Assembly (NCBI GenBank): GCA_005878515.1
Contig: VBLZ01000096.1
Coordinates: 1 to 36,171 of the forward strand
Direction: 5' to 3'
Length of the DNA: 36,171 nucleotides
Source of the DNA: Methanobacteriota archaeon
Lineage (GTDB): Archaea > Thermoplasmatota > Thermoplasmata > RBG-16-68-12
Shown: one piece after another, positions 1-36,171 of the stretch
Numbering within the stretch: the stretch's first letter is position 1
Layout: the number at the start of each line of letters is the position of its first letter
Program-made: the position numbers and the translations under genes
Notes under the pieces: generated by a model
The model's input: the letters and a program-made list of their open reading frames with translations, nothing else
Told to the model about the DNA's origin: nothing
Databases searched by the model: none

Positions 1-1556
1 CCGACCATCGGGTCCGCACCGGTCCGGAAGACCTCCCGCTGGCGCTTCTCGTACACGTACATCTCCGTGATCGCGTGCTCCTTGCTCTCCTCGTCAATCG
101 CCATCTCGAGGTCCTTCATCGTGAGACCTTCCTTCTTCCGCTCCGTCTTCTTGAGCAGGATGACCCGCTTCACGAAGTTCTTCTTCGCGGTCGTCACGAT
201 CGCCTCGATGATGGCGCCGGAGATGATGTCCTTCCGCTTCACGGTCTTGATCGCCTCTTTCGCCTCGGCGTCGAGCTTGACCTTGACCCACTTATTCTCC
301 CCGTAGAGTTCATCGAGGACGAAGCGGCGCAGAGCGTCGACCGCCTCCTTGTGGCCTCCGTACATCTCGTCGAGGCTCTCCGCGGTCGGCAGGTCCTCGT
401 TCAGGTAGATCCGAAGGATCTCCTCCGCCGCCTTGCGGTCCGGACGCGGGATTTCGATGATCTCGTCGAAGCGCCCCGGCCTCAAGAGGGCCGGGTCCAC
501 GAGGTCCGCGCGGTTCGTCGCGCCGATCACGAAGACGTCGTGGAGCTCGACGAGTCCGTCCATCTCGCTCAGGATCTGCGCGATGATGTTCTTGTGGACG
601 CCGGATGTGTCCATCATGCCGCGGACCGTGAAGAGAGCCTCGATCTCGTCGAAGAAGACGATGCTCGGCTTCTTCTCGTGCGCCTGACGGAATATCTCCT
701 TGATGATGCGCTCGCTCTCCCCGACCCACTTCGAGAGGACGTCCGCGATGCTGACGTTGAAGAAGGTCATGTCGTTCTCCGTCGCGATCGCCTTCACGAG
801 CAGCGTCTTGCCGCAACCCGGGGGACCGTAGAGCAAGATCCCGCGCGGCGCCTGGAGGGAGATCTGCGCGAACAGCTTCGCCTCCTGGTACGGGAGCACG
901 ACGACGTCCTTGATGCGCTCGATCGCCTCCATGAGCCCGCCGATCTCGCCGTACGTCACGTTCGGCTTCTCGCCGAGGAGGAGGGACTTGACCTCGAGGT
1001 TCGGGAGGATGTCGAGGACCTCCATCGTCGGAGGCAGGACGCCGATCTGGAATCCGGGCTTGAGCTTCTTGAAGACGTTCTTGTCGCAATCGATCAGCCG
1101 CTTCTCCATGTCCCCTTCCACGGAGATCACGAGCTTGCCGTCCAGCATGTCGACGACCTTCGCGATCACGCCCTCGTTGCGCACCGCGCTGCCTTCCACG
1201 ATCGCGTACGTCTGCGGGTGCACCCAGACGTATTGGCCGACGCCGAGCTGCGACTTGTCGACCAAGCCGGTCGAGACCTTGAGCAGTTCGGTCGCGCGCG
1301 CGACGACAACCTGGTTCCCGTCGAGGTCGGGACCTTCCTTGCGGACGACGTACGCGTAGAGGAGCGGCGGTTGCTTGATCTTGTTGAACTTGTCCTCGTA
1401 GGCTTTCAGGCGGTACTCCCGTTCCTCGATCTCGTAGCGGAAGGAGTGAAGGTCGCGCTCGTACTGCCGACGGAGGCGATCCATCTTCTCCTCGAACTCG
1501 TCTCGGACTTCTTCCGCCGACTTCGACACCTTTCCGTCGCCCTCGTCACTCGCCAT
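1..1556 (-). CDS. AAA+ ATPase of the proteasome-activating nucleotidase (PAN / ARC-Mpa) type. The N-terminus is complete and the C-terminus runs off the left edge (at least 518 aa).
   Basis: It is absent from the supplied ORF track because there is no stop inside the window. Reverse-complement translation from the ATG at 1556-1554 gives MASDEGDGKVSKSAEEVRDEFEEKMDRLRRQYERDL..., a coiled-coil N-terminus. Two OB-like segments follow. Walker A is GPPGCGKT (nt 804-827), Walker B is IVFFDEIE (nt 639-662), and the second region of homology is ATNRADLVDPALLRPGRFD. The frame stays open to nt 1. Confidence 0.9.
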   Translation of the reverse strand, partial: MASDEGDGKVSKSAEEVRDEFEEKMDRLRRQYERDLHSFRYEIEEREYRLKAYEDKFNKIKQPPLLYAYVVRKEGPDLDGNQVVVARATELLKVSTGLVDKSQLGVGQYVWVHPQTYAIVEGSAVRNEGVIAKVVDMLDGKLVISVEGDMEKRLIDCDKNVFKKLKPGFQIGVLPPTMEVLDILPNLEVKSLLLGEKPNVTYGEIGGLMEAIERIKDVVVLPYQEAKLFAQISLQAPRGILLYGPPGCGKTLLVKAIATENDMTFFNVSIADVLSKWVGESERIIKEIFRQAHEKKPSIVFFDEIEALFTVRGMMDTSGVHKNIIAQILSEMDGLVELHDVFVIGATNRADLVDPALLRPGRFDEIIEIPRPDRKAAEEILRIYLNEDLPTAESLDEMYGGHKEAVDALRRFVLDELYGENKWVKVKLDAEAKEAIKTVKRKDIISGAIIEAIVTTAKKNFVKRVILLKKTERKKEGLTMKDLEMAIDEESKEHAITEMYVYEKRQREVFRTGADPMV

Positions 1557-1858
1557 TTTTGGATCACCGCGGGCTTGCGCACGCGAGTCGTTCAGGACGC
1601 GACGGCATCCGCTCTCGGGACGCGAGTCTGTGGAACAAGCTGCCGCCTCGTCCCATCCCTTGTTAGAAAGTGGCATCCGGAATTAAAGCTTTTGTTATCG
1701 GTACTGAAGATGGGACAATCCTGCGACGCGTGCGAAAATCGTCGCGTCCTCCCGGAGGAACGTGATCGCGCGTCGCGATTCGCACGCGGTTTCTTGTTGT
1801 AGCGAACGGACTCACAGAAATACAGAGCGCGCACGCTCGCATCGTGCGCCCGATGTCC

Positions 1859-4800
1859 TTACGTGTAGCTGCCCTGGATCAATTTCTTGATGTACGGGGT
1901 GAGGACCCGCGCGAGGCCCATGTCCCCGTCCCAGTCTTCGATCTGGTCCCAGTGATGATCTTCCATGTCCTTGATGCATCGCTCGATCTGGCTGGTCCAG
2001 CTCTGCGAGCCGTCGCCTTCGATCCGAGCCGCGAGCACGAGCCACTTGCCGCGGCCGATCAGGATGTGCATGTGGCCGACCGTCATCTCGTTTAGGTCGG
2101 CGTAGTCGTCCCCGCGGAGAGCGTCCTTGACGAACGCCTGCACCGCCGTGAGCATGCCGCTCAAGATGTCCGTGTCGACGTCGGGTCTGAGCCGTCGGGT
2201 CTCGTGCTTGATCAACAGGCCGTCCTTGTGATTGAGGAGGAACACATCCTCGAGGATCGCGTCGCTCGACTTCGCGGTCGTCGTTGGCGGCGGGGCGGCG
2301 GGCTTGGACGCCTCGGCCCCTCGTCGACGCAGGATGAGGAACGCGGCCGCGGCGACCGCCGCGCCGACGAGCACGAGGATCCACCAGAATTGCGCCAAGA
2401 CGCCCGGGGCGGTCGCGAATTGGAAGGTCTTCGACTGCACCATCGTGTTCCCGGCGAGATCGCGTGCGGTCGGATCGATCACGACGAAGTAGGTCGCTCC
2501 GGAATCGAGGTCGCGCGCCGGGACGAACGTCATGACGCGGGAATCCGAACTCCACAAGAATGCGCCGTCCATCGCGGGCGTGATCGAGAACGCGGCCTCG
2601 ACGGAGCTACGGTTCATGGGCTCGCTGAACGTCACGATGATCCAAGGCGTCAGGTTCGTGTTCGATCCGACGGGCCGAGAATCCGTCACGAACGGCGCCA
2701 AGACGTCAACAAGCGTCCACGTGTCGTTCGTCGCGGGAGCCGCTTCAACGTTCCCCGCGCGATCCCGCGCGATTGAACGGAAGGCATAGACATGGGCGCC
2801 TTGCCCCACGAATGTCGCGCCGGTCGCCGTCGTGTTCGTGTATCCCACGAGATCCGTCCAGGGATTCGTTCCATCTTTCCACTGAATGGCATATGCCGCG
2901 ATATCCGTCGTGCCGACGACGGGGCCCCATGCAATCGCGAATTGGAGGGCGTTCTCGTATCTCGGTAACGTCGTGACGGCGGAATCGGGTGGCGTGACGT
3001 CCACGATCGTCCACGACTCGTTTCCGGTCACCGTTTCGGTGTTCCCCGCGTGGTCCGTGGCGACCGAGCGGAACTGGTACGTGTGGCCATCCTGGCCGGT
3101 GAACGATCCCGAGGTCGTCGCAGCCGTCGCCACGAGCCAGTCCGTCCAGCCGGCCCCGTTGTCATTCACTTGAACGTGGTAGGTCGAGACGTCCGTCGTC
3201 CCCTCGGTCGGTCCCCAGTAGACGGTGAAGGAGAGGGAGGCTTCGTACCTCGGCAGGGCCAGCGTGCGGGAGGTCGGAGCGATCGTATCGACCATCGTCC
3301 ATGTGTCGTTCGATGCCGGGGGGACCTCGACGTTGCCCGCGGCGTCCGTGGCGATCGACCGGAAGGCGTAGATCCCTTGGCCCGAGGCCGTGAACGTCCC
3401 GGACGTCGCGGTCGTGCCGACGAGCCAGTTCGTCCAGCCGGCGGCTCCGGCATTGGATTGGATCGTGTAGGAGGCGATGTCCGTCACGCCCACATCCGGT
3501 CCCCAGGACACAAGGAACGCGCTCCGGTTTTGGTACTGGCTCAACGCATTCACATGGGAGCCCGGCCGGACCGTGTCGACGATCGTCCACGTATCGTTCG
3601 CGGACGGGCGGGATTCTCGGTTCCCCGCGGCATCCTCCGCCGTCGTGGCGAACTCGTACGCCCCGTCGGCCGACGCCGTGAACGAGAGGAAGCCGAAGTT
3701 CCCGCCAGGTTGGACGGAGTACTGAATCCAGATCGCGCTCCCGGCCGTCCGGTACCACAGGGTGATATTGGCCACCCCAGTCCCGTTCCCGTCCGAAGCG
3801 CTGTACGAGACCCAGAAGGTGAGCGTGTTCTCATACGTCGGCAAGGGGCTGGCCGCGGACGTCGGAGCGTCTTTGTCGACCATCCCGAACGATTCCGTGT
3901 GGCTGGTCCCCATGTTTACGGACCGCGGGTCGTTGGTGAACGCGTAAGGCGGGTACATCACGCTGACCTGGGTCACGTTGTCGGTCGGGACCGGCGAGTT
4001 CACGTAGATGCGGTCCGTGACGAGGATCCAGGATTGGATGCCGGAAGGGGCCGTGCGATCCCAGATCGTCGTGCTTCCGTCCGCGACCTTGATGTGGGCC
4101 CCGGCGACCGGCGTGAAGCCGTTCGGCCAGAGCGCGTCGACCTCGAGGAAGTTCCGGACGGTGAGATTTCCTGCGGCCATCACCGCGAGCTTCGTGAACG
4201 GACTGTTCACCGCAATCGCTTCCGTGTAGTTGTCCACATAGAACTCGTAGCTACCGATCGACGACAGCGTCGCGTTGTCAGCCGTGAAGTGGATCTTGGA
4301 CGTCTTGTTTCCGATGAGGTAGTATCCGTCCGCATAGGACGACTGAATCGGGGGGCCACTGCCCGATCCACCTTTCGTCACGCCCGAGATCGTATCCCCC
4401 GCGGAGAGGCCATTCAGGACGAGTCCCGAGATGACGCCGAACGCATCCCCGCCGCGGCCACCGTTCGTCCCGATGAGCGAGTCCCCGCCCCGGCCGCCTT
4501 GCATCGCGGTCACCCAGTTCGACGAGAAGCTCGGAGACGTGTACACGGCCGCGATCCCCGCGGCCGCGCCCCCGTTGCCGCCGAACCGCGTGCCGACGCC
4601 CCCGGCTCCGCCGGTGACGATATCCACTTGGTTGAAACTGGCCTGGGTGTTGTTGAATGCGCCGTCGTTGTTCCCGAAGAAGATGACTCCGGTCGCGTTG
4701 CCGCCGTACCCGCCGCGCAGGCCGCGGCCTCCGTCCCCGGCCGTCAGGGTCGTCAAGGTGTTGGCGTGGACCGTCGCCGGGCCTGCGACGTAGAAGACCG

Positions 4801-6235
4801 CGACCCCGTTCGCCGCGCCGCCGGTCCCGCCGTTCCCGGATCCTCCGCCGGCCACCGCTCCGTTTCCACCGATGCCGCCTCGGATGTTCTGGAGAACGTT
4901 ACCGCTCGCATCGACGTTTCGCGCACCGATCAGAAACACCGCGTCCGCGTCGCCGCCGGTGCCGCCGTTCCCGTTCGTCGTCCCACCGGTTCCACCGAGT
5001 CCCCCGCCGCCGCCGGACACTCCGTCGGCCGTGTTCGTGAATAATTGACTGGTTCCGATCGAATTCACCACTTCGATAGCGACGGCCGTCCCCGCGTCTC
5101 CGCCTCGGCCACCGGTCGTCGTCGTGGCGCTCCCGCCACCCGATCCCCCGTTTCCGCCCGTCATGGTCGTGACCGTGTTCCACTGGATCATGGGATTCGT
5201 CGTGCCGACGACGACAATGCCCGCGGCGGAACCCCCGTTGCCACCACGACCTCCCGTGCCTCCAGTGTTTGCCTGACCGTCGCCCCCACGTCCTCCGCTC
5301 ACGCTCTCGACTGCGTTGCTCGTGAGCGAGGCCGAGGGCGCCCCAGACACGTAGATCCCCACGCCGATCGTGCCATCACGCCCCGGAGCCCCCGGACCGA
5401 TCCCGGCAAGCCCTGGGGAGCCGCGGACACCCTGAACCGTGTTTCCGTCAATCGATGCGGTCGCCCCGCCCGTCACCAAGATGCCCATCGCGAAGCCACT
5501 ACTCACGTTCGTGATCCTGTTGCCCGACACCGTCGGGAAACCCGGCTGCTCGACCTGGATCCCGATCGCGGTGTTGTTGATCGCGTTGTTGGAAATCTGG
5601 ACGCTGGAGGCGTTCGCGTACACGCCCACGTTCGTCGCGCGGAGGATCGTGTTGCTCGAGACATAGCTCGATGACCGAAGAAACACGAATCCGGCTCCCG
5701 CCTGGATGATCTTGTTGCTAATGATGTCCGGAGAGCTGTCCGTCGCCGAGATCGCTCGGTCGACGCGATCGAACGTCGACCAGGAAACGGAGCCGGATGA
5801 GCTGGCGTTGAATTGGATGCCGCCCCACGGGGTTAGGGATGACGTGTTCGCGGCGAAGGTGATTGGTTTCGCCAGGGTCCCATCGGCTTTCAGCTGCCCG
5901 TCGACGAAGAGGTGCACGCCCGGATCGAACCTCACCGTCGTCCCGGGCATGATCGTCAGGGTCCAAGGAGCCCTGATCGTGACGGCACCCGTCGCGATGT
6001 AGAGAGTGTCGGCCACACCCCAGGTCACGTCCGTCGTGTACACGCCTCGGACGTACGTGGTGGCGCTCACGGTCGGGGCGCTGACGAGCAGGACCGCCCC
6101 GATCGACCCGAGGAGCGCGAGGGCCACCGCCACGCTTCTCATCGAGAACCGCGGGGGGTGGGTGCGCATGCGAGGCGGCGTCTCCCGGGCGAGGGCATTC
6201 CCCGGCCCAGTGCCGTCCACGTTCTCCGCTTCCAT
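1859..6235 (-). CDS. Large type-I membrane surface protein. It has a signal peptide, parallel beta-helix (PbH1/NosD-like) repeats, a Gly-rich GGxGG segment, four Ig/FN3-like repeats of ~97 aa, an SbsA-type Ig-like domain, one TM helix and a ~130-aa cytoplasmic alpha/beta domain.
   Basis: The ORF is 1,458 aa. PbH1-like text: ISNKIIQAGAGFVFLRSSSYVSSNTILRATNVGVYANASSVQISNNAINNTAIGIQV. Ig-like text: SEPMNRSSVEAAFSITP...VVIDPTARDLAGNTM. The TM helix is FWWILVLVGAAVAAAAFLILRRR (about nt 2326-2391). The signal-like segment MRSVAVALALLGSIGAVLLVSAPTVSA begins at internal Met32 (nt 6142), and Met23 is at nt 6169. The true start may therefore be 6169 or 6142 rather than 6235. Confidence 0.9.
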   Translation of the reverse strand: MEAENVDGTGPGNALARETPPRMRTHPPRFSMRSVAVALALLGSIGAVLLVSAPTVSATTYVRGVYTTDVTWGVADTLYIATGAVTIRAPWTLTIMPGTTVRFDPGVHLFVDGQLKADGTLAKPITFAANTSSLTPWGGIQFNASSSGSVSWSTFDRVDRAISATDSSPDIISNKIIQAGAGFVFLRSSSYVSSNTILRATNVGVYANASSVQISNNAINNTAIGIQVEQPGFPTVSGNRITNVSSGFAMGILVTGGATASIDGNTVQGVRGSPGLAGIGPGAPGRDGTIGVGIYVSGAPSASLTSNAVESVSGGRGGDGQANTGGTGGRGGNGGSAAGIVVVGTTNPMIQWNTVTTMTGGNGGSGGGSATTTTGGRGGDAGTAVAIEVVNSIGTSQLFTNTADGVSGGGGGLGGTGGTTNGNGGTGGDADAVFLIGARNVDASGNVLQNIRGGIGGNGAVAGGGSGNGGTGGAANGVAVFYVAGPATVHANTLTTLTAGDGGRGLRGGYGGNATGVIFFGNNDGAFNNTQASFNQVDIVTGGAGGVGTRFGGNGGAAAGIAAVYTSPSFSSNWVTAMQGGRGGDSLIGTNGGRGGDAFGVISGLVLNGLSAGDTISGVTKGGSGSGPPIQSSYADGYYLIGNKTSKIHFTADNATLSSIGSYEFYVDNYTEAIAVNSPFTKLAVMAAGNLTVRNFLEVDALWPNGFTPVAGAHIKVADGSTTIWDRTAPSGIQSWILVTDRIYVNSPVPTDNVTQVSVMYPPYAFTNDPRSVNMGTSHTESFGMVDKDAPTSAASPLPTYENTLTFWVSYSASDGNGTGVANITLWYRTAGSAIWIQYSVQPGGNFGFLSFTASADGAYEFATTAEDAAGNRESRPSANDTWTIVDTVRPGSHVNALSQYQNRSAFLVSWGPDVGVTDIASYTIQSNAGAAGWTNWLVGTTATSGTFTASGQGIYAFRSIATDAAGNVEVPPASNDTWTMVDTIAPTSRTLALPRYEASLSFTVYWGPTEGTTDVSTYHVQVNDNGAGWTDWLVATAATTSGSFTGQDGHTYQFRSVATDHAGNTETVTGNESWTIVDVTPPDSAVTTLPRYENALQFAIAWGPVVGTTDIAAYAIQWKDGTNPWTDLVGYTNTTATGATFVGQGAHVYAFRSIARDRAGNVEAAPATNDTWTLVDVLAPFVTDSRPVGSNTNLTPWIIVTFSEPMNRSSVEAAFSITPAMDGAFLWSSDSRVMTFVPARDLDSGATYFVVIDPTARDLAGNTMVQSKTFQFATAPGVLAQFWWILVLVGAAVAAAAFLILRRRGAEASKPAAPPPTTTAKSSDAILEDVFLLNHKDGLLIKHETRRLRPDVDTDILSGMLTAVQAFVKDALRGDDYADLNEMTVGHMHILIGRGKWLVLAARIEGDGSQSWTSQIERCIKDMEDHHWDQIEDWDGDMGLARVLTPYIKKLIQGSYT
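2709..3878 (-). repeat. Four tandem coding repeats of ~97 aa (Ig/FN3-like) inside the 1,458-aa protein.
   Basis: Each unit follows the pattern D(K/T/V)xxP(T/G/D)Sxx...LP(R/T)YE..L.F.V.WGP..G.TD...Y.IQ......W(T)(D/N)W......T...F.G..G..Y.FRS.A.D.AGN.E.....ND(T/S)WT(I/M/L)VD. Unit boundaries read DKDAPTS / DTVRPGS / DTIAPTS / DVTPPDS / DVLAPF. Confidence 0.8.
4430..5310 (-). repeat. Gly-rich degenerate coding repeats (GGxGGxGG turns alternating with short hydrophobic strands, about 45-50 aa per unit).
   Basis: The text runs SVSGGRGGDGQANTGGTGGRGGNGGSAAGIVVV...TGGNGGSGGGSATTTTGGRGGDAGTAVAIEVV...GGGGGLGGTGGTTNGNGGTGGDADAVFLIG...GGIGGNGAVAGGGSGNGGTGGAANGVAVFYV...GGRGGDSLIGTNGGRGGDAFGVISG. Confidence 0.75.
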
Positions 6236-6243
6236 ATATTACT
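6236..6243. promoter_or_regulatory. AT-rich TATA-like element (ATATATTA / TAATATAT) in the divergent region between the 1,458-aa gene and acd.
   Basis: This is the only AT-rich octamer in the 114-bp divergent intergenic region. It directly abuts the ATG at 6235. A TATA box should lie about 26 nt upstream of a transcription start, so this placement argues for a downstream start (6169 or 6142). Confidence 0.3.
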
Positions 6244-6349
6244 CAAATGTCGCCGTTATCCCGCGTGATACCGACTTCGCAACCGGATAACGGCCGCCGC
6301 ATCGGACGATGCGAGAACCTTCAAGCCGCGCCGAGGGTTTGGCCGCCCG

Positions 6350-8470
6350 ATGTCCCGCACGGGACTCGATGCGATCTTCTCGCCGTCGTCCATCGCGATC
6401 GTCGGCGCGTCCCGTCACCGCGGGAAAATCGGATACGAAATCCTTCGCAATCTCATCTTGAACGAGTACCAGGGGACGATTTATCCGGTGAATCCGAAGG
6501 CGACGAGCATCCACGGGATCCGTGCCTACCCGAGCGTCCTCGAGATCCCCGGCCCGGTGGACCTCGCGGTGATCACCGTACCCGCCGAGGTCGCGCTTCA
6601 AGCCGTCGAGGACTGCGGAAAGAAGGGGGTGAAAGGCCTCGTCGTGATCACCGCGGGCTTCCGAGAAATTGGCGACGTGGGAACGGACCGGGAGGCGCGG
6701 CTCCTCGCGGTTTGCGCGCAATACCGCATGACGATGATCGGCCCGAACTGCATGGGTGTGATCAACACCCATCCGGACATCCGCATGGATGCGACGTTCG
6801 CGCCGACGCCGCCGTTGCCCGGCGGAATCTCGCTCGCCACGCAGAGCGGCGCCCTCGGGATTGCGATCTTAGACCATGCGAAAACGCTTGGCGTCGGTTT
6901 CGCGAAGTTCTGCTCCTTAGGGAACAAGGCGCAGGTGAGCCTGAACGATCTCCTTGAGATGTGGCATGAGGACCCGGATACGAAACTCATCCTCGCGTAC
7001 ATCGAGAATTTCGGCAACCCGCAAAATTTCGTCCGGATCGCGCGCGAGACCACGAAGGACAAGCCCGTGATCGCCGTGAAGTCGGGTCGATCGGAGGCCG
7101 GAAGCCGCGCGGCGGTTTCGCACACCGGTTCCTTGGGGGGCTCGGACCTCGCGGCGGAAGCCGTGTTCTCCCAGACCGGCGTGCTGCGGGCGAACTCGAT
7201 CGAGGAGCTGTTCGACCTGGCGATGGCGTTCGCCTTGCAGCCCATCCCCCGAGGGGACCGCGTCGCGGTCGTCTCCGATGCGGGCGGCCCGGCAATCATG
7301 TGCGTCGATGAGCTGGTTGCCCAGGGCCTCCGGCTCGCGGAGCTGGCGCCGGCGACTCGGGCGGACATGAAGAAGTGGGCCCCTCCGGAAGCGTCGCTCC
7401 AGAACCCGATCGACCTGACCCCGCAAGGGAGCCTCGACGATTACCGCCGCGCGATGGACGCCGTCCTCGCGGATGGATCCGTCGACGCCGTGATCGCGAT
7501 CTACGTGCCGCCCGTACGCGTGGACGAAGTGGACGTCGCCCGCGCGATCTGGGAGATCGCCCGAAAACACTCGAAGCCGGTCTTGTGCAACTTCCTCGGA
7601 CGCGCCCAAGATAGTGCCGGCTTCGTCGAGCTCGTCACGCATGGCGTGCCCTCGTACTCGTATCCGGAGAGCGCTGCGCGGGCGCTCGCCGCGATGCACC
7701 GGTATGCCCGCTACCGGGACCGGGACGAGGGAGACCTTCGCACGTTCCCGGTCGATCGCGGCATTGCCGAATCCGTCTTGGCCCAGAGCAGGGCGGAGAA
7801 TCGAACGTTGTTGCGCGCCGAGGAGGCGAACCGCCTCCTGGAGACGTACGGGATTCGCACCGCGAAGACTCGGTTGGCACGCACCGTGGCGGATCTGCCG
7901 GCCACCGCGGCAGAAATCGGATACCCGGTCGTCCTGAAGGCGGTCGGCCCCGCTCTTGTGCACAAGTCCGAACTACAAGCGGTCCTGCTCGATGTCCGCG
8001 GGAAGGAGGACCTAGTCGAAGGGGCGTCACGCCTGGCCCGCCGCCTCCGGGACCGAGGCGTCACCATCGAGGGATTCCTGGTCCAAGAGTTCGTGACCGG
8101 TGGCACCGAGGTCCTCCTGGGCATGACCCGAGACAAGGTCTACGGGCCGTGCCTTGTCTTCGGACTCGGCGGCATCTATGTCGAATACCTGAAGGACGTT
8201 GCCTTCGGACTGCCGCCGTTGACCGATCGGGACGCGATGCGAATGATCGAATCGATCCGGACCTTCCCGCTGTTGAAAGGCGTGCGAGGCGAGCCTCCCC
8301 GAGACGTGAAGGCGTTGCAAGACGCCCTCCTGCGACTCGCCCAGCTCGTGTCGGATTCCGACCGGATCCAGGAGATCGATCTCAATCCGGTGATCGTCCT
8401 CCCGGAGGGAAAGGGTTACCGGGCCGTCGACGCCCGGATCGTGCTCGCGCCGGCCCCGCCGCGGGTCTAG
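6350..8470 (+). CDS. acd: Acetate--CoA ligase (ADP-forming), fused alpha/beta subunits.
   Basis: 706 aa. The CoA-binding N-terminus reads SIAIVGASRHRGKIGYEILRNL...YPVNP. The phosphohistidine loop is AVSHTGSLGGS. The C-terminal half is ATP-grasp-like (GYPVVLKAVGPALVHKSELQAV). Length and domain order match the fused archaeal ACD enzymes. Confidence 0.9.
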   Translation: MSRTGLDAIFSPSSIAIVGASRHRGKIGYEILRNLILNEYQGTIYPVNPKATSIHGIRAYPSVLEIPGPVDLAVITVPAEVALQAVEDCGKKGVKGLVVITAGFREIGDVGTDREARLLAVCAQYRMTMIGPNCMGVINTHPDIRMDATFAPTPPLPGGISLATQSGALGIAILDHAKTLGVGFAKFCSLGNKAQVSLNDLLEMWHEDPDTKLILAYIENFGNPQNFVRIARETTKDKPVIAVKSGRSEAGSRAAVSHTGSLGGSDLAAEAVFSQTGVLRANSIEELFDLAMAFALQPIPRGDRVAVVSDAGGPAIMCVDELVAQGLRLAELAPATRADMKKWAPPEASLQNPIDLTPQGSLDDYRRAMDAVLADGSVDAVIAIYVPPVRVDEVDVARAIWEIARKHSKPVLCNFLGRAQDSAGFVELVTHGVPSYSYPESAARALAAMHRYARYRDRDEGDLRTFPVDRGIAESVLAQSRAENRTLLRAEEANRLLETYGIRTAKTRLARTVADLPATAAEIGYPVVLKAVGPALVHKSELQAVLLDVRGKEDLVEGASRLARRLRDRGVTIEGFLVQEFVTGGTEVLLGMTRDKVYGPCLVFGLGGIYVEYLKDVAFGLPPLTDRDAMRMIESIRTFPLLKGVRGEPPRDVKALQDALLRLAQLVSDSDRIQEIDLNPVIVLPEGKGYRAVDARIVLAPAPPRV

Positions 8471-8868
8471 TCGCCGGGAACCGGGCCGCTCAACTCGATC
8501 CAAATCCCATCCGGATCTTCGACGTATGCGAGCATGCTCCCTCCTTCGGCGAAAGGAGGATGGCCGCTCCGCGCCCCTTTCGCGATCAGTTCGCGGTAGG
8601 CCCCCTCGACATCCGCGCACGCGAACGCGATGTGGTCCAGCTCGTCCCCGTTGCGATACGGGCCCGTGAAGAACTTCGAGCCGTCCGGATACCAGTTCAA
8701 CTCGAGCATCTGCTTGGACCCGGCACTGCGAAGCTCCGCCCATTCGCCGTCCGTCTCCGGAACGCGCTGACGGCGCACGACGCGCATCCCCAGGACATCC
8801 CGGTAGAAGGAAATCGAACGCTCCAAGTTCCGAACCTGAATCCCGACGTAGGCAAGTGTGTAGCGCAT
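8467..8868 (-). CDS. VOC-family protein (glyoxalase I / lactoylglutathione lyase-like).
   Basis: 133 aa. MRYTLAYVGIQVRNLERSISFYRDVLGM...LDHIAFACADVEGAYRELIAKG...YVEDPDGIWIEL is the typical paired beta-alpha-beta-beta-beta VOC pattern. Confidence 0.8.
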   Translation of the reverse strand: MRYTLAYVGIQVRNLERSISFYRDVLGMRVVRRQRVPETDGEWAELRSAGSKQMLELNWYPDGSKFFTGPYRNGDELDHIAFACADVEGAYRELIAKGARSGHPPFAEGGSMLAYVEDPDGIWIELSGPVPGD

Positions 8869-8961
8869 CGAACCGATCCGGGAGCGAAGGGCCGCCCATA
8901 AGCGATTTGCCGCCGGACGACGGCGCGTAACCCTTGTAGCCTCGCCCGCCTATGTCGGTCC

Positions 8962-8966
8962 GGAGG
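8962..8966 (+). promoter_or_regulatory. Shine-Dalgarno-like GGAGG, 5 nt upstream of the ACT-protein ATG.
   Basis: The sequence reads ccGGAGGgggacATG. Confidence 0.45.
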
Positions 8967-8971
8967 GGGAC

Positions 8972-9346
8972 ATGATCCAAATTGACTTGGAGGTCCCGGA
9001 CCGGCCGGGGGAGCTCGCGAAGCTCGCGGCGATCTTGGGAGATGCGGGCATCAACATCGACGCGATCGGCGCCGAGTCTGCGGGCGGGCGATCGTATGTG
9101 AGCCTGATCGTCAACCAGCCGATGCAGGCGCGGGAGGCGATGATGAAGAGCGGATACGCTTGCTCGACGCGGACCGTCCTCGTCGTCCGCCTGGACGACA
9201 AGCCGGGCGCGCTGGCCGCCCTCGCACGGAAGCTGGGAGACGCCGGAGTCGACGTCGTCAGCGCGATTCACCTCGGCACCGTGGGTGGTCATGCCCAGGT
9301 CGCTCTCGGGGTCGACAACTTGGAACGGGCGCGATCGTTGGTATGA
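8972..9346 (+). CDS. ACT domain-containing protein (two tandem ACT folds).
   Basis: 124 aa. Two copies of the ACT signature are present: IDLEVPDRPGELAKLAAILGDAGINIDAI and LVVRLDDKPGALAALARKLGDAGVDVVSAI. Confidence 0.8.
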   Translation: MIQIDLEVPDRPGELAKLAAILGDAGINIDAIGAESAGGRSYVSLIVNQPMQAREAMMKSGYACSTRTVLVVRLDDKPGALAALARKLGDAGVDVVSAIHLGTVGGHAQVALGVDNLERARSLV

Positions 9347-9428
9347 GCCCGAGAGGGACCGGAGGCTGAGTCGGTTCCCTCGATGCGTTCAGCGCCCCTT
9401 CTCACAACCGATAACCAAAGCCCGTTTC

Positions 9429-9436
9429 TTAAATAA
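9429..9436 (+). promoter_or_regulatory. Archaeal TATA-box candidate TTAAATAA (context cTTAAATAAgg).
   Basis: It is close to the TTTAWATA consensus and lies 43-50 nt upstream of the ATG at 9479. The same CTTAAATA(A)GG string recurs at 10963-10972. Confidence 0.4.
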
Positions 9437-9478
9437 GGAGCGGGCCGCTCGATTTCTCCGTACACGAACCGCGAGGCG

Positions 9479-10912
9479 ATGCCTCGCGACCTAGGCGGCC
9501 AGCGTATGCAAGGGGCGATCGAAGCTCTGCTTTCCGGTCTCGTACTCCGAGGCCTCGGCCCGGCCCTCTCGGGAATCCTGATGGCCGCTCCGCTGAAGAA
9601 AGTCGCCCGGGCGCAGCTCAAGAAGATCTACGTCCTCGATGAGCGCGGCGAGATGGCCGGGGAATACATCCTCGATCAGGATTGCCCGATCGACTACAAC
9701 GACTTCCTGAAGGTCTTGCCCGACGAAGGGATCGGCGACCGCGATTCCTTGTTCGTGGGCGAATATGTTTTCACGGCGTTCCAGAGCGGCAAGTTCGTGT
9801 TTGTCCTCCTGTCGCGCGGCCAACTCGCGCCCGAGGATGTCAACTGGACCGCCCTCCTCCTTACGGCCGCGGATTCGCATCTCGCGTCCGCGGTGAATCG
9901 TCCCGCACCCGCCCGTGCCGCCGAACCGAAACCGGACGTCGACAAGGGAATCGCGGAACGCGATGCGCGCCTCCAAGCGAAAGAGAAGTCCCTCGCCGAG
10001 CTCGAGGCGAAGCTCAAGGCGGATGCGGCGAACCTGAGTGGACGGCAGGAGGAGCTGGACCGCCAGAAGGCGAGGCTCGCGGCCCTCGCGGACTTTTCCA
10101 CGCAATTGCAGGATGCGGTGTCGAAGGGCGCCTCCCGGTCGGCGAAGACCCTGGAGATCGCGGAACAGCTCGCGACGAGCTCCAACGAGGATTCGAAGAA
10201 GGCCGAGTCGAAGGCCAGCTCGGACGCGCGACAAGCATTCGAGCAGGAGCGGAAAGCGCTCATCGCGGCGAAGACCGAACTCGAAACTCGCTACCAAGAG
10301 GCTTCTGCCCGAATCGCCCAACTCGAGAAGGAGGCGAAGGACTCGGTCGCCTTCCTCGAAAGGGAACGGGCGGAGACCGCGGTTCGGTCGGCGGAAGAAG
10401 AGAAGACCCGCCGCGAAATCGAGAGCCGGGTGGCCGACCTGAGTCAGCGTTTCACGTCAATGGCGAAAGAGCGGCTCGTGGCCTCGCATCGCCCCCCCGG
10501 CGAGGTCTCTGACGAGGTTCGGAAGGCGATGGAAGGCGAGAAAGCCGAGCTCGCGCGGGAGCGCAAGTTCCTCCAGCGTCGGGCGATCGAGCTCCTGGAC
10601 CGCGAGGAGCGGGTTCGGGACCGCGAAGCACGGGTCGAGGAACGAGACCGCGAATTCGGGCGACGGGACAAGGATCTCTCCGCCCGCGAAGAGGATCTAG
10701 ACCGGCAACGGACGCTCCTCGCGCAAGCAAAGCCGCAGGCGCCCGAGATCCGCGCCGAACCGGACGAAGCGAAGAAAGACATCGAGCGGCGCGTGAAGAT
10801 CATCCAGCAGAAGGCGCTGGAGCTGCTGGACCGGGAGGAAAAACTGCGGAGGCGCGCGGCGGAGCTCGAGGCGATGGAGTCCCGGCTCTCCGGAAGGGTG
10901 ACGGTCGAGTGA
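9479..10912 (+). CDS. Coiled-coil protein with an N-terminal hydrophobic segment and a juxtamembrane-type alpha/beta module. It appears paralogous to the cytoplasmic tail of the downstream giant protein.
   Basis: 477 aa. The N-terminus is AIEALLSGLVLRGLGPALSGILMAAPL followed by the basic stretch KKVARAQLKK. The module KIYVLDERGEMAGEYILDQDCPIDYND...FVFVLLSRGQLAPEDV spans nt 9620-9900. About 330 aa of E/R/A/K/L-rich sequence follow. Two copies of the motif (K/R)(F/I)(L/I)Q+(K/R)A.(E/D)(L/V)LD(R/Q)EE+(L/I/V)R lie at nt 10562-10621 and 10790-10852. An alternative start is the ATG at 9506. Confidence 0.85.
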   Translation: MPRDLGGQRMQGAIEALLSGLVLRGLGPALSGILMAAPLKKVARAQLKKIYVLDERGEMAGEYILDQDCPIDYNDFLKVLPDEGIGDRDSLFVGEYVFTAFQSGKFVFVLLSRGQLAPEDVNWTALLLTAADSHLASAVNRPAPARAAEPKPDVDKGIAERDARLQAKEKSLAELEAKLKADAANLSGRQEELDRQKARLAALADFSTQLQDAVSKGASRSAKTLEIAEQLATSSNEDSKKAESKASSDARQAFEQERKALIAAKTELETRYQEASARIAQLEKEAKDSVAFLERERAETAVRSAEEEKTRREIESRVADLSQRFTSMAKERLVASHRPPGEVSDEVRKAMEGEKAELARERKFLQRRAIELLDREERVRDREARVEERDREFGRRDKDLSAREEDLDRQRTLLAQAKPQAPEIRAEPDEAKKDIERRVKIIQQKALELLDREEKLRRRAAELEAMESRLSGRVTVE

Positions 10913-10963
10913 AGCGGCTTCCCTCCCAGAAAGAAATCAGGTCAGATAACCACCAAACGGCGC

Positions 10964-10970
10964 TTAAATA
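10964..10970 (+). promoter_or_regulatory. TATA-box candidate TTAAATA (context cTTAAATAgg), about 205 nt upstream of the giant ORF.
   Basis: It shares a 10-nt core with the element at 9428-9438. No other AT-rich box lies between 10913 and 11175. Confidence 0.25.
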
Positions 10971-11175
10971 GGTCCGAACGGAACCCGCTGTAACCCCACG
11001 CAGACGCTCGTCAGAGTCGTGACGGCTTGAACGTCTCATGTGCAGAACTGCCAGGTTCCAACTACGACGTCGCACGAGGTGACTCAACCGGAATCCCCCG
11101 GCCTTCCGCTGCGTCGGTGAGCGGTACCGCCGCTCCGTCCAACCACTCCCTCCCGGAACGCGCCGTGGTGTTTTC

Positions 11176-14100
11176 GTGAAGGCGCGAACCGCGTTCCTCG
11201 TCGCCTTCGTCATGCTTGCAACCGCCGCCCTGGTGGTCGTCAGCCAGTCGATGCCCGACCCGCTCGCGAAGTTCAGGACTCCCGACGGTCGGCTCACGAT
11301 TCCGGGCCGTGCGTTGACCCCGGAACTGCAACGGCTGCTGTTCCATGGCAATGACCTGCAGCCTCTCACCAATGTCACCTTCCTTCTCCCGGTGCGATCT
11401 TCGTATCCGACGGAGCGCCTCGTCGCCATCTCATTCGCGTCTCCAAATCTCAACGTCTTGGTTCATCCGCGGCAAGCGCCGGAAACGTGGGGCAGCGCCA
11501 TCGATCACGTCCTCCGAGTGTGGTTCCCTCCCGTCGACTGGCACGAGGTGGCAGTCGGATTCCGAAACTCGATCCGGGACGGCGTTGGGTGGTTTTTCGA
11601 TCTCTTCACGATGAACGCCAAGGCCGACGCATTGACGGTCGATTCGACGACCGTCGCAGTCGTCGACCCCGCCGCGGCAACCTGCACGACCTCCCAATCG
11701 GCGGCCGCGGGCGACAACGCGGTACTCGTGATGCTCAGCAATCGCGGGCCCACCGCGTACGCGAGCGTCACGTACGGCTCGGTCAGCCTGAGCCTGATCC
11801 CCGGGACCGCCACGAGCGGCACCGGAATCGTGCGCTCGGAGATGTGGTTTTACCAAGGCGCGATTCCAGGCGGCGCTCAAACGATGACGGCCACCCTCGT
11901 GAGTGGCACCGCGAAACAAGTGTGTGCCACGGTCCTCTTAGGGGGAGTCTTGGCCGCGACCCCGACCGCAGGGGGAACCGCGGCGAGCGGGACGACTGCG
12001 AATCCGAACATCTCGATCTCCCCGGCATCCGCCGGTGAACTGGCCTTCGCGGTCCTGGGGATCCGAGGGACCACGGCACCGACGGCCGTCACCGGCACGG
12101 GGGCCACCGCGACGTCTCTCTATGGAATCGCGCCGACTCAGTGCGCCGCCGCGCCCAATAGTTTTTGCGGCGCGGGGGCCGACATGCCCTTCCCCGGGAC
12201 GGCAATCACGTGGACGGACGGCAACGCCACCGACTGGGTCATCTCCGCGGTTCGCGTGTTGCCCACCCCGAACTGCGGCGTTGCGTCGGGGAACTGCTAT
12301 CGGATCGGCGCGGGTGGGACGTGGGCCACGGGTGCGAACTGGTCGAACACGTCCGGCGGGGCGGCGTGCGGCTGCACGCCCGTTGCGACGAACGATGTGA
12401 TCTTCAATGCCACCCCCACCGGCACCACGACCCTTGCGGCAGCCACGACGATCGCGAGCATCGACATGACGGGCTTCACCGGCACGCTCGATACGACCGC
12501 ATCCAACTGGGCGCTCACCGTCAACGGTCCATTCGCCATTCAGGGGACGTTCCAGGCTCGGAGTTCGACGATTACGATCACCGGGGACGTCGACGTGCTC
12601 ACCGCGGCGACGATCATCAATCTCGGCGCATCGAGCTGGACGGTCAACGGCCTGTGGACCAACCTATCGACCTCCGCCTCGTGGGCCGCGGGGACGAGCA
12701 CGGTGACGATTCGAGATGCGACAAGCGGGACGCTCACATTCGCGGCACTGGCTGGCGGAGCGAACGAGTTCAACAATCTCACGCTGGATGCCAGCGTGAC
12801 TACGAGCATCACGTACACGATGGCAGTAAACCCGTTGAGGATGGGAGCGACCCTCACGATCCGCAACTCGACCGGCGGGGCGACGGGACCGACTATCTTG
12901 ACGACATCGGCGTCGAACTTCGGCATCACCGCGGGGGCGCTCGCCATTGCGACCTTCGGAAGCTTGACCGCGAACGGGTCGGCCATTGCGTTCAACGGCA
13001 ACGTGAACGTCAGCGCGGCGAACGGCTACGTCGTCATGGGTACGTCGGCATGGACCGTCACGGGGACCTGGACGAACGCGTCGACGTCCGCCTCGTGGAA
13101 CCCCGGGACCGGTACGGTCACGTTCACGAGCGCGACCGGCGGGACGATGACGTTCGCCGGGACGAATCTTCCGGGCAACGAGTTCAACAATGTTTCTTTC
13201 AACTCCTCGGCGGCGTCCGTCCAGACGTTCACGATGGCGACAAGGGCCCTCATCTGGGGCGGGACGCTCACGATCTCGGACGGTTCCTCGACGACGGCGC
13301 TCGCAACGGCCAATCTCGGCCTGACTGGCGGCGCACTCAGCGTCGGCAACGGCGGTATCCTCACCGCTAACGCTTCCACGGTAACCGTGTCGAGCGTGGC
13401 GATGACCGGGGGAACGAGCGGAACGATCACGCTCACGACCGGCTCGTTCACCAGCAGCGGCAACTGGGACACGAGCGGAGCCGGCTCCGTGTTCACGAAG
13501 GGCACGAGCACGGTGACGATGAGCGGTGTCGCCAACATCGCCATTCTGAACGCGAGCAACAACTTCAACAGCCTCGTCATCTCGGCGGCGGGAACGGTCA
13601 CCCAAACCGGCCTCGTGGACGTCTCCGGGACCTTGACGGTGAATGCCGGCTCAATCCTCGCGAGCGGCACCTTCACGCTGACCGTGGCCACCCTCGCAGC
13701 GAACATGGCGGGTGGAATCACCGGGGGGGCGGCGGGCACGAAGACGATCACCGGCAATGTCAGCATCGCCGCCTCGGGATACTTCGGCTTCGGTGCGACG
13801 ACTTGGAACTTCGGCGGTTCGTGGACGAACTCGTCGACGAGCGGATCGTGGTCCGCCGGAACGGGGACGGTCGTCTTCAACTCCGGCTCGTCTCGCACGA
13901 TGACCTTCGCCAACTTGGGAGTCTCTGAGTTCAACAACGTGCAGTTCGGCCCTACCGCCGCCGCGACGTTCACTATGGCGACGAACGGCCTCCGATGGGG
14001 AGGCACGTTGACCCTCAACAACAATGCGACCCTTTCGACCACGAACCTCGCGTTGACGGGCCCGGGAGGAAACCTCACGGTGAACAACGGGGCCACCTTG

Positions 14101-17100
14101 ACGGCGGGCACGTCCGCCGTGAGTGTGACCAACGTGGCGATGACCGGCGGAGTCTCCGGGACGATCACGGCCTCGGGCTCATGGACCGTCGCAGGGAACT
14201 GGGACACGTCCGGAGGGGGCTCCGTCCTCACGGCGGCTTCGAGCACCGTCACGATGAGCGGAGCCGCGAAGACCGTCAAGATCCTGAACGCCTCCAACGG
14301 CTTCGGCGCACTCACGATCAGCGGCACCGTCACCGCGGCATCGGCGATCACCCTGGCCGGCCTCCTGACGGTCAGCGGCACCTTCGACACGACCGCGACT
14401 AACTACGGCCTGTCCGTCGGCGGCGGCCTGACGGTCAGCAGTGCCACGGGGGTCTTCCGGTCAAACGGATCGACCGTCTCGGTGGCCGGGAATGTTTCCG
14501 TGAACAATGCGGGCGGCTACATCACGTCAGGCGGCGCCGGTTCGTGGACCGCCTCCGGATCCTGGACAAACGCGTCCACATCCGCGTCCTGGAATTTCGC
14601 GTCTCCCATCATGTTCAACTCATCGGCCTCCCAGACGATGACCTTCGCCGTCCTCCCGGGAGCTGCCTCCGAGTTCACCGACATCGCCTTCAACAGCGGC
14701 GCGTCGACCGTCACGTTCACCATGGCGGCGAACCGCCTCATTTGGTCGGGGACCTTGTCGGTCCAGGGTGGGGCCGGAGCGACGACCCTCGCGACGAGCA
14801 ACCTGGCCCTCACCGGCGGCGCACTCACCCTCGGCAACGGGGGTGTGCTGACCGCGAATGCATCGGCAGTCAGTGTATCGAACGTCGCGATGACCGGCGG
14901 TACCTCGGGCACGCTGACGCTGACCACCGGCGCGTGGACCGTGACCGGGATCTGGGACACCTCCGGCGCAGGATCGACATTCGCAGCCGGATCGAGCACC
15001 GTCACCATGACCGGAGCGGGCACGACCGTCAAGATCTTGGACTCGTCGAACGGGTTCGCCGCTCTCACCGTTAGCGGCACTCTCTCCGCGGCATCGGCCC
15101 TCACAACGGCGGGACTCGTCACCGTGAGCGGCACGCTCGACACGACGGGCGCGAACTACGGCCTCACGATCGGCGGCGGACTCACCGTCAGCGGTGCGAC
15201 CGGGGTCCTTCGCGCGAACGCCTCGATTGTCTCCGTCGCCGGGAACGTGAATATCAACAGCGCCACGGGCTACATCACGTCGACGGCCGGCGGTTCTTGG
15301 ACCGCGTCCGGATCATGGACGAACTCCTCGACATCGGCCTCGTGGAGCTTCGTCGCCCCGATCACCTTCAACTCCTCGGCCTCACGAACAATGACATTCG
15401 GCAACCCGACCCTGGAGTTCGCCGGGAACGTCACGTTCAACTCCGGCGCCTCGACGGTCACGTTCACGATGGCGGCGAACAGCCTGGACGTCGGCGGGAC
15501 GCTCACGATAGCGGGCGGAGCCGGCACGACGACGCTGAACACGAGTGGTTCAAACCTCGCGATCAACCCGGCCACACTGGTCGTGAACGCGGGAGGAGCC
15601 CTCACGGCCAACGGGTCCATCATCACGGTTACCTCGATGGATACCCATCTCGGGACATTCACGGTCGGCGCCTCGACCGTCGTCGTGAACGCGTCGGGCG
15701 GCTCCATTAACGTCACGCAGACGGTCAACAATCTCACGGTCACACCCGCCGTCTCGACGACGTTCACAGGATCTCTCACATGGACAGGAACGCTCGCCTT
15801 CACGAACGCCGGGAGCGTCGCATTCGGAACGAACAGCCTGACCTCGAGTGGCGCCGCGACCTTCACGTTCGCGTCGGCAACGATCACGATGAGCTCGGGG
15901 AACTGGGATACGTCTTCGGCCACGACCTTCACGGCGACGAGTTCGACGGTCACGTTCTCAGGGACGGGGAACCTTCGAGTCGGGGGAAGCGCCTCCTTCG
16001 GCGCGCTCACGGTCAGCGGCGGCACCCGGACCCTCCAGAGCCAACTCACGACGTCGGGACTGCTGACCCTTTCGGGCGGCACCCTCGCCAAGGGGACGAA
16101 CGCGCTCACCGCCAACGCCGGGATCACGATGTCGGGCGGCGCGCTCACCTCCACGTCCGGTGCGGTCAGCATCACCGGCAATGTATCGATCGCGGCCGCG
16201 TCCTACATCGTCTTCGGTTCCGAGACTTGGACCGTGAGTGGCTCGTGGACGGACAATTCCACGTCGGCGAGTTGGTCGATTGGAACCGCGACCGTGGCCT
16301 TCAACGCGTCCTCGGCGCAGACGATGACGTTCGCGGCGCTCCCGGGGAACGCACCCGAGTTTTACAACGTGACCTTCAACAGTGGCGCGTCAACGGTCAC
16401 ACTCACGATGACGACGAACGCGCTGGCTTGGTCGGGAATCCTCACGGTCCAAGGAGGGGGCGGGGCGACGACGCTCGCCACGAGCAATCTCGGACTCACC
16501 GGAGGCGCCATCGTCGTCGGCAATGCGGGAGTCCTCGCCGCGAACGCCTCCGCGGTGTCGATATCCGGATTGACGATGATTGGAGGGACCAGCGGCACGT
16601 TGACGCTGACGACCGGTTCATGGGCCGTCTCCGGCAACTGGAACACCAGCGGGGCGGGCTCGGCATTCTCGAAGGGAACATCGACGGTCACCTTCACCGG
16701 GGCCGGGCAGACGGTATCCATCCTCAACGCTTCGAACGGGTTCTACAACCTCGCCGTCTCGGGGACCGTCACCCAGTCCACCGCCATCGATGTGACGAAT
16801 TCCTTGACGGTGAGCGGAACTCTGACCACCGGAGGGTTCAACATTACGGGCGGTTCGAACCTCTCCGTCCCGGATGGTGGCACCCTGGCGGCAGGCACCT
16901 CGACGTCCACGTTCACGAACGTCACGATGACCGGCTCGATCTCAGGCACGATCACCCTGACGGGCGCATGGACGGTCAGCGGTTCTTGGGACAGCACCGG
17001 GGCAGGCTCGGTTCTGAACCCCGGGACATCGACCGTGACGTTTACCGGGACCTCGCAGACAATCAGCCTCGCGGCGGGCCAGACGTTCTACAATCTCACA

Positions 17101-20100
17101 ATCGGTGGCACGGTTTCCATCAACTCGTCGGTGACCGCGGCGGCGACGCTGACGGTGAACAACGGGGCCGTCCTCACAAAGACGGGCCAGACGATCGCCT
17201 TCAACTCCTTGACGCAGAACGGGACCGGGAGCATCGTCGACGGAGCGATCACCGTCGTGAACTTCTCCGTCACGAACAGTGATGGAACGAATCTCACGGC
17301 CATCAGCGTGTTCACGACATGGACGATCGACGCGGACTACACGTGGACCCATTCATCCACGGTCGCGACCTCGACGATCACCTTTACCATCGGAGGAAAC
17401 ACAATCGGGCATCGATTCAATGTGACTAAGGACGCCGTGGACTTCACGAATGGCTTCGTGAACGGCTCCGGGCAGATCATCTTCACGATGCTCGGTTCGG
17501 ACCCGGTCGTCGACGTCCGCCTTACATCGCCCTGCGGGGGGAATCGATATTGGATCGGTGGGACGGGTGGCTGGTCCCAGACAGGCCATTGGGCGGATTC
17601 GTCGGGCGGGGTGAATGGATGCTCCGTGCCGAACTCTTCGAATCCGGTCTTCTTTGACGCGAGCTCCGGAGGCGGAAGCGTCGCGATTAATCTGAATGGG
17701 GCCGCGGCTTCGCTCAACACGACCGGGTGGACCGGGACGATTGCAATCGGATCGTTCGACCTCGCTGTGAGCGGCGACATTATCCATGCCGCGGGAATCA
17801 TTTCGATTGGCGCCTCCTCGAATGCCGGCCTGACGGCAACCGGGACGCTCACTCTCTCGGGTTCCGCAGTCCTCGACGGGTCCGGCGTGGCGTCTCTGGT
17901 TGCGATCTCCGGCGACACGTCAATCGCGAGTACGTCGGCCTACTTCCGGATGGGCAGCGGCACCTGGACATTCGCAGGCTCCTGGTCTAACAGCAGCACC
18001 TCGACGAACTGGGTCGCGGGAACCGGCGTGGTCATCTTCGATTCGCCGTCTTCGCGAACGTTCACTTTTGCGAATCTGGCGGGCAACGAATTCCACGATG
18101 TGACATTCCAGTCCACGGCGGGCAGCGGCGCAATCATCTTCTCGATGGCAGCGAACGGTCTGCGCTGGAGCGGACTCCTCCAGATCCAAGATTCCGCGGG
18201 ATCGACGACCACCCTGGCGACATTGAATCTCTCCCTGACCGGCGGATCCCTTGCCGTCGGCAACTCGGGAGTGCTCATCGCAAACGCGTCGAGCGTCGCC
18301 GTGGTCGACGTCGCGATGACCGGCGGCGCGTCGGGAACGCTGACCCTCACGAGCGGGTCTTGGACCGTGAGCGGGCAGTGGGACACCTCGGGCGCCGGTT
18401 CGACGTTCGCTCGAGGCACCAGCACGGTCACGATGTCGGGCACGTCGGCGAGCGTCGCGACCCTCGATGCGACCAACGGATTCAACAATCTGGTCATCTC
18501 TGGGACCATCACGCAGAACACCGCGCTCGAGGTGCGCGGCACACTGTCCGTGACGGGCAGGCTCACCACAGCGGGAAACAACATCACCGGCGGTGCCAAC
18601 CTCGCGATCTCCGGAGGCGGAAGCCTGATCGGGACCGCGTCTTCGATCGTCGTCTCCGGGGTGACGATGAACGACGCCGGGACGAATTCCATTTCCCTGA
18701 CGACCGGCTCGATTTCCGCGTCGGGCTCATGGGACACCTCCGGATCGTCCTCGGCTTTCATTGGTGGCTCGTCCACGGTGACCCTCACCGCCGCCTCCGG
18801 AACGATCGCTCTCGGGCCTGCTCAAGCGCTCACGTCGTTAATCATCGCAGGGAGCCTCTCGTCGGTATCTCCGTTGACGGTCTCTTCCCTCACCATCTCC
18901 TCGGGTGGACTCGCCAACGGCCCGCACGCGCTCACGGTGAACGGGAACGTGACGTTGGCCGGTGGCTACCTCACCTCGACGTCCGGGTCCGTCTCGATCG
19001 CGGGAACCGTGAACGTCTCTTCGGCGTCGTCCTACATCGCGTTTGGCTCGGGAACCTGGGTCATCTCCGGGAATTGGACGAACGCGTCGACCTCGGCATC
19101 TTGGTCCGCAGGATCTGCCGTTGTCACATTCAACTCGACGACGGATCAGATCATGACGTTCGCTGGTGCCAACTTGGCCGGCAACGAATTCAGCACGATT
19201 GAGTTTGACAGCGGCTCCTCGACCACGACGTTCACGATGGCCTCCGACGGGCTTGTGGCGCAGACAATCACGATCCAAGGTGGCCCCGGGACGACCACGT
19301 TGACGACCTCGGGCGCGAGCCTCCCGATTATCGCGAACGCCCTGACGGTTGACGTTGGCGGGGCGCTCACCGCGAACGCGAGCATCCTGACGGTTCGCTC
19401 GCTGAGCACTGCCGCCGGCGCATTTGCTGCCGGGACCTCGACCGTCGTCGTCAACATCTCCGGCGGCTCCATCAACGTCACGCAGACTCTGCACGATGTC
19501 GTCGTGAGCCCTGGGATCAGCACGACCTTCGCCTCGAGCATCACTTGGTCCGGGGCGCTGACACTGACGAGTTCCACGTCCATTTTCGACGGCAATCTCA
19601 CTTCGAGCGGTCCTGCGGTCCTCAATCTGGGAACCTCCACGCTGTCGATCGCGGGATCATGGGACACCTCCTCGGCAGCGACCCTCATGTCGATCGGCTC
19701 CGCGGTGACCTTCACCGGCGGGAGCGGCTCGATCACCCTCGGTGCGGGCCAGCGGTTCGCCACACTGACCATCGCCGGGACCGTCGCTCTCGGGTCCGAC
19801 CTGACCGCGGACACCCTGTCCGTGACGACCTCGAACGTACTGACGATGACGAGCCACCGCATCGCATTCAACAGCCTGACGGTCAACGGGACGATTGCGG
19901 ACGGATCCGTGAACGCGACCGACCTCACGGTCACGAACAGCGATACGACGGCCTTGGTCACCATCGCGGGGTTCAGCGAGTGGTCCCGAGGTTCCGCGTA
20001 CGCCTGGACCCATACCTCCAGCGAATCGTCCCAGACGATCACGTGGTCGATTGGTGGAAATGCCGCGGGCATCCCGTATACGGTGACGAAAGACGGCTCG

Positions 20101-23100
20101 TCGTTCGCAACCGGAACCGTCACCAGTTCCGGTCAGGTCGTCTTCACGATGCTCGGGTCCGACCCCGCGATGCAAGTGACGGTGCACAATCCGATTCCGC
20201 CGCCATGGTGGCAGTCCTCCTACATGCTTGCGATCTTTCCCATTGGAATCTTGTTAGGTGTTGCAATGTTCGCGCAACGACAGCGCTGGAGGCCCGCGAA
20301 GGCCTTCCTCGTGGACGACAGCGGGAGAATGCTCAGGGAATTCACCCTGGACTCGGCCTGCCTGGTCACGTACGACCAGGCGGTCCAGGCCGGCATCTTG
20401 GACGCGGTCGAGAAGCCAATCAAGGTCGCAAAGTACCACGGCCAGACGGTCCGCGGGGATGCACTGGCGGTCGTGCTCCTCGCCTACGGACCGGTCACGC
20501 CGGAGCACGTAGAGTTCGCTCGGGAGATGCTCGTCCAGATTCAGGACAAATTCGAGGACGCGGTCAAGCAACGTCTGGAAGAGGCCCGTGCCCAAGAGGC
20601 CAACGTGGCGACGCAGATGGACGACCTCGCGACCCACCGGGCCGAAGTCGAGGCCCGAGCGGCCGAAGTCCAAACGATGGCCCAGCAAGCGGAGACCGTC
20701 CAGGCGAAAATCACCGCGGACACCGAGGCCGTCGAAGCGAAGGAGCAGGATCTTCGACGACGGGAAGAGGAGTTGGCGAACAACCGCAAGGCCGTCGATG
20801 AGCTGGCCCGCCAAATCGAAGAGGACCGGAGCTCCCTCGACCGACGCACGGGGGAAGTTCAAGACCGGGCGGCCGAAATCGCCGCGAAGTCCGAGACGGT
20901 CCAGGGTCGAGAGGAAGCGGTCAGCGCGCTCGAGGAGACCCTTCGGGACCGAGACACGGCCCTCGCGACGGGAGAAGCCGGACTTCAGGAAATCCGGGAG
21001 CGCCTTGCGACGGACACGTCGGCGGTGCAAGCGAGACTCGAAGAAGCCGGACAGCGTGAGGAAGCCCTCGGTCGCAATCAAGAAAACCTCTCGAATGCCC
21101 GCGAGAAATTCGAGGCGGACCAGAGAGAGCTGCTCGAGTTCAAACGTTCCATCGACAGCCGGGTCAGCGCCGTCGAGGAGACCGAAGTCGCGATGGACCG
21201 TCTGTCGAAGGACCTCGCCGCGCGAGAAGCCCGCATCGTGCCCGAGGAGTCACGCCTCGCGGAGCGGGCGAATGTCGCGAACCAGAAGGAAGCCGATCTG
21301 AAAGCCCGCGCGGACGAGCTGACAACGAGAACCCAGACGCTCGACGGGCGCGAGCAGGAGCTGACCAGCCGCGAAGTCGCGGTCAACGAGGACCGCGTGG
21401 TCCTCGAGGAAGCGCGCGGGGCGTTCGAGTCCGATCGGAGAGAGTTCGAGGAGCGCAAGAACCAGCACGACGAAGAGGCGCGCCGACGTCGAAACGACCT
21501 GGACGGTCAAGCCAAGACGGTCGGCGAGAGTCAGCTTCGCTTGGCCCAGGAGAAGGAAAATCTCGATACTGCGCACAGCGAGAGGAGTCAGGCTATCCTG
21601 TCCCGGGAGATCGAGCTCGAGGCCCGCGAACAATCCCTCCAAGAGAACGAAGAAGCCAACCGCACCCAGGCGGACGAAAACGCCAGGCGCTTTGGCGAAC
21701 TGGCCGGTCGGGAGGAGTCCCTCGAAATCGAAGCAGCGAAGGCCGACAAGGTCCGGAGCGACCTCGAAGCCCGGAAGGCCGATCTCGCGAATCGCGCCAA
21801 AGAACTCGAGGAAGAGGGGGCTCGATTGCGGGGCGAGGAGACGAAGGCGGCCGAGGAGAGACGGACCTGGCAGACGACGTTGCAGTCCGAGCAAGCGTTG
21901 CTCAAGGGCCAGCGAGACGCGTTCGAGCAGGACGCCGCTTCGGCGCGTGCCTCGTGGGCCGATCGGGTAATGCGGATTGAGGCGCGCGAAGTCGACGTCG
22001 AAGAAAAGGAAGAAAAGGTCCGGACCGACATCGACTGGGTCGCTCGAAGCGACGAGGACCTCAAGCGCCGCGAGAAGGCCGCCGAGGAAGCGGGGCGGTC
22101 CGCGGCGCAGGTGCAGGCGAGCGCCGAACGCGCTACGAAGGAGGCCGAACAGCGATTCCTCGAGATCGAGTCGCGCGAACGCGCCCTTCGGGAAGAGGCC
22201 GCGCACGAAGCGATCGAACTCACCAAGCGGACGGAGGCGTTGAAGCAATTCGACACCGAGCTGAGTTCGAAACAGGCCGACTTCGAGAAGGAGCGAACGG
22301 TGCAGACCCAGCGACTCCAGGAGACCGAGACCGAGCTGCATTCAAGGGCCGACACCCTGGAGGCGAAACGCCGCGAACTAGAGGAACGAGAGACCCGCAT
22401 CGCGGGGACGGAGGAGTCGCACCGGCAGAGCGACCAGCGACTTCAGCAGGAACGTGCCGACCTCCAGGCGACCGCGAAACAGCTCGAATCCCACCAGCTC
22501 GAACTCGCGCAGCTCAAAGACCGTTACGAGTCGGAAGCCGCACGCGTCCGCAGTGAAGCGGAGGGCATGCGGCAATCCGTGGCGGCCAAGGAGTCGGAAC
22601 TGCATGCCGAGCGCGAGCGGATCGAGCGCGATTCGTCCGCCCTCCAGGAGACCCTCGGCGCGAAGGCGAAGGAGATGTCGGTCCGAGAACGAGCGCTCAC
22701 CGCGCGCGAGGCAGAGCTCCAAACCGAAGAGCAAGAGCTCGAGGCCCGCGGACGAGAGCTCGAATCAAAAGAACGCCAAGCCGAAGCCCATCTGACCGAG
22801 ATGTCCGCGCAGGCAATGGCCCTCATCCGGCGAGAGCAGGACCTGAACGCCCGAGGAACCCAGATCGAACAGACCGTGCGTCGGTTCGAGTCGGAGGCGA
22901 CGGAGAAACGCCGCGAGTGGGAGTCCCTTCAGACGAGCCTGAAGTCGCAGCAAGCCCAATTCACTGTGTCGTCGGAATCTCGCGCCGGCGAGCTCGCGAA
23001 GAAAACGGAGGAGCTTGAGGGACGGGATCGCAGCCTGCGCGCGTCTTCGGCCCAGTTGGAGGTCGAACGATCCAAGCTCGATGCTGAAGCGAAAAACCAA

Positions 23101-24462
23101 TCCGCCAAAAGCGCAGAAGCGGATGCGGCCTGGCGACGATCGGAAGCCCGTCTCGCGGAGCTCAAGGCGAAGGAAGACGAGTTGCTCCGTGCCCGCCAGT
23201 CCTTCGAATCGGACCGCTCCACCTGGTCCGCCCGACGAACCGAAGAGCTGAAGCAACTCGAGGCGACGCGGGATGCGGCCGCACAACAAGCCCAGCAGAC
23301 GGAGCGGCTCCTGGCGGAGTCCCAGCGCAGGGCCCTCGTCGCAGAAGAAGCGGAGCGCGCGGCAAAACGCCAGACGACCGACCTCGCCGCTCAACAGGCG
23401 CGCCTGGAGAGTCGCCGGGCCGAAGCCGAGAAGGCGGAGCGCGACGCACAAGGTCACCTGGCACAGTTGCAGGAAGCTTCGCGGAAATTGGCGGTCAAGG
23501 ACATGGAAATCGTTACCGCCGTCAAGGATCTCGAGGCGCGGCAGTCGAAGCTTGCGGCCGCGGAGAGGGATTCCGCGGCGATTCAAGCGGAGTTGCGCTC
23601 CCGAAAAACGACCTTGGACCAAGACGCCGCACGAATCACCGCGTCGTCGGACCAGCTGACGATGCGCCAGAAAGATCTGGAGTCGCGGACGGCCTCCCTC
23701 GAGACCAAGGTAGCCCAGGCCTCTACGAAAGAACAGGCCCTGGCGACGGAACTGCAACGCGCGGACAACCTCATGGAGGATCTCACCAAGAAGGAGCACG
23801 ACCTTCGCGCCCGCGAAGAGGCCGCGAAGACTTCCGAGAAGACTCTCGCGGCACGGGAGACGACCCTCGTCGCACGCGATGCCGAGGTCCGGGACGGGAT
23901 GCGGAGCCTCGAAAAGCTCCGCAAGGAAATCGAAGACCAGCGCGGCGCCACCGAGGAAGACCGTCGAACCGCGAAGACCACCCGAGAGGAAGCGGAATCG
24001 ACGAAGCGCGAGGCAGACAAGATCCGGGCTCAGGCCGACGAAATGCAGTCGGAGGTGAACAAGAACCTCCGGTTCCTCCAGAAGAAAGCCCTCGACGTGT
24101 TGGATCAGGAGGAGAAAATCCGAGCTCGCGTCGCCGCGATCGAAGGGGAGGAGAAATCGCTCGACACCCGGGCGGAAATCCTCGAAGGGAAAGAGCGGGC
24201 CCTCGAAGCGGACCAGGCCGCTCTCGACTCCAAGGTCGCGAAGCTCCAGGCCGAGATCGATCGATTGCGCGGGAGCATTGCCGATGCGGAGAAATCCGGA
24301 GGCCCGACGACCGCCGCGATGGAAGAGTGGAAGAAGGACGTCGAGAGTCGCGTGAAGATCATTCAGAAGAAGGCCATGGACCTGCTGGACCGCGAGGAGA
24401 AACTCCGGAAGAAAGAGGAGGAGCTCCGCGCGCTCGCGAGCCAACTCGGCGTGAACCCCTGA
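11176..24462 (+). CDS. Giant (4,428 aa) single-pass membrane protein. It has a signal/anchor, a ~3,000-aa uncharged T/S/G/A-rich beta-solenoid-like repeat ectodomain, a TM helix, a ~95-aa alpha/beta module and a ~1,300-aa charged coiled-coil tail.
   Basis: The ORF is an uninterrupted 13,287 nt. The GTG at 11176 is the first start codon after the in-frame stop at 11080-11082. It is followed by MKARTAFLVAFVMLATAALVVVSQ. The TM helix SSYMLAIFPIGILLGVAMFAQ lies at nt 20215-20277 and is followed by RQRWRPAK. The tail is E/R/A/K/Q/L-rich with very few Pro or Gly residues. Confidence 0.92.
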   Translation: MKARTAFLVAFVMLATAALVVVSQSMPDPLAKFRTPDGRLTIPGRALTPELQRLLFHGNDLQPLTNVTFLLPVRSSYPTERLVAISFASPNLNVLVHPRQAPETWGSAIDHVLRVWFPPVDWHEVAVGFRNSIRDGVGWFFDLFTMNAKADALTVDSTTVAVVDPAAATCTTSQSAAAGDNAVLVMLSNRGPTAYASVTYGSVSLSLIPGTATSGTGIVRSEMWFYQGAIPGGAQTMTATLVSGTAKQVCATVLLGGVLAATPTAGGTAASGTTANPNISISPASAGELAFAVLGIRGTTAPTAVTGTGATATSLYGIAPTQCAAAPNSFCGAGADMPFPGTAITWTDGNATDWVISAVRVLPTPNCGVASGNCYRIGAGGTWATGANWSNTSGGAACGCTPVATNDVIFNATPTGTTTLAAATTIASIDMTGFTGTLDTTASNWALTVNGPFAIQGTFQARSSTITITGDVDVLTAATIINLGASSWTVNGLWTNLSTSASWAAGTSTVTIRDATSGTLTFAALAGGANEFNNLTLDASVTTSITYTMAVNPLRMGATLTIRNSTGGATGPTILTTSASNFGITAGALAIATFGSLTANGSAIAFNGNVNVSAANGYVVMGTSAWTVTGTWTNASTSASWNPGTGTVTFTSATGGTMTFAGTNLPGNEFNNVSFNSSAASVQTFTMATRALIWGGTLTISDGSSTTALATANLGLTGGALSVGNGGILTANASTVTVSSVAMTGGTSGTITLTTGSFTSSGNWDTSGAGSVFTKGTSTVTMSGVANIAILNASNNFNSLVISAAGTVTQTGLVDVSGTLTVNAGSILASGTFTLTVATLAANMAGGITGGAAGTKTITGNVSIAASGYFGFGATTWNFGGSWTNSSTSGSWSAGTGTVVFNSGSSRTMTFANLGVSEFNNVQFGPTAAATFTMATNGLRWGGTLTLNNNATLSTTNLALTGPGGNLTVNNGATLTAGTSAVSVTNVAMTGGVSGTITASGSWTVAGNWDTSGGGSVLTAASSTVTMSGAAKTVKILNASNGFGALTISGTVTAASAITLAGLLTVSGTFDTTATNYGLSVGGGLTVSSATGVFRSNGSTVSVAGNVSVNNAGGYITSGGAGSWTASGSWTNASTSASWNFASPIMFNSSASQTMTFAVLPGAASEFTDIAFNSGASTVTFTMAANRLIWSGTLSVQGGAGATTLATSNLALTGGALTLGNGGVLTANASAVSVSNVAMTGGTSGTLTLTTGAWTVTGIWDTSGAGSTFAAGSSTVTMTGAGTTVKILDSSNGFAALTVSGTLSAASALTTAGLVTVSGTLDTTGANYGLTIGGGLTVSGATGVLRANASIVSVAGNVNINSATGYITSTAGGSWTASGSWTNSSTSASWSFVAPITFNSSASRTMTFGNPTLEFAGNVTFNSGASTVTFTMAANSLDVGGTLTIAGGAGTTTLNTSGSNLAINPATLVVNAGGALTANGSIITVTSMDTHLGTFTVGASTVVVNASGGSINVTQTVNNLTVTPAVSTTFTGSLTWTGTLAFTNAGSVAFGTNSLTSSGAATFTFASATITMSSGNWDTSSATTFTATSSTVTFSGTGNLRVGGSASFGALTVSGGTRTLQSQLTTSGLLTLSGGTLAKGTNALTANAGITMSGGALTSTSGAVSITGNVSIAAASYIVFGSETWTVSGSWTDNSTSASWSIGTATVAFNASSAQTMTFAALPGNAPEFYNVTFNSGASTVTLTMTTNALAWSGILTVQGGGGATTLATSNLGLTGGAIVVGNAGVLAANASAVSISGLTMIGGTSGTLTLTTGSWAVSGNWNTSGAGSAFSKGTSTVTFTGAGQTVSILNASNGFYNLAVSGTVTQSTAIDVTNSLTVSGTLTTGGFNITGGSNLSVPDGGTLAAGTSTSTFTNVTMTGSISGTITLTGAWTVSGSWDSTGAGSVLNPGTSTVTFTGTSQTISLAAGQTFYNLTIGGTVSINSSVTAAATLTVNNGAVLTKTGQTIAFNSLTQNGTGSIVDGAITVVNFSVTNSDGTNLTAISVFTTWTIDADYTWTHSSTVATSTITFTIGGNTIGHRFNVTKDAVDFTNGFVNGSGQIIFTMLGSDPVVDVRLTSPCGGNRYWIGGTGGWSQTGHWADSSGGVNGCSVPNSSNPVFFDASSGGGSVAINLNGAAASLNTTGWTGTIAIGSFDLAVSGDIIHAAGIISIGASSNAGLTATGTLTLSGSAVLDGSGVASLVAISGDTSIASTSAYFRMGSGTWTFAGSWSNSSTSTNWVAGTGVVIFDSPSSRTFTFANLAGNEFHDVTFQSTAGSGAIIFSMAANGLRWSGLLQIQDSAGSTTTLATLNLSLTGGSLAVGNSGVLIANASSVAVVDVAMTGGASGTLTLTSGSWTVSGQWDTSGAGSTFARGTSTVTMSGTSASVATLDATNGFNNLVISGTITQNTALEVRGTLSVTGRLTTAGNNITGGANLAISGGGSLIGTASSIVVSGVTMNDAGTNSISLTTGSISASGSWDTSGSSSAFIGGSSTVTLTAASGTIALGPAQALTSLIIAGSLSSVSPLTVSSLTISSGGLANGPHALTVNGNVTLAGGYLTSTSGSVSIAGTVNVSSASSYIAFGSGTWVISGNWTNASTSASWSAGSAVVTFNSTTDQIMTFAGANLAGNEFSTIEFDSGSSTTTFTMASDGLVAQTITIQGGPGTTTLTTSGASLPIIANALTVDVGGALTANASILTVRSLSTAAGAFAAGTSTVVVNISGGSINVTQTLHDVVVSPGISTTFASSITWSGALTLTSSTSIFDGNLTSSGPAVLNLGTSTLSIAGSWDTSSAATLMSIGSAVTFTGGSGSITLGAGQRFATLTIAGTVALGSDLTADTLSVTTSNVLTMTSHRIAFNSLTVNGTIADGSVNATDLTVTNSDTTALVTIAGFSEWSRGSAYAWTHTSSESSQTITWSIGGNAAGIPYTVTKDGSSFATGTVTSSGQVVFTMLGSDPAMQVTVHNPIPPPWWQSSYMLAIFPIGILLGVAMFAQRQRWRPAKAFLVDDSGRMLREFTLDSACLVTYDQAVQAGILDAVEKPIKVAKYHGQTVRGDALAVVLLAYGPVTPEHVEFAREMLVQIQDKFEDAVKQRLEEARAQEANVATQMDDLATHRAEVEARAAEVQTMAQQAETVQAKITADTEAVEAKEQDLRRREEELANNRKAVDELARQIEEDRSSLDRRTGEVQDRAAEIAAKSETVQGREEAVSALEETLRDRDTALATGEAGLQEIRERLATDTSAVQARLEEAGQREEALGRNQENLSNAREKFEADQRELLEFKRSIDSRVSAVEETEVAMDRLSKDLAAREARIVPEESRLAERANVANQKEADLKARADELTTRTQTLDGREQELTSREVAVNEDRVVLEEARGAFESDRREFEERKNQHDEEARRRRNDLDGQAKTVGESQLRLAQEKENLDTAHSERSQAILSREIELEAREQSLQENEEANRTQADENARRFGELAGREESLEIEAAKADKVRSDLEARKADLANRAKELEEEGARLRGEETKAAEERRTWQTTLQSEQALLKGQRDAFEQDAASARASWADRVMRIEAREVDVEEKEEKVRTDIDWVARSDEDLKRREKAAEEAGRSAAQVQASAERATKEAEQRFLEIESRERALREEAAHEAIELTKRTEALKQFDTELSSKQADFEKERTVQTQRLQETETELHSRADTLEAKRRELEERETRIAGTEESHRQSDQRLQQERADLQATAKQLESHQLELAQLKDRYESEAARVRSEAEGMRQSVAAKESELHAERERIERDSSALQETLGAKAKEMSVRERALTAREAELQTEEQELEARGRELESKERQAEAHLTEMSAQAMALIRREQDLNARGTQIEQTVRRFESEATEKRREWESLQTSLKSQQAQFTVSSESRAGELAKKTEELEGRDRSLRASSAQLEVERSKLDAEAKNQSAKSAEADAAWRRSEARLAELKAKEDELLRARQSFESDRSTWSARRTEELKQLEATRDAAAQQAQQTERLLAESQRRALVAEEAERAAKRQTTDLAAQQARLESRRAEAEKAERDAQGHLAQLQEASRKLAVKDMEIVTAVKDLEARQSKLAAAERDSAAIQAELRSRKTTLDQDAARITASSDQLTMRQKDLESRTASLETKVAQASTKEQALATELQRADNLMEDLTKKEHDLRAREEAAKTSEKTLAARETTLVARDAEVRDGMRSLEKLRKEIEDQRGATEEDRRTAKTTREEAESTKREADKIRAQADEMQSEVNKNLRFLQKKALDVLDQEEKIRARVAAIEGEEKSLDTRAEILEGKERALEADQAALDSKVAKLQAEIDRLRGSIADAEKSGGPTTAAMEEWKKDVESRVKIIQKKAMDLLDREEKLRKKEEELRALASQLGVNP
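12271..17526 (+). repeat. Ectodomain super-module 1. It has a Cys-containing head (NCGVASGNCYRIGAGGTWATGANW), six W-anchored repeat units and a beta-sandwich-like tail (TITFTIGGNTIGHRFNVTKDAVDF...IIFTMLGSDPVVDV).
   Basis: The first Trp codons of the anchor motif SWTxxGxWTNxSTSxSW lie at nt 12636, 13051, 13804, 14545, 15298 and 16228. Spacings are 415, 753, 741, 753 and 930 nt. By eye, units 4 and 5 are about 80 percent identical at the nucleotide level. Confidence 0.85.
17527..20193 (+). repeat. Ectodomain super-module 2. It has a head (SPCGGNRYWIGGTGGWSQTGHW), two W-anchored units and a tail (TITWSIGGNAAGIPYTVTKDGSSF...VVFTMLGSDPAMQV).
   Basis: The head and tail are clearly homologous to those of super-module 1. 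Anchor Trp codons lie at nt 17965 and 19057. The tail nucleotide strings ttcacgatgctcggttcggacccg (17483) and ttcacgatgctcgggtccgaccccg (20145) match. Confidence 0.85.
20215..20277 (+). other. Predicted single transmembrane helix of the giant protein (aa ~3014-3034).
   Basis: It is the only ~21-residue hydrophobic stretch after the N-terminal signal. The ectodomain side is uncharged and the C-terminal side is basic (RQRWRPAK), which by the positive-inside rule implies N-out/C-in topology. The local GC content drops visibly here. Confidence 0.7.
20560..24440 (+). other. Cytoplasmic coiled-coil region of the giant protein (~1,300 aa).
   Basis: The region is rich in E/R/A/K/Q/L, with long Pro/Gly-free runs. 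A degenerate xRE(E/Q/R)x(L/V/I)xxxE element recurs about 20 times. Examples are QGREEAVSALEE, DGREQELTSREV, EAREQSLQENEE, AGREESLEIEAA, ESRERALREEAA and SVRERALTAREA. Confidence 0.75.
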
Positions 24463-24508
24463 TCGGCAGCCACCCGGATTCGCCGCACTGGCCCCGTTGC
24501 GCCGAGCG

Positions 24509-25693
24509 CTAGTGCGAGGCCTTGCGAATCGCTTGATCGAAGTCCTCGATTAGATCATCCGTGTCCTCGAGCCCGACGCTCACTCGCACGAGCCCTTCGC
24601 TAATCCCGCTCGTCATTCGCTCCGACTCCGTCAAGGGACCGTGGGTCATCGACGCGGGGTGTTGCACCAGAGTTTCCGTCCCGCCGAGGCTGACGGCGAG
24701 CGTCGCCACCTTGACCGATTCGACGAACCGTCTGCCCGCACGATGGCCTCCCTTCAGCTCGAAACTCAACATCGCCCCGAAGCCGGACATCTGTTTGCGC
24801 GCGAGGGCGTGTTGCGGAAATGATCTGAGGCCGGGATAGTGGACTACCCGTACGGCTCGGAGGCTCTGCAGGGATTCAGCGAGTGCCTGGGCGCTCGCGG
24901 CTTGGGCACGCATTCGGATGGGGAGGGTCTTGAGCCCACGTCGAACGAGGAACGCCTCGAACGGGCCGAGTGCCGGTCCCAACATCTTGTACGTGAACCA
25001 GATGCGATCGAACAACCGAGGGGTCGCCGTGATGATGGCGCCGGCGACGACATCGCTGTGACCGCCGAGGTACTTCGTCGCGCTGTGAAGGGCCGCGTCG
25101 ACCCCGAGCTCGAGAGGACGTTGGTTGATGGGCGATGCAAACGTGTTGTCCGCAAGGCTCGTGGCTCGCACTGACTTCGCTGCATCGACCGCCTCGCGGA
25201 CATCCGTGATCATCATCGTGGGATTCGCCGGAGTCTCGATGTAGACCAACCGCGTGTCGCTCCGCACGGCTTCCTTCCAGGCCCCGGGCTTCCGAGGGTC
25301 GACGAAACTCGTCGACACACCGAACCGAGGAAGGAGACGTGTGAAAATTTCCGTGGTCGCGGCATAGAGGCTCGCTCCCGCGACGACGTGATCGCCCGAG
25401 TCGACGCACGCTAGGATTGCCGACGCGATGGCGCCCATCCCGGATCCCGTCGCGAGCGCACGGGCGCCGCCCTCGAGGTCCGCGAGCGTCTCCTCCAGTT
25501 CGCGGATTGTGGGATTGCCCCATCGCGTGTAGTATGCCTCGGGCGCCGTCGCAGCCGCGAATTCTGCACCTTGGCGGGCCGATTCGAGAGCCCACGTGGA
25601 GCTCGCAAAGATGGGCGTGACGATCGGACCGGGCCGCTTCCGACGGCGGCCATGGACCGCGCGGGTCTGGAGTCCGAGACGCTTTGCCACCAA
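24509..25693 (-). CDS. PLP-dependent Cys/Met-metabolism enzyme (cystathionine gamma-synthase / gamma-lyase / O-acyl-homoserine sulfhydrylase family).
   Basis: Family markers are LQTRAVHG...PIFASSTW, the PLP-lysine motif HSATKYLGGHSDVVAG, and a C-terminal SLGGTETLVQHPASMTH. The ORF-track start (GTG 25765) adds about 25 non-homologous residues. TTG 25693 or GTG 25690 lies 28-31 nt downstream of the AT-rich box AAATCTATTT (minus strand, nt 25717-25726) and gives a family-typical N-terminus. The exact start remains uncertain. Confidence 0.85.
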   Translation of the reverse strand: MVAKRLGLQTRAVHGRRRKRPGPIVTPIFASSTWALESARQGAEFAAATAPEAYYTRWGNPTIRELEETLADLEGGARALATGSGMGAIASAILACVDSGDHVVAGASLYAATTEIFTRLLPRFGVSTSFVDPRKPGAWKEAVRSDTRLVYIETPANPTMMITDVREAVDAAKSVRATSLADNTFASPINQRPLELGVDAALHSATKYLGGHSDVVAGAIITATPRLFDRIWFTYKMLGPALGPFEAFLVRRGLKTLPIRMRAQAASAQALAESLQSLRAVRVVHYPGLRSFPQHALARKQMSGFGAMLSFELKGGHRAGRRFVESVKVATLAVSLGGTETLVQHPASMTHGPLTESERMTSGISEGLVRVSVGLEDTDDLIEDFDQAIRKASH

Positions 25694-25816
25694 ACCGGGG
25701 CACGGAGGATTCACCGAAATAGATTTCGAAACCGAAAGAACGCGAGAGCGATGAGGACGGAACACGTGCGCATCGGTGCGATGAAAAGTTAAACCGGAAA
25801 GGTCAAAAAGGGGGGG

Positions 25817-25828
25817 TGTATAACAAGC
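25817..25828 (+). promoter_or_regulatory. TATA-like box TGTATAACAAGC upstream of the ferredoxin gene.
   Basis: It is an AT-rich element preceded by an A/G run (aaaaaggggggg), about 60 nt upstream of the ATG at 25882. A related string, GTTATACAAGC, lies upstream of the next gene. Confidence 0.3.
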
Positions 25829-25869
25829 TTCCGCCCGGTCGTTGTCTCACGGCCGGGCGACCCCGCCTA

Positions 25870-25874
25870 GGAGG
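25870..25874 (+). promoter_or_regulatory. Shine-Dalgarno-like GGAGG, 7 nt upstream of the ferredoxin ATG.
   Basis: The sequence reads ctaGGAGGcaagcagATG. Confidence 0.5.
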
Positions 25875-25881
25875 CAAGCAG

Positions 25882-26307
25882 ATGTCTCGTGAAGTGGACT
25901 TTGCCGCGAAACCGATCGACCCCGACTTCATGAACAAGCCGGACGAATACCCCGAGACCGGGACCCACTTCGACCACAAGGTCTTCGCCGATGGCGTCGA
26001 GCGACTCGATGCCAACGGGACTCCGTATCCGACGAAACTCGGGATCCACGGTCTCCACGTCGCCGTCGACTTCGATGGCTGTGTCGCGGACGGCGTCTGC
26101 ATGGACGTCTGCCCGGTCGACGTGTTCGAGTGGCTTCTGGCTCCCGGCAAGAAAGGCACGGGGAACGACAAGATCATCGAGAAGGGGGGCGAAGAGTGGG
26201 ACAAGTATCGATGCGACAAGTCCGACATGATCCGAGAGTCGGACTGCATCGACTGCATGGCGTGCGAGACCGCCTGCCCGACGAAGGTCATCAAGATCAA
26301 CCCGTGA
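25882..26307 (+). CDS. zfx: Zinc-containing 7Fe ([3Fe-4S][4Fe-4S]) ferredoxin of the Sulfolobus/Thermoplasma type.
   Basis: 141 aa from MSREVDF. The N-terminal extension carries GTHFDHKVF and KLGIHG, matching the Zn-ligand histidines of the Sulfolobus ferredoxin (GEHSGHKVY...LGIHG). Cluster motifs are CVADGVCMDVCP (CxxDxxCxxxCP) and CIDCMACETACP (CxxCxxCxxxCP). The ORF-track start at GTG 25816 lies inside the putative TATA box and is rejected. Confidence 0.85.
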   Translation: MSREVDFAAKPIDPDFMNKPDEYPETGTHFDHKVFADGVERLDANGTPYPTKLGIHGLHVAVDFDGCVADGVCMDVCPVDVFEWLLAPGKKGTGNDKIIEKGGEEWDKYRCDKSDMIRESDCIDCMACETACPTKVIKINP

Positions 26308-26382
26308 CGCCTCCTTCGATCGATCGCGCGACGCCAGGGCATTCCGCCCGTTCGAATCGACCCAAGGATTATCTATAACACC

Positions 26383-26393
26383 GTTATACAAGC
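26383..26393 (+). promoter_or_regulatory. TATA-like box GTTATACAAGC upstream of the ZIP transporter gene.
   Basis: It is centred about 25 nt upstream of the TTG start at 26412. A second AT-rich string, ATTATCTATAAC, lies at 26368-26379. Confidence 0.3.
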
Positions 26394-26411
26394 AGCGAAA
26401 CGGGTGCCTCG

Positions 26412-27188
26412 TTGACCGATGTGCTCTACGCCGGGTTTCTCGGTCTGATCGCGGGACTGGTGCCGGTCTACATCGGTCTGGCTCCGTTGTGGATCTTCAA
26501 GCGGCTCTCCGTCGGATGGAGAACCGGGCTCGTGAGTTTCTCCGCTGGCATCCTCCTGTTTCTGTTCGCCGATGTCACGCATGAGGGCGTCGAACTCTCG
26601 CAGGCGGCCGGGAGCGCGCCGGCGCTGTTTGCGTTGGGCCTGGGGCTGGGCCTCCTCGGACCCGTGGCGATAACGCACATCCGGCGATGGAAGATGGCTT
26701 CACAAACCCCGGCGCTGCCATCGGACGCATCGTCGACGCCGATCGTCAGCGCGAAACTTTTCACCGCCCAAATGATCGCCCTGGGCATCGGGCTTCATAA
26801 CCTCGGGGAGGGACTTGCGATCGGGGCGGCGTATGCGGCGGGGGTCCTCGGCCTCACCAACCTCCTCGTTATCGGGTTCGCCCTCCACAATTCCACTGAG
26901 GGGCTGGGAATCTCGGGTCCGATCGCATCCACCAACACCGGCGCCCGGGACGCGCTTATCCTCGGATTCCTCGCGGGCTCCCCGACCATCCTCGGCAGCA
27001 TGATCGGCTCGCTCGCCTACTCCGCAGCGCTCGGGACCCTGTTTTTCTCGGCTGCGGCGGGCGCGTTGCTCTACGTGATCGTCGAGCTTGTCAAGGTCAC
27101 TTCCACGCCGGAGCCCAGCAAAATCGTCTTCGTCGGAATGGTGATCGGCATCGTCCTAATGTTCGTGACCGGCCTTCTGGTTCGGTGA
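26412..27188 (+). CDS. ZIP-family divalent metal (zinc) transporter, ZupT/GufA-like.
   Basis: 258 aa and polytopic. The conserved ZIP motifs GIGLHNLGEGLAIGAAY and GFALHNSTEGLGISGP are present. The start codon is TTG. Confidence 0.85.
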   Translation: MTDVLYAGFLGLIAGLVPVYIGLAPLWIFKRLSVGWRTGLVSFSAGILLFLFADVTHEGVELSQAAGSAPALFALGLGLGLLGPVAITHIRRWKMASQTPALPSDASSTPIVSAKLFTAQMIALGIGLHNLGEGLAIGAAYAAGVLGLTNLLVIGFALHNSTEGLGISGPIASTNTGARDALILGFLAGSPTILGSMIGSLAYSAALGTLFFSAAAGALLYVIVELVKVTSTPEPSKIVFVGMVIGIVLMFVTGLLVR

Positions 27189-27218
27189 GTCAACCGGGGA
27201 TCCCGACACGCGTGCCAT

Positions 27219-28046
27219 TCACCGGAGATCCTCGTTCATCGAGCCGCTGCGGTACCCGCGAAGATCGACCGTTACGTACGCGAACCCGGCATTGCGGACC
27301 GCCTCCACCACTTTCTCGGCCATCGCGGTCTCGGACATTCGCGGAAGATCCTCTCGAGGCACCTCGATCCGCGCAATCCCGTCGTGGGCGCGCACGCGCA
27401 CGACCCGGAAGCCCAACGCCCGAATCGCTCCCTCGGCCGCCTCGACGCGCTGTAGCTTTTCCACGGTAATCACCTCGCCGTATGCAATCCGAGAAGACAG
27501 ACATGCGTTGCTCGGCTTATCGAAAAAGCTGAGGTGCAACTCGCGCGCGAGCGCTCGCACATCCGCTTTCCGGAAACCGAATTCGACGAGCGGATGCCAG
27601 AAGCCCGCCTCGTTCATCGCTTGGATCCCTGGCCGATGGTCGCCCAGGTCTGAGACGTTGACGCCATCCGCGATTGCCGCGAACCCCTGCTTTGACGCCA
27701 GGGGCTTCAACGCCGCCCCGAGCTCTTGGCGGCAAAAGTAGCATCGATTGGCCGGATTCGCGACGTACCGATCGTTGGCCAGCTCGGAAACGCGGACGGT
27801 CTCGAGCCGAATCCCGATCTCGGCGGCTTCGGAGATCGCCTCGGCGAGCTCCCAACGGGCCAGAGATTCCGCGTCTGCGAGGACCGCCAGCGCATTGTCC
27901 CCGAGCGCATCGTGCGCGACGCGTGCAACGAGGCCGCTGTCGACCCCTCCGGAGAAGGCGACGAGGACGCGGCCCCGGGATCGCATCGCGGCGGCCATGC
28001 GATCGTGCGCACCTCGCAGGTCGAACGAGCGACTCGCGGTCTCCAT
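27219..28046 (-). CDS. larE: PP-loop ATP pyrophosphatase of the LarE / TIGR00268 family (ATP-dependent sulfur transferase).
   Basis: 275 aa from METASRSF. The PP-loop is VAFSGGVDS, and CYFCRQ (CxxC) plus ACLSSRI are present. The ORF-track version (593 aa, reaching 29000) adds an R/G-rich extension antisense to thrC and is rejected. A minus-strand CTTTATC box at 28071-28078 lies about 28 nt upstream of this ATG. Confidence 0.8.
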   Translation of the reverse strand: METASRSFDLRGAHDRMAAAMRSRGRVLVAFSGGVDSGLVARVAHDALGDNALAVLADAESLARWELAEAISEAAEIGIRLETVRVSELANDRYVANPANRCYFCRQELGAALKPLASKQGFAAIADGVNVSDLGDHRPGIQAMNEAGFWHPLVEFGFRKADVRALARELHLSFFDKPSNACLSSRIAYGEVITVEKLQRVEAAEGAIRALGFRVVRVRAHDGIARIEVPREDLPRMSETAMAEKVVEAVRNAGFAYVTVDLRGYRSGSMNEDLR

Positions 28047-28124
28047 CGCCTCATCGAACGCGGCAGCGGGGATAAAGCCATCGCGCGTGACAAAACGTAA
28101 TGGCCCCCGTCGAGATGACGGCGC

Positions 28125-29342
28125 GTGCGCCCTGCTTTCCTCGAATGCACCGCGTGCTCGAAGCACCACGCGCTCCGGCTCCTCAACACCTGCGACTGCG
28201 GTGGTCCCTTGTTCGCCCGATACGACTGGAAGGACATCGACCGCGAGGACCTGCTGCCCCGGGGGGATCTCTGGCGATACGCGCCGCTTCTCCCGCTGGA
28301 GCCCGCGGAGATCCGATCGCGCGGTGAAGGAGGGACGCCCCTTCACCAACTCGAGCGAATCGGCTCCGGAGGCCGGGTCGCGCGTCTCAAGGTCGCGTCG
28401 TTGCACGTCAAGGACGAAGGACTGAATCCGACCCGCACGTTCAAGGCGCGCGGCATGGCGGTCGCGGTCCCCATGGCCTGCGCCTTGGGCGCGACGACCT
28501 TGGCCGTCCCGACCGCCGGAAACGCGGGCGCCGCGTTGGCGGCGTATGCGGCCACGTACGGCGCACGCGCCATCGTGATCATGGCGAGCGACGGTCCCCC
28601 GTCTCAAGCCCGCGACGCCATCGCGTACGGAGCGGAGGTGCTCCGAGTCGACGAGGATATCGCGGACGCCGCGCGGATCGTCGCCGAACTCTCGACCGCG
28701 ACCGAGTTGTTCAGTGTTGCAACGTTGCGGGAACCGTATCGGGTCGAAGGCAAGAAGACGATACTCTTCGAAATCTGGGAGGCGCTCGGCGGCATGCCGG
28801 ACTGGATCCTCGTCCCAACGGGAGGCGGCACTGGAATCGTCGGGATGTGGAAGGCGCTTCACGAACTGCGCGAGCTCGGTTGGTACGAGGGACCGTGGCC
28901 GCGTTTCGGGATCGTTCAGGCCGAAGGATGCGCGCCGCTTGTGAAGGCCTGGAAGGCGGGCCGGGAGACGGCCGAGCCCTGGCCGATGCCGCACACCCAA
29001 GCGGCCGGGCTTCGGGTTCCGGCGACCCTCGCCGACCGAATCGTGCTCCGGGCCATCCGCGAGACGCGCGGCGCGGCCGTCGCGGTTTCAGACGAAGCGA
29101 TGAAAGTCGCGGCATTGAATCTCGCCGTCCTCGAAGGGATCGGTGCGTGCCTGGAGGGGGCGGCGACCCTCGCCGGTCTCCGGCGCCTCTACGACGACGG
29201 CACCATCACGCGGGAGGACCGGGTCGTGCTGATGAACACCGGCGCGACCGACGGCGGGACCGTCCCTTCCGTCGAAGTTCCGGAAGTAAAGACGGCGGAA
29301 CAGGTCCGGCAGTACCTCGGTCTCACGCCGCGTGCTTCTTGA
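28125..29342 (+). CDS. thrC: Threonine synthase.
   Basis: 405 aa. The N-terminal Cys-rich segment is LECTACSKHH...CDCGG. The PLP-lysine motif is PTRTFKARGMAVAV, and a GGGTGIVG loop is present. The start codon is GTG. Confidence 0.85.
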   Translation: MRPAFLECTACSKHHALRLLNTCDCGGPLFARYDWKDIDREDLLPRGDLWRYAPLLPLEPAEIRSRGEGGTPLHQLERIGSGGRVARLKVASLHVKDEGLNPTRTFKARGMAVAVPMACALGATTLAVPTAGNAGAALAAYAATYGARAIVIMASDGPPSQARDAIAYGAEVLRVDEDIADAARIVAELSTATELFSVATLREPYRVEGKKTILFEIWEALGGMPDWILVPTGGGTGIVGMWKALHELRELGWYEGPWPRFGIVQAEGCAPLVKAWKAGRETAEPWPMPHTQAAGLRVPATLADRIVLRAIRETRGAAVAVSDEAMKVAALNLAVLEGIGACLEGAATLAGLRRLYDDGTITREDRVVLMNTGATDGGTVPSVEVPEVKTAEQVRQYLGLTPRAS

Positions 29343-29799
29343 CTTCCTCGAGAATTCTCGCATGGTCCGGTGGGACTTTTGGATCCTCCGTGACCCACTT
29401 GTACCGGATGACCCCGTTCGCGTCGAGCACGAAGACCGACCGTTTCGTCACGCCCTGCAGGCCGAAACTCCCGAAGCGATCGTAGAGCACCCCGTACGTC
29501 GCGCTGACTTTCTTGTTCCAGTCGCTCAGCAACGGGTAGTTGAGGTGGTTCTGTTCCTTGAAGACGCGATGGCTGTGGTGACTGTCCGTGCTGATGCCGA
29601 ACACCTTCGCACCCCACTTCTGGAGGTCTCCCATCGAGTCACGCATCGCGCAGAGCTGGCCTTGGCACACGTTCGTGAAGTCCCAGACGTAGAAGGACAG
29701 GATCACCGGGCCGCCGCCGAGCTCGTTCGAGAGCGTGACGGGCTTGCCTTCGTCGCTGAGCACCGTGAAGTCCGGCGCCTTCTCGCCGACATCGACCAT
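29323..29799 (-). CDS. bcp: Peroxiredoxin, Bcp/PrxQ-like (atypical 2-Cys).
   Basis: 158 aa. APDFTVLSDEGKPVTLS...ILSFYVWDFTNVCQGQLC contains TxxC with a second Cys five residues on (CxxxxC), as in Bcp. GISTDS is also present. Confidence 0.85.
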   Translation of the reverse strand: MVDVGEKAPDFTVLSDEGKPVTLSNELGGGPVILSFYVWDFTNVCQGQLCAMRDSMGDLQKWGAKVFGISTDSHHSHRVFKEQNHLNYPLLSDWNKKVSATYGVLYDRFGSFGLQGVTKRSVFVLDANGVIRYKWVTEDPKVPPDHARILEEVKKHAA

Positions 29800-29987
29800 C
29801 CGTGCCCCACTGCGGTCGAGAGGCGGGTCGGGGATAACCCTTTCGCTTCGGCACTCCGCGAAGTCCGGAACGCGGAACGGAATGTATATCTAACGGTGGG
29901 AACCCATTATGGGCCTCGCCTGTCCAGAGGGAATGCTGAACTAGACCGAACGCATCGCTCAGGGGAACAAGGGGTAGGGGGGAACGA

Positions 29988-31562
29988 ATGGCGAAGTACG
30001 TGCTCGCCGCCGATTACACACTCATGACGGATTACCGCAACGTCCCTCTGGCTACGTTCTTCAGCTGCATTCCAACGGACTACTGGCACTCCCGCCTCGT
30101 GTTTCGCATCCTGGCGGACCCGCCGAAGCTCGACCCGGAGGGCCGGCCCATCCGGGTGCCGTACGGCCTTCGAAAAGTCGAGGCATCCCTCGTTCGCGCG
30201 TACGGGCGCGACGCGGTCGTCATCGCCGACCCTCGGAACATCGACCGATACATCGATGACGAGACGGAGGTGGTCGGACTGAGCCCGATGGATCCCCTCG
30301 GCCTCGGTCCCGTCAGCATGTCCTTCACGATGGGCGGGGTCCTCACGCCCTTCACCAAAGCGATGTTCCTCGATCTTGTCCGGCGCGTGCAGCGACCCAA
30401 CCGAAAATACAAGGTCGTCCTCGGGGGGCCGGGCGCCTGGCATTTCGACTATCGCCCGGAAATGCAGGCATCCCTCGGCATTGACCACATCGTCCACGGG
30501 GAGGTCGACCACCTCGTCCCGGAGATTTTCGATCGGATCGTGAACGATCATGCGCCCCCAGTCATGCGCTTCACCAACGCGACCGCCCCCACGGTCGACC
30601 AAATCCCAAAAATCCTCGGTCCGACGATGCACGCGATGAACGAGGTGATGCGGGGATGCGGCCGTGGCTGCGAGTTCTGCGAAGTCACGCTGCGTCGCCC
30701 CCGGTATTTCCCGTTCGACTACATCGGCGACGAAATCGCCATGAACACGAAGGTCGGGGAATCGTCGATCCAACTCCACTCGGACGACATCTTCCTGTAC
30801 AACCTCGAGAACTGGAAGACGATGGAGCCAAACGAGGACGCAGTCAAAGACCTCTTCCGGTACGTCATGGCCCAACCCGGCGTCTCTCATTGTTACCCCA
30901 CGCACGGAACCGTCAGCGCCGCGGTCACGAACCCGGGGCTCATCCGGGACATCTCGGACATCGTGCGGGCCGGCCCCCGCAAGTGGGTCGGCATCCAGAG
31001 CGGCATCGAGACGGGGAGCCCCGCGCTCTCCCGAGCCGTGCTGCACCGGAAGGCCGCTCCGTTCTCCGCCGAAGAATGGCCGGACCTCGTCGTGCAGGGC
31101 ACGCAGATCCTAAACCGCAACTATTGGTATCCAGCCTTCACGATCATCCTCGGCCTGCCGGGTGAGACTCCGGAGGACGCGTGGATGACCGTGGACCTCC
31201 TGGACCGGATGGAGCAGATCCCGGACGGCCACTTCATCACGGCGCCGCTCACGTTCGTTCCGATCGGCGTGTTGCGAGGCGAGGAGTTCTACAACCTCGA
31301 CGAGATGATCGACGAGTCGCGTTTCAACGTCGCCTACCGCGCGTGGCGGCACGTCCTGCTGGAAATCGACACGGATCTGTGGCAGCTCACGCGGCTCCCT
31401 GCCCCAACGAGGGCGCTGATCGTCGCCACGGCACGGATCGGGGGCCGATACATCCTCGGAATCATGCACCGGTATGCGAGGCGGATGGGCTTCCGAATCC
31501 GCGCGCCGGCAACGACGCGCCGTCAGGCGGAAGGCCACACCGTCAGCTTCCCGGCGGCGTGA
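29988..31562 (+). CDS. Radical SAM protein with an N-terminal B12-binding-like / flavodoxin-like domain.
   Basis: 524 aa. The motif MRGCGRGCEFCEV is CxxxCxxC. The substrate is unknown. Confidence 0.8.
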   Translation: MAKYVLAADYTLMTDYRNVPLATFFSCIPTDYWHSRLVFRILADPPKLDPEGRPIRVPYGLRKVEASLVRAYGRDAVVIADPRNIDRYIDDETEVVGLSPMDPLGLGPVSMSFTMGGVLTPFTKAMFLDLVRRVQRPNRKYKVVLGGPGAWHFDYRPEMQASLGIDHIVHGEVDHLVPEIFDRIVNDHAPPVMRFTNATAPTVDQIPKILGPTMHAMNEVMRGCGRGCEFCEVTLRRPRYFPFDYIGDEIAMNTKVGESSIQLHSDDIFLYNLENWKTMEPNEDAVKDLFRYVMAQPGVSHCYPTHGTVSAAVTNPGLIRDISDIVRAGPRKWVGIQSGIETGSPALSRAVLHRKAAPFSAEEWPDLVVQGTQILNRNYWYPAFTIILGLPGETPEDAWMTVDLLDRMEQIPDGHFITAPLTFVPIGVLRGEEFYNLDEMIDESRFNVAYRAWRHVLLEIDTDLWQLTRLPAPTRALIVATARIGGRYILGIMHRYARRMGFRIRAPATTRRQAEGHTVSFPAA

Positions 31563-31574
31563 GGCAGGAATCGT

Positions 31575-32483
31575 TCACCCGGCGAGGCGCGCGGTAACGG
31601 ACTGGCCCCCGATCTGAATGAAATCCATCGACCGATAGAGCACGATCGCCGGATCGTTGCCGACTGTGACGTACAGGGCGAGTCGGGACTCATCGCGACC
31701 CGCGAGGCGCGTCATCGCGGCCTGGAGCAACGCCCGACCAAACCCGCGACCGCGGCGATCCTTCGCCACCCCGAGCTCCGCGACGAGCGGCATGCCCATC
31801 CAATGCGTGATCAGGATTGCACCCACGATCCGGTCGCCCTCGAGTGCGACTTGCGAGGCGTCCGGCATGAACTGACCGGAATCGCCTTTGAAGAGGCCGG
31901 CCACGTAGCCGCGCCATTCCTCCTCAGGCCCCGTGTGGATGCCATACTGCTGCTCCATGTGTCCTTCGTACACATCCATGAGGAACTTCGTGAGGCCAAG
32001 GACTTCGTCCTCCTCCGGAGGTTGCAGCACCACGCCGGCGGGCACGACAGTCCGCTTCGTCGGAGCTTCCATCCGCATGCGCGCAAAGACACGCTGGAAG
32101 CCGAGCGAAGAGAATGCGGATTCGTAGATGTCCTCGAAGTGCGCCGTGATTGAGGTCGCGCCACCGGCCCGGAGCAGGTCCATCGACTTCAGAAGCGCCG
32201 CGGCAGCCTCCTCGCGAGATGTTGGGTCCATTGAGAACCCCGAGATCTCGGCGGGGCCTAACCGCACGGTGCCGATGATTCGGCCGTCTCTCTTGACCGA
32301 GAAATGGGACCGCTGTTCCTCCGGAGGGAGCGCGAGGTACCGATCCAGGTGGACCTTGAGGTCGCTCGTCGGCAGATCTGTGCGGCCGGAGACGAAGGTC
32401 TGCCAGTACGCATGGGCGTCCGTCGTCTGCAAGGGCTCCAGGCTCAACGGCACAGCGCCCGCGAGGGGTTCGCGAAACATCAA
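31575..32483 (-). CDS. GNAT-family N-acetyltransferase (two-domain).
   Basis: 302 aa. The C-terminal acetyl-CoA motif is LGVAKDRRGRGFGRALLQAAM. The ORF starts at TTG 32483, immediately followed by an ATG at 32480, which is the more likely start. Confidence 0.8.
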   Translation of the reverse strand: MMFREPLAGAVPLSLEPLQTTDAHAYWQTFVSGRTDLPTSDLKVHLDRYLALPPEEQRSHFSVKRDGRIIGTVRLGPAEISGFSMDPTSREEAAAALLKSMDLLRAGGATSITAHFEDIYESAFSSLGFQRVFARMRMEAPTKRTVVPAGVVLQPPEEDEVLGLTKFLMDVYEGHMEQQYGIHTGPEEEWRGYVAGLFKGDSGQFMPDASQVALEGDRIVGAILITHWMGMPLVAELGVAKDRRGRGFGRALLQAAMTRLAGRDESRLALYVTVGNDPAIVLYRSMDFIQIGGQSVTARLAG

Positions 32484-32498
32484 GCTTCGGCCGCGGAG

Positions 32499-32506
32499 AT
32501 TTTATG
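32499..32506 (+). promoter_or_regulatory. TATA-like ATTTTATG, about 31 nt upstream of the acyl-CoA dehydrogenase ATG.
   Basis: It is the only AT-rich element in the 49-bp divergent GNAT/ACAD intergenic region. Its spacing fits a leaderless or short-leader transcript. Confidence 0.35.
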
Positions 32507-32532
32507 CGGAAGGAGGCCCTTCGACACGATGC

Positions 32533-33669
32533 ATGGACTTCGGGCTCACGGAAATCCAGGAGATTACGCGCAAGACGGTCCGCGACTTCGCGGAACAAGA
32601 GGTCATCCCACAGTCCCGCGCCTTCGACGAGAGCCAGGAGTTCCCGCACGCGTGGGCCAAGAAGATGGGGGAGCTCGGACTCTTCGGGGTCTTCGTCCCG
32701 GAGAAGTACGGGGGTGCGGGCCTCGATACCGTCTGCTATGCGATCACGATCGAGGAACTCTCGCGCGGGGATGCGAGCGCCGGCGTCATCGCGGCGGTGT
32801 GCAACGGCCTTGTCTGCGAACCGCTCCTGCGCTACGGGAACGAGGAGCAAAAGCGGAGGTTCCTCGAACCGGTCGCGCGGGGAGAATGGATGGGCGCCTA
32901 CGCGCTCACGGAGCCCGGGAGTGGCTCCGACGCGGCCGCGATGCGCACGACCGCCACACTCGAGCGGGACGAGTGGGTCTTGCGCGGCACGAAGACGTTC
33001 GCGACGAACGGGTCCGTGGCCAAGATTGTGGTCGTGTATGCTCGGACGGGCGCGAAGAAGCACGAGATCTCTGCATTCGTCGTCCCGACCGACGCCACGG
33101 GCTTCTCCGTGTTGAAGAAGGAGGACAAGATGGGAATCCGCGCGAGCGACACGGTCACCCTAGGGTTTGACGGCTGTCGGATTCCGAAGGAGAACCTTCT
33201 GGGAGACCTTCACAAAGGCTTCACGATCGCGATGGAGACGCTCGACGGGGGCCGGATCGGCATCGCCGCCCAGGCGCTCGGCATCGGCCAGCGGGCCCTC
33301 GAGGAGTCCACTAAGTACGCGAAGGAACGGCAGGCGTTCGGACAGAAGATCGCGGAGTTCCAGGCGATCCAATGGAAGCTCGCGGACATGGCGACGGAGA
33401 TCGACGCGGCCCGGCTGCTGACCTACCGCGCCGCGCATCTGGAAGATCGTGGGCAGCGGCACACGTACGAATCGAGCGTCGCGAAGCTCTTCGCGTCGGA
33501 GGCGGCCCATCGAGCCGTCGACGCCGCGGTTCAGATTCACGGCGGCTACGGATTCATCAAGGATTACGTGGTGGAGAAGTTGTACAGGGACCAACGCGTC
33601 ACGGAAATCTACGAAGGGACCTCCGAGGTCCAGCGGCTCGTCATCGCGCGTTCGATTCTCGGCGGCTGA
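32533..33669 (+). CDS. Acyl-CoA dehydrogenase (short/medium-chain, butyryl-CoA dehydrogenase-like).
   Basis: 378 aa from MDFGLTEIQEITRKTVRDFAEQEV. Family markers include AYALTEPGSGSDAA and the catalytic-base region RVTEIYEGTSEVQRLVIAR. The ORF-track start at 32128 adds 135 residues antisense to the GNAT gene and is rejected. Confidence 0.88.
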   Translation: MDFGLTEIQEITRKTVRDFAEQEVIPQSRAFDESQEFPHAWAKKMGELGLFGVFVPEKYGGAGLDTVCYAITIEELSRGDASAGVIAAVCNGLVCEPLLRYGNEEQKRRFLEPVARGEWMGAYALTEPGSGSDAAAMRTTATLERDEWVLRGTKTFATNGSVAKIVVVYARTGAKKHEISAFVVPTDATGFSVLKKEDKMGIRASDTVTLGFDGCRIPKENLLGDLHKGFTIAMETLDGGRIGIAAQALGIGQRALEESTKYAKERQAFGQKIAEFQAIQWKLADMATEIDAARLLTYRAAHLEDRGQRHTYESSVAKLFASEAAHRAVDAAVQIHGGYGFIKDYVVEKLYRDQRVTEIYEGTSEVQRLVIARSILGG

Positions 33670-33715
33670 GAACACTCAAGTCCCCTCCGTACCAGAACCG
33701 ATCCTGCGACGAGCC

Positions 33716-33721
33716 TTTATG
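33716..33721 (+). promoter_or_regulatory. TATA-like TTTATG (context CCTTTATGCC), about 26 nt upstream of the alaX ATG.
   Basis: Its spacing and sequence match the elements upstream of the ACAD, mdh, VOC and larE-like genes. Confidence 0.35.
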
Positions 33722-33743
33722 CCACCGTGGCTTTTGCGGCACG

Positions 33744-34475
33744 ATGGCCACGCGCGTTCTCTACATGGAGGAGCGCCGGGGACAGGATCCGGACCCGTGT
33801 TATGCGCGGGAGTTCGACGCGCGGATCGTCGAACGCGGCCCTGATTTCGTCGTCCTCGATCAGACCCTCTTCTACGCGGAGGGAGGCGGGCAGCCCGATG
33901 ACACCGGGAGCCTTCAATGGACCGACGGCGAGGCTCGGGTCCTTCGGGTCACGAAGGAGAAGGGCATCATCAAGCACCACGTTGATCGGATGCCGAGTGC
34001 GGACTCGGTGCACGGCGTCATCGACTGGGATCGGCGGTACAAGCACATGCGCATGCACACCTCCCAGCATCTCATGTCCGGACTCGTCTTCCGAACGTAT
34101 GCAGCGAGGACCGTTGGGAATCAGATCCACATGGACTACAGTCGCGTGGATTTTCAACCCGCGAATTTCACGGCCGACGATTTGAAGCGGATCGAAGACG
34201 AGTGCAACGGGGTCGTCGCCTCGGCGCAGGATGTCCGGATCTTCGAAGAGGATCGTGCGGTTGTCCATAACAAGATCGAAGACCGAGCCCTGCTCGAGCT
34301 CATCCCACAATCCGTTCGGCGCCTGCGAATCATCCAGATCGGCAACGCGGACTACTGCCCCTGCGGCGGGACGCATCTGAAAAACGTGTCCGAGATCGGA
34401 AGGGTCCGCATCCTTGAGAAGCGCTCGAAAGGGAAAGAAACGGACCGCATCGTGTACGAGCTCCTCCCTGGGTAG
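33744..34475 (+). CDS. alaX: Alanyl-tRNA editing protein AlaX (AlaX-M size class).
   Basis: 243 aa from MATRVLYMEE. The zinc and editing motifs are HTSQHL (HxxxH) and CPCGGTHL (CxxxH), with FYAEGGGQPDDTG also present. The ORF-track start at 33372 overlaps the ACAD gene in another frame and is rejected. Confidence 0.85.
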   Translation: MATRVLYMEERRGQDPDPCYAREFDARIVERGPDFVVLDQTLFYAEGGGQPDDTGSLQWTDGEARVLRVTKEKGIIKHHVDRMPSADSVHGVIDWDRRYKHMRMHTSQHLMSGLVFRTYAARTVGNQIHMDYSRVDFQPANFTADDLKRIEDECNGVVASAQDVRIFEEDRAVVHNKIEDRALLELIPQSVRRLRIIQIGNADYCPCGGTHLKNVSEIGRVRILEKRSKGKETDRIVYELLPG

Positions 34476-34508
34476 CCGTCTTGCCGAATCGGAGAAGCGG
34501 GAGCGAGT

Positions 34509-34516
34509 GCTTATGG
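34509..34516 (+). promoter_or_regulatory. TATA-like GCTTATGG, about 32 nt upstream of the mdh ATG.
   Basis: It has the same TTATG core and spacing as the other candidate boxes. Confidence 0.3.
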
Positions 34517-34544
34517 ACTCCCAATCCCTTGGATTGACCGAACC

Positions 34545-35480
34545 ATGAAGGCCGGGATTGTCGGGGTTGGTAAGGTCGGCGGCGCAATCGCGTTCGCCCT
34601 CGCGCGAGAAGGCCCGTGGGACGAACTCGTACTCGTCGACGCGGTGCCGGACCTCGCCTGGGCTCAGGCCGAGGATATCCGCCAGGGTTTGCGCGTGTCC
34701 ACGCAACCGGCTGTCCGGGTGGGCACGATCCAGGACCTCGCGGATTGCGATGTCGTCGTCTTGGCGGCCGGACAAGGGCGGAAGCCCGAGATGACCCGGC
34801 TCGACCTGCTGCATTCGAACGCCGGACTGGTCGCAGAACTGAGCCGAAACATCGCCCGCGTAGCGACGCGCGCCAGCCTCGTTGTGCTGACGAACCCGAT
34901 GGACGTCATGACGACCATCGCTTGGCAATCGACCGGATGGCCACGGACCCGTGTGTTGGGCTCGGGAACCCTACTCGACTCGCAACGGTTCCGGGTGATT
35001 CTGGCGGACCACCTCCAGGTGCCTTCCGTGAAGGTCTCCGCGACCGTCCTGGGTGAGCACGGTCAGCGCGTCGTGCCGGTATTCAGTCGTACGAAGGTGA
35101 GCGGACGGCGCCCGAGCCTCTCGACGAAGGACAAGGAGGAAATCACGCGTCGGTTGCGCGACGTCAGCGCGCGGATCATCGAAGCAAAGGGCGGGACCGC
35201 GTTCGGCCCCGCGGGCGCGACGGTGGAGCTCATCCATGCTCTCATCGGCTCCCGGCCGCGGGTCGTGCCTTGCTCGGTCGTCCTGGATGGGGAGTACGGA
35301 GTCCACGACGTCGCGATTGGCGTTCCCGCCGTCCTGGGCACAGGCCGAGTCCTGGGCCTCGAAGAATGGCCTCTGGCCGAAGACGAGCAGGCCGCGTTCG
35401 AGGAAGCGGCACGCGATCTGAAGGCGTTCGCGGACGACGCGGCGGTACTCCTGAAAGTCGGTGAGCGACCGTCCGGATGA
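34545..35480 (+). CDS. mdh: Malate dehydrogenase of the LDH-like family (L-lactate/malate dehydrogenase superfamily).
   Basis: 311 aa. The Rossmann motif is IVGVGKVGGA. Also present are LTNPMDVMT, GSGTLLDSQRFR and LGEHG. The substrate loop AAGQGRKPEMTRLDLL has Arg at the position that separates MDH (R) from LDH (Q). Confidence 0.8.
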   Translation: MKAGIVGVGKVGGAIAFALAREGPWDELVLVDAVPDLAWAQAEDIRQGLRVSTQPAVRVGTIQDLADCDVVVLAAGQGRKPEMTRLDLLHSNAGLVAELSRNIARVATRASLVVLTNPMDVMTTIAWQSTGWPRTRVLGSGTLLDSQRFRVILADHLQVPSVKVSATVLGEHGQRVVPVFSRTKVSGRRPSLSTKDKEEITRRLRDVSARIIEAKGGTAFGPAGATVELIHALIGSRPRVVPCSVVLDGEYGVHDVAIGVPAVLGTGRVLGLEEWPLAEDEQAAFEEAARDLKAFADDAAVLLKVGERPSG

Positions 35481-35499
35481 GCGGGTGTCTGCGTCGACG

Positions 35500-35895
35500 T
35501 CACACGTCAACCGGCTGCGTGCCGTCCCAGATTTTGCGCGCCCCTTTCTCGACGGCGTGGATAAGCAAATCGCGTCCTGACTTCGTCGGGATGACGAAGA
35601 ACTCCTCGATCTTCCCGGACTCGGCGAGGAGCACGAGCTTCGCCTTGCCTCCCTCCATGGGCTGGCCGGTCTCCGGATGCAAGTAGTTGTATCGGACGTA
35701 GCGGCCTCGGTCGATGAGGGACCGGACCTCGTTCTCACCTCGCTTCGTGCGCGTCAGGACCTCCTCCGGAAAGGTCGTCATGATCTCGGCAGGGCAAGGC
35801 GGCTGCCTGCGAAGAACGTAGCGTACGACGATATTGGACACGGGAGGCCTATTTCGCCAAATGATTTTCAGCGATTCCCGCGAAGTGATTCTCAC
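35500..35895 (-). CDS. Hypothetical small protein (131 aa from GTG 35895, or 93 aa from ATG 35781).
   Basis: The ORF has a non-shadow-like composition (EVLTRTKRGENEVRSLIDRGRYVRYNYLHPETGQP...). I recognise no family. A TATA-like box at 35917-35927 lies about 27 nt upstream of GTG 35895. Confidence 0.5.
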   Translation of the reverse strand: MRITSRESLKIIWRNRPPVSNIVVRYVLRRQPPCPAEIMTTFPEEVLTRTKRGENEVRSLIDRGRYVRYNYLHPETGQPMEGGKAKLVLLAESGKIEEFFVIPTKSGRDLLIHAVEKGARKIWDGTQPVDV

Positions 35896-35916
35896 GGGCC
35901 GATGGTTGCAAGGGAA

Positions 35917-35927
35917 CTCTTATCGAA
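35917..35927. promoter_or_regulatory. Possible bidirectional TATA-like element (CTCTTATCGAA) in a 58-bp divergent intergenic region.
   Basis: Its centre is about 27 nt from GTG 35895 (minus strand) and about 32 nt from ATG 35954 (plus strand). Confidence 0.3.
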
Positions 35928-35953
35928 CCAGCCCCACCGTCCGGGCTGAAACC

Positions 35954-36171
35954 ATGTCCCACAGCTACGAGAGCGGAAGACAGGCCATGGCGGAGCTCGG
36001 CTCGAAGCAGCCACATGAGCTGCTGTTGATGCTGGGCGGCCTCCTGGCGGTCCTCCTGACCCTCGCGACGTATGGGATCCAGTGGGTGACTACGCCCGGC
36101 ATTGCGCAGAGCCAGTATGCTACCGTGGCGACGGCGGTAATCCTGAACGTCGTCCTCGGAGCGGCACTCTG
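35954..36171 (+). CDS. Membrane protein, 5' partial view (it runs off the right edge).
   Basis: It is not in the ORF track because no stop falls in the window. From the ATG at 35954: MSHSYESGRQAMAELGSKQPHELLLMLGGLLAVLLTLATYGIQWVTTPGIAQSQYATVATAVILNVVLGAAL. At least two hydrophobic helices are visible. Confidence 0.55.
   Translation, partial: MSHSYESGRQAMAELGSKQPHELLLMLGGLLAVLLTLATYGIQWVTTPGIAQSQYATVATAVILNVVLGAAL

Follow-up and report, generated by a model that had tools for sequence, protein, structure and literature searches.

A short paralogue of the cytoplasmic tail of a giant membrane protein in uncultured Thermoplasmata: a putative partner in a membrane-attached coiled-coil scaffold

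The window, that is, the whole stretch of 36,171 nucleotides analysed, carries two adjacent genes, referred to here as mini and giant. Judged from sequence comparison with shuffled, internal and reversed controls, mini is genuinely related to the cytoplasmic tail of giant by an ancient divergence, and both proteins belong to a rare family of uncultured Thermoplasmata that has not been described before and is represented by 100 sequences among 1.84 billion proteins. The two proteins are proposed, with a probability of about one half, to be putative partner subunits of a membrane-attached coiled-coil scaffold. Full-text searching of the literature found no description of the family, and a survey of ESCRT that mentions Thermoplasmata does not cover it. 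All the source sequences are metagenome-assembled genomes.

Results

Organization of the mini protein

Both open reading frames of the sequence-only reading, 9479-10912 (plus strand, 477 aa) and 11176-24462 (plus strand, 4428 aa), are present as described. The features of mini are as follows.

9479..10912, plus strand: mini gene, from the open reading frame list, 477 aa counted from the first ATG
9512..9592, plus strand: N-terminal segment, aa 12-38, weakly hydrophobic, followed by KK..R..KK, putative membrane association
9614..9898, plus strand: type-1 longin/Roadblock-like module, aa 46-140, from AlphaFold2, Foldseek and homology to the module of giant
9935..10909, plus strand: coiled-coil region, aa 153-477, from heptad periodicity and conservation
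10568..10618, plus strand: C-terminal motif 1, FLQRRAIELLDREERVR, from aa 364
10799..10849, plus strand: C-terminal motif 2, IIQQKALELLDREEKLR, from aa 441

Translation probably starts at the ATG at 9506, giving a protein of 468 aa, because the aligned homologues (of 187 in total, 460-469 aa and typically 465-469 aa, 58-94% identity, from Thermoplasmata metagenome-assembled genomes) mostly begin at the residue aligned with M10. Of the N-terminal anchor postulated earlier, the hydrophobic segment with basic residues behind it was found, but its strength as a firm membrane anchor was not: the Kyte-Doolittle maximum is 1.56, and the Hessa free energies sum to +4.7 kcal/mol (+2.2 to +8.5 in the family) versus +0.96 for the membrane helix of giant. 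R24, together with G and P, is kept in this segment among the homologues. Membrane association of mini is thus plausible, with no transmembrane helix predicted confidently. The charged coiled coil of about 330 aa was borne out by the power at 3.5-residue periodicity, 0.64 against 0.24 in shuffles, and contains two conserved helix breaks, SHRPPGE (336-342) and a P-rich linker (419-428).

Organization of the giant protein

Giant is predicted to be a type-I membrane protein with the following features.

11176..24462, plus strand: giant gene, open reading frame of 4428 aa
11188..11244, plus strand: N-terminal signal or anchor helix, aa 5-23, Kyte-Doolittle 2.46, Hessa -1.5 kcal/mol
11248..20205, plus strand: extracellular domain, aa 25-3010, rich in T, G, S and A, repetitive
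20218..20283, plus strand: transmembrane helix, aa 3015-3036, followed by QRQRWRPAK, Kyte-Doolittle 2.07
20296..20580, plus strand: type-2 longin/Roadblock-like module, aa 3041-3135
20581..24459, plus strand: coiled coil of the cytoplasmic tail, about 1290 aa, with a length of about 190 nm if continuous
24073..24123, plus strand: C-terminal motif 1, FLQKKALDVLDQEEKIR, from aa 4300
24358..24408, plus strand: C-terminal motif 2, IIQKKAMDLLDREEKLR, from aa 4395

The tail is assigned to the cytoplasm since positive residues flank the C-terminal side of the membrane helix, and this topology is backed in addition by the split of N-x-S/T sequons, 69 in the ectodomain versus 3 in the tail. The ectodomain contains eight W[TS][ND]xS[TS]SxSW motifs, spaced mostly by about 250 aa (range 138-579), and neither a Pfam scan nor a PDB sequence search with one ectodomain segment gave a match. 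Homologues of giant, taken as stop-to-stop open reading frames or full-length proteins of about 2300 to 4767 aa, share this layout, with an ectodomain that ranges from about 750 to 3260 aa among lineages, is variable in sequence and is swapped in some of them. Searching with the giant module returned mostly frameshifted read-level fragments, and the giant tails compared here come from scanning genomes with the C-terminal alignment; 10 of 20 homologues have a tail of 1406-1414 aa.

The coil of giant has only three prolines in 1289 aa, and the power of the tail at 3.5-residue periodicity is 0.72 against 0.22 in shuffles. An SGGP break (4374-4377) lies between motifs 1 and 2. Expansion of this coil by recent duplication was rejected because self-BLAST detected no internal repeats and the DNA likewise contains no tandem repeats.

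Homology between mini and the tail of giant

The two proteins were found to be homologous along the whole shared layout, consisting of the anchor segment with basic residues, the module, the coil and a duplicated C-terminal motif. The module of mini (aa 40-140) aligned to that of giant (aa 3041-3140) with a Smith-Waterman score of 79, which none of 2000 shuffles reached (24.7 +/- 4.4; z = 12.3), and the similarity was detected also by BLASTP (E = 2.6e-8) and by hhalign of the two family profiles (probability 95.3%, E = 2.4e-8, against 1.1% and E = 0.05 for the reversed-sequence control). The identities quoted in the sequence-only reading for two stretches of the module, 8/24 and 7/14, agreed with a recount. 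For the C-terminus, the Smith-Waterman score was 230 (shuffles 58 +/- 8.7; z = 19.7), with E = 1e-12 by BLASTP and with a probability of 99.6% and E = 1.2e-24 by hhalign. When the C-terminus of mini was aligned to the coil of giant in stretches of 160 aa, those clear of the last 160 residues scored 70-116 and those overlapping them 149-200.

That such scores arise from the charged composition common to coiled coils is a reading with some basis, since coil-to-coil alignments in which mini is reversed still come to an E of about 1e-4 (at best 9e-5, which is the level of the coiled-coil background), and since the weak database matches to SMC and CRWN_N stem from coil bias. The globular module by itself, however, is set apart from its shuffled and reversed controls, and the C-terminus of mini scores far above the non-overlapping windows of the giant coil; the compositional reading is refuted by these controls and we give it practically no credence. 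The claim that mini is an ectodomain-less paralogue of the giant tail, with a common module and a common motif pair, thus stands. A second way to dismiss mini is to regard it as a truncated copy or decaying fragment of the 3' end of giant, recently duplicated and functionless, as might be suspected from the adjacency, co-orientation and common layout of the two genes. Against this, the modules are about 25% identical and fall into two deep clades, the mini family of 187 proteins is conserved at nearly constant length (58-94% identity), the motif DNA carries synonymous differences, and mini has a conserved promoter of its own. This origin is likewise refuted by the conservation of mini, the synonymous differences and the two-clade tree, and is very improbable.

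The duplicated C-terminal motif, [FI][LI]Q.[KR]A.[ED].LD[RQ]EE..R, is present in both proteins, its two copies being split by a helix-breaking linker. Motif 2 is identical between mini and giant in 18 of 26 residues, and the corresponding DNA in 62 of 78 positions, with synonymous differences; recent gene conversion as the cause of the identity was therefore rejected. Across the clade, hardly any residue of the motif pair changes in either paralogue, in contrast to the diverging coils, and the pair is conserved also in short soluble and in medium membrane-anchored relatives. Possible co-variation of the motifs of mini and giant was limited to one case (locus L030). The coils of the two proteins, about 330 and about 1290 aa, are fourfold apart in length.

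Clades of the family and pairing of the genes

In a neighbour-joining tree of the modules, mini and giant belong to different clades with a deep split between them, type 1 including micro, mini and short soluble forms, and type 2 including soluble long-coil forms, membrane-anchored medium forms and the giants. Mini is most closely related to short soluble proteins of type 1, and a hydrophobic N-terminal segment is lacking in the short forms of this type; giant is most closely related to membrane-anchored type-2 proteins with little or no ectodomain (P0173, P0211, P0217 and P0225). Since the two types are old clades, mini is a sister-clade partner of giant, and the earlier proposal that it represents the ancestral unit of giant is not supported.

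The related loci that extend at least 1.5 kb past the mini gene number 26. In all 26, mini is followed by a large gene in the same orientation, the product of which has an N-terminal signal or anchor in 25, so that the predicted synteny of the gene pair was confirmed. The side-by-side arrangement of a type-1 and a type-2 gene occurs in one clade of uncultured Thermoplasmata from soil and sediment. In more distant lineages (loci L070 and L071), about 5 kb separates a short gene of type 1 from a type-2 gene for a membrane-anchored protein. Most relatives carry in addition a third, shorter paralogue upstream, which is absent from the window and has been lost there. The genes around mini and giant are metabolic or housekeeping, and neither the window nor the related loci that were examined contained a GTPase gene.

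Promoters of mini and giant

Each of the two genes is preceded by one copy of a distinctive predicted promoter module.

9410..9435, plus strand: mini promoter module, GATAACC-N11-CTTAAATA, with a TATA-like box at 9428-9435
10945..10970, plus strand: giant promoter module, GATAACC-N11-CTTAAATA, about 35 nt past the mini stop codon

The pattern GATAACC-N11-CTTAWATA occurs twice in the window, once before each gene, with 0 copies expected from shuffles. Of the fetched loci, some of which are from one contig, 21 have it in front of both genes, at an unchanged position in the case of mini, and 35 in front of one gene or both. In front of giant, the module forms a conserved island within an intergenic region that has otherwise diverged, and its position implies a leader of roughly 190 nt. 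Mini and giant are thus probably co-regulated, each by its own copy of a common promoter, and the separate conserved promoters speak against obligatory co-transcription. Read-through from mini into giant may take place because no terminator-like site was detected on the plus strand between the genes. Rfam gave no family across 9300-11300, and RNAalifold gave no supported structure for the giant leader (-10.6 kcal/mol, with an unfavourable covariation term).

Predicted fold of the module

The module was modelled by AlphaFold2 from an alignment of 65 sequences collected by exhaustive search (pLDDT 87.5, pTM 0.76); an earlier model from a shallow alignment of two subfamilies (pLDDT 52.5) was left out of the fold search. 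The predicted topology is beta-beta-alpha-beta-beta-beta-alpha (E7-14, E20-25, H34-40, E51-54, E57-64, E67-74, H79-100). The leading Foldseek matches were all longin or Roadblock domains, including the AP2 mu2 N-terminal domain, TRAPP Bet5, LAMTOR, dynein LC7, MglC, zeta-COP, Sec22b and Ykt6, with weak E-values (best 2.9e-3) and, for the AP2 mu2 N-terminal domain, a query TM-score of 0.57-0.60 at an rmsd of about 3.3 A. The model suggests that the module belongs to the longin/Roadblock fold class, a link that the sequence profiles do not give.

Scans of both proteins, the isolated modules and the 65 module sequences against Pfam, NCBIfam and PHROGs gave nothing specific, and the PDB sequence searches with the module and C-terminal profiles gave nothing meaningful. 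For the curated longin families, no Pfam match was obtained in the proteins or the 65 module sequences, a single Fuz_longin_1 at E = 0.21 being noise. The Roadblock/LC7 profile PF03259 was not matched either, and the helix that precedes the first strand in Roadblock/LC7 is absent, the model starting with a strand six residues past the basic stretch. No synaptobrevin or SNARE match was obtained in Pfam, and the anchor is N-terminal to the module. Sub-threshold matches in the curated-library scans (SMC, RNase Y and FlbB) lie over the coil alone. SMC membership was rejected on the basis of scores of 13-42 bits, from coil segments alone, against NCBIfam cut-offs of 567-729, and there is no ATPase head or hinge. 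The precomputed matches to PF27881 (CRWN_N) are weak or faint and most likely reflect coil composition; the local Pfam scan, with a copy possibly lacking PF27881, gave none. A NosD/Big_5 surface protein of 1458 aa, encoded nearby, has a cytoplasmic C-terminal domain of about 150 aa, to which hhalign gave the module no significant relationship (probability 4%).

Discussion

Proposed role of mini and giant

The proposed scaffold of mini and giant would be a kind of membrane skeleton, with giant as the membrane-spanning link between a variable, glycosylated domain at the surface and a long rod in the cytoplasm. Longin and Roadblock domains act as dimeric or heterodimeric platforms, and since the fold class is usually homo- or heterodimeric, a role of mini as hetero-oligomeric partner or capping subunit of giant is plausible, as far as sequence comparison and the predicted fold allow. 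Contact might be made in two ways. The longin/Roadblock-like module of a type-1 protein could associate with that of a type-2 protein on the cytoplasmic side of the membrane, with the third, shorter paralogue of most relatives serving as a further partner at this level; a parallel homodimeric coil, however, would favour homotypic module pairs and would count against such pairing between mini and giant. Alternatively, the motif pairs, being nearly identical, argue for a common interface and could bind each other, and mini would then pin or cap the distal end of the giant rod at the membrane. The fourfold difference in coil length leaves no room for in-register pairing at both ends, and the weak anchor of mini, together with the short type-1 forms that have no hydrophobic segment, makes a membrane-pinning role uncertain.

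The same data may be read without any contact between the two proteins. Mini and giant could be separate homodimeric coils whose motif pairs bind one third component, for example a hub protein or the nucleoid or division machinery, mini being a second, shorter tether or a competitor that tunes the capture of this component by giant. Near residue-for-residue conservation of the motifs fits an external ligand as well as mutual binding, each coil is tightly conserved as for a spacer of defined reach, and the promoters are separate; but the metabolic or housekeeping neighbours include no candidate for the third component, and the strict adjacency of type 1 and type 2 is more typical of subunits of one complex. 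We keep this arrangement as a tentative possibility. Attention was also paid to small GTPases, which are commonly bound by longin and Roadblock domains. The modules could regulate or recruit one, as in MglB, Ragulator, TRAPP and the SRP receptor, the coils being golgin-like tethers or spacers and the pair a signalling or polarity device with no skeleton. The similarity of fold class and the location of the module, immediately next to the membrane in all classes of the family, would suit such a device; the lack of a GTPase gene in the window and the related loci examined, the failure of longin and Roadblock profiles to recognize the module, and a coil of 1290 aa whose length hardly varies, which is unusual among regulators of GTPases, make it improbable.

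Returning to the scaffold of mini and giant, a more elaborate form may be envisaged, in which the locus is the core of a new archaeal membrane skeleton: giant would mechanically couple an exchangeable glycosylated coat to its rod, which would be about 190 nm long, the type-1 proteins (mini and, in genomes that encode it, micro) would lock onto giant via heterotypic longin-like modules and the common rod-end motif, and a lattice would be formed under the membrane of Thermoplasmata that are wall-less or have only an S-layer. We consider this extended form speculative and rather doubtful.

To our knowledge, little has been described of archaeal cytoskeletal or membrane-skeleton proteins outside the actin, tubulin and ESCRT families, and we know of no settled account of how wall-less Thermoplasmata keep their shape and hold the surface coat. 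The family would be a concrete candidate in this respect, with a surface giant on a cytoplasmic rod of fixed length, dedicated paralogous partners and a common promoter. The results define a new domain family together with its diagnostic C-terminal motif and its promoter element, each of which can be searched for. The longin/Roadblock fold class is best known from eukaryotic trafficking proteins and small-GTPase regulators, and would, if the assignment is true, gain a new architecture in Thermoplasmata. Likewise, if the membrane-skeleton reading is true, mini and giant would be a prokaryotic counterpart of eukaryotic surface-skeleton linkers and an independent, non-Asgard combination of a longin-like domain, a coiled coil and a membrane anchor.

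Comparison with known systems

The best Foldseek matches, which share the fold predicted for the module, are longin proteins of the SNARE-like superfamily, such as Sec22b, Ykt6, VAMP7, the N-terminal domains of mu and sigma adaptins, zeta-COP, TRAPP Bet5 and Trs23, and SRX. Longin SNAREs resemble mini and giant in that a single chain unites the domain with a heptad coil and an anchor in the membrane, but their transmembrane helix is C-terminal, whereas the anchor of mini and giant is N-terminal with the module right behind it, and their coil is about 60 aa against 330-1290 aa here, where no SNARE motif was detected. The module also differs from longin proteins in having no sequence-profile match and in its host, Thermoplasmata being neither eukaryotes nor Asgard archaea. 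Roadblock/LC7 domains (MglB, MglC, LAMTOR2/3, dynein LC7 and the C-terminal domains of Rag) appear as the same fold class in the Foldseek list, and their homo- or heterodimers suggest how type-1 and type-2 modules might pair; the module differs from them by the missing helix before the first strand, the lack of PF03259 and the lack of a GTPase nearby. The known prokaryotic Roadblock proteins are small and stand-alone, while the module of mini and giant is fused to an anchor and a long coil.

With respect to the coil, SMC proteins share weak NCBIfam matches over this region but differ in their ATPase head and hinge, neither of which is present here. Golgins such as giantin likewise have a single membrane anchor and a cytoplasmic coil of hundreds to thousands of residues, but are anchored by the tail, lack an ectodomain, interact with Rab or Arl GTPases and are unrelated in sequence; giant, unlike golgins, has an extracellular domain of about 3000 aa. 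Intermediate-filament-like proteins (crescentin, FilP and Scy, lamins, and plant CRWN) share the long heptad rod, and differ in having no membrane span, ectodomain or longin-like domain. Intermediate filaments have conserved motifs at the rod ends, and the rod-end motifs of mini and giant, which are short and highly conserved, are reminiscent of them. The nesprins and SUN proteins of LINC and the spectrin skeleton are built from other folds, with no homology to mini and giant, and serve here as analogy alone: giant, like them, joins an outer layer to an inner rod, and in these systems, too, giant and mini versions coexist.

Homology of the mini protein and the giant tail

The 477-aa mini protein was compared with the cytoplasmic part (tail) of the 4428-aa giant encoded downstream of it. 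The parts concerned, and the neighboring reading frames, are as follows; G+C of the window is about 65 %.

8027-9292, minus strand: 421-aa ORF
8467-8868, minus strand: glyoxalase gene, overlapped by the 421-aa ORF
8972-9346, plus strand: ACT gene, overlapped by the 421-aa ORF
9479-10912, plus strand: mini gene, 477 aa in the ORF list
11176-24462, plus strand: giant gene, 4428 aa
Giant aa 5-23: signal or anchor helix
Giant, about 2990 aa: extracellular domain, 56 % T+G+S+A
Giant aa 3015-3036: membrane helix, with QRQRWRPAK directly after it
Giant aa 3041-3135: the module, a globular domain near the membrane that mini also carries
Giant aa 4300 and aa 4395: the two C-terminal motifs, with a stretch containing SGGP between them

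BLASTP of mini against the C-terminal 1428 residues of the giant gave three meaningful alignments: between the C-termini (E = 1e-12), as a cross-match of one motif copy to the other (E = 7e-9), and from the N-terminal hydrophobic segment through the module (E = 2e-6). Because charged coiled coils align by composition, three kinds of control were run. The module alone (mini 40-140 versus giant 3041-3140) scored 79, as against 24.7 +/- 4.4 for shuffled sequences, of which 0 of 2000 reached 79. The C-terminal 137 residues of mini scored 230 against the last 160 residues of the giant; 160-aa windows of the giant coil gave 70-116 where they did not overlap those residues and 149-200 where they did. 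Profiles of the mini family (25 sequences) and the giant-tail family (20 sequences from related genomes) matched at E = 1.2e-24 in the C-terminal part and E = 3e-11 in the N-terminal part, with a best E = 9e-5 for the reversed mini alignment; the isolated modules gave E = 2.4e-8 forward and 0.05 reversed. The sequence-only reading, in which mini repeats the giant tail with the same module and the same C-terminal motif pair, is thus borne out above the compositional level of coiled coils, and its quoted identities (8/24 and 7/14) are correct. These sequence comparisons establish homology along the whole common layout.

The order of parts in mini is that of the giant at reduced scale. Proline-rich breaks occur at residues 336-342 and 419-428, the latter lying between motif 1 and motif 2 as in the giant. 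The residue aligned with M10 is the first residue in most homologues, so the true start of mini is probably the ATG at 9506. The N-terminal hydrophobic segment of mini is marginal (Kyte-Doolittle maximum 1.56), with a summed Hessa free energy of +4.7 kcal/mol (family range +2.2 to +8.5) as compared with +0.96 for the giant membrane helix and -1.5 for its signal helix. Arg, Gly, and Pro are conserved in the middle of the segment. Membrane association is possible for it, but it is not an established transmembrane helix. The 421-aa ORF upstream is probably spurious, since it matches no family and overlaps the real glyoxalase and ACT genes.

Topology of the giant

The giant coil is placed in the cytoplasm because N-x-S/T sequons are asymmetrically distributed (69 in the extracellular domain versus 3 in the tail) and basic residues follow the membrane helix; the membrane topology is thereby established. 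Only three of its 1289 residues are prolines, and its 3.5-residue periodicity is 0.72 versus 0.22 in shuffles. With the known coiled-coil rise of about 0.15 nm per residue, a continuous coil would measure about 190 nm. Eight W[TS][ND]xS[TS]SxSW motifs occur in the ectodomain, at spacings of mostly about 250 aa. Tails measure 1406-1414 aa in half of the homologues (10/20). Ectodomains, compared over window positions 11248-20205 and related loci L063, L018, L019, L025, L029, L030, L035, and L061, vary in length between about 750 and 3260 aa; several lineages have unrelated sequence in place of the N-terminal part. What stays constant is therefore the cytoplasmic half, and what varies is the surface half. 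At related locus L001 (11674-21407, on a contig shared with L042) the giant gene is split into a 479-aa N-terminal piece and a 3771-aa remainder, separated by about 2.5 kb with seven small ORFs in the opposite orientation; an insertion seems to have interrupted the gene.

Fold of the module

No match to the module was found in curated family libraries, nor any sequence match in PDB, and among 1.84 billion representative proteins, searched exhaustively by profile, only 100 relatives were found at E <= 1e-3. A confident AlphaFold2 model from a 65-sequence alignment of relatives (pLDDT 87.5, pTM 0.76) has the order beta-beta-alpha-beta-beta-beta-alpha. The leading Foldseek matches of the model in PDB are all longin or Roadblock domains, including AP2 mu2 N-terminal domain, TRAPP Bet5, LAMTOR subunits, dynein LC7, MglC, zeta-COP, a Streptomyces Roadblock protein, Sec22b, and Ykt6, at query TM-scores of 0.5-0.6 and weak E-values (best 2.9e-3). 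Since this is a similarity of fold with weak E-values and no sequence match, the modeled module is assigned to the longin/Roadblock-like fold class and filed in neither family. Its predicted topology resembles longin more than Roadblock, because no helix precedes the first strand and the helix past the last strand continues into the coil.

Two surface proteins were noted beside these results. The 1458-aa NosD/Big_5 protein (window 1859-6235, minus strand) contains a second membrane helix at aa 1283-1303 and, after it, about 150 aa that form a conserved domain on the cytoplasmic side. By eye, the sequence pattern of this domain is also beta-beta-alpha-beta-beta-beta-alpha; its profile comparison with the module was not significant (probability 4 %). 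At the more distant locus L070, a 1636-aa protein (8466-13376, minus strand) without a coil has at its end a membrane helix and then RRRPIIESAFLIDQTGRVRCEF, a sequence similar to module strands 1-2 (hhalign probability 63 % over 26 residues).

Conserved pairing of the genes

A genome scan with the C-terminal alignment, one genome per species, detected 70 loci, of which 69 are labelled Thermoplasmata, Methanomassiliicoccales, or unclassified Euryarchaeota/Methanobacteriota. One 4.7-kb contig with a giant C-terminus (L009) is labelled Nitrospirae bacterium NS_1 and is probably mis-binned; all other loci are archaeal. In 26/26 loci whose sequence continues for 1.5 kb or more past the mini gene, a co-oriented ORF of at least 400 aa follows immediately, with an N-terminal signal helix in 25, and the type-2 module and tail (see below) are present wherever the sequence extends far enough. 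The pairing of mini with a large gene is thus conserved. In the more distant lineages L070 and L071, short type-1 and medium membrane-anchored type-2 genes lie about 5 kb apart, and in L070 the gene for the 1636-aa surface protein sits between them on the other strand. A third paralogue, micro, is located directly upstream of mini in most relatives (e.g., L001 9191-9862 and L003 9105-9884). It is absent from window 9347-9478 and from the closest relatives (L046, L048, L049, L050, L052, L055, and L067); the window and these relatives have lost it.

Classes and ancestry

Six architectures are distinguished among the relatives.

Architectural classes of the family
Giants: about 2300 to 4767 aa
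Mini: 465-469 aa
Short soluble: 300-360 aa, module N-terminal and motif pair C-terminal
Medium: membrane helix, almost no ectodomain
Soluble long-coil: begins MFGKKL
Micro: 223-259 aa, type-1 module and about 80 aa of coil, without motif pair

A neighbor-joining tree of the modules has two deep clades, type 1 (micro, mini, and short forms) and type 2 (MFGKKL forms, medium membrane-anchored forms, and giants). Mini is thus neither a recent copy nor the ancestor of the giant tail, and the suggestion that it is the ancestral unit of the giant fails: the nearest relatives of the giant are ectodomain-poor type-2 proteins, and most likely it arose from such a protein by extracellular gain and expansion. 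The motif pair, being present in both clades, is probably ancestral to both. The motif 2 DNA of mini and giant is identical at 62 of 78 positions, and the synonymous differences rule out gene conversion as the source of its conservation, which on this comparison is attributed to selection. Comparison among the genomes places the module, tail length, and motif pair under strong constraint. At locus L030 (mini 58-1485, giant 1532-10474), motif 2 of both proteins carries Phe (KAFELLD and KAFDLLD) at a position that is Leu or Met in most other genomes and Phe only in the giant at L035, possibly a single case of co-variation.

Promoter element and leader

Between mini and giant, the intergenic sequence is diverged except for one conserved island, which recurs before mini.

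9410-9435: GATAACC-N11-CTTAAATA, before the mini gene
10945-10970: GATAACC-N11-CTTAAATA, conserved island before the giant gene

No match besides this pair occurs in the 36-kb window, where none is expected by chance, and the pair contains its only two YTTAWATA boxes. The element precedes both genes in 21 fetched loci and at least one of them in 35, some of these loci coming from the same contig; no fetched locus has more than two elements or one before micro. Because a conserved element precedes the giant gene, the giant is assigned a predicted promoter of its own, with about 190 nt of leader. Both genes probably respond to the same factor, and GATAACC may serve as a transcription-factor site. 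No terminator-like site was found on the plus strand between the genes, so read-through from mini into giant is possible. Within the leader (window about 11001-11035), a block CAGACGCTCGTCAGAGTCGTGACGGCTTGAACG is kept even in the distant L056 and L051; RNAalifold gave no supported RNA structure and Rfam no family for this leader.

Proposed assembly

We infer, with a probability of around 0.5, that mini and giant belong as subunits to a single coiled-coil assembly attached to the membrane. As a rule, longin and Roadblock domains form homo- or heterodimers (e.g., LAMTOR2/3, MglB, and Mon1-Ccz1). Plausibly, the type-1 module would pair with the type-2 module at the membrane. A second plausible contact is association of the near-identical motif pairs at the rod ends, by which mini would pin or cap the giant rod at its far end. 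Both contacts together would require the giant rod to run parallel to the membrane, as it would in a lattice beneath it. Because the coil lengths differ fourfold, register of the two proteins at both ends is impossible.

Mini and giant could also bind a common third partner without touching each other, which we consider possible but unlikely, and a role as a small-GTPase platform or tether appears distinctly improbable. Mini as a recent truncated duplicate deserves hardly any credence, being effectively refuted by the position of the modules in two deep clades. Still less can be said for a compositional artefact, which the shuffled, internal-coil, and reversed controls effectively refute.

Comparison with known systems

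A full-text literature search found no description of the family; the source organisms are uncultured, and the function given above is a proposal. Specialists would not expect such an architecture, and predictions that can be tested follow from it. Longin SNAREs and Roadblock proteins come nearest in fold and in joining a domain, a coil, and an anchor; golgins, intermediate-filament-like proteins, and eukaryotic surface-skeleton linkers come nearest in overall shape. By the defining features of these groups, where testable, the family belongs to none of them. A truly new archaeal membrane skeleton is doubtful, and we rate the family as a membrane-anchored long coiled-coil scaffold or tether with a longin/Roadblock-like domain.

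Follow-up and report, generated by a model that had tools for sequence, protein, structure and literature searches.

The stretch of DNA analysed here (the window, 36,171 nt of a Thermoplasmata contig) is dominated by a single giant ORF on the + strand, positions 11176-24462, which begins with a GTG codon and runs for 4,428 codons and a stop codon with zero internal stops, occupying 36.7% of the window. On the same strand, 263 nt upstream, lies a mid-size paralogue, and this spacing suggests that the two genes are transcribed separately. The flanks carry genes for PAN, an ADP-forming acetyl-CoA synthetase, an ACT protein, PLP enzymes, ZIP and AhpC, as well as radical SAM, GNAT, acyl-CoA dehydrogenase, AlaX and MDH genes; these are genes of ordinary metabolism and offer no functional link to the giant protein. 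The features of the giant protein and its paralogue are collected in Table 1. An earlier note on this DNA had described one uninterrupted ORF covering 37% of the window and split sharply in two by a hydrophobic helix, and both descriptions stand, as the frame is free of stops and composition switches at residues 3014-3034.

Table 1. Features of the giant gene and of the paralogue upstream of it.
Feature	Residues	Position (nt)	Strand	Basis
Mid-size paralogue, no ectodomain	468 aa	9506..10912	+	BLASTP, module HMM, hydropathy
Signal peptide or signal anchor, MKARTAFLVAFVMLATAALVVVSQS	1-25	11176..11250	+	strongest hydropathy peak, 2.46
Membrane-distal N-terminal globular head	26-364	11251..12267	+	composition; conservation
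Uncharged T/S/G/A/N/V repeat shaft 1	365-2116	12268..17523	+	motif map, periodicity, diverged DNA repeats
Repeat shaft 2	2118-3003	17527..20184	+	motif map, periodicity
Single transmembrane helix	3014-3034	20215..20277	+	hydropathy 2.07, conserved flanks
TM-proximal longin/roadblock-type α/β domain	3035-3140	20278..20595	+	AF2, Foldseek
Heptad coiled-coil rod	3141-4370	20596..24285	+	periodicity, register, conservation profile
G/P linker AEKSGGPTTAA and family-defining C-terminal helix		24286..24459	+	conservation

At a GC content of 64.5%, 4,428 consecutive stop-free codons would arise by chance with a probability of ~1e-50, and the GC3 of the ORF (~0.8) matches that of the neighbouring genes. 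The gene is nonetheless long, internally repetitive and drawn from a short-read metagenome, which is where one would look for an assembly chimera, or for two genes fused through repeat-driven misassembly or a frameshift. Misassembly is unlikely because the DNA repeats inside the ORF are only 60-77% identical, because stop-free frames of 4,440-4,497 codons are found at five loci (L001-L004 and L006) from two independent projects and assemblers, and because three of these (L001, L002 and L006) are colinear with the giant gene in a codon alignment across 4,427-4,428 codons. In the same three comparisons dN/dS is 0.06-0.36, well below 1, in all seven regions of the gene, indicating that purifying selection acts on it in three independently assembled relatives. 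Furthermore, the succession of ectodomain, TM helix, module and coiled coil recurs in >25 loci and in many fragments. An artefact of any of these kinds is hardly credible, and the giant ORF is a real gene, carried by a soil archaeon of the Thermoplasmata.

The N-terminus is signal-like, as had been claimed, with its Kyte-Doolittle peak at residues 5-23, and signal-like N-termini are kept at the equivalent place in family members P0046 and P0054. The head that follows contains six Cys, has a normal charge content near its start and is conserved among solenoid-type orthologues, with zero matches in Pfam and PDB sequence searches. Beyond it the composition becomes extreme: over residues 381-3010, D/E/K/R amount to 4.1% and T/S/G/A/N/V to 72.6%, in agreement with the earlier description of the first ~3,000 residues as nearly free of charge. 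Two tandem shafts, together ~2,640 residues of uncharged repeats, have the same layout, each opening with a Cys motif (PNCGVASGNCYRIG... in shaft 1, SPCGGNRYWIGG in shaft 2) and closing with an FTMLGSDP domain, which in shaft 1 reads Y-x-WTH-x-S ... FTMLGSDP. The shafts show hydrophobic periodicities of 7.26 (~7.3) and ~2.2 residues, and in identity autocorrelation the lags 22, 251 and 496-580 stand out, a pattern suggestive of a putative β-helix with ~22 residues per coil. Zero matches were obtained for the ectodomain with Pfam and NCBIfam passenger or β-helix repeat profiles, and a search of PDB sequences with a 910-aa shaft piece and the head returned nothing at E <= 1. Self-BLAST of the ectodomain gave zero off-diagonal HSPs at the settings used, the repeats being shown instead by motif mapping and autocorrelation.

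Similarity between relatives is discordant between the two halves of the protein. For instance, the cytoplasmic parts of P0046 and P0044 are colinear over 1,503 residues at 66% identity, but their ectodomains have no similarity; for the giant protein and P0035 the cytoplasmic identity is 58%, again with no ectodomain similarity. The reverse is seen for P0044 and P0040, with ectodomains 52% identical and cytoplasmic parts 37%. The alternative ectodomains contain CBM96, ConA-like and Ig-cadherin modules (Pfam), which are of carbohydrate-binding and adhesin type. This discordance indicates that the cytoplasmic chassis is conserved and that the ectodomain it carries is swapped as a cassette, being a β-solenoid-like shaft in some members and CBM96, ConA or Ig-cadherin modules in others.

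Topology and coiled-coil calls were made from hydropathy, the positive-inside rule, periodicity and the existence of paralogues without signal peptides. The second-strongest Kyte-Doolittle peak of the giant protein covers residues 3015-3033, flanked by PPWWQ on the N-terminal side and QRQRWRPAK on the C-terminal side, and this pattern of WW, hydrophobic stretch and basic cluster is kept in all long family members. N-x-S/T sequons number 69 in the ectodomain and 3 in the tail, although the ectodomain count exceeds that of shuffled sequences by z = 1.8 only, which is not significant. Soluble paralogues in the family open directly with the module and have no signal peptide, which places the module and coiled coil in the cytoplasm. 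Together with the conserved signal peptide, these observations agree with both the TM helix and the N-out/C-in orientation put forward in the earlier note, and the giant protein is predicted to be a type-I single-pass membrane protein. Long extracellular coiled-coil stalks do occur in archaeal surface proteins, Staphylothermus tetrabrachion being one, and a topology of that kind would turn the coiled coil into an extracellular surface-layer stalk and deprive residues 3014-3034 of their role as a compartment-spanning anchor. A tetrabrachion-type stalk has its anchor C-terminal, after the coiled coil; the hydrophobic helix of the giant protein lies between the two halves and precedes the coiled coil. 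The basic cluster conserved directly after this helix, the scarcity of sequons in the tail and the signal-peptide-free paralogues in which module, coiled coil and terminal helix recur likewise make such an arrangement very improbable.

Directly behind the membrane lies the ~95-aa α/β module that had been recognised from sequence, and it folds confidently in AF2 as a longin/roadblock-type α/β sandwich (pLDDT 91.9, pTM 0.79 from a 41-sequence alignment). A 5-sequence alignment gave a pLDDT of 51, and the 41-sequence alignment was used for the fold. In the model the elements run β-β-α-β-β-β-α with no N-terminal helix; the strands and first helix extend to about residue 3105, and the last helix continues into the coiled coil. 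This arrangement corresponds to the longin fold, a β-β-α-β-β-β-α(α) sandwich of ~110-120 aa, and departs from the roadblock order α-β-β-α-β-β-β, which starts with a helix. Longin and roadblock domains account for nearly all of the top 50 Foldseek matches in the PDB, a few others being profilins, and the neighbours include AP-3 μ/σ, ζ-COP, Rag, LokiRagO, MglB, LAMTOR and SRX. Similarity is moderate (E = 5e-3 to 8e-2 with none below 1e-3, TM 0.35-0.62), the top longin matches (AP-3 μ/σ, ζ-COP, AP-2, AP-4 and SRX) reaching TM 0.48-0.62 at E = 5e-3 to 4e-2. At the sequence level, none of the 41 module sequences matched a roadblock (Robl_LC7) model even at E <= 10, the sole match to longin-type Pfam families was one of the 41 (Fuz_longin_1, E = 0.19), and neither the single sequence nor the 41-sequence profile found a meaningful match among PDB sequences. 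The cytoplasmic tail of a neighbouring surface protein was considered as a further copy of the module and rejected at sequence level (hhalign probability 1%).

All close structural neighbours of the module are GTPase-interacting longin or roadblock domains, and the module sits directly at the membrane, with conserved surface-type residues that include a nearly invariant Cys (C3062). Combined with ectodomains that are variable and resemble ligand-binding modules, this could point to an adhesion or signalling receptor, in which the ectodomain would bind or sense some substrate, the module would serve a small GTPase or another switch protein as a regulatory platform, and the coiled coil would be a scaffold recruiting effectors. 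Models for such a receptor would be MglB-MglA, Ragulator-Rag, SRX-SRβ and AP/COPI-Arf1, with outside-in signalling similar to that of integrins and focal adhesions. However, neither the window nor the conserved flanks contain a gene for a GTPase or another switch protein, and the module is without a match to longin or roadblock sequence families. A receptor also leaves unexplained a rod of 700-1,400 aa with conserved islands and a terminal helix that is better conserved than the module, and we consider this explanation unlikely.

The tail (residues 3136-4428) contains 41.7% D/E/K/R and 2.7% Pro plus Gly; there are 3 Pro in its 1,293 residues, and the rod is interrupted by one of them only (residue 3356). 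Fourier analysis gives peaks at 3.5, 2.33 and 7 residues, at ~75x the median power, and a heptad register can be assigned with only 9 breaks in 1,263 residues. L/I/V/M/F fill 47% of a and d positions and 5% of the other positions, a clear hydrophobic seam that sets the tail apart from single α-helix (ER/K) domains. These periodicities indicate that the tail forms a heptad coiled coil, as the earlier note had supposed, and is not disordered; the length estimate of the note, on the order of 200 nm if continuous, also agrees with the ~190 nm that an extended coiled coil would measure. By a heuristic reading of the register, with 35% Leu at d, 31% Glu at e and 30% Arg plus Lys at g, the rod fits a parallel dimer.

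Conservation along the tail is uneven. The first ~300 residues of the rod are variable and are followed by conserved islands at residues 3454-3573, 3814-3843 and 4024-4083, and the family motif also occurs inside the rod, at residues 4297-4319 (nt 24064-24132, NLRFLQKKALDVLDQEEKIR). The C-terminal helix (WKKDVESRVKIIQKKAMDLLDREEKLRKKEEELRAL, nt 24328-24435), within a conserved end of ~45 aa, is the most conserved segment of the giant protein, at 0.78 identity over 9 orthologues. In 23 family members, which range from 304 to 4,767 aa, the helix is found ~30-45 aa before the C-terminus, and its dN/dS values of 0.058, 0.066 and 0.148 are the lowest of all regions in two of the three comparisons. 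A profile search with the helix found no match in Pfam or the PDB. A resemblance to the MIM1-like Vps4-binding motif was considered and set aside, as by eye the Leu/Arg spacing departs from the consensus. Tail length in the family varies from ~690 to 1,400 aa and is therefore not that of a strict ruler, and the conserved islands and terminal helix indicate that the tail is more than a spacer.

The same two ends are found in the mid-size paralogue, where a longin-like module (~nt 9599-9922) is followed by ~290 aa of coiled coil and then by the family C-terminal helix (~nt 10790-10909). Its ATG is placed at 9506 within an ORF open from 9479, and the start of the orthologue P0056 corresponds to 9506; the N-terminus is weakly hydrophobic (peak 1.56 at residues 17-35). 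In BLASTP against the cytoplasmic part of the giant protein the modules align (residues 32-140 with 24-130), as do the last ~150 aa (E = 1e-12), and the module HMM matches the paralogue at E = 1.5e-36. Wherever a related locus includes this flank, the paralogue is immediately 5' of the gene in the giant position, and the order (mini-paralogue) - mid paralogue - giant is kept in related MAGs. A second clade of the family adjoins Cu-ATPase and DNA ligase genes.

An exhaustive search of 1.84 billion proteins yielded 98 clusters as the whole family, and all clusters that could be placed belong to Thermoplasmata MAGs, except for one 1.7-kb contig binned as a bacterium, which is probably mis-binned. 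Module, coiled coil and terminal helix thus define a small, Thermoplasmata-restricted and previously unannotated family. The earlier note knew of no characterised archaeal protein with this architecture, and profile-library, PDB sequence and homology searches found no characterised homologue. Word-indexed searches with the module, the N-terminal 640 aa and a C-terminal helix profile returned close relatives and fragments only, all 'hypothetical' and free of Pfam domains, and Pfam and NCBIfam scans of the giant protein in three pieces and of the paralogue gave only sub-threshold coiled-coil noise of SMC-like or 'helix-rich' type. PHROGs and PADLOC scans matched zero families, and so gave no phage tail-fibre or anti-phage defence profile. 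A search of species-representative genomes for short members of the P0078 type found none, and their only contig is 1.3 kb. Literature searches found no description of the family, whose members are labelled only 'hypothetical' or bear the incorrect names 'chromosome segregation ATPase' or SbcC.

The family also includes soluble and TM-only paralogues that have the same ends and lack an ectodomain, and the best-conserved terminal helix follows a flexible linker, an arrangement typical of a docking peptide. These features would suit an intracellular tether, in which the ectodomain is secondary and the anchored rod holds or spaces the nucleoid, division machinery, vesicles or storage bodies through its terminal helix, in the manner of golgins or of polar organisers of the DivIVA/PopZ/Scy type. 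The 'chromosome segregation ATPase' label of one member might be read in the same direction, but it comes from a single automatic source and reflects coiled-coil composition only. No ATPase, DNA-binding or division domain was detected in the Pfam and NCBIfam scans, a partner was not found, and a tether does not account for the huge ectodomain of the syntenic giant-position gene, which is under purifying selection (dN/dS 0.12-0.24). This explanation is improbable.

The function that we infer, as a tentative first choice, is that of a membrane-anchored surface fibre or adhesin fixed to a sub-membrane coiled-coil scaffold that is built with paralogues. The ectodomain would be a glycosylated fibre or adhesin with its binding head distal, ~55-60 nm long if it forms a β-helix of 22 residues per coil, and the carbohydrate-binding and adhesin-type Pfam domains of the alternative ectodomains count for a binding role. 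A lone TM helix would not be load-bearing in a possibly wall-less cell, and on this ground we propose that the longin-like domain forms dimers on the cytoplasmic face of the membrane, either homodimers or pairs with the neighbouring paralogue, dimerisation being typical of roadblock and longin domains. The module dimer could then nucleate a parallel two-stranded coiled coil of up to ~190 nm under the membrane, and the terminal helix and conserved rod islands might dock rods to each other, to paralogues or to a common partner. The adjacent paralogue has both module and terminal helix in common with the giant protein, which counts for co-assembly, as does the gene order kept in related MAGs. The outcome would be a sub-membrane scaffold that anchors and spaces surface fibres, in effect a surface-to-cytoplasm coupler.

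A broader and more doubtful proposal is that Thermoplasmata possess an envelope-spanning system in which longin-like/coiled-coil proteins polymerise by their conserved ends into a sub-membrane skeleton, some of them carrying exchangeable giant fibres. If so, such a system could structurally replace a cell wall or S-layer in these archaea, and one prokaryotic polypeptide would do what integrin-talin or LINC linkages do, mechanically joining the outside of the cell to a scaffold within. Cultured Thermoplasmatales, one order of Thermoplasmata, have no S-layers, and cryo-ET shows an unidentified, unordered exterior protein layer of ~20 nm (PMC12448462). Envelope organisation in wall-less or S-layer-less Thermoplasmata is an open question for which this family offers testable candidates, in the form of a membrane-proximal longin-like domain, a rod of up to ~190 nm, a putative terminal docking helix, ectodomain-less neighbouring paralogues and surface cassettes exchanged between lineages. 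A cytoplasmic scaffold has long been suspected in this group, and to our knowledge none has been identified so far. Because the module belongs to no known sequence family, it would place a longin-type fold at the plasma membrane in an archaeon outside the Asgard group, with a bearing on the age of such platforms. Furthermore, signatures of the module, rod and C-terminal helix would permit correct annotation of the family.

Parts of the giant protein resemble a number of known systems. Membership of the SMC/Rad50 group was considered and rejected, as there are no ATPase head halves and no central non-helical hinge, with one internal Pro; the TIGR02168 (SMC) match to the tail (52 bits, cut-off 567) covers the arm region only and is compositional. 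The LINC complex and integrin-talin likewise connect, across a membrane, a binding element on one side with a filamentous scaffold inside, but they are eukaryotic, multi-protein and unrelated in sequence and fold, and likening the giant protein to them is a functional analogy and mechanistic speculation. Giant β-helical adhesins (autotransporter and two-partner-secretion passengers, NosD-like proteins and archaeal halomucin) have, like the ectodomain, thousands of low-charge T/S/G/N-rich repeat residues, and the ~22-residue periodicity, compatible with a parallel β-helix, and the distal head fit the same pattern. Unlike these adhesins, the giant protein has its own TM anchor and a huge cytoplasmic domain, and its ectodomain has no Pfam or PDB sequence match. 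Wall-less Mycoplasma similarly pairs giant surface adhesins (P1/Gli349-type) with an HMW2-type cytoplasmic coiled-coil cytoskeleton, as separate polypeptides and not as one chain. The match of the giant protein to the NCBIfam Mycoplasma 'helix-rich' model (42 bits, cut-off 270) is compositional, with no homology, and the locus shows no sign of terminal organelle or motility genes.

The closest parallels concern the cytoplasmic half. Longin and Roadblock/LC7 domains, the best Foldseek matches, share with the module a size of ~100 aa and a five-stranded antiparallel sheet with flanking helices, and in the systems compared (AP-complex σ/μ N-domains, ζ-COP, SRα SRX, MglB, LAMTOR/Ragulator, Rag C-terminal domains and Asgard roadblock proteins) such domains typically serve as dimerising platforms; the longin order of elements is that of the module. 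In contrast to those families, the module has no sequence-family match, its TM-scores are only 0.35-0.62, and it is fused behind a TM helix with its last helix becoming a coiled coil of >1,200 residues. Longin SNAREs (Sec22b, VAMP7 and Ykt6) also have a longin-type domain, a helix that forms coiled coils and one membrane anchor in the same polypeptide, but in the order longin, SNARE motif and C-terminal TM, as opposed to TM, longin-like domain and coiled coil. Their SNARE motif is ~60 aa long, compared to ~1,260 aa of coiled coil in the giant protein, they have no ectodomain, and a Pfam scan found no match of the giant protein to SNARE families. Golgins, giantin and other long membrane-anchored tethers of eukaryotes likewise have a rod-like coiled coil of 100-200 nm held by one membrane anchor, with conserved docking motifs at the ends. 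They are unrelated in sequence, and golgins are tail-anchored and essentially without a lumenal part, whereas the anchor of the giant protein is N-terminal to the rod and bears a 3,000-aa ectodomain.

The giant is a type-I membrane protein whose large ectodomain is built of repeats and whose cytoplasmic part comprises a longin-type domain at the membrane, a very long heptad rod and a terminal helix that is conserved. Its ORF spans 4,428 codons from a GTG start, with zero internal stops, as the single uninterrupted frame of the earlier note required; the chance of a stop-free run of this length at the window GC of 64.5% is ~1e-50, and GC3 along the ORF (~0.8) equals that of the flanking housekeeping genes. 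Stop-free frames of 4,440-4,497 codons are found in five related loci (L001-L004 and L006) from two independent projects and assemblers, and codon alignments of the giant with L001 (about 90-93% protein identity), L002 and L006 are colinear across 4,427-4,428 codons, with dN/dS of 0.06-0.36 in each of seven regions. Since, in addition, the DNA repeats inside the gene are only 60-77% identical, misassembly is unlikely, and the view that the ORF is an artefact is scarcely credible. Long ORFs on the opposite strands, including a 575-aa frame antisense to the PAN AAA-ATPase gene and frames of 80-460 aa antisense to the giant, were rejected as genes: these are artefacts of high GC, whose odd, R/D/L-rich translations match no family.

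Features of the window and of the giant protein
Feature	Window position (strand)	Residues	Remarks
PAN AAA-ATPase gene	3-1682 (-)		
Opposite-strand long ORFs	75-1802 (+), 8027-9292 (-), many inside 12297-20132 (-)		
Neighbouring surface protein	1859-6235 (-)	1,458 aa	
TM helix of neighbour		1284-1302	
Cytoplasmic tail of neighbour	~1862-2329	~155 aa	
Mid paralogue	9479-10912 (+)		Probable start 9506; directly upstream of giant; without ectodomain
Non-coding gap	10913-11175		263 nt, between mid paralogue and giant
TATA-like element	10963-10973		GCTTAAATAGG
Giant ORF	11176-24462 (+)	4,428 aa	
Head		26-364 (~340 aa)	Directly after N-terminal signal-like segment; six Cys; charge content normal near start
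Shaft 1		365-2116	In tandem with shaft 2
Shaft 2		2118-3003	In tandem with shaft 1
TM helix	20215-20277	3015-3033 (hydropathy peak)	
Module Cys	~20359-20361	3062	
Conserved islands of rod		3454-3573, 3814-3843, 4024-4083	

The architectural reading of the earlier note, a sharp compositional split at one hydrophobic helix, was right and the observation is confirmed. D/E/K/R account for 4.1% of aa 381-3010 (T/S/G/A/N/V, 72.6%) versus 41.7% of aa 3136-4428 (Pro+Gly, 2.7%), and the hydropathy profile has two dominant peaks, one at the signal-like segment (aa 5-23; N-terminus MKARTAFLVAFVMLATAALVVVSQS, conserved in the orthologues P0046 and P0054) and the other coinciding with the helix of the earlier note. 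This TM helix is flanked by PPWWQ outside and QRQRWRPAK inside, a pattern kept in every long family member. In the ectodomain, both shafts open with a Cys motif, C..(C)Y.IG.GG.W...W...GG..C, and close with Y-x-WTH-x-S ... FTMLGSDP; hydrophobicity has periods of 7.26 and ~2.2 residues, and identity autocorrelation has lags of 22, 251 and about 500-580. The shafts would fit a three-sided β-helix with ~22 residues per coil, for which a rise of 0.48 nm per coil predicts a length of ~55-60 nm. The ectodomain matched nothing in Pfam, NCBIfam or the sequences of the PDB. It carries 69 N-x-S/T sequons versus 3 in the tail, counts not above those of shuffled sequence of the same composition (z = 1.8 and 0.1, respectively), and is probably glycosylated.

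The α/β module of ~95 aa noted earlier behind the helix was modelled by AlphaFold2 from a 41-sequence alignment as a confident globular domain (pLDDT 91.9, pTM 0.79) of order β-β-α-β-β-β-α. Of the best 50 Foldseek matches in the PDB, a few are profilins and nearly all the others longin or roadblock domains; they include AP-3 μ/σ, ζ-COP, AP-2, AP-4, SRX, MglB, LAMTOR, the C-terminal domains of Rag and LokiRagO, and Asgard Roadblock2. Because scores are moderate (E = 5e-3 to 8e-2, TM 0.35-0.62), the modelled element order is that of longins and not of roadblocks, and no sequence-profile match was found, the predicted domain is named a longin/roadblock-type fold and is not assigned to either family. 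That the giant is a GTPase-linked adhesion or signalling receptor is unlikely. Of 41 diverse family members, most keep the module Cys, which lies in the motif LD..C and could act in redox sensing, metal binding or lipidation. Elsewhere in the window, the neighbouring surface protein has a signal/anchor segment, a NosD β-helix and Big_5/Big_13 Ig domains ahead of its TM helix, and its cytoplasmic tail, without a Pfam match, has a β-β-α-β-β-α pattern by eye. This neighbour, with syntenic orthologues in L029, L012 and L018, may be a second design of surface protein, TM helix and small cytoplasmic α/β domain; profile comparison of its tail with the giant's module was negative (hhalign probability 1%).

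The last module helix runs uninterrupted into the tail, where the coiled-coil character proposed earlier is borne out by Fourier peaks at 3.5, 2.33 and 7 residues (~75 times median power) and by a hydrophobic seam, with L/I/V/M/F at 47% of a/d positions versus 5% elsewhere. Pro occurs three times in 1,293 residues and the assigned register is broken nine times in 1,263, and position d is 35% Leu, e 31% Glu and g 30% Arg/Lys. Judged from these patterns the tail is a genuine heptad coiled coil and fits a parallel two-stranded rod; the same patterns rule out a tail that is disordered or a single ER/K helix. At full extension the computed length of the rod is ~188 nm, close to the ~200 nm first estimated. 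Its first ~300 residues are variable. Placing this rod outside the cell, as a tetrabrachion-like stalk, is highly improbable.

A Gly/Pro linker precedes a C-terminal helix of ~45 aa with the consensus K(K/R)D(I/V)E.R(V/I)KI(I/L)Q(Q/K)KA(L/M/F)(D/E)LLDREEKLRKREEEL, at aa 4385-4428 of the giant. In 23 complete members, 304-4,767 aa in length, it sits ~30-45 residues before the C-terminus, and neither Pfam nor the PDB has a match to it. It is the giant's most conserved 30-residue window (0.78 versus 0.69-0.74 for the module), and its dN/dS values of 0.058, 0.066 and 0.148 are the lowest or near-lowest among the seven regions. A second, internal copy is located ~90 residues upstream in the giant, at aa 4297-4319, and in the mid paralogue alike. 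The mid paralogue consists of a weakly hydrophobic N-terminus, the giant's module type and a ~290-aa coiled coil, and shares its C-terminal ~150 residues with the giant (E = 1e-12).

An exhaustive profile search with the module against 1.84 billion representative proteins returned only 98 clusters, in three architectures. The first, a solenoid ectodomain with TM helix, module and rod, is represented by P0046 (4,767 aa) and P0054 (4,099 aa), so that the layout whose recurrence had been in question does recur. The second joins the same TM helix, module and rod to wholly different ectodomains (P0035, P0037, P0040, P0044, P0050 and others), with Pfam matches to CBM96, disaggregatase repeat, ConA-like DUF1349/GH43_C2 and Big_9/Cadherin_5. 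The third comprises short proteins of 190-750 aa with the module at the start, with or without a TM helix. Where source names exist, they are 'hypothetical protein', from Thermoplasmata/Methanobacteriota MAGs, or coiled-coil-driven mis-annotations. Species-representative genomes yielded 29 loci, 28 of them in Thermoplasmata MAGs from soils, sediments or aquifers, among which are the 'EA_*' bins of grassland soil, 'SMAG' Thermoplasmata, RBG_19FT_COMBO_69_17 and uncultured Methanomassiliicoccales. The exception, L022 (DATEYD010000285.1), is 1.7 kb long and stands in a bin labelled 'Candidatus Paceibacterota bacterium'; it holds a fragment of a giant-family gene, its module 72% identical, and is probably a mis-binned Thermoplasmata contig. 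The giant's lineage is probably the order RBG-16-68-12, that is, Ca. Angelarchaeales (PMC9038741). Soluble members of ~740 aa occur in a second Thermoplasmata clade (L030-L040, e.g. L037:6810-9101); they consist of a MFGKKLSKGFLVD... module and a ~600-aa coiled coil, lack TM helix, ectodomain and RVKIIQ terminal helix, and adjoin genes for a Cu-transporting P-type ATPase and DNA ligase, and one is auto-annotated as 'chromosome segregation ATPase'. The family is Thermoplasmata-restricted and unannotated, and a literature search found no description of it.

Gene order is conserved in related MAGs: ADP-forming acetyl-CoA synthetase, ACT protein, in most a mini-paralogue, mid paralogue, giant-position gene and, on the strand opposite to the latter, a Cys/Met PLP enzyme. 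The mini-paralogue (~190-260 aa; L011-L013, L016-L018 and L027-L029, e.g. L029:8539-9249) lies upstream of the mid paralogue; its N-terminus is disordered, the module is followed by a coiled coil of ~80 aa with LRDYA..MQR.F at its end, and the terminal helix is lacking. It is absent from the window (between 9346 and 9479), which has two module-bearing genes only. No Rfam family or tRNA was found in the whole window. The TATA-like element lies ~205 nt upstream of the giant's GTG, and thus the giant would have either a long 5' leader or a closer, unrecognised promoter.

The giant-position gene always keeps TM helix, module and rod, and its ectodomain type changes between lineages. The cytoplasmic parts of P0046 and P0044 agree at 66% over 1,503 colinear residues and those of the giant and P0035 at 58%, with no detectable ectodomain similarity in the former pair and none in the latter, whereas P0044 and P0040 agree at 37% in the cytoplasmic part and 52% in the ectodomain. 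Ectodomain dS is 2-4 times below tail dS even among close relatives (0.21-0.41 versus 0.73-0.98 against L002; 0.57-0.75 versus 1.05-1.61 against L006), which suggests that the ectodomain cassette was recently recombined or transferred there too. By the type switching, the discordant similarities of the two halves and the lower ectodomain dS, the cytoplasmic cassette is a conserved chassis that carries an exchangeable surface cassette, the latter recombined near the TM junction.

In the proposed working, the ectodomain would be a surface fibre or adhesin, and the alternative cassettes carry modules of carbohydrate-binding and Ig/cadherin type. Dimers would form between longin-like domains, possibly giant with paralogue, by analogy to the paralogous roadblock pairs of Ragulator and Rag, and would nucleate a coiled coil with parallel strands. 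Through the terminal helix and the conserved islands, rods and paralogues would be linked in a scaffold beneath the membrane, and the fibres would be anchored to it. This proposal as a whole is the favoured reading but a tentative one, possible and slightly short of probable. The earlier functional reading, a surface-to-cytoplasm linker or membrane skeleton, is plausible; that the giant represents a new envelope-spanning surface-to-scaffold system is doubtful. Use of the rod and its docking helix as an intracellular tether or positioning device is distinctly unlikely. Cultured Thermoplasmatales, which belong to a different order, are without S-layers; a disordered, unidentified protein layer of ~20 nm forms their exterior (PMC12448462), a context that fits the scaffold proposal and proves nothing.

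The find is richer than the earlier note described, to which are added a family, a longin-type domain, a conserved docking helix, paralogues that have no ectodomain, and the exchange of ectodomains in the manner of cassettes. Sequence-membership tests of the giant were negative for Roadblock/LC7, longin, SMC and β-helical adhesin families, and for phage proteins and defence systems. Its module resembles longin/roadblock platforms by fold, and its layout recalls longin SNAREs, but the order is reversed and the rod is 20 times longer than theirs. Golgins likewise have a membrane-anchored rod of 100-200 nm with terminal docking motifs, but are without an ectodomain, and Mycoplasma has giant adhesins and coiled-coil cytoskeletal proteins, but as separate polypeptides; the likeness to integrin-talin or LINC couplings is a functional analogy. 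The kinds of protein that the giant unites, anchored surface fibres of giant size and scaffolds of long coiled coil, are known; their combination is previously undescribed.

Follow-up and report, generated by a model that had tools for sequence, protein, structure and literature searches.

A conserved head of giant coiled-coil proteins from a Thermoplasmata archaeon and its putative Roadblock/longin-class fold

The ~100-residue stretch that follows the transmembrane helix of a giant protein (protein A) encoded by a Thermoplasmata archaeon forms the conserved head in a family of paralogues, whose members continue with a coiled-coil rod of very variable length and then with a two-motif tail. The position of this head is cytoplasmic and juxtamembrane. 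The reading favored here, with a probability of about one half, is that the stretch is an alpha/beta domain of the Roadblock/longin class, working as a structural platform for dimerisation or docking and not as an enzyme. The window, i.e. the whole stretch of 36,171 nucleotides that was analysed, also encodes a second protein with such a head (protein B) and a third large protein ending in a globular module (protein C). The homology between A and B was clear and that between A/B and C was not demonstrated, so that the window holds two copies of one family and one member of a second family.

Architecture of the three proteins

Protein A consists of a signal-like N-terminus, a repetitive ectodomain of ~3,000 aa, one transmembrane helix, the module, a coiled coil (~1,300 aa in the overall layout) and a conserved tail. 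Its features are the following:

11176-24462, plus strand: protein A, the giant, 4,428 aa by translation
20221-20274, plus strand: transmembrane helix of A, YMLAIFPIGILLGVAMFA, aa 3016-3033, mean hydropathy 2.07
20281-20583, plus strand: AB-type module (head) of A, aa 3036-3136, comprising the stretch first delimited plus a few residues on either side
20584-24039, plus strand: coiled-coil rod of A on the cytoplasmic side, ~1,150 aa up to the tail
24040-24459, plus strand: conserved tail of A, containing two motifs related to each other, matched by BLASTP to the tail of B
24073-24123, plus strand: tail motif 1 of A, FLQKKALDVLDQEEKIR
24349-24408, plus strand: tail motif 2 of A, RVKIIQKKAMDLLDREEKLR

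The transmembrane helix is directly followed by QRQRWRPAK, a positive-inside segment, and then by the module. The stretch delimited by the initial annotation (nt 20296-20580, plus strand) is translated in frame as AKAFLVDDSGRMLREF...KFEDAVKQRLE, and the peptides quoted there for all three proteins were present in the sequence; the HMM domain corresponded to aa 3068-3165 of the stop-to-stop ORF. The rod is composed of E/K/R/A/Q/L at 68%, and the term coiled coil denotes here, for all rods, a prediction derived from composition, one predicted helix and sub-threshold SMC matches. Protein A found no Pfam family at E<=1, and in NCBIfam only sub-threshold SMC-type coiled-coil matches. Its orthologues in Thermoplasmata MAGs ranged from 2,273 to 4,484 aa, with the module placed at aa 913-3,093.

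Protein B, encoded upstream on the same strand, presents a conserved hydrophobic N-terminus, the module, a coiled coil of ~340 aa and a tail, and no Pfam family was found for it:

9479-10912, plus strand: protein B, 477 aa counted from the first ATG
9506-9592, plus strand: conserved, moderately hydrophobic N-terminal segment of B, a possible membrane anchor
9608-9895, plus strand: AB-type module of B, aa 44-139
10535-10909, plus strand: conserved tail of B, matched by BLASTP to the tail of A
10568-10618, plus strand: tail motif 1 of B, FLQRRAIELLDREERVR
10790-10849, plus strand: tail motif 2 of B, RVKIIQQKALELLDREEKLR

The orthologues of B begin at M10 (nt 9506, MQGAIEAL...), and the translation of nt 9620-9900 on the plus strand is KKIYVLDERGEMAGEY...DSHLASAVN. 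The segment spanning aa 10-38 had a best 19-residue Kyte-Doolittle mean of 1.56 (1.05-1.99 in the orthologues) with an Arg inside. Since this segment is only moderately hydrophobic and contains Arg, its designation as a membrane segment is uncertain, whereas in A and C the module does come after a transmembrane helix. Related Thermoplasmata genomes carry a tandem of genes on one strand, for a short soluble paralogue, B and A, and the B orthologue was found directly upstream of the giant in eight related loci, or nine if one locus is counted (L025) in which the two ORFs lie ~4 kb apart.

Protein C, on the opposite strand, comprises a signal peptide, a NosD-like beta-helix with Gly-rich repeats, Ig-like domains (Big_5), a transmembrane helix, a linker and the C-terminal module, and its ectodomain matched the Pfam families Big_5 (5.6e-14) and NosD (1e-9):

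1859-6235, minus strand: protein C, 1,458 aa by translation
2330-2389, minus strand: transmembrane helix of C, FWWILVLVGAAVAAAAFLIL, aa 1283-1302
1862-2269, minus strand: C-type module, aa 1323-1458, with predicted longin topology

The helix is followed by RRR and by a Pro/Ala linker of ~25 residues, after which the module starts; the range previously given for this stretch was one base out of frame, and 1862-2269 is the correct one. Relatives of the C module were encoded in 169 metagenome stretches, and in all of the best 80 of these the module was placed at the extreme C-terminus, with no more than 14 residues after it in the stop-to-stop frame. Where the ectodomain of C retained 49-67% identity, that of the module was 85-92%, which places the module under strong constraint and makes it far better conserved than the ectodomain.

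The AB-type head family

The heads of A and B share 28% identity over 104 residues (BLASTP E=6e-9) and are homologous, as are their tails (BLASTP E=3e-23, 36% identity over 135 aa). A profile of the A and B groups retrieved 98 proteins from 1.84 billion representatives at a cutoff of E<=1e-3, and 56 of these still scored E<=1e-10. The AB-type head family was defined as proteins carrying a ~100-residue module that matches the profile of A, B and their orthologues and is then followed by a coiled coil. Both A and B fall within this definition, with scores of 9.3e-34 and 9.6e-37, respectively, against the non-redundant family HMM.

In 54 members the head is followed by 100 residues or more, and in 49 of these E/K/R/A/Q/L make up at least 60% of the downstream sequence. 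A strongly hydrophobic helix ending ~4-5 residues before the head was present in 31 of 84 members, the others beginning with the head itself, and in 14 members the tail motif was placed 32-44 residues from the C-terminus. In the head, K6, E19 and G69 were found in at least 90% of the sequences, and the Cys of the motif LDxxC(x)V was kept in all the members listed except a K-A/S-D/E-V subgroup. One family member bears the name "chromosome segregation ATPase" in its source record. No description of the AB or C families, or of such an architecture in Thermoplasmata, was found in full-text searches of the literature.

Relation between the AB head and the C module

The initial annotation had considered the three stretches as copies of one module, which holds for A and B. 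By sequence comparison, the C-type module is a separate family: BLASTP of the A or B module against that of C gave E values of 0.6-0.7, the AB family HMM did not match the C-type module, and hhalign of A/B against C returned, with shallow and deeper alignments, probabilities of 1-2% and P values of 0.01-0.05, which are not significant. The hhalign alignment ran from end to end with the secondary-structure elements in the same order, and its score of 17.0 was attained in 1 of 100 column shuffles and in 4 of 100 block shuffles. Homology between A/B and C was thus set aside, as BLASTP, hhalign and the shuffle controls were suggestive at best (P ~0.01-0.04).

Fold of the modules

The C module was modeled by AlphaFold2 with a pLDDT of 81.6 and a pTM of 0.77. 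The elements of the model (E5-13, E19-24, H33-51, E60-64, E67-73, E77-84, H89-111 and H118-131) follow the order strand-strand-helix-strand-strand-strand-helix-helix, which is the arrangement described for longin domains (PMC10933270). Foldseek searches against the PDB returned AP-1/AP-2 sigma, COPI zeta (COPZ1), Sec22b and VAMP7, with TM scores of 0.6-0.7 and E values from 1.6e-4, as well as Roadblock/LAMTOR/MglB-type proteins. For example, the model superposed on the solved longin domains of AP-1 sigma3 (9ddt_B, E 1.6e-4, TM 0.62/0.69), Sec22b (1ifq, TM 0.67-0.72; 2nut_C, TM 0.70) and VAMP7 (4afi, TM 0.65). The C module is therefore confidently predicted to have a longin-like fold.

The model of the A head was poor (pLDDT 56.9). 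Its low-confidence elements were E2-11, E16-21, H30-35, E51-56, E60-67 and H73-104, i.e. only four strands and no second C-terminal helix distinct from the rod, as the last helix (residues 73-104) was unbroken to the end of the query and ran into the rod. The Foldseek matches of this model were weak (E of 4e-3 or higher, TM 0.26-0.38, rmsd 11-15 A), and almost all of the top 50 were Roadblock, MglB, LAMTOR or longin-type chains. A Roadblock/longin-class fold, which had been proposed for all three modules, is accordingly well backed by the model of C and only suggested for the A/B head.

Sequence searches did not assign the modules to any known family, as no significant match was found for them in Pfam, NCBIfam or PDB sequences. 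Robl_LC7 (PF03259) did not match the three modules of the window or 51 AB-type members at E<=10, and the only hit among 22 C-type members was to the most divergent one (P0046; 14.6 bits, E=0.027, profile positions 15-89), below the gathering score of 23 bits. The Roadblock topology, helix-strand-strand-helix-strand-strand-strand with the N-terminal helix packed on the sheet, was not reproduced: this helix was absent from the models of both A and C, each of which begins with two strands, and the C model closes with two helices. Likewise, the curated longin families (Longin, Clat_adaptor_s and Fuz_longin) matched neither the modules of the window nor the 22 C-type members, and Fuz_longin_1 was matched by one of 51 AB-type members at E=0.18. 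Profile searches of PDB sequences with three alignments (A5, A6 and A1) gave nothing below E=0.1, and the rods found only sub-threshold SMC, ASRP and HmpF coiled-coil matches in NCBIfam.

An EF-hand was also considered for the A/B head, whose profile aligned DERGEMAGEYVLDADCPIDYDDFLKVL with the fourth EF-hand of calmodulin at E ~0.3-0.5. This candidate was rejected on the residues of the loop: position 1 is hydrophobic, Cys takes the place of Gly at position 6, and Asp, Asn or Gln that of Glu at position 12.

The three modules might instead be unrelated, lineage-specific globular linkers whose element order coincides by chance, the A/B head lying outside the Roadblock/longin class. This would agree with the non-significant profile comparison (1-2%), with a score that block shuffles reach in 4% of cases, and with a low-confidence A model with TM scores of at most 0.38. 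On the other hand, a profile alignment that spans both modules in the same element order, the concentration of nearly all top 50 neighbors of even this poor model in a single fold class, and the confidently predicted longin-like fold of C make such a coincidence rather improbable.

Proposed role and alternatives

Roadblock and longin domains are described as dimeric platforms and as abundant in archaea, and those of the Roadblock family often act at membranes (PMC10933270). The A/B head starts a few residues past the transmembrane helix, and its last helix leads without a break into the rod. If this head belongs to the Roadblock/longin class, as we infer, two heads might associate on the cytoplasmic side of the membrane in the manner of those domains, either homotypically or between co-encoded paralogues, and would thereby fix the register of a parallel coiled coil. 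In this way, the head would connect a fast-evolving surface ectodomain with a rod of ~50 nm (B) to ~190 nm (A), the far end of which would bear a common binding motif. The C module represents the entire cytoplasmic part of a second surface protein and presumably docks this protein to a conserved cytoplasmic partner; any contact among A, B and C is likewise conjectural. The rods measure ~1,290 aa in A and ~340 aa in B, and this roughly four-fold difference fits a simple full-length A-B heterodimer poorly.

Alternatively, the modules could be regulators or platforms of small GTPases (MglB-, Ragulator- or TRAPP-like) that act at the membrane by recruiting a Ras-superfamily GTPase or switching it, while the coiled coils serve as effectors or scaffolds. 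The structural neighbors of both models are indeed mostly small-GTPase binders, such as MglB, LAMTOR, AP sigma, COPI zeta and SRX. Nevertheless, a crude motif scan of the window and 26 related loci, covering 3,123 ORFs of 50 aa or more, found none with the G1-G3-G4 motifs of GTPases, so that the link to small GTPases, which the initial annotation had itself offered as speculation, gained no support. Moreover, the Pfam-annotated neighbors were housekeeping genes without a GTPase family, the modules had no significant Robl_LC7 or longin match in Pfam, and a genome survey placed archaeal MglA (group 4) almost exclusively in methanogenic Euryarchaeota (PMC4316618). In Asgard archaea, genes of GTPases and of Roadblock/longin proteins generally occupy different operons (PMC10933270), so that the missing linkage is only weak evidence against this explanation, which is nonetheless unlikely when all these observations are considered.

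The A/B head could also be a sensor of a small ligand or of redox state, relaying a signal between the ectodomain or the membrane and the rod. Transducer modules typically occupy such a place, right behind a transmembrane helix, and the LDxxC(x)V cysteine and the highly conserved K6, E19 and G69 could be taken in the same sense. Such a role is very unlikely, since the conserved cysteine is single, with no metal- or cofactor-binding pattern, many AB members are soluble and devoid of membrane or ectodomain parts, only a coiled coil and no output domain lies downstream, and in the weak EF-hand-like match loop positions 1 and 12 provide no calcium ligand and position 6 no Gly.

Comparison with known systems

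A structural platform of the Roadblock/longin class, the preferred reading, has its closest parallels in the longin domains, which form the N-terminal part of Sec22b, VAMP7 and Ykt6 and of AP sigma/mu, and COPI zeta. The C module shares their element order, with Foldseek TM scores of 0.62-0.70 to Sec22b, VAMP7 and AP sigma, and A and B resemble the longin SNAREs in that a single chain holds a putative domain of this type together with a coiled coil and an anchor in the membrane. However, the modules have no sequence match to any longin Pfam family, and the order of parts is reversed: domain, SNARE motif and C-terminal anchor in the longin SNAREs, and membrane helix, domain and coiled coil in A and B. 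Furthermore, the coiled coils of longin SNAREs comprise ~60 aa, against 340-1,300 aa in A and B, in which no SNARE motif was identified, and the proteins studied here differ in their large ectodomains and in their host, a Thermoplasmata archaeon.

The Roadblock/LC7 proteins (PF03259), including MglB, LAMTOR2/3/4/5, the dynein light chain Roadblock and the conservon protein CvnB of Streptomyces, have the core alpha/beta sandwich in common with the modelled modules and are neighbors of both models. They form homo- or heterodimers through the central helix and an edge strand. They are small and free-standing, whereas here the domain shares its chain with a transmembrane helix and a giant coiled coil, lacks the N-terminal Roadblock helix and shows no match above the Pfam threshold; no gene for a partner GTPase, a CvnA-like kinase or a DUF742 protein is found nearby. 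Finally, SMC-like, CRWN-like and HmpF-like rods, names that annotations attach to AB family members, also combine a rod with a conserved head and tail, and the rods of A and B match SMC, ASRP and HmpF weakly. These matches are compositional and far below the cut-offs, and in place of an ATPase head and a hinge, both absent here, the head is the AB-type module.

Implications

Small, free-standing platforms for small GTPases are the best-known form of Roadblock and longin domains, whose presence in archaea is also taken as a marker of eukaryote-like membrane biology. The proteins described here bring this fold class, confidently for C and tentatively for A/B, to a fusion in cis with huge surface proteins just under the membrane; members of the AB family additionally join it to coiled-coil rods that reach ~1,300 residues. 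The host belongs to an uncultured soil group of Thermoplasmata, with no GTPase in sight within the window and the 26 related loci. As a more speculative and doubtful extension, the short paralogue, B, A and possibly C might form a transmembrane linkage from the surface to the cytoplasm in soil Thermoplasmata, with Roadblock/longin-like heads paired under the membrane. Rods of 50-190 nm would then serve, without a GTPase, as a membrane skeleton or ruler connecting hypervariable, adhesin-like ectodomains with the inside of the cell, a prokaryotic counterpart of the membrane machinery built on longin domains and coiled coils.

If the A/B head proved to have another fold, the AB family would still represent a new conserved head-rod-tail architecture. 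If the assignment is true, it would define two unannotated domain families, the AB family with at least 98 sequence clusters and the C-type family with 169 metagenome stretches (of which the best 80 were examined), would extend the Roadblock/longin fold to uses other than the regulation of GTPases, and would provide a handle on how the envelope proteins of these archaea are connected to the cytoplasm.

Architecture of proteins A, B and C

The giant protein A, the 477-residue protein B and the minus-strand protein C had been proposed in the initial annotation to carry one membrane-proximal module. The peptides quoted for A (nt 20296-20580) and B (nt 9620-9900) were confirmed as in-frame translations, and that of C was correct in sequence (aa 1323-1458 of the minus-strand ORF 1859-6235), with its end at 2270 placed one base out of frame; the correct C module range is nt 1862-2269. 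The features discussed are the following:

11176-24462, forward strand: protein A (4,428 aa), with a signal-like N-terminus and then ~3,000 repetitive residues rich in Thr/Ser/Gly/Ala
20281-20583, forward strand: module (head) of A, preceded by a strongly hydrophobic helix (aa 3016-3033) and QRQRWRPAK, and followed by ~1,290 residues rich in E/K/R/A/Q/L
9608-9895, forward strand: module (head) of B (477 aa), placed after an N-terminal segment and followed by ~340 coiled-coil-like residues (the rod) and a tail
24040-24459 and 10535-10909, forward strand: C-terminal tail shared by A and B, detected by BLASTP
1859-6235, reverse strand: protein C (1,458 aa), with a signal peptide, a NosD-type beta-helix region and Ig-like domains (Big_5), and, after a hydrophobic helix (aa 1283-1302), RRR and a Pro/Ala linker, the C-terminal module of 136 residues

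The membrane-proximal position was upheld for A and C and is uncertain for B, whose N-terminal segment is only moderately hydrophobic. These ~30 residues (MQGAIEALLSGLVLRGLGPALSGILMAAP, 9506-9592, forward strand) are conserved in orthologues and present an Arg and a Gly-Pro in their middle part, so that, instead of a classical transmembrane helix, they could form a helical hairpin or an amphipathic anchor. B orthologues begin at M10, which indicates that this residue, and not the first ATG at 9479, is probably the real start.

The ectodomain of A (11176-20220, forward strand, ~3,000 residues) is composed of long degenerate repeats, with recurring strings such as SWTNxSTSASW, EFNNVxF and TFTMAxNxLxWxGTLT, and presented no Pfam family at E<=1. 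Among A orthologues, it is between ~900 and 3,100 residues long; their cytoplasmic heads, in contrast, stay 73-93% identical. Protein C harbors long Gly-rich repeats of the GGxGGxG type (e.g., GGRGGDGQANTGGTGGRGGNGG) at aa ~300-620 (5000-5300, reverse strand), within its NosD-like beta-helix region.

Two module families

The A and B modules were homologous (BLASTP E=6e-9, 28% identity over 104 residues), and BLASTP of either against the C module was not significant (E 0.6-0.7). An initially shallow A/B alignment was deepened by an exhaustive HMMER search of 1.84 billion representatives, which recovered 98 proteins with E<=1e-3, including 56 with E<=1e-10. Comparison by hhalign of 56 non-redundant A/B-type modules (Neff 5.1) with the C-type alignment (22 sequences, identity down to 37%) gave a probability of ~2% and a P of ~0.01-0.03. 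The resulting alignment ran end to end, with the first hairpins, the helices and the hydrophobic strands each matched to their counterparts, and its local score of 17.0 was reached by 1/100 column shuffles and 4/100 block shuffles of the C alignment, the reversed alignment scoring 10.1. The proposal of a single module in three proteins therefore holds for A and B on the basis of BLASTP and is not supported for C by the profile comparison; the similarity between A/B and C may be taken as a hint, not a demonstration, of relationship, and they are treated here as two families.

The A/B-type members showed one architecture. In 31 of 84 scored members, only a few residues separated the module from a strongly hydrophobic helix before it, and this helix can itself be preceded by ectodomains of hundreds to >3,000 residues; in the remaining ones, the module stood at the start of a soluble protein. 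The downstream sequence consisted of at least 60% E/K/R/A/Q/L in 49 of the 54 members having at least 100 residues after the module, and the motif RVKIIQxKAxxLLxREEKLR was found 32-44 residues from the C-terminus in 14 members. The last 125-140 residues of A and B were 36% identical (BLASTP E=3e-23) and matched nothing in Pfam or NCBIfam. This tail carries two related motifs, RVKIIQxKAxxLLDREEKLR and, ~90 residues upstream, FLQ[KR][KR]A[LI][DE][VL]LD[QR]EE. Since both head and tail are homologous, A and B are paralogues, conserved at these two ends and differing about four-fold in rod length.

In related genomes, a third, shorter soluble paralogue, composed of the head and ~90 residues of coiled coil, is encoded immediately upstream of the B orthologue on the same strand, at the following loci:

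L001, 5166-5855, reverse strand
L024, 3437-4219
L018, 3517-4275
L013, 77-793
L026, 1904-2863

The window lacks this paralogue, because an ACT-domain gene (8972-9346) abuts B.

For the C-type family, metagenome contigs were scanned by pattern, which revealed relatives encoded in 169 stretches. The module was at the extreme C-terminus in every one of the best 80 loci, with at most 14 residues after it in stop-to-stop frames, which spanned ~1,250-1,650 aa where uncut by a contig end. The module was 85-92% identical to the window copy where the ectodomain was 49-67% identical, a contrast that suggests an intracellular interaction under constraint behind a surface that evolves fast. At one related locus (L001, 9531-10489), the C orthologue was collapsed to ~330 codons, with the signal peptide and beta-helix start in one frame and the transmembrane helix and module in another, which reflects either the deletion of much of the ectodomain together with a frameshift or a collapse of repeats during assembly.

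Distribution and genomic context

The window (36,171 nt, 64% G+C) shares 99.6% identity over 8.3 kb with a JGI metagenome contig (L029) and 87% identity over 20 kb with a contig titled 'Thermoplasmata archaeon isolate SMAG_U13408'. The A/B module profile recovered 20 loci from one-genome-per-species contigs, nearly all titled as Thermoplasmata, Methanobacteriota, Euryarchaeota or Methanomassiliicoccales archaeon MAGs; one short contig is titled as a Paceibacterota bacterium MAG. The source is therefore an uncultured archaeon of Thermoplasmata type. The neighborhood of the A/B cluster is syntenic across related genomes and of a housekeeping kind, with ADP-forming acetyl-CoA synthetase, EamA or glyoxalase, ACT, the paralogue cluster, cystathionine gamma-synthase-like enzyme and ferredoxin. 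Immediately downstream of C, on the same strand, lies an AAA ATPase gene with a proteasomal-ATPase OB domain (PAN/Rpt-like; 3-1682, reverse strand), which runs off the left end.

Two distant soluble A/B-type members (L027, 5375-7615; L028, 8001-8747) were found in unrelated contexts, one adjoining a P-type ATPase, with NAD-dependent ligase, PolX and MttB further downstream, and the other adjoining a DnaJ-domain gene. Therefore, outside the soil clade, the A/B-type family is not tied to any one operon partner.

Predicted folds

The Roadblock- or longin-like fold initially suggested for all three modules was well supported for C. Its AlphaFold2 model, obtained with the 22-sequence alignment, reached a mean pLDDT of 81.6 and a pTM of 0.77, and its predicted order of elements (strand, strand, helix, three strands, helix, helix) is the longin arrangement, which differs from Roadblock by the lack of an N-terminal helix and by an extra C-terminal helix (PMC10933270). 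Foldseek against the PDB returned 11 matches at E<=1e-3, led by AP-1 sigma3 (TM 0.62/0.69), COPZ1, AP-2 sigma, a Roadblock homodimer from Prometheoarchaeum and Sec22b (TM 0.67-0.72), with the VAMP7 longin, LAMTOR and Ego3 further down. Among C-type members, only the most divergent one (P0046) matched Robl_LC7, below threshold (E=0.027, profile positions 15-89).

For A/B the assignment is tentative. The model of the A head (16 sequences) was poor (pLDDT 56.9), with two strands at the N-terminus, then a short helix and a stretch left unmodelled, followed by two more strands and a long helix continuing into the rod. Its Foldseek matches were weak (best E 4.4e-3, TM 0.26-0.38), and nearly all of the top 50 were LAMTOR, MglB, Streptomyces Roadblock/LC7, COPI zeta, AP sigma, Ego or SRX. 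Searches of Pfam, NCBIfam and PDB sequences gave no match for or against this reading of the A/B head. That the A/B modules instead have unrelated, lineage-specific folds is rather unlikely.

An EF-hand reading of the A/B head was rejected, as the calmodulin alignment was weak (E ~0.3-0.5) and the calcium-binding residues were absent. The segment aligning with the fourth EF-hand of calmodulin corresponds to the first hairpin and helix of the head (DERGEMAGEYILDQDCPIDYNDFLKVL; 9640-9720 and 20320-20400, forward strand), and a single Cys within it is conserved in every listed family member except one subgroup.

Proposed role of the modules

The favoured reading is that the modules, as juxtamembrane domains of the Roadblock/longin class on the cytoplasmic side, play a structural role and serve as platforms for dimerisation or docking. 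The last helix of the head runs straight into the rod in A, B and the short paralogue, and heads paired under the membrane would start a parallel coiled coil and set its register. By our own arithmetic, at 0.15 nm per residue, the rods would be ~50 nm (B) and ~190 nm (A) long, with a putative common binding site offered by the conserved tail at the opposite end from the head. The longin-like domain of C makes up all of its cytoplasmic portion and would presumably dock this surface protein onto a conserved partner, which might be the scaffold proposed for A/B. The homologies, the architectures, the positions and the predicted fold of C are what the analysis shows, and the fold of A/B, the pairing of heads and any cross-talk are what we infer from it.

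A platform for a GTPase appears unlikely. The window and 26 related loci contained 3,123 ORFs with a length of 50 aa or more, and a regular-expression scan for G1...G3...G4 motifs detected no such series in any of them. Nor were GTPase families present among annotated neighbors in the window and four other contexts, in line with the initial remark that no GTPase gene is visible in the window. The regulator model becomes less probable by this local and crude test rather than being rejected, since in Asgard archaea the genes of such partners often lie apart from Roadblock/longin genes (PMC10933270). That the A/B head acts as a sensor or transducer is quite improbable.

In structure, longin domains and Roadblock/LC7 proteins come closest; curated profiles placed the modules in neither, and longin topology and superposition were found for C only. 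No description of an ectodomain, transmembrane helix, Roadblock/longin-like head, very long coiled coil and conserved tail in one protein was found in full-text literature searches, and the combination has no curated family. These proteins bring to light two domain families that lack annotation, together with an unusual architecture, the fold of the A head being tentatively predicted.

Follow-up and report, generated by a model that had tools for sequence, protein, structure and literature searches.

Two co-encoded paralogues in the window (the whole stretch of 36,171 nucleotides analysed here), a small protein and a giant, carry at their C-terminal ends exactly two copies each of a motif of about 20-40 residues, [KR][FI][LI]Q..A...LLD[RQ]EE.[LIV]R, and judged from sequence this twin motif is a family-specific, duplicated tip module at the protein level. 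The motif scores, conservation, distribution and pairing of small and giant genes argue for such a module rather than for generic heptads. The small paralogue gene, a 477-aa ORF at nt 9479-10912, was defined by translation and ortholog starts; 98 full-length orthologues (455-485 aa) begin with MQG, and M10 at nt 9506 is probably the true start, giving 468 aa as in the orthologues. The giant paralogue gene (nt 11176-24462; 4,428 aa) was defined by translation and by orthologous giants of 4,431 and 5,462 aa, each directly downstream of its small gene. All features described here lie on the forward strand.

The regular expression put forward in the original prediction matches exactly twice in each translated ORF, at aa 363-380 and 440-457 of the small protein and aa 4299-4316 and 4394-4411 of the giant, with zero matches elsewhere in the approximately 1,600 aa of coiled coil of the two proteins. 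A single-unit HMM of 42 aa, built from 50 motif copies, scores 52.2 and 63.7 bits for copies 1 and 2 of the small protein and 54.9 and 62.4 bits for those of the giant, and it finds no further or degenerate copies, the next best site in either protein reaching 2.3 bits. Copy 1 is KFLQRRAIELLDREERVRDRE in the small protein (nt 10565-10627) and RFLQKKALDVLDQEEKIRARV in the giant (nt 24070-24132), both found by regular expression and HMM; the ranges first given for it begin one codon early, since KFLQ starts at nt 10565 and not 10562, and RFLQ at 24070 and not 24067. Copy 2 lies on a terminal helix recognized by regular expression, HMM and AlphaFold2 (AF2) at nt 10763-10894 of the small gene (core RVKIIQQKALELLDREEKLRR, nt 10790-10852) and nt 24310-24444 of the giant gene (core RVKIIQKKAMDLLDREEKLRK, nt 24349-24411). 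The coordinates predicted for these cores were exact, both reading RVKIIQ.KA..LLDREEKLR., and the nucleotide identity of about 86 percent was reproduced (54 of 63 nt, 85.7 %); the high residue identity also held, but a recount gives 26 of 39 residues instead of 25. After the copy-2 match, the small protein continues for 20 residues and the giant for 17. The module has a fixed position, beginning 28-41 residues before the C-terminus. The copy-to-copy spacing varies (69-77 vs 94-95 residues), and giants carry an 18-aa insertion.

The original prediction was correct about a shared terminus but overlooked that the whole cytoplasmic architecture is also common: from sequence comparison, the two proteins are paralogues across their entire cytoplasmic part, and each has a membrane anchor, a longin/roadblock-like head of about 95 aa and a coiled coil, 330 or 1,280 aa long, that bears the twin motif at its membrane-distal end. 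In the small protein, the N-terminal hydrophobic helix GAIEALLSGLVLRGLGPALSGILM (nt 9512-9583; Kyte-Doolittle 19-aa maximum 1.56; AF2 helix 3-25 with low pLDDT) is probably a membrane anchor, although a borderline one. It is followed by a head with the order beta-beta-alpha-beta-beta-beta-alpha (nt 9614-9895; AF2, Foldseek; head HMM 127.5 bits) and by a coiled-coil stalk (nt 9938-10486) of two long helices, predicted by AF2 at 145-229 and 234-327 (M10 numbering) with a break near aa 238-242. The giant has an N-terminal signal/anchor at aa 5-23, and then an ectodomain (nt 11245-20205) that contains eight repeats of about 250 aa each, 57 % S/T/G/A and 5 % charged in composition, with zero matches in Pfam. 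Its transmembrane helix SYMLAIFPIGILLGVAMFA (nt 20218-20274; Kyte-Doolittle 2.07) is followed on the cytoplasmic side by QRQRWRP, a head paralogous to that of the small protein (nt 20296-20580; BLASTP alignment; head HMM 94 bits), and a stalk of some 1,150 aa that leads up to the tip module (nt 20593-24033), a cytoplasmic coiled coil recognized by sequence, composition and SMC-type coiled-coil noise matches.

The helix-breaking linkers proposed before copy 2 are borne out by AF2, which breaks the small protein at the Pro-rich flexible linker AKPQAPEIRAEP (aa 417-428, nt 10727-10762; pLDDT <50 at 409-418 in M10 numbering) and the giant at the short loop SGGPT (aa 4374-4378, nt 24295-24309), modelled between helix A and the terminal helix (helix 2-87, loop 88-92 and helix 93-137 of the module). 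Linker length differs among the small-protein orthologues, and the single-chain AF2 model of the module (pTM 0.47) contains no confident hairpin or arrangement of the two tip helices. The general plan of the family runs from a membrane anchor, which a giant ectodomain may precede, through a longin/roadblock-like head and a coiled coil of 100 to 1,400 aa to copy 1; a flexible Pro/Gly linker comes next, and copy 2 sits on a terminal helix about 45 aa long.

Among 99 small-protein orthologues, conservation peaks in the motif blocks and the head, in agreement with the claim that the motif is far better conserved than the surrounding coiled coil: the two motif blocks both have a mean column identity of 0.96, against 0.54-0.76 for most of the other coiled coil, with the exception of one block of 0.85 at aa 321-340. 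Across paralogue groups with about 35-45 % module identity, the outward heptad positions b, c and f are 0.74-0.80 conserved in the motif cores versus 0.40 in the flanking helix (0.90-0.97 versus 0.50 at residue-class level). Some invariant residues lie off the dimer interface (Ile at c, Lys at b), and an invariant Glu occupies an a position. In each copy, about ten residues make a hydrophobic patch over some two thirds of the helix circumference, ringed by the invariant polar residues Q, K/R, D, E and R, and the helices flanking each patch are otherwise very charged.

A profile of the module found only 58 matches in 1.84 billion representative proteins. The strong ones all belong to one family, and not to unrelated coiled coils in which the motif might have been equally frequent; each complete one has the module at its end and the head domain as well, and all the named ones come from Thermoplasmata. 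Among 185,579 species genomes, 77 loci were found, labelled Thermoplasmata, Methanobacteriota or Methanomassiliicoccales, save one that is a probable misbin; on these searches, the proteins form an uncharacterised family restricted to Thermoplasmata. The small gene is directly followed by the giant gene in two relatives and this pair is split in L004. Counted as two modules 8.3-15.5 kb from each other on one strand of one contig, the arrangement of a small gene followed directly by a giant recurs in at least 15 genomes. Other arrangements include EA_19, with a soluble group-c gene in place of the small gene, and L085, with a TM-anchored and a soluble paralogue 4 kb apart. The small number of copies, their top conservation including positions b, c and f, the rarity of profile matches and the fixed position together bear out the view of a dedicated module.

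The similarity could in principle be non-functional, arising from generic charged coiled coil, recent gene conversion of neighbouring paralogues, or a nucleotide-level element, and the nucleotide identity of the copy-2 segments and coiled-coil noise matches to SMC, JetC and CRWN_N profiles would fit such an origin. This explanation is refuted and its probability is negligible. The best ungapped 21-aa window between the small and giant coiled coils has 17 identities, against 11-12 for the next diagonals and a maximum of 11 in 100 shuffles; the unit HMM separates the copies from all other sites, and the profile finds only family members. The paralogue signatures IIQQKAL and IIQKKA[MFL] are steady across the clade, one motif position being M/F/L in giants and always L in small proteins, a pattern that points to purifying selection having long acted on each paralogue independently, and not to gene conversion. 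Synonymous codon identity is at the same level in the motifs (0.54 and 0.60) as in the head (0.59) and the coiled coil (0.54); selection therefore acts on the protein, and synonymous sites are unconstrained.

From these features and the conserved adjacency of the paralogues, it is a reasonable inference that the module is an interaction, oligomerisation or docking helix, most likely with one of two roles, to bundle the co-encoded paralogues tip to tip or to dock a partner common to them. The best explanation, to which a probability of roughly 0.4 is given, is that the stalk tips bundle homo- or heterotypically, tying the giant's tail to the short paralogue. The stalks would be parallel dimers fastened at the membrane end by a head dimer, a second, outward-facing hydrophobic seam of the tip motifs would bundle with the tips of other stalks, either homotypic or heterotypic, and the giant's tail end would thereby be tied to the short paralogue in a membrane-associated assembly. 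With a hydrophobic arc of about 240 degrees, the helix would have to pack against at least two other helices or lie in a groove. A hairpin in cis would set copy 2 against the least conserved and most charged segment, and in giants copy 2 could not reach copy 1 because of the 18-aa insertion. Counting against bundling, the difference in copy spacing would have to be absorbed by the linker in a strict two-point heterotypic register; some soluble members retain copy 2 only, which makes the paired arrangement optional; some genomes have module proteins without a giant in the contig examined; and covariation between small and giant tips gave no signal, the motif being invariant. A common third partner would fit the same data equally well.

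Docking of a partner other than a tip is somewhat less probable than bundling. The partner could be the family's own head, so that molecules would chain head to tail or take up a closed, autoinhibited state like that of longin SNAREs. It could also be an unrelated cytoplasmic protein, caught at the end far from the membrane in the manner of golgin-type tethers. Docking agrees with the conserved outward positions and invariant polar residues, with head and tip being the two conservation maxima and co-occurring in every complete protein, and with a stalk of free length (100-1,400 aa) ending in a fixed tip, as expected of a tether; yet no partner gene is conserved beside the pair in the loci examined, the neighbours being metabolic genes, and a 223-229-aa paralogue has the head without the motif, so that head/tip coupling is not strict both ways. 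As a weak lead, a head-loop R and a motif D change together in group-c proteins, but the correlation comes from about seven sequences, has phylogeny as a confounder and does not hold in giants. It is less probable still that the motifs are purely intradimer or intramolecular trigger or clamp sites, nucleating a parallel two-stranded stalk and locking its distal register with no interaction in trans. Downstream of copy 1 the module alignment has one hydrophobic stripe per heptad and E, R or A at a positions, the inter-copy segment of the small protein is 61 % charged, a weak stalk that would need strong local clamps, and the motifs are the only dense hydrophobic clusters near the tip. A dimer, however, needs just a, d, e and g, whereas b, c and f are equally conserved, with the invariant Ile and Lys among them, the invariant Glu takes an a position, and copy 2 is cut off from the stalk by a flexible linker, an odd site for a register clamp. 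Very improbable is an amphipathic helix in copy 2 tacking the stalk tip back to the membrane: VKIIQKKAMDLL is hydrophobic and Lys-rich and sits on a flexibly tethered terminal helix of membrane-anchored proteins, but its wide arc forms no single face, the conserved acidic DREE block follows directly (net charge about 0), copy 1 is inside a continuous long helix, and soluble members keep the motif.

Some parallels to known systems can be drawn. The juxtamembrane heads share the small alpha/beta fold of the Roadblock/LC7-MglB and longin (SNARE-like) superfamily, compared here through LAMTOR/Ragulator, TRAPP Bet5/sedlin, zeta-COP, AP sigma and mu N-terminal domains, MglC and Asgard Roadblock2. 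Foldseek searches of the PDB with the small-protein head returned TRAPP, LAMTOR, zeta-COP, AP mu/sigma, Roadblock/LC7 and MglC (probability 0.93-1.0; E 2e-3 to 2e-2; target TM-scores mostly 0.4-0.6). Roadblock/longin-fold domains are typically dimerisation platforms; the heads described here differ in having no sequence-level match in Pfam, NCBIfam or PDB and no GTPase gene in the neighbourhood. In the literature searched, no protein was found that combines such a head with an N-terminal membrane anchor, a coiled coil of such great length and a conserved module at the tip.

SMC and archaea-specific SMC-related proteins (NCBIfam TIGR02168, NF045487) are also long coiled coils, and a weak ASRP match covers the module, but kinship was rejected as coiled-coil noise, with scores of 23-52 bits where the cut-offs lie at 300-729, and with neither an ATPase head nor a hinge. 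The match to CRWN_N (plant lamin-like), unmarked in one giant only and marked weak for the small protein wherever marks were given, is most likely noise as well.

C-terminal segments for assembly or tetramerisation are known from other long coiled-coil proteins, namely the spectrin tetramerisation site, the DivIVA C-terminal tetramerisation domain, the myosin II assembly-competence domain and the intermediate-filament helix-termination motif (TYRKLLEGEE). These are likewise short, exceptionally conserved and placed at the end of a long variable rod, with end-to-end or tip-to-tip association as the expected function, and LLEGEE superficially resembles LLDREE. Homology was undetected, with no Pfam intermediate-filament or DivIVA match, and the archaeal motif differs in being duplicated, with copy 2 on a linker-tethered helix and the membrane anchor at the opposite end. 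Golgins, eukaryotic tethers that are peripheral or tail-anchored, are likewise anchored at one end of a variable-length coiled coil whose short conserved distal motif captures a partner, but the archaeal proteins are unrelated in sequence, their anchor is N-terminal, and the giant adds a 3,000-aa ectodomain. Compared with longin SNAREs (Sec22, Ykt6, VAMP7), the archaeal order is reversed, with the anchor at the N-terminus, no SNARE motif is matched and the coiled coil is longer by a factor of 5-25; in both, a single polypeptide unites a longin-type domain with a membrane anchor and a helical coiled-coil segment, and a possible shared trait is that a helix may fold back on the longin domain.

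The small protein is encoded on the forward strand by an ORF at nt 9479-10912 (477 aa), and the giant follows on the same strand, 263 nt downstream, at nt 11176-24462 (4,428 aa). The first ATG of the small ORF (nt 9479) is probably not the start; M10 (nt 9506) gives a protein of 468 aa, and the MQG that matches M10 is the N-terminus in 98 full-length orthologues. The original prediction was that both proteins end in the same two-copy helix motif, and its regular expression matches exactly twice in each of them and nowhere else in either, at aa 363-380 and aa 440-457 in the small protein and at aa 4299-4316 and aa 4394-4411 in the giant. The coordinates that it gave for copy 2 are exact in both proteins, those for copy 1 begin one codon early in both (the correct starts are nt 10565 for KFLQ and nt 24070 for RFLQ), and of its two figures for the likeness of the second copies, the nucleotide identity holds (54/63, 85.7 %), while the amino acid identity needs correction to 26/39. 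When the two coiled coils are compared, the best 21-aa window has 17 identities and the next diagonals 11-12, against at most 11 per window in 100 shuffles. A 42-aa single-unit HMM made from 50 family copies scores 52-64 bits at the four motif sites and no more than 2.3 bits at any other site of either protein, and a six-frame scan of the whole window with this HMM and with a head-domain HMM gives significant matches in these two ORFs only. The motif likeness of the small protein and the giant is far beyond chance.

The small protein consists of an N-terminal hydrophobic helix of borderline strength (Kyte-Doolittle 1.56), a head domain (window 9614-9895), an interrupted helix of about 330 aa and the twin motif. 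The giant starts with a hydrophobic signal or anchor (aa 5-23), followed by an ectodomain of about 3,000 aa (window 11245-20205) composed of eight repeats of about 250 aa, a strong and single transmembrane helix (aa 3015-3033) with QRQRWRP after it, a head domain (window 20296-20580), and a stalk of about 1,280 aa of coiled coil that carries the twin motif at its end. The ectodomain is 57 % S/T/G/A and 5 % charged, and has no Pfam match; its repeats, about eight, follow the pattern W[TS]N.STSASW ... EFNN.TF, FTMLGSDP terminates each of two larger units (aa 2103 and aa 2990), and one giant orthologue is named 'DNRLRE domain-containing protein' at NCBI. When the small protein is compared by BLASTP with the cytoplasmic part of the giant, three stretches match: the C-terminal module (E=1e-12), the segment that directly follows the membrane helix (KKIYVLDERGEMAGEYILD versus KAFLVDDSGRMLREFTLD) and the coiled coil in between. 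The two proteins are therefore paralogous over their whole cytoplasmic architecture.

The twin module was found in a narrow set of proteins and organisms. A module profile run against 1.84 billion representative proteins gave 58 matches at E<=1e-3 and 43 at E<=1e-10, and in all strong matches the C-terminus lies 15-30 residues past copy 2. The strong matches all belong to one family, and every complete one bears the head, so that among them the motif did not turn up in unrelated charged coiled-coil proteins, the finding that would have spoken against a dedicated terminal helix; the weakest matches (P0175, P0177, P0180 and P0182-P0184) are without head and were taken as spurious. Four architectures can be told apart: the 468-aa small type (a), giants of 2,099-4,767 aa (b), proteins of about 250-360 aa (c) that start with MPPPPKK and have head, coiled coil and module without a membrane helix, and proteins of 413-562 aa (d) with a transmembrane helix and a giant-type head. 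The head HMM matches every complete module-bearing protein, and in these complete proteins the module always stands at the end opposite to the head, across a stalk of free length. A genome scan with two back-translated motif patterns, covering one genome for each of 185,579 species, yielded 81 confirmed matches in 77 loci, all labelled as Thermoplasmata, Methanobacteriota or Methanomassiliicoccales MAGs except for one 'Nitrospirae' contig, and the named cluster members are Thermoplasmata too. This exception (VBOD01000130.1, Nitrospirae bacterium NS_1) is a 4.7-kb contig with a typical giant C-terminus, whose 142-aa module differs from that of the window's giant at only about 16 positions, and its label is probably due to misbinning from the same soil metagenomes.

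Conservation is concentrated at the motifs and, to a slightly lower degree, in the head. At E<=1e-3 the small protein has no fewer than 187 homologues. The 120 of them that were listed share 56-94 % identity with it across the aligned stretches, with lengths of about 466-469 aa in nearly every case, and the named ones among them come from Thermoplasmata or Methanobacteriota MAGs. In 20-aa blocks of the small-protein orthologues, column identity is 0.96 in both motif blocks, 0.90-0.92 in the head, and mostly 0.54-0.76 in the coiled coil elsewhere, with one block of 0.85 at aa 321-340. A homologue search with the giant's C-terminal 249 aa returned 11 fragments and no full-length giant. Fragments of giant orthologues keep both copies as well as the lead-in EEWKKDVE.RVKIIQKKA. 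When 42 modules that represent all paralogue groups are aligned, the motif cores are near-invariant, even though the window's giant module is just 34-45 % identical to small-type and group c and d modules. Copy 2 is universal; some group-c proteins have a degenerate copy 1 or none. The two copies are 69-77 residues apart in the small proteins, where the Pro/Ala linker varies, and a constant 94-95 residues apart in the giants, the wider spacing being due to an 18-aa insertion in helix A. Giants keep this spacing even where their modules share only about 50 % identity with that of the window's giant, which suggests a giant-specific length constraint. In the window the insertion, which lies in the inter-copy helix, occupies nt 24190-24243 (giant aa ~4341-4358).

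The genes of the family tend to occur together, with several paralogues per genome that are often adjacent. The giant gene directly follows the small gene in the related loci L001-L003 (4,431 aa) and L006 (5,462 aa), while in L004 the small gene is followed by a split giant. Here (L004:11674-21407, on a 1.1-Mb contig) gene calling gives one piece of 479 aa, several short antisense ORFs and one piece of 3,771 aa, and the cause could be a frameshift, faulty assembly or faulty gene calling. In at least 15 genomes the small-type and giant modules are on the same strand and 8.3-15.5 kb apart in contig coordinates, a distance compatible with direct adjacency and giants of about 2,700-5,100 aa, and both genes are present in about 30 of some 41 incomplete MAGs. 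Variations of the arrangement are also found: in EA_19 the place of the small gene is taken by a soluble group-c gene, and in the locus L085 a membrane-anchored group-d gene lies 4 kb from a soluble group-c gene, with no giant within the 15.8 kb examined.

The head domain is predicted to have a well-known fold with a sequence of its own. In the AlphaFold2 model of the small protein (99 sequences, mean pLDDT 78) the head folds as beta-beta-alpha-beta-beta-beta-alpha at pLDDT of about 80-86, with strands at 37-44, 50-55, 81-84, 87-94 and 97-104 and helices at 64-70 and 109-130, and the modelled five-stranded antiparallel sheet with flanking helices agrees with the Roadblock/LC7-longin fold. All 50 top Foldseek matches in the PDB are of longin/roadblock type (probability 0.93-1.0, E 2e-3 to 2e-2), such as TRAPP Bet5/sedlin, LAMTOR, zeta-COP, the N-terminal domains of AP mu and sigma, Streptomyces Roadblock/LC7, MglC and Asgard Roadblock2. 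At the sequence level, 13 head domains have no Pfam match up to E=10, neither the head profile nor the module profile finds a relative among PDB sequences, and no GTPase gene is among the neighbours in the loci examined. One Cys, one Glu and one Gly are invariant in all five head-domain groups, including a paralogue without the motif; the Cys is found in the context DQDC in the small protein and DSAC in the giant.

Other families do not account for these proteins. Pfam, NCBIfam and PADLOC scans of both gave coiled-coil noise only, and among the anti-phage defence models of PADLOC this noise was JetC (E about 4e-3, 13 bits). SMC and archaea-specific SMC-related proteins were rejected, with 51.9 bits for TIGR02168 (cut-off 567), 39.3 for TIGR02169 (729) and 23.5 for NF045487 (300), and in place of SMC-type ATPase head halves the termini have the transmembrane and head domains on one side and the twin motif on the other. 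A longin SNARE is also rejected, as the membrane anchor is N-terminal to the head and there is no SNARE Pfam match. For intermediate-filament or lamin-like proteins there is no Pfam match at E<=0.1; a precomputed match to PF27881 CRWN_N (plant lamin-like), whose model is absent from the Pfam library used for scanning, carries a mark of weakness wherever marks were shown for the small protein, has no such mark in one giant, and most likely represents coiled-coil noise. MIM1, the paxillin LD motif and the coiled-coil trigger-site consensus, compared by eye, mismatch at key positions. The proteins do resemble tether or skeleton proteins, a class of function and not of homology, in having an anchor at one end, a variable coiled coil and a distal conserved motif, with stalks of about 100 to 1,400 aa across architectures and a constant distance between tip and C-terminus. 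The family, its architecture and its motif were not met with in the literature searches, nor in the curated libraries used (Pfam, NCBIfam). That a long coiled coil may end in a conserved segment for assembly or docking is already a well-known principle.

The residues conserved in the motif are spread around the helix. With the heptad register fixed by the 7-spaced Leu/Ile stripe, the b, c and f positions of the motif cores are 0.74-0.80 conserved (0.90-0.97 by residue class), compared with 0.40 (0.50 by class) in the helix after copy 1. In the core, b, c and e positions carry additional large hydrophobic residues (F/I, I/L/M and L), one a position is always Glu, and Q, K and R residues are invariant too; a helical-wheel estimate gives a hydrophobic arc of about 240 degrees over three turns; downstream of copy 1 the module alignment has one hydrophobic residue per heptad, and the inter-copy segment of the small protein is 61 % charged. 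The two proteins thus end in a duplicated, family-specific tip module that is conserved at the protein level and on all sides of the helix. An AlphaFold2 model of the giant module (42 sequences) predicts a helix at 2-87, a loop at 88-92 (SGGPT) and a helix at 93-137, with a mean pLDDT of 89.7 and a pTM of only 0.47, so that each helix is predicted with confidence but not the way in which the two are arranged, and Foldseek finds no PDB match for the model. A simple cis hairpin of the two copies is unlikely from alignment, spacing and insertion geometry, because copy 2 would meet the stretch of helix A that is lowest in conservation and highest in charge and, in the giants, the 18-aa insertion would keep the terminal helix from reaching copy 1.

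We tentatively favour, at a probability of roughly 40 %, a bundling of stalk ends tip to tip, including heterotypic contacts between the tail tip of the giant and its co-encoded short paralogue. Given the N-terminal anchor and the common tendency of roadblock/longin-type heads to dimerise, the stalks would be parallel dimers, and each motif would use one hydrophobic seam inside the dimer and present a second one on the outside. Analogues of such bundling are the C-terminal tetramerisation domain of DivIVA and the rod end motifs of intermediate filaments and myosin II. Docking of a common partner on the motifs, with the family's own head domain among the candidates, is possible if doubtful: in group c a head-loop Arg (G.DR[QD]S) and the Asp of LLDREE co-vary, D to A/Q with R to G (P0156, P0158, P0160, P0168, P0169 and P0170; about 7 sequences), but this co-change is confounded by phylogeny and not obeyed by the giants, and serves as a lead to head-to-tip docking only. 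No candidate partner gene stands out among the neighbours. It is unlikely that the motifs are purely a register clamp within the dimer, and very unlikely that they form a membrane-binding amphipathic helix.

Chance, gene conversion or a nucleic-acid element as the source of the likeness is regarded as refuted, with a negligible probability left. The paralogues keep stable signatures across the clade, IIQQKAL[ED]LLDREE in the small proteins and IIQKKA[MFL][DE]LLDRE[EQ] in the giants, which argues against gene conversion. Pairwise codon identity at columns with conserved amino acids is 0.54 in copy 1, 0.60 in copy 2, 0.59 in the head and 0.54 in the coiled coil, and since head and coiled coil are like the motifs in this respect, conservation acts at the protein level; such normal synonymous variation also speaks against a nucleotide-level element. 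The 86 % nucleotide identity of copy 2 is an outcome of amino acid identity and codon bias.

An extension of the bundling model, quite unlikely by our estimate, is an archaeal transmembrane linkage or sub-membrane lattice, a so far unknown prokaryotic membrane skeleton that joins the outside to the inside. The giant's beta-rich surface part would continue through one membrane helix and the longin/roadblock-like head into a cytoplasmic coiled coil of about 190 nm at full extension, whose twin tip would bundle with those of the co-encoded short paralogues into a lattice analogous in logic to spectrin and LINC-type assemblies. If the tip module joins giant and small stalks, it would be the contact through which a so far undescribed coiled-coil system in the cytoplasm of soil and sediment Thermoplasmata assembles, a system physically continuous with a 3,000-aa surface structure, and the longin/roadblock fold would gain a non-Asgard archaeal use as the membrane-proximal head of a long stalk. 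As a finding the module is well founded and specific, but its function is an inference, and the hosts are uncultured. The 40-aa module is also a compact and highly specific family marker, useful for annotating giant genes, which gene callers often fragment, and for designing peptides for interaction tests.

Some further relatives and neighbours were observed. A third paralogue of 223-229 aa lies directly upstream of the small gene in three related loci (L001:9194-9883, L004:9191-9862 and L006:8048-8728); it combines the same head domain with a short coiled coil, whose end reads LRDYA.QMQR.F, and has neither membrane helix nor twin motif, and the head therefore does not imply the module. The window lacks this paralogue: it is absent between nt 9346 and 9479, and tblastn matches nothing but the head of the small protein. 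A divergent 1,168-aa coiled-coil ORF (L083:3145-6648, CAVYJM010000015.1), in a genome that also has small and giant genes, carries a degenerate copy 1 (RSAQRKALDIFLQEEKLRARE) and has a disordered Pro/Gly/Lys tail where copy 2 would stand; it may be a paralogue in decay or one put to a new use. The remaining neighbours of the family genes are metabolic, some examples being an ADP-forming acetyl-CoA synthetase, a glyoxalase, an ACT-domain protein and a Cys/Met PLP enzyme. Upstream in the window are a 1,458-aa NosD/Big_5 surface protein on the reverse strand (1859-6235) and the ADP-forming acetyl-CoA synthetase on the forward strand (6350-8470); both are kept as neighbours in L001, L004 and L006, and the synthetase also adjoins the group-d and group-c pair in L085.
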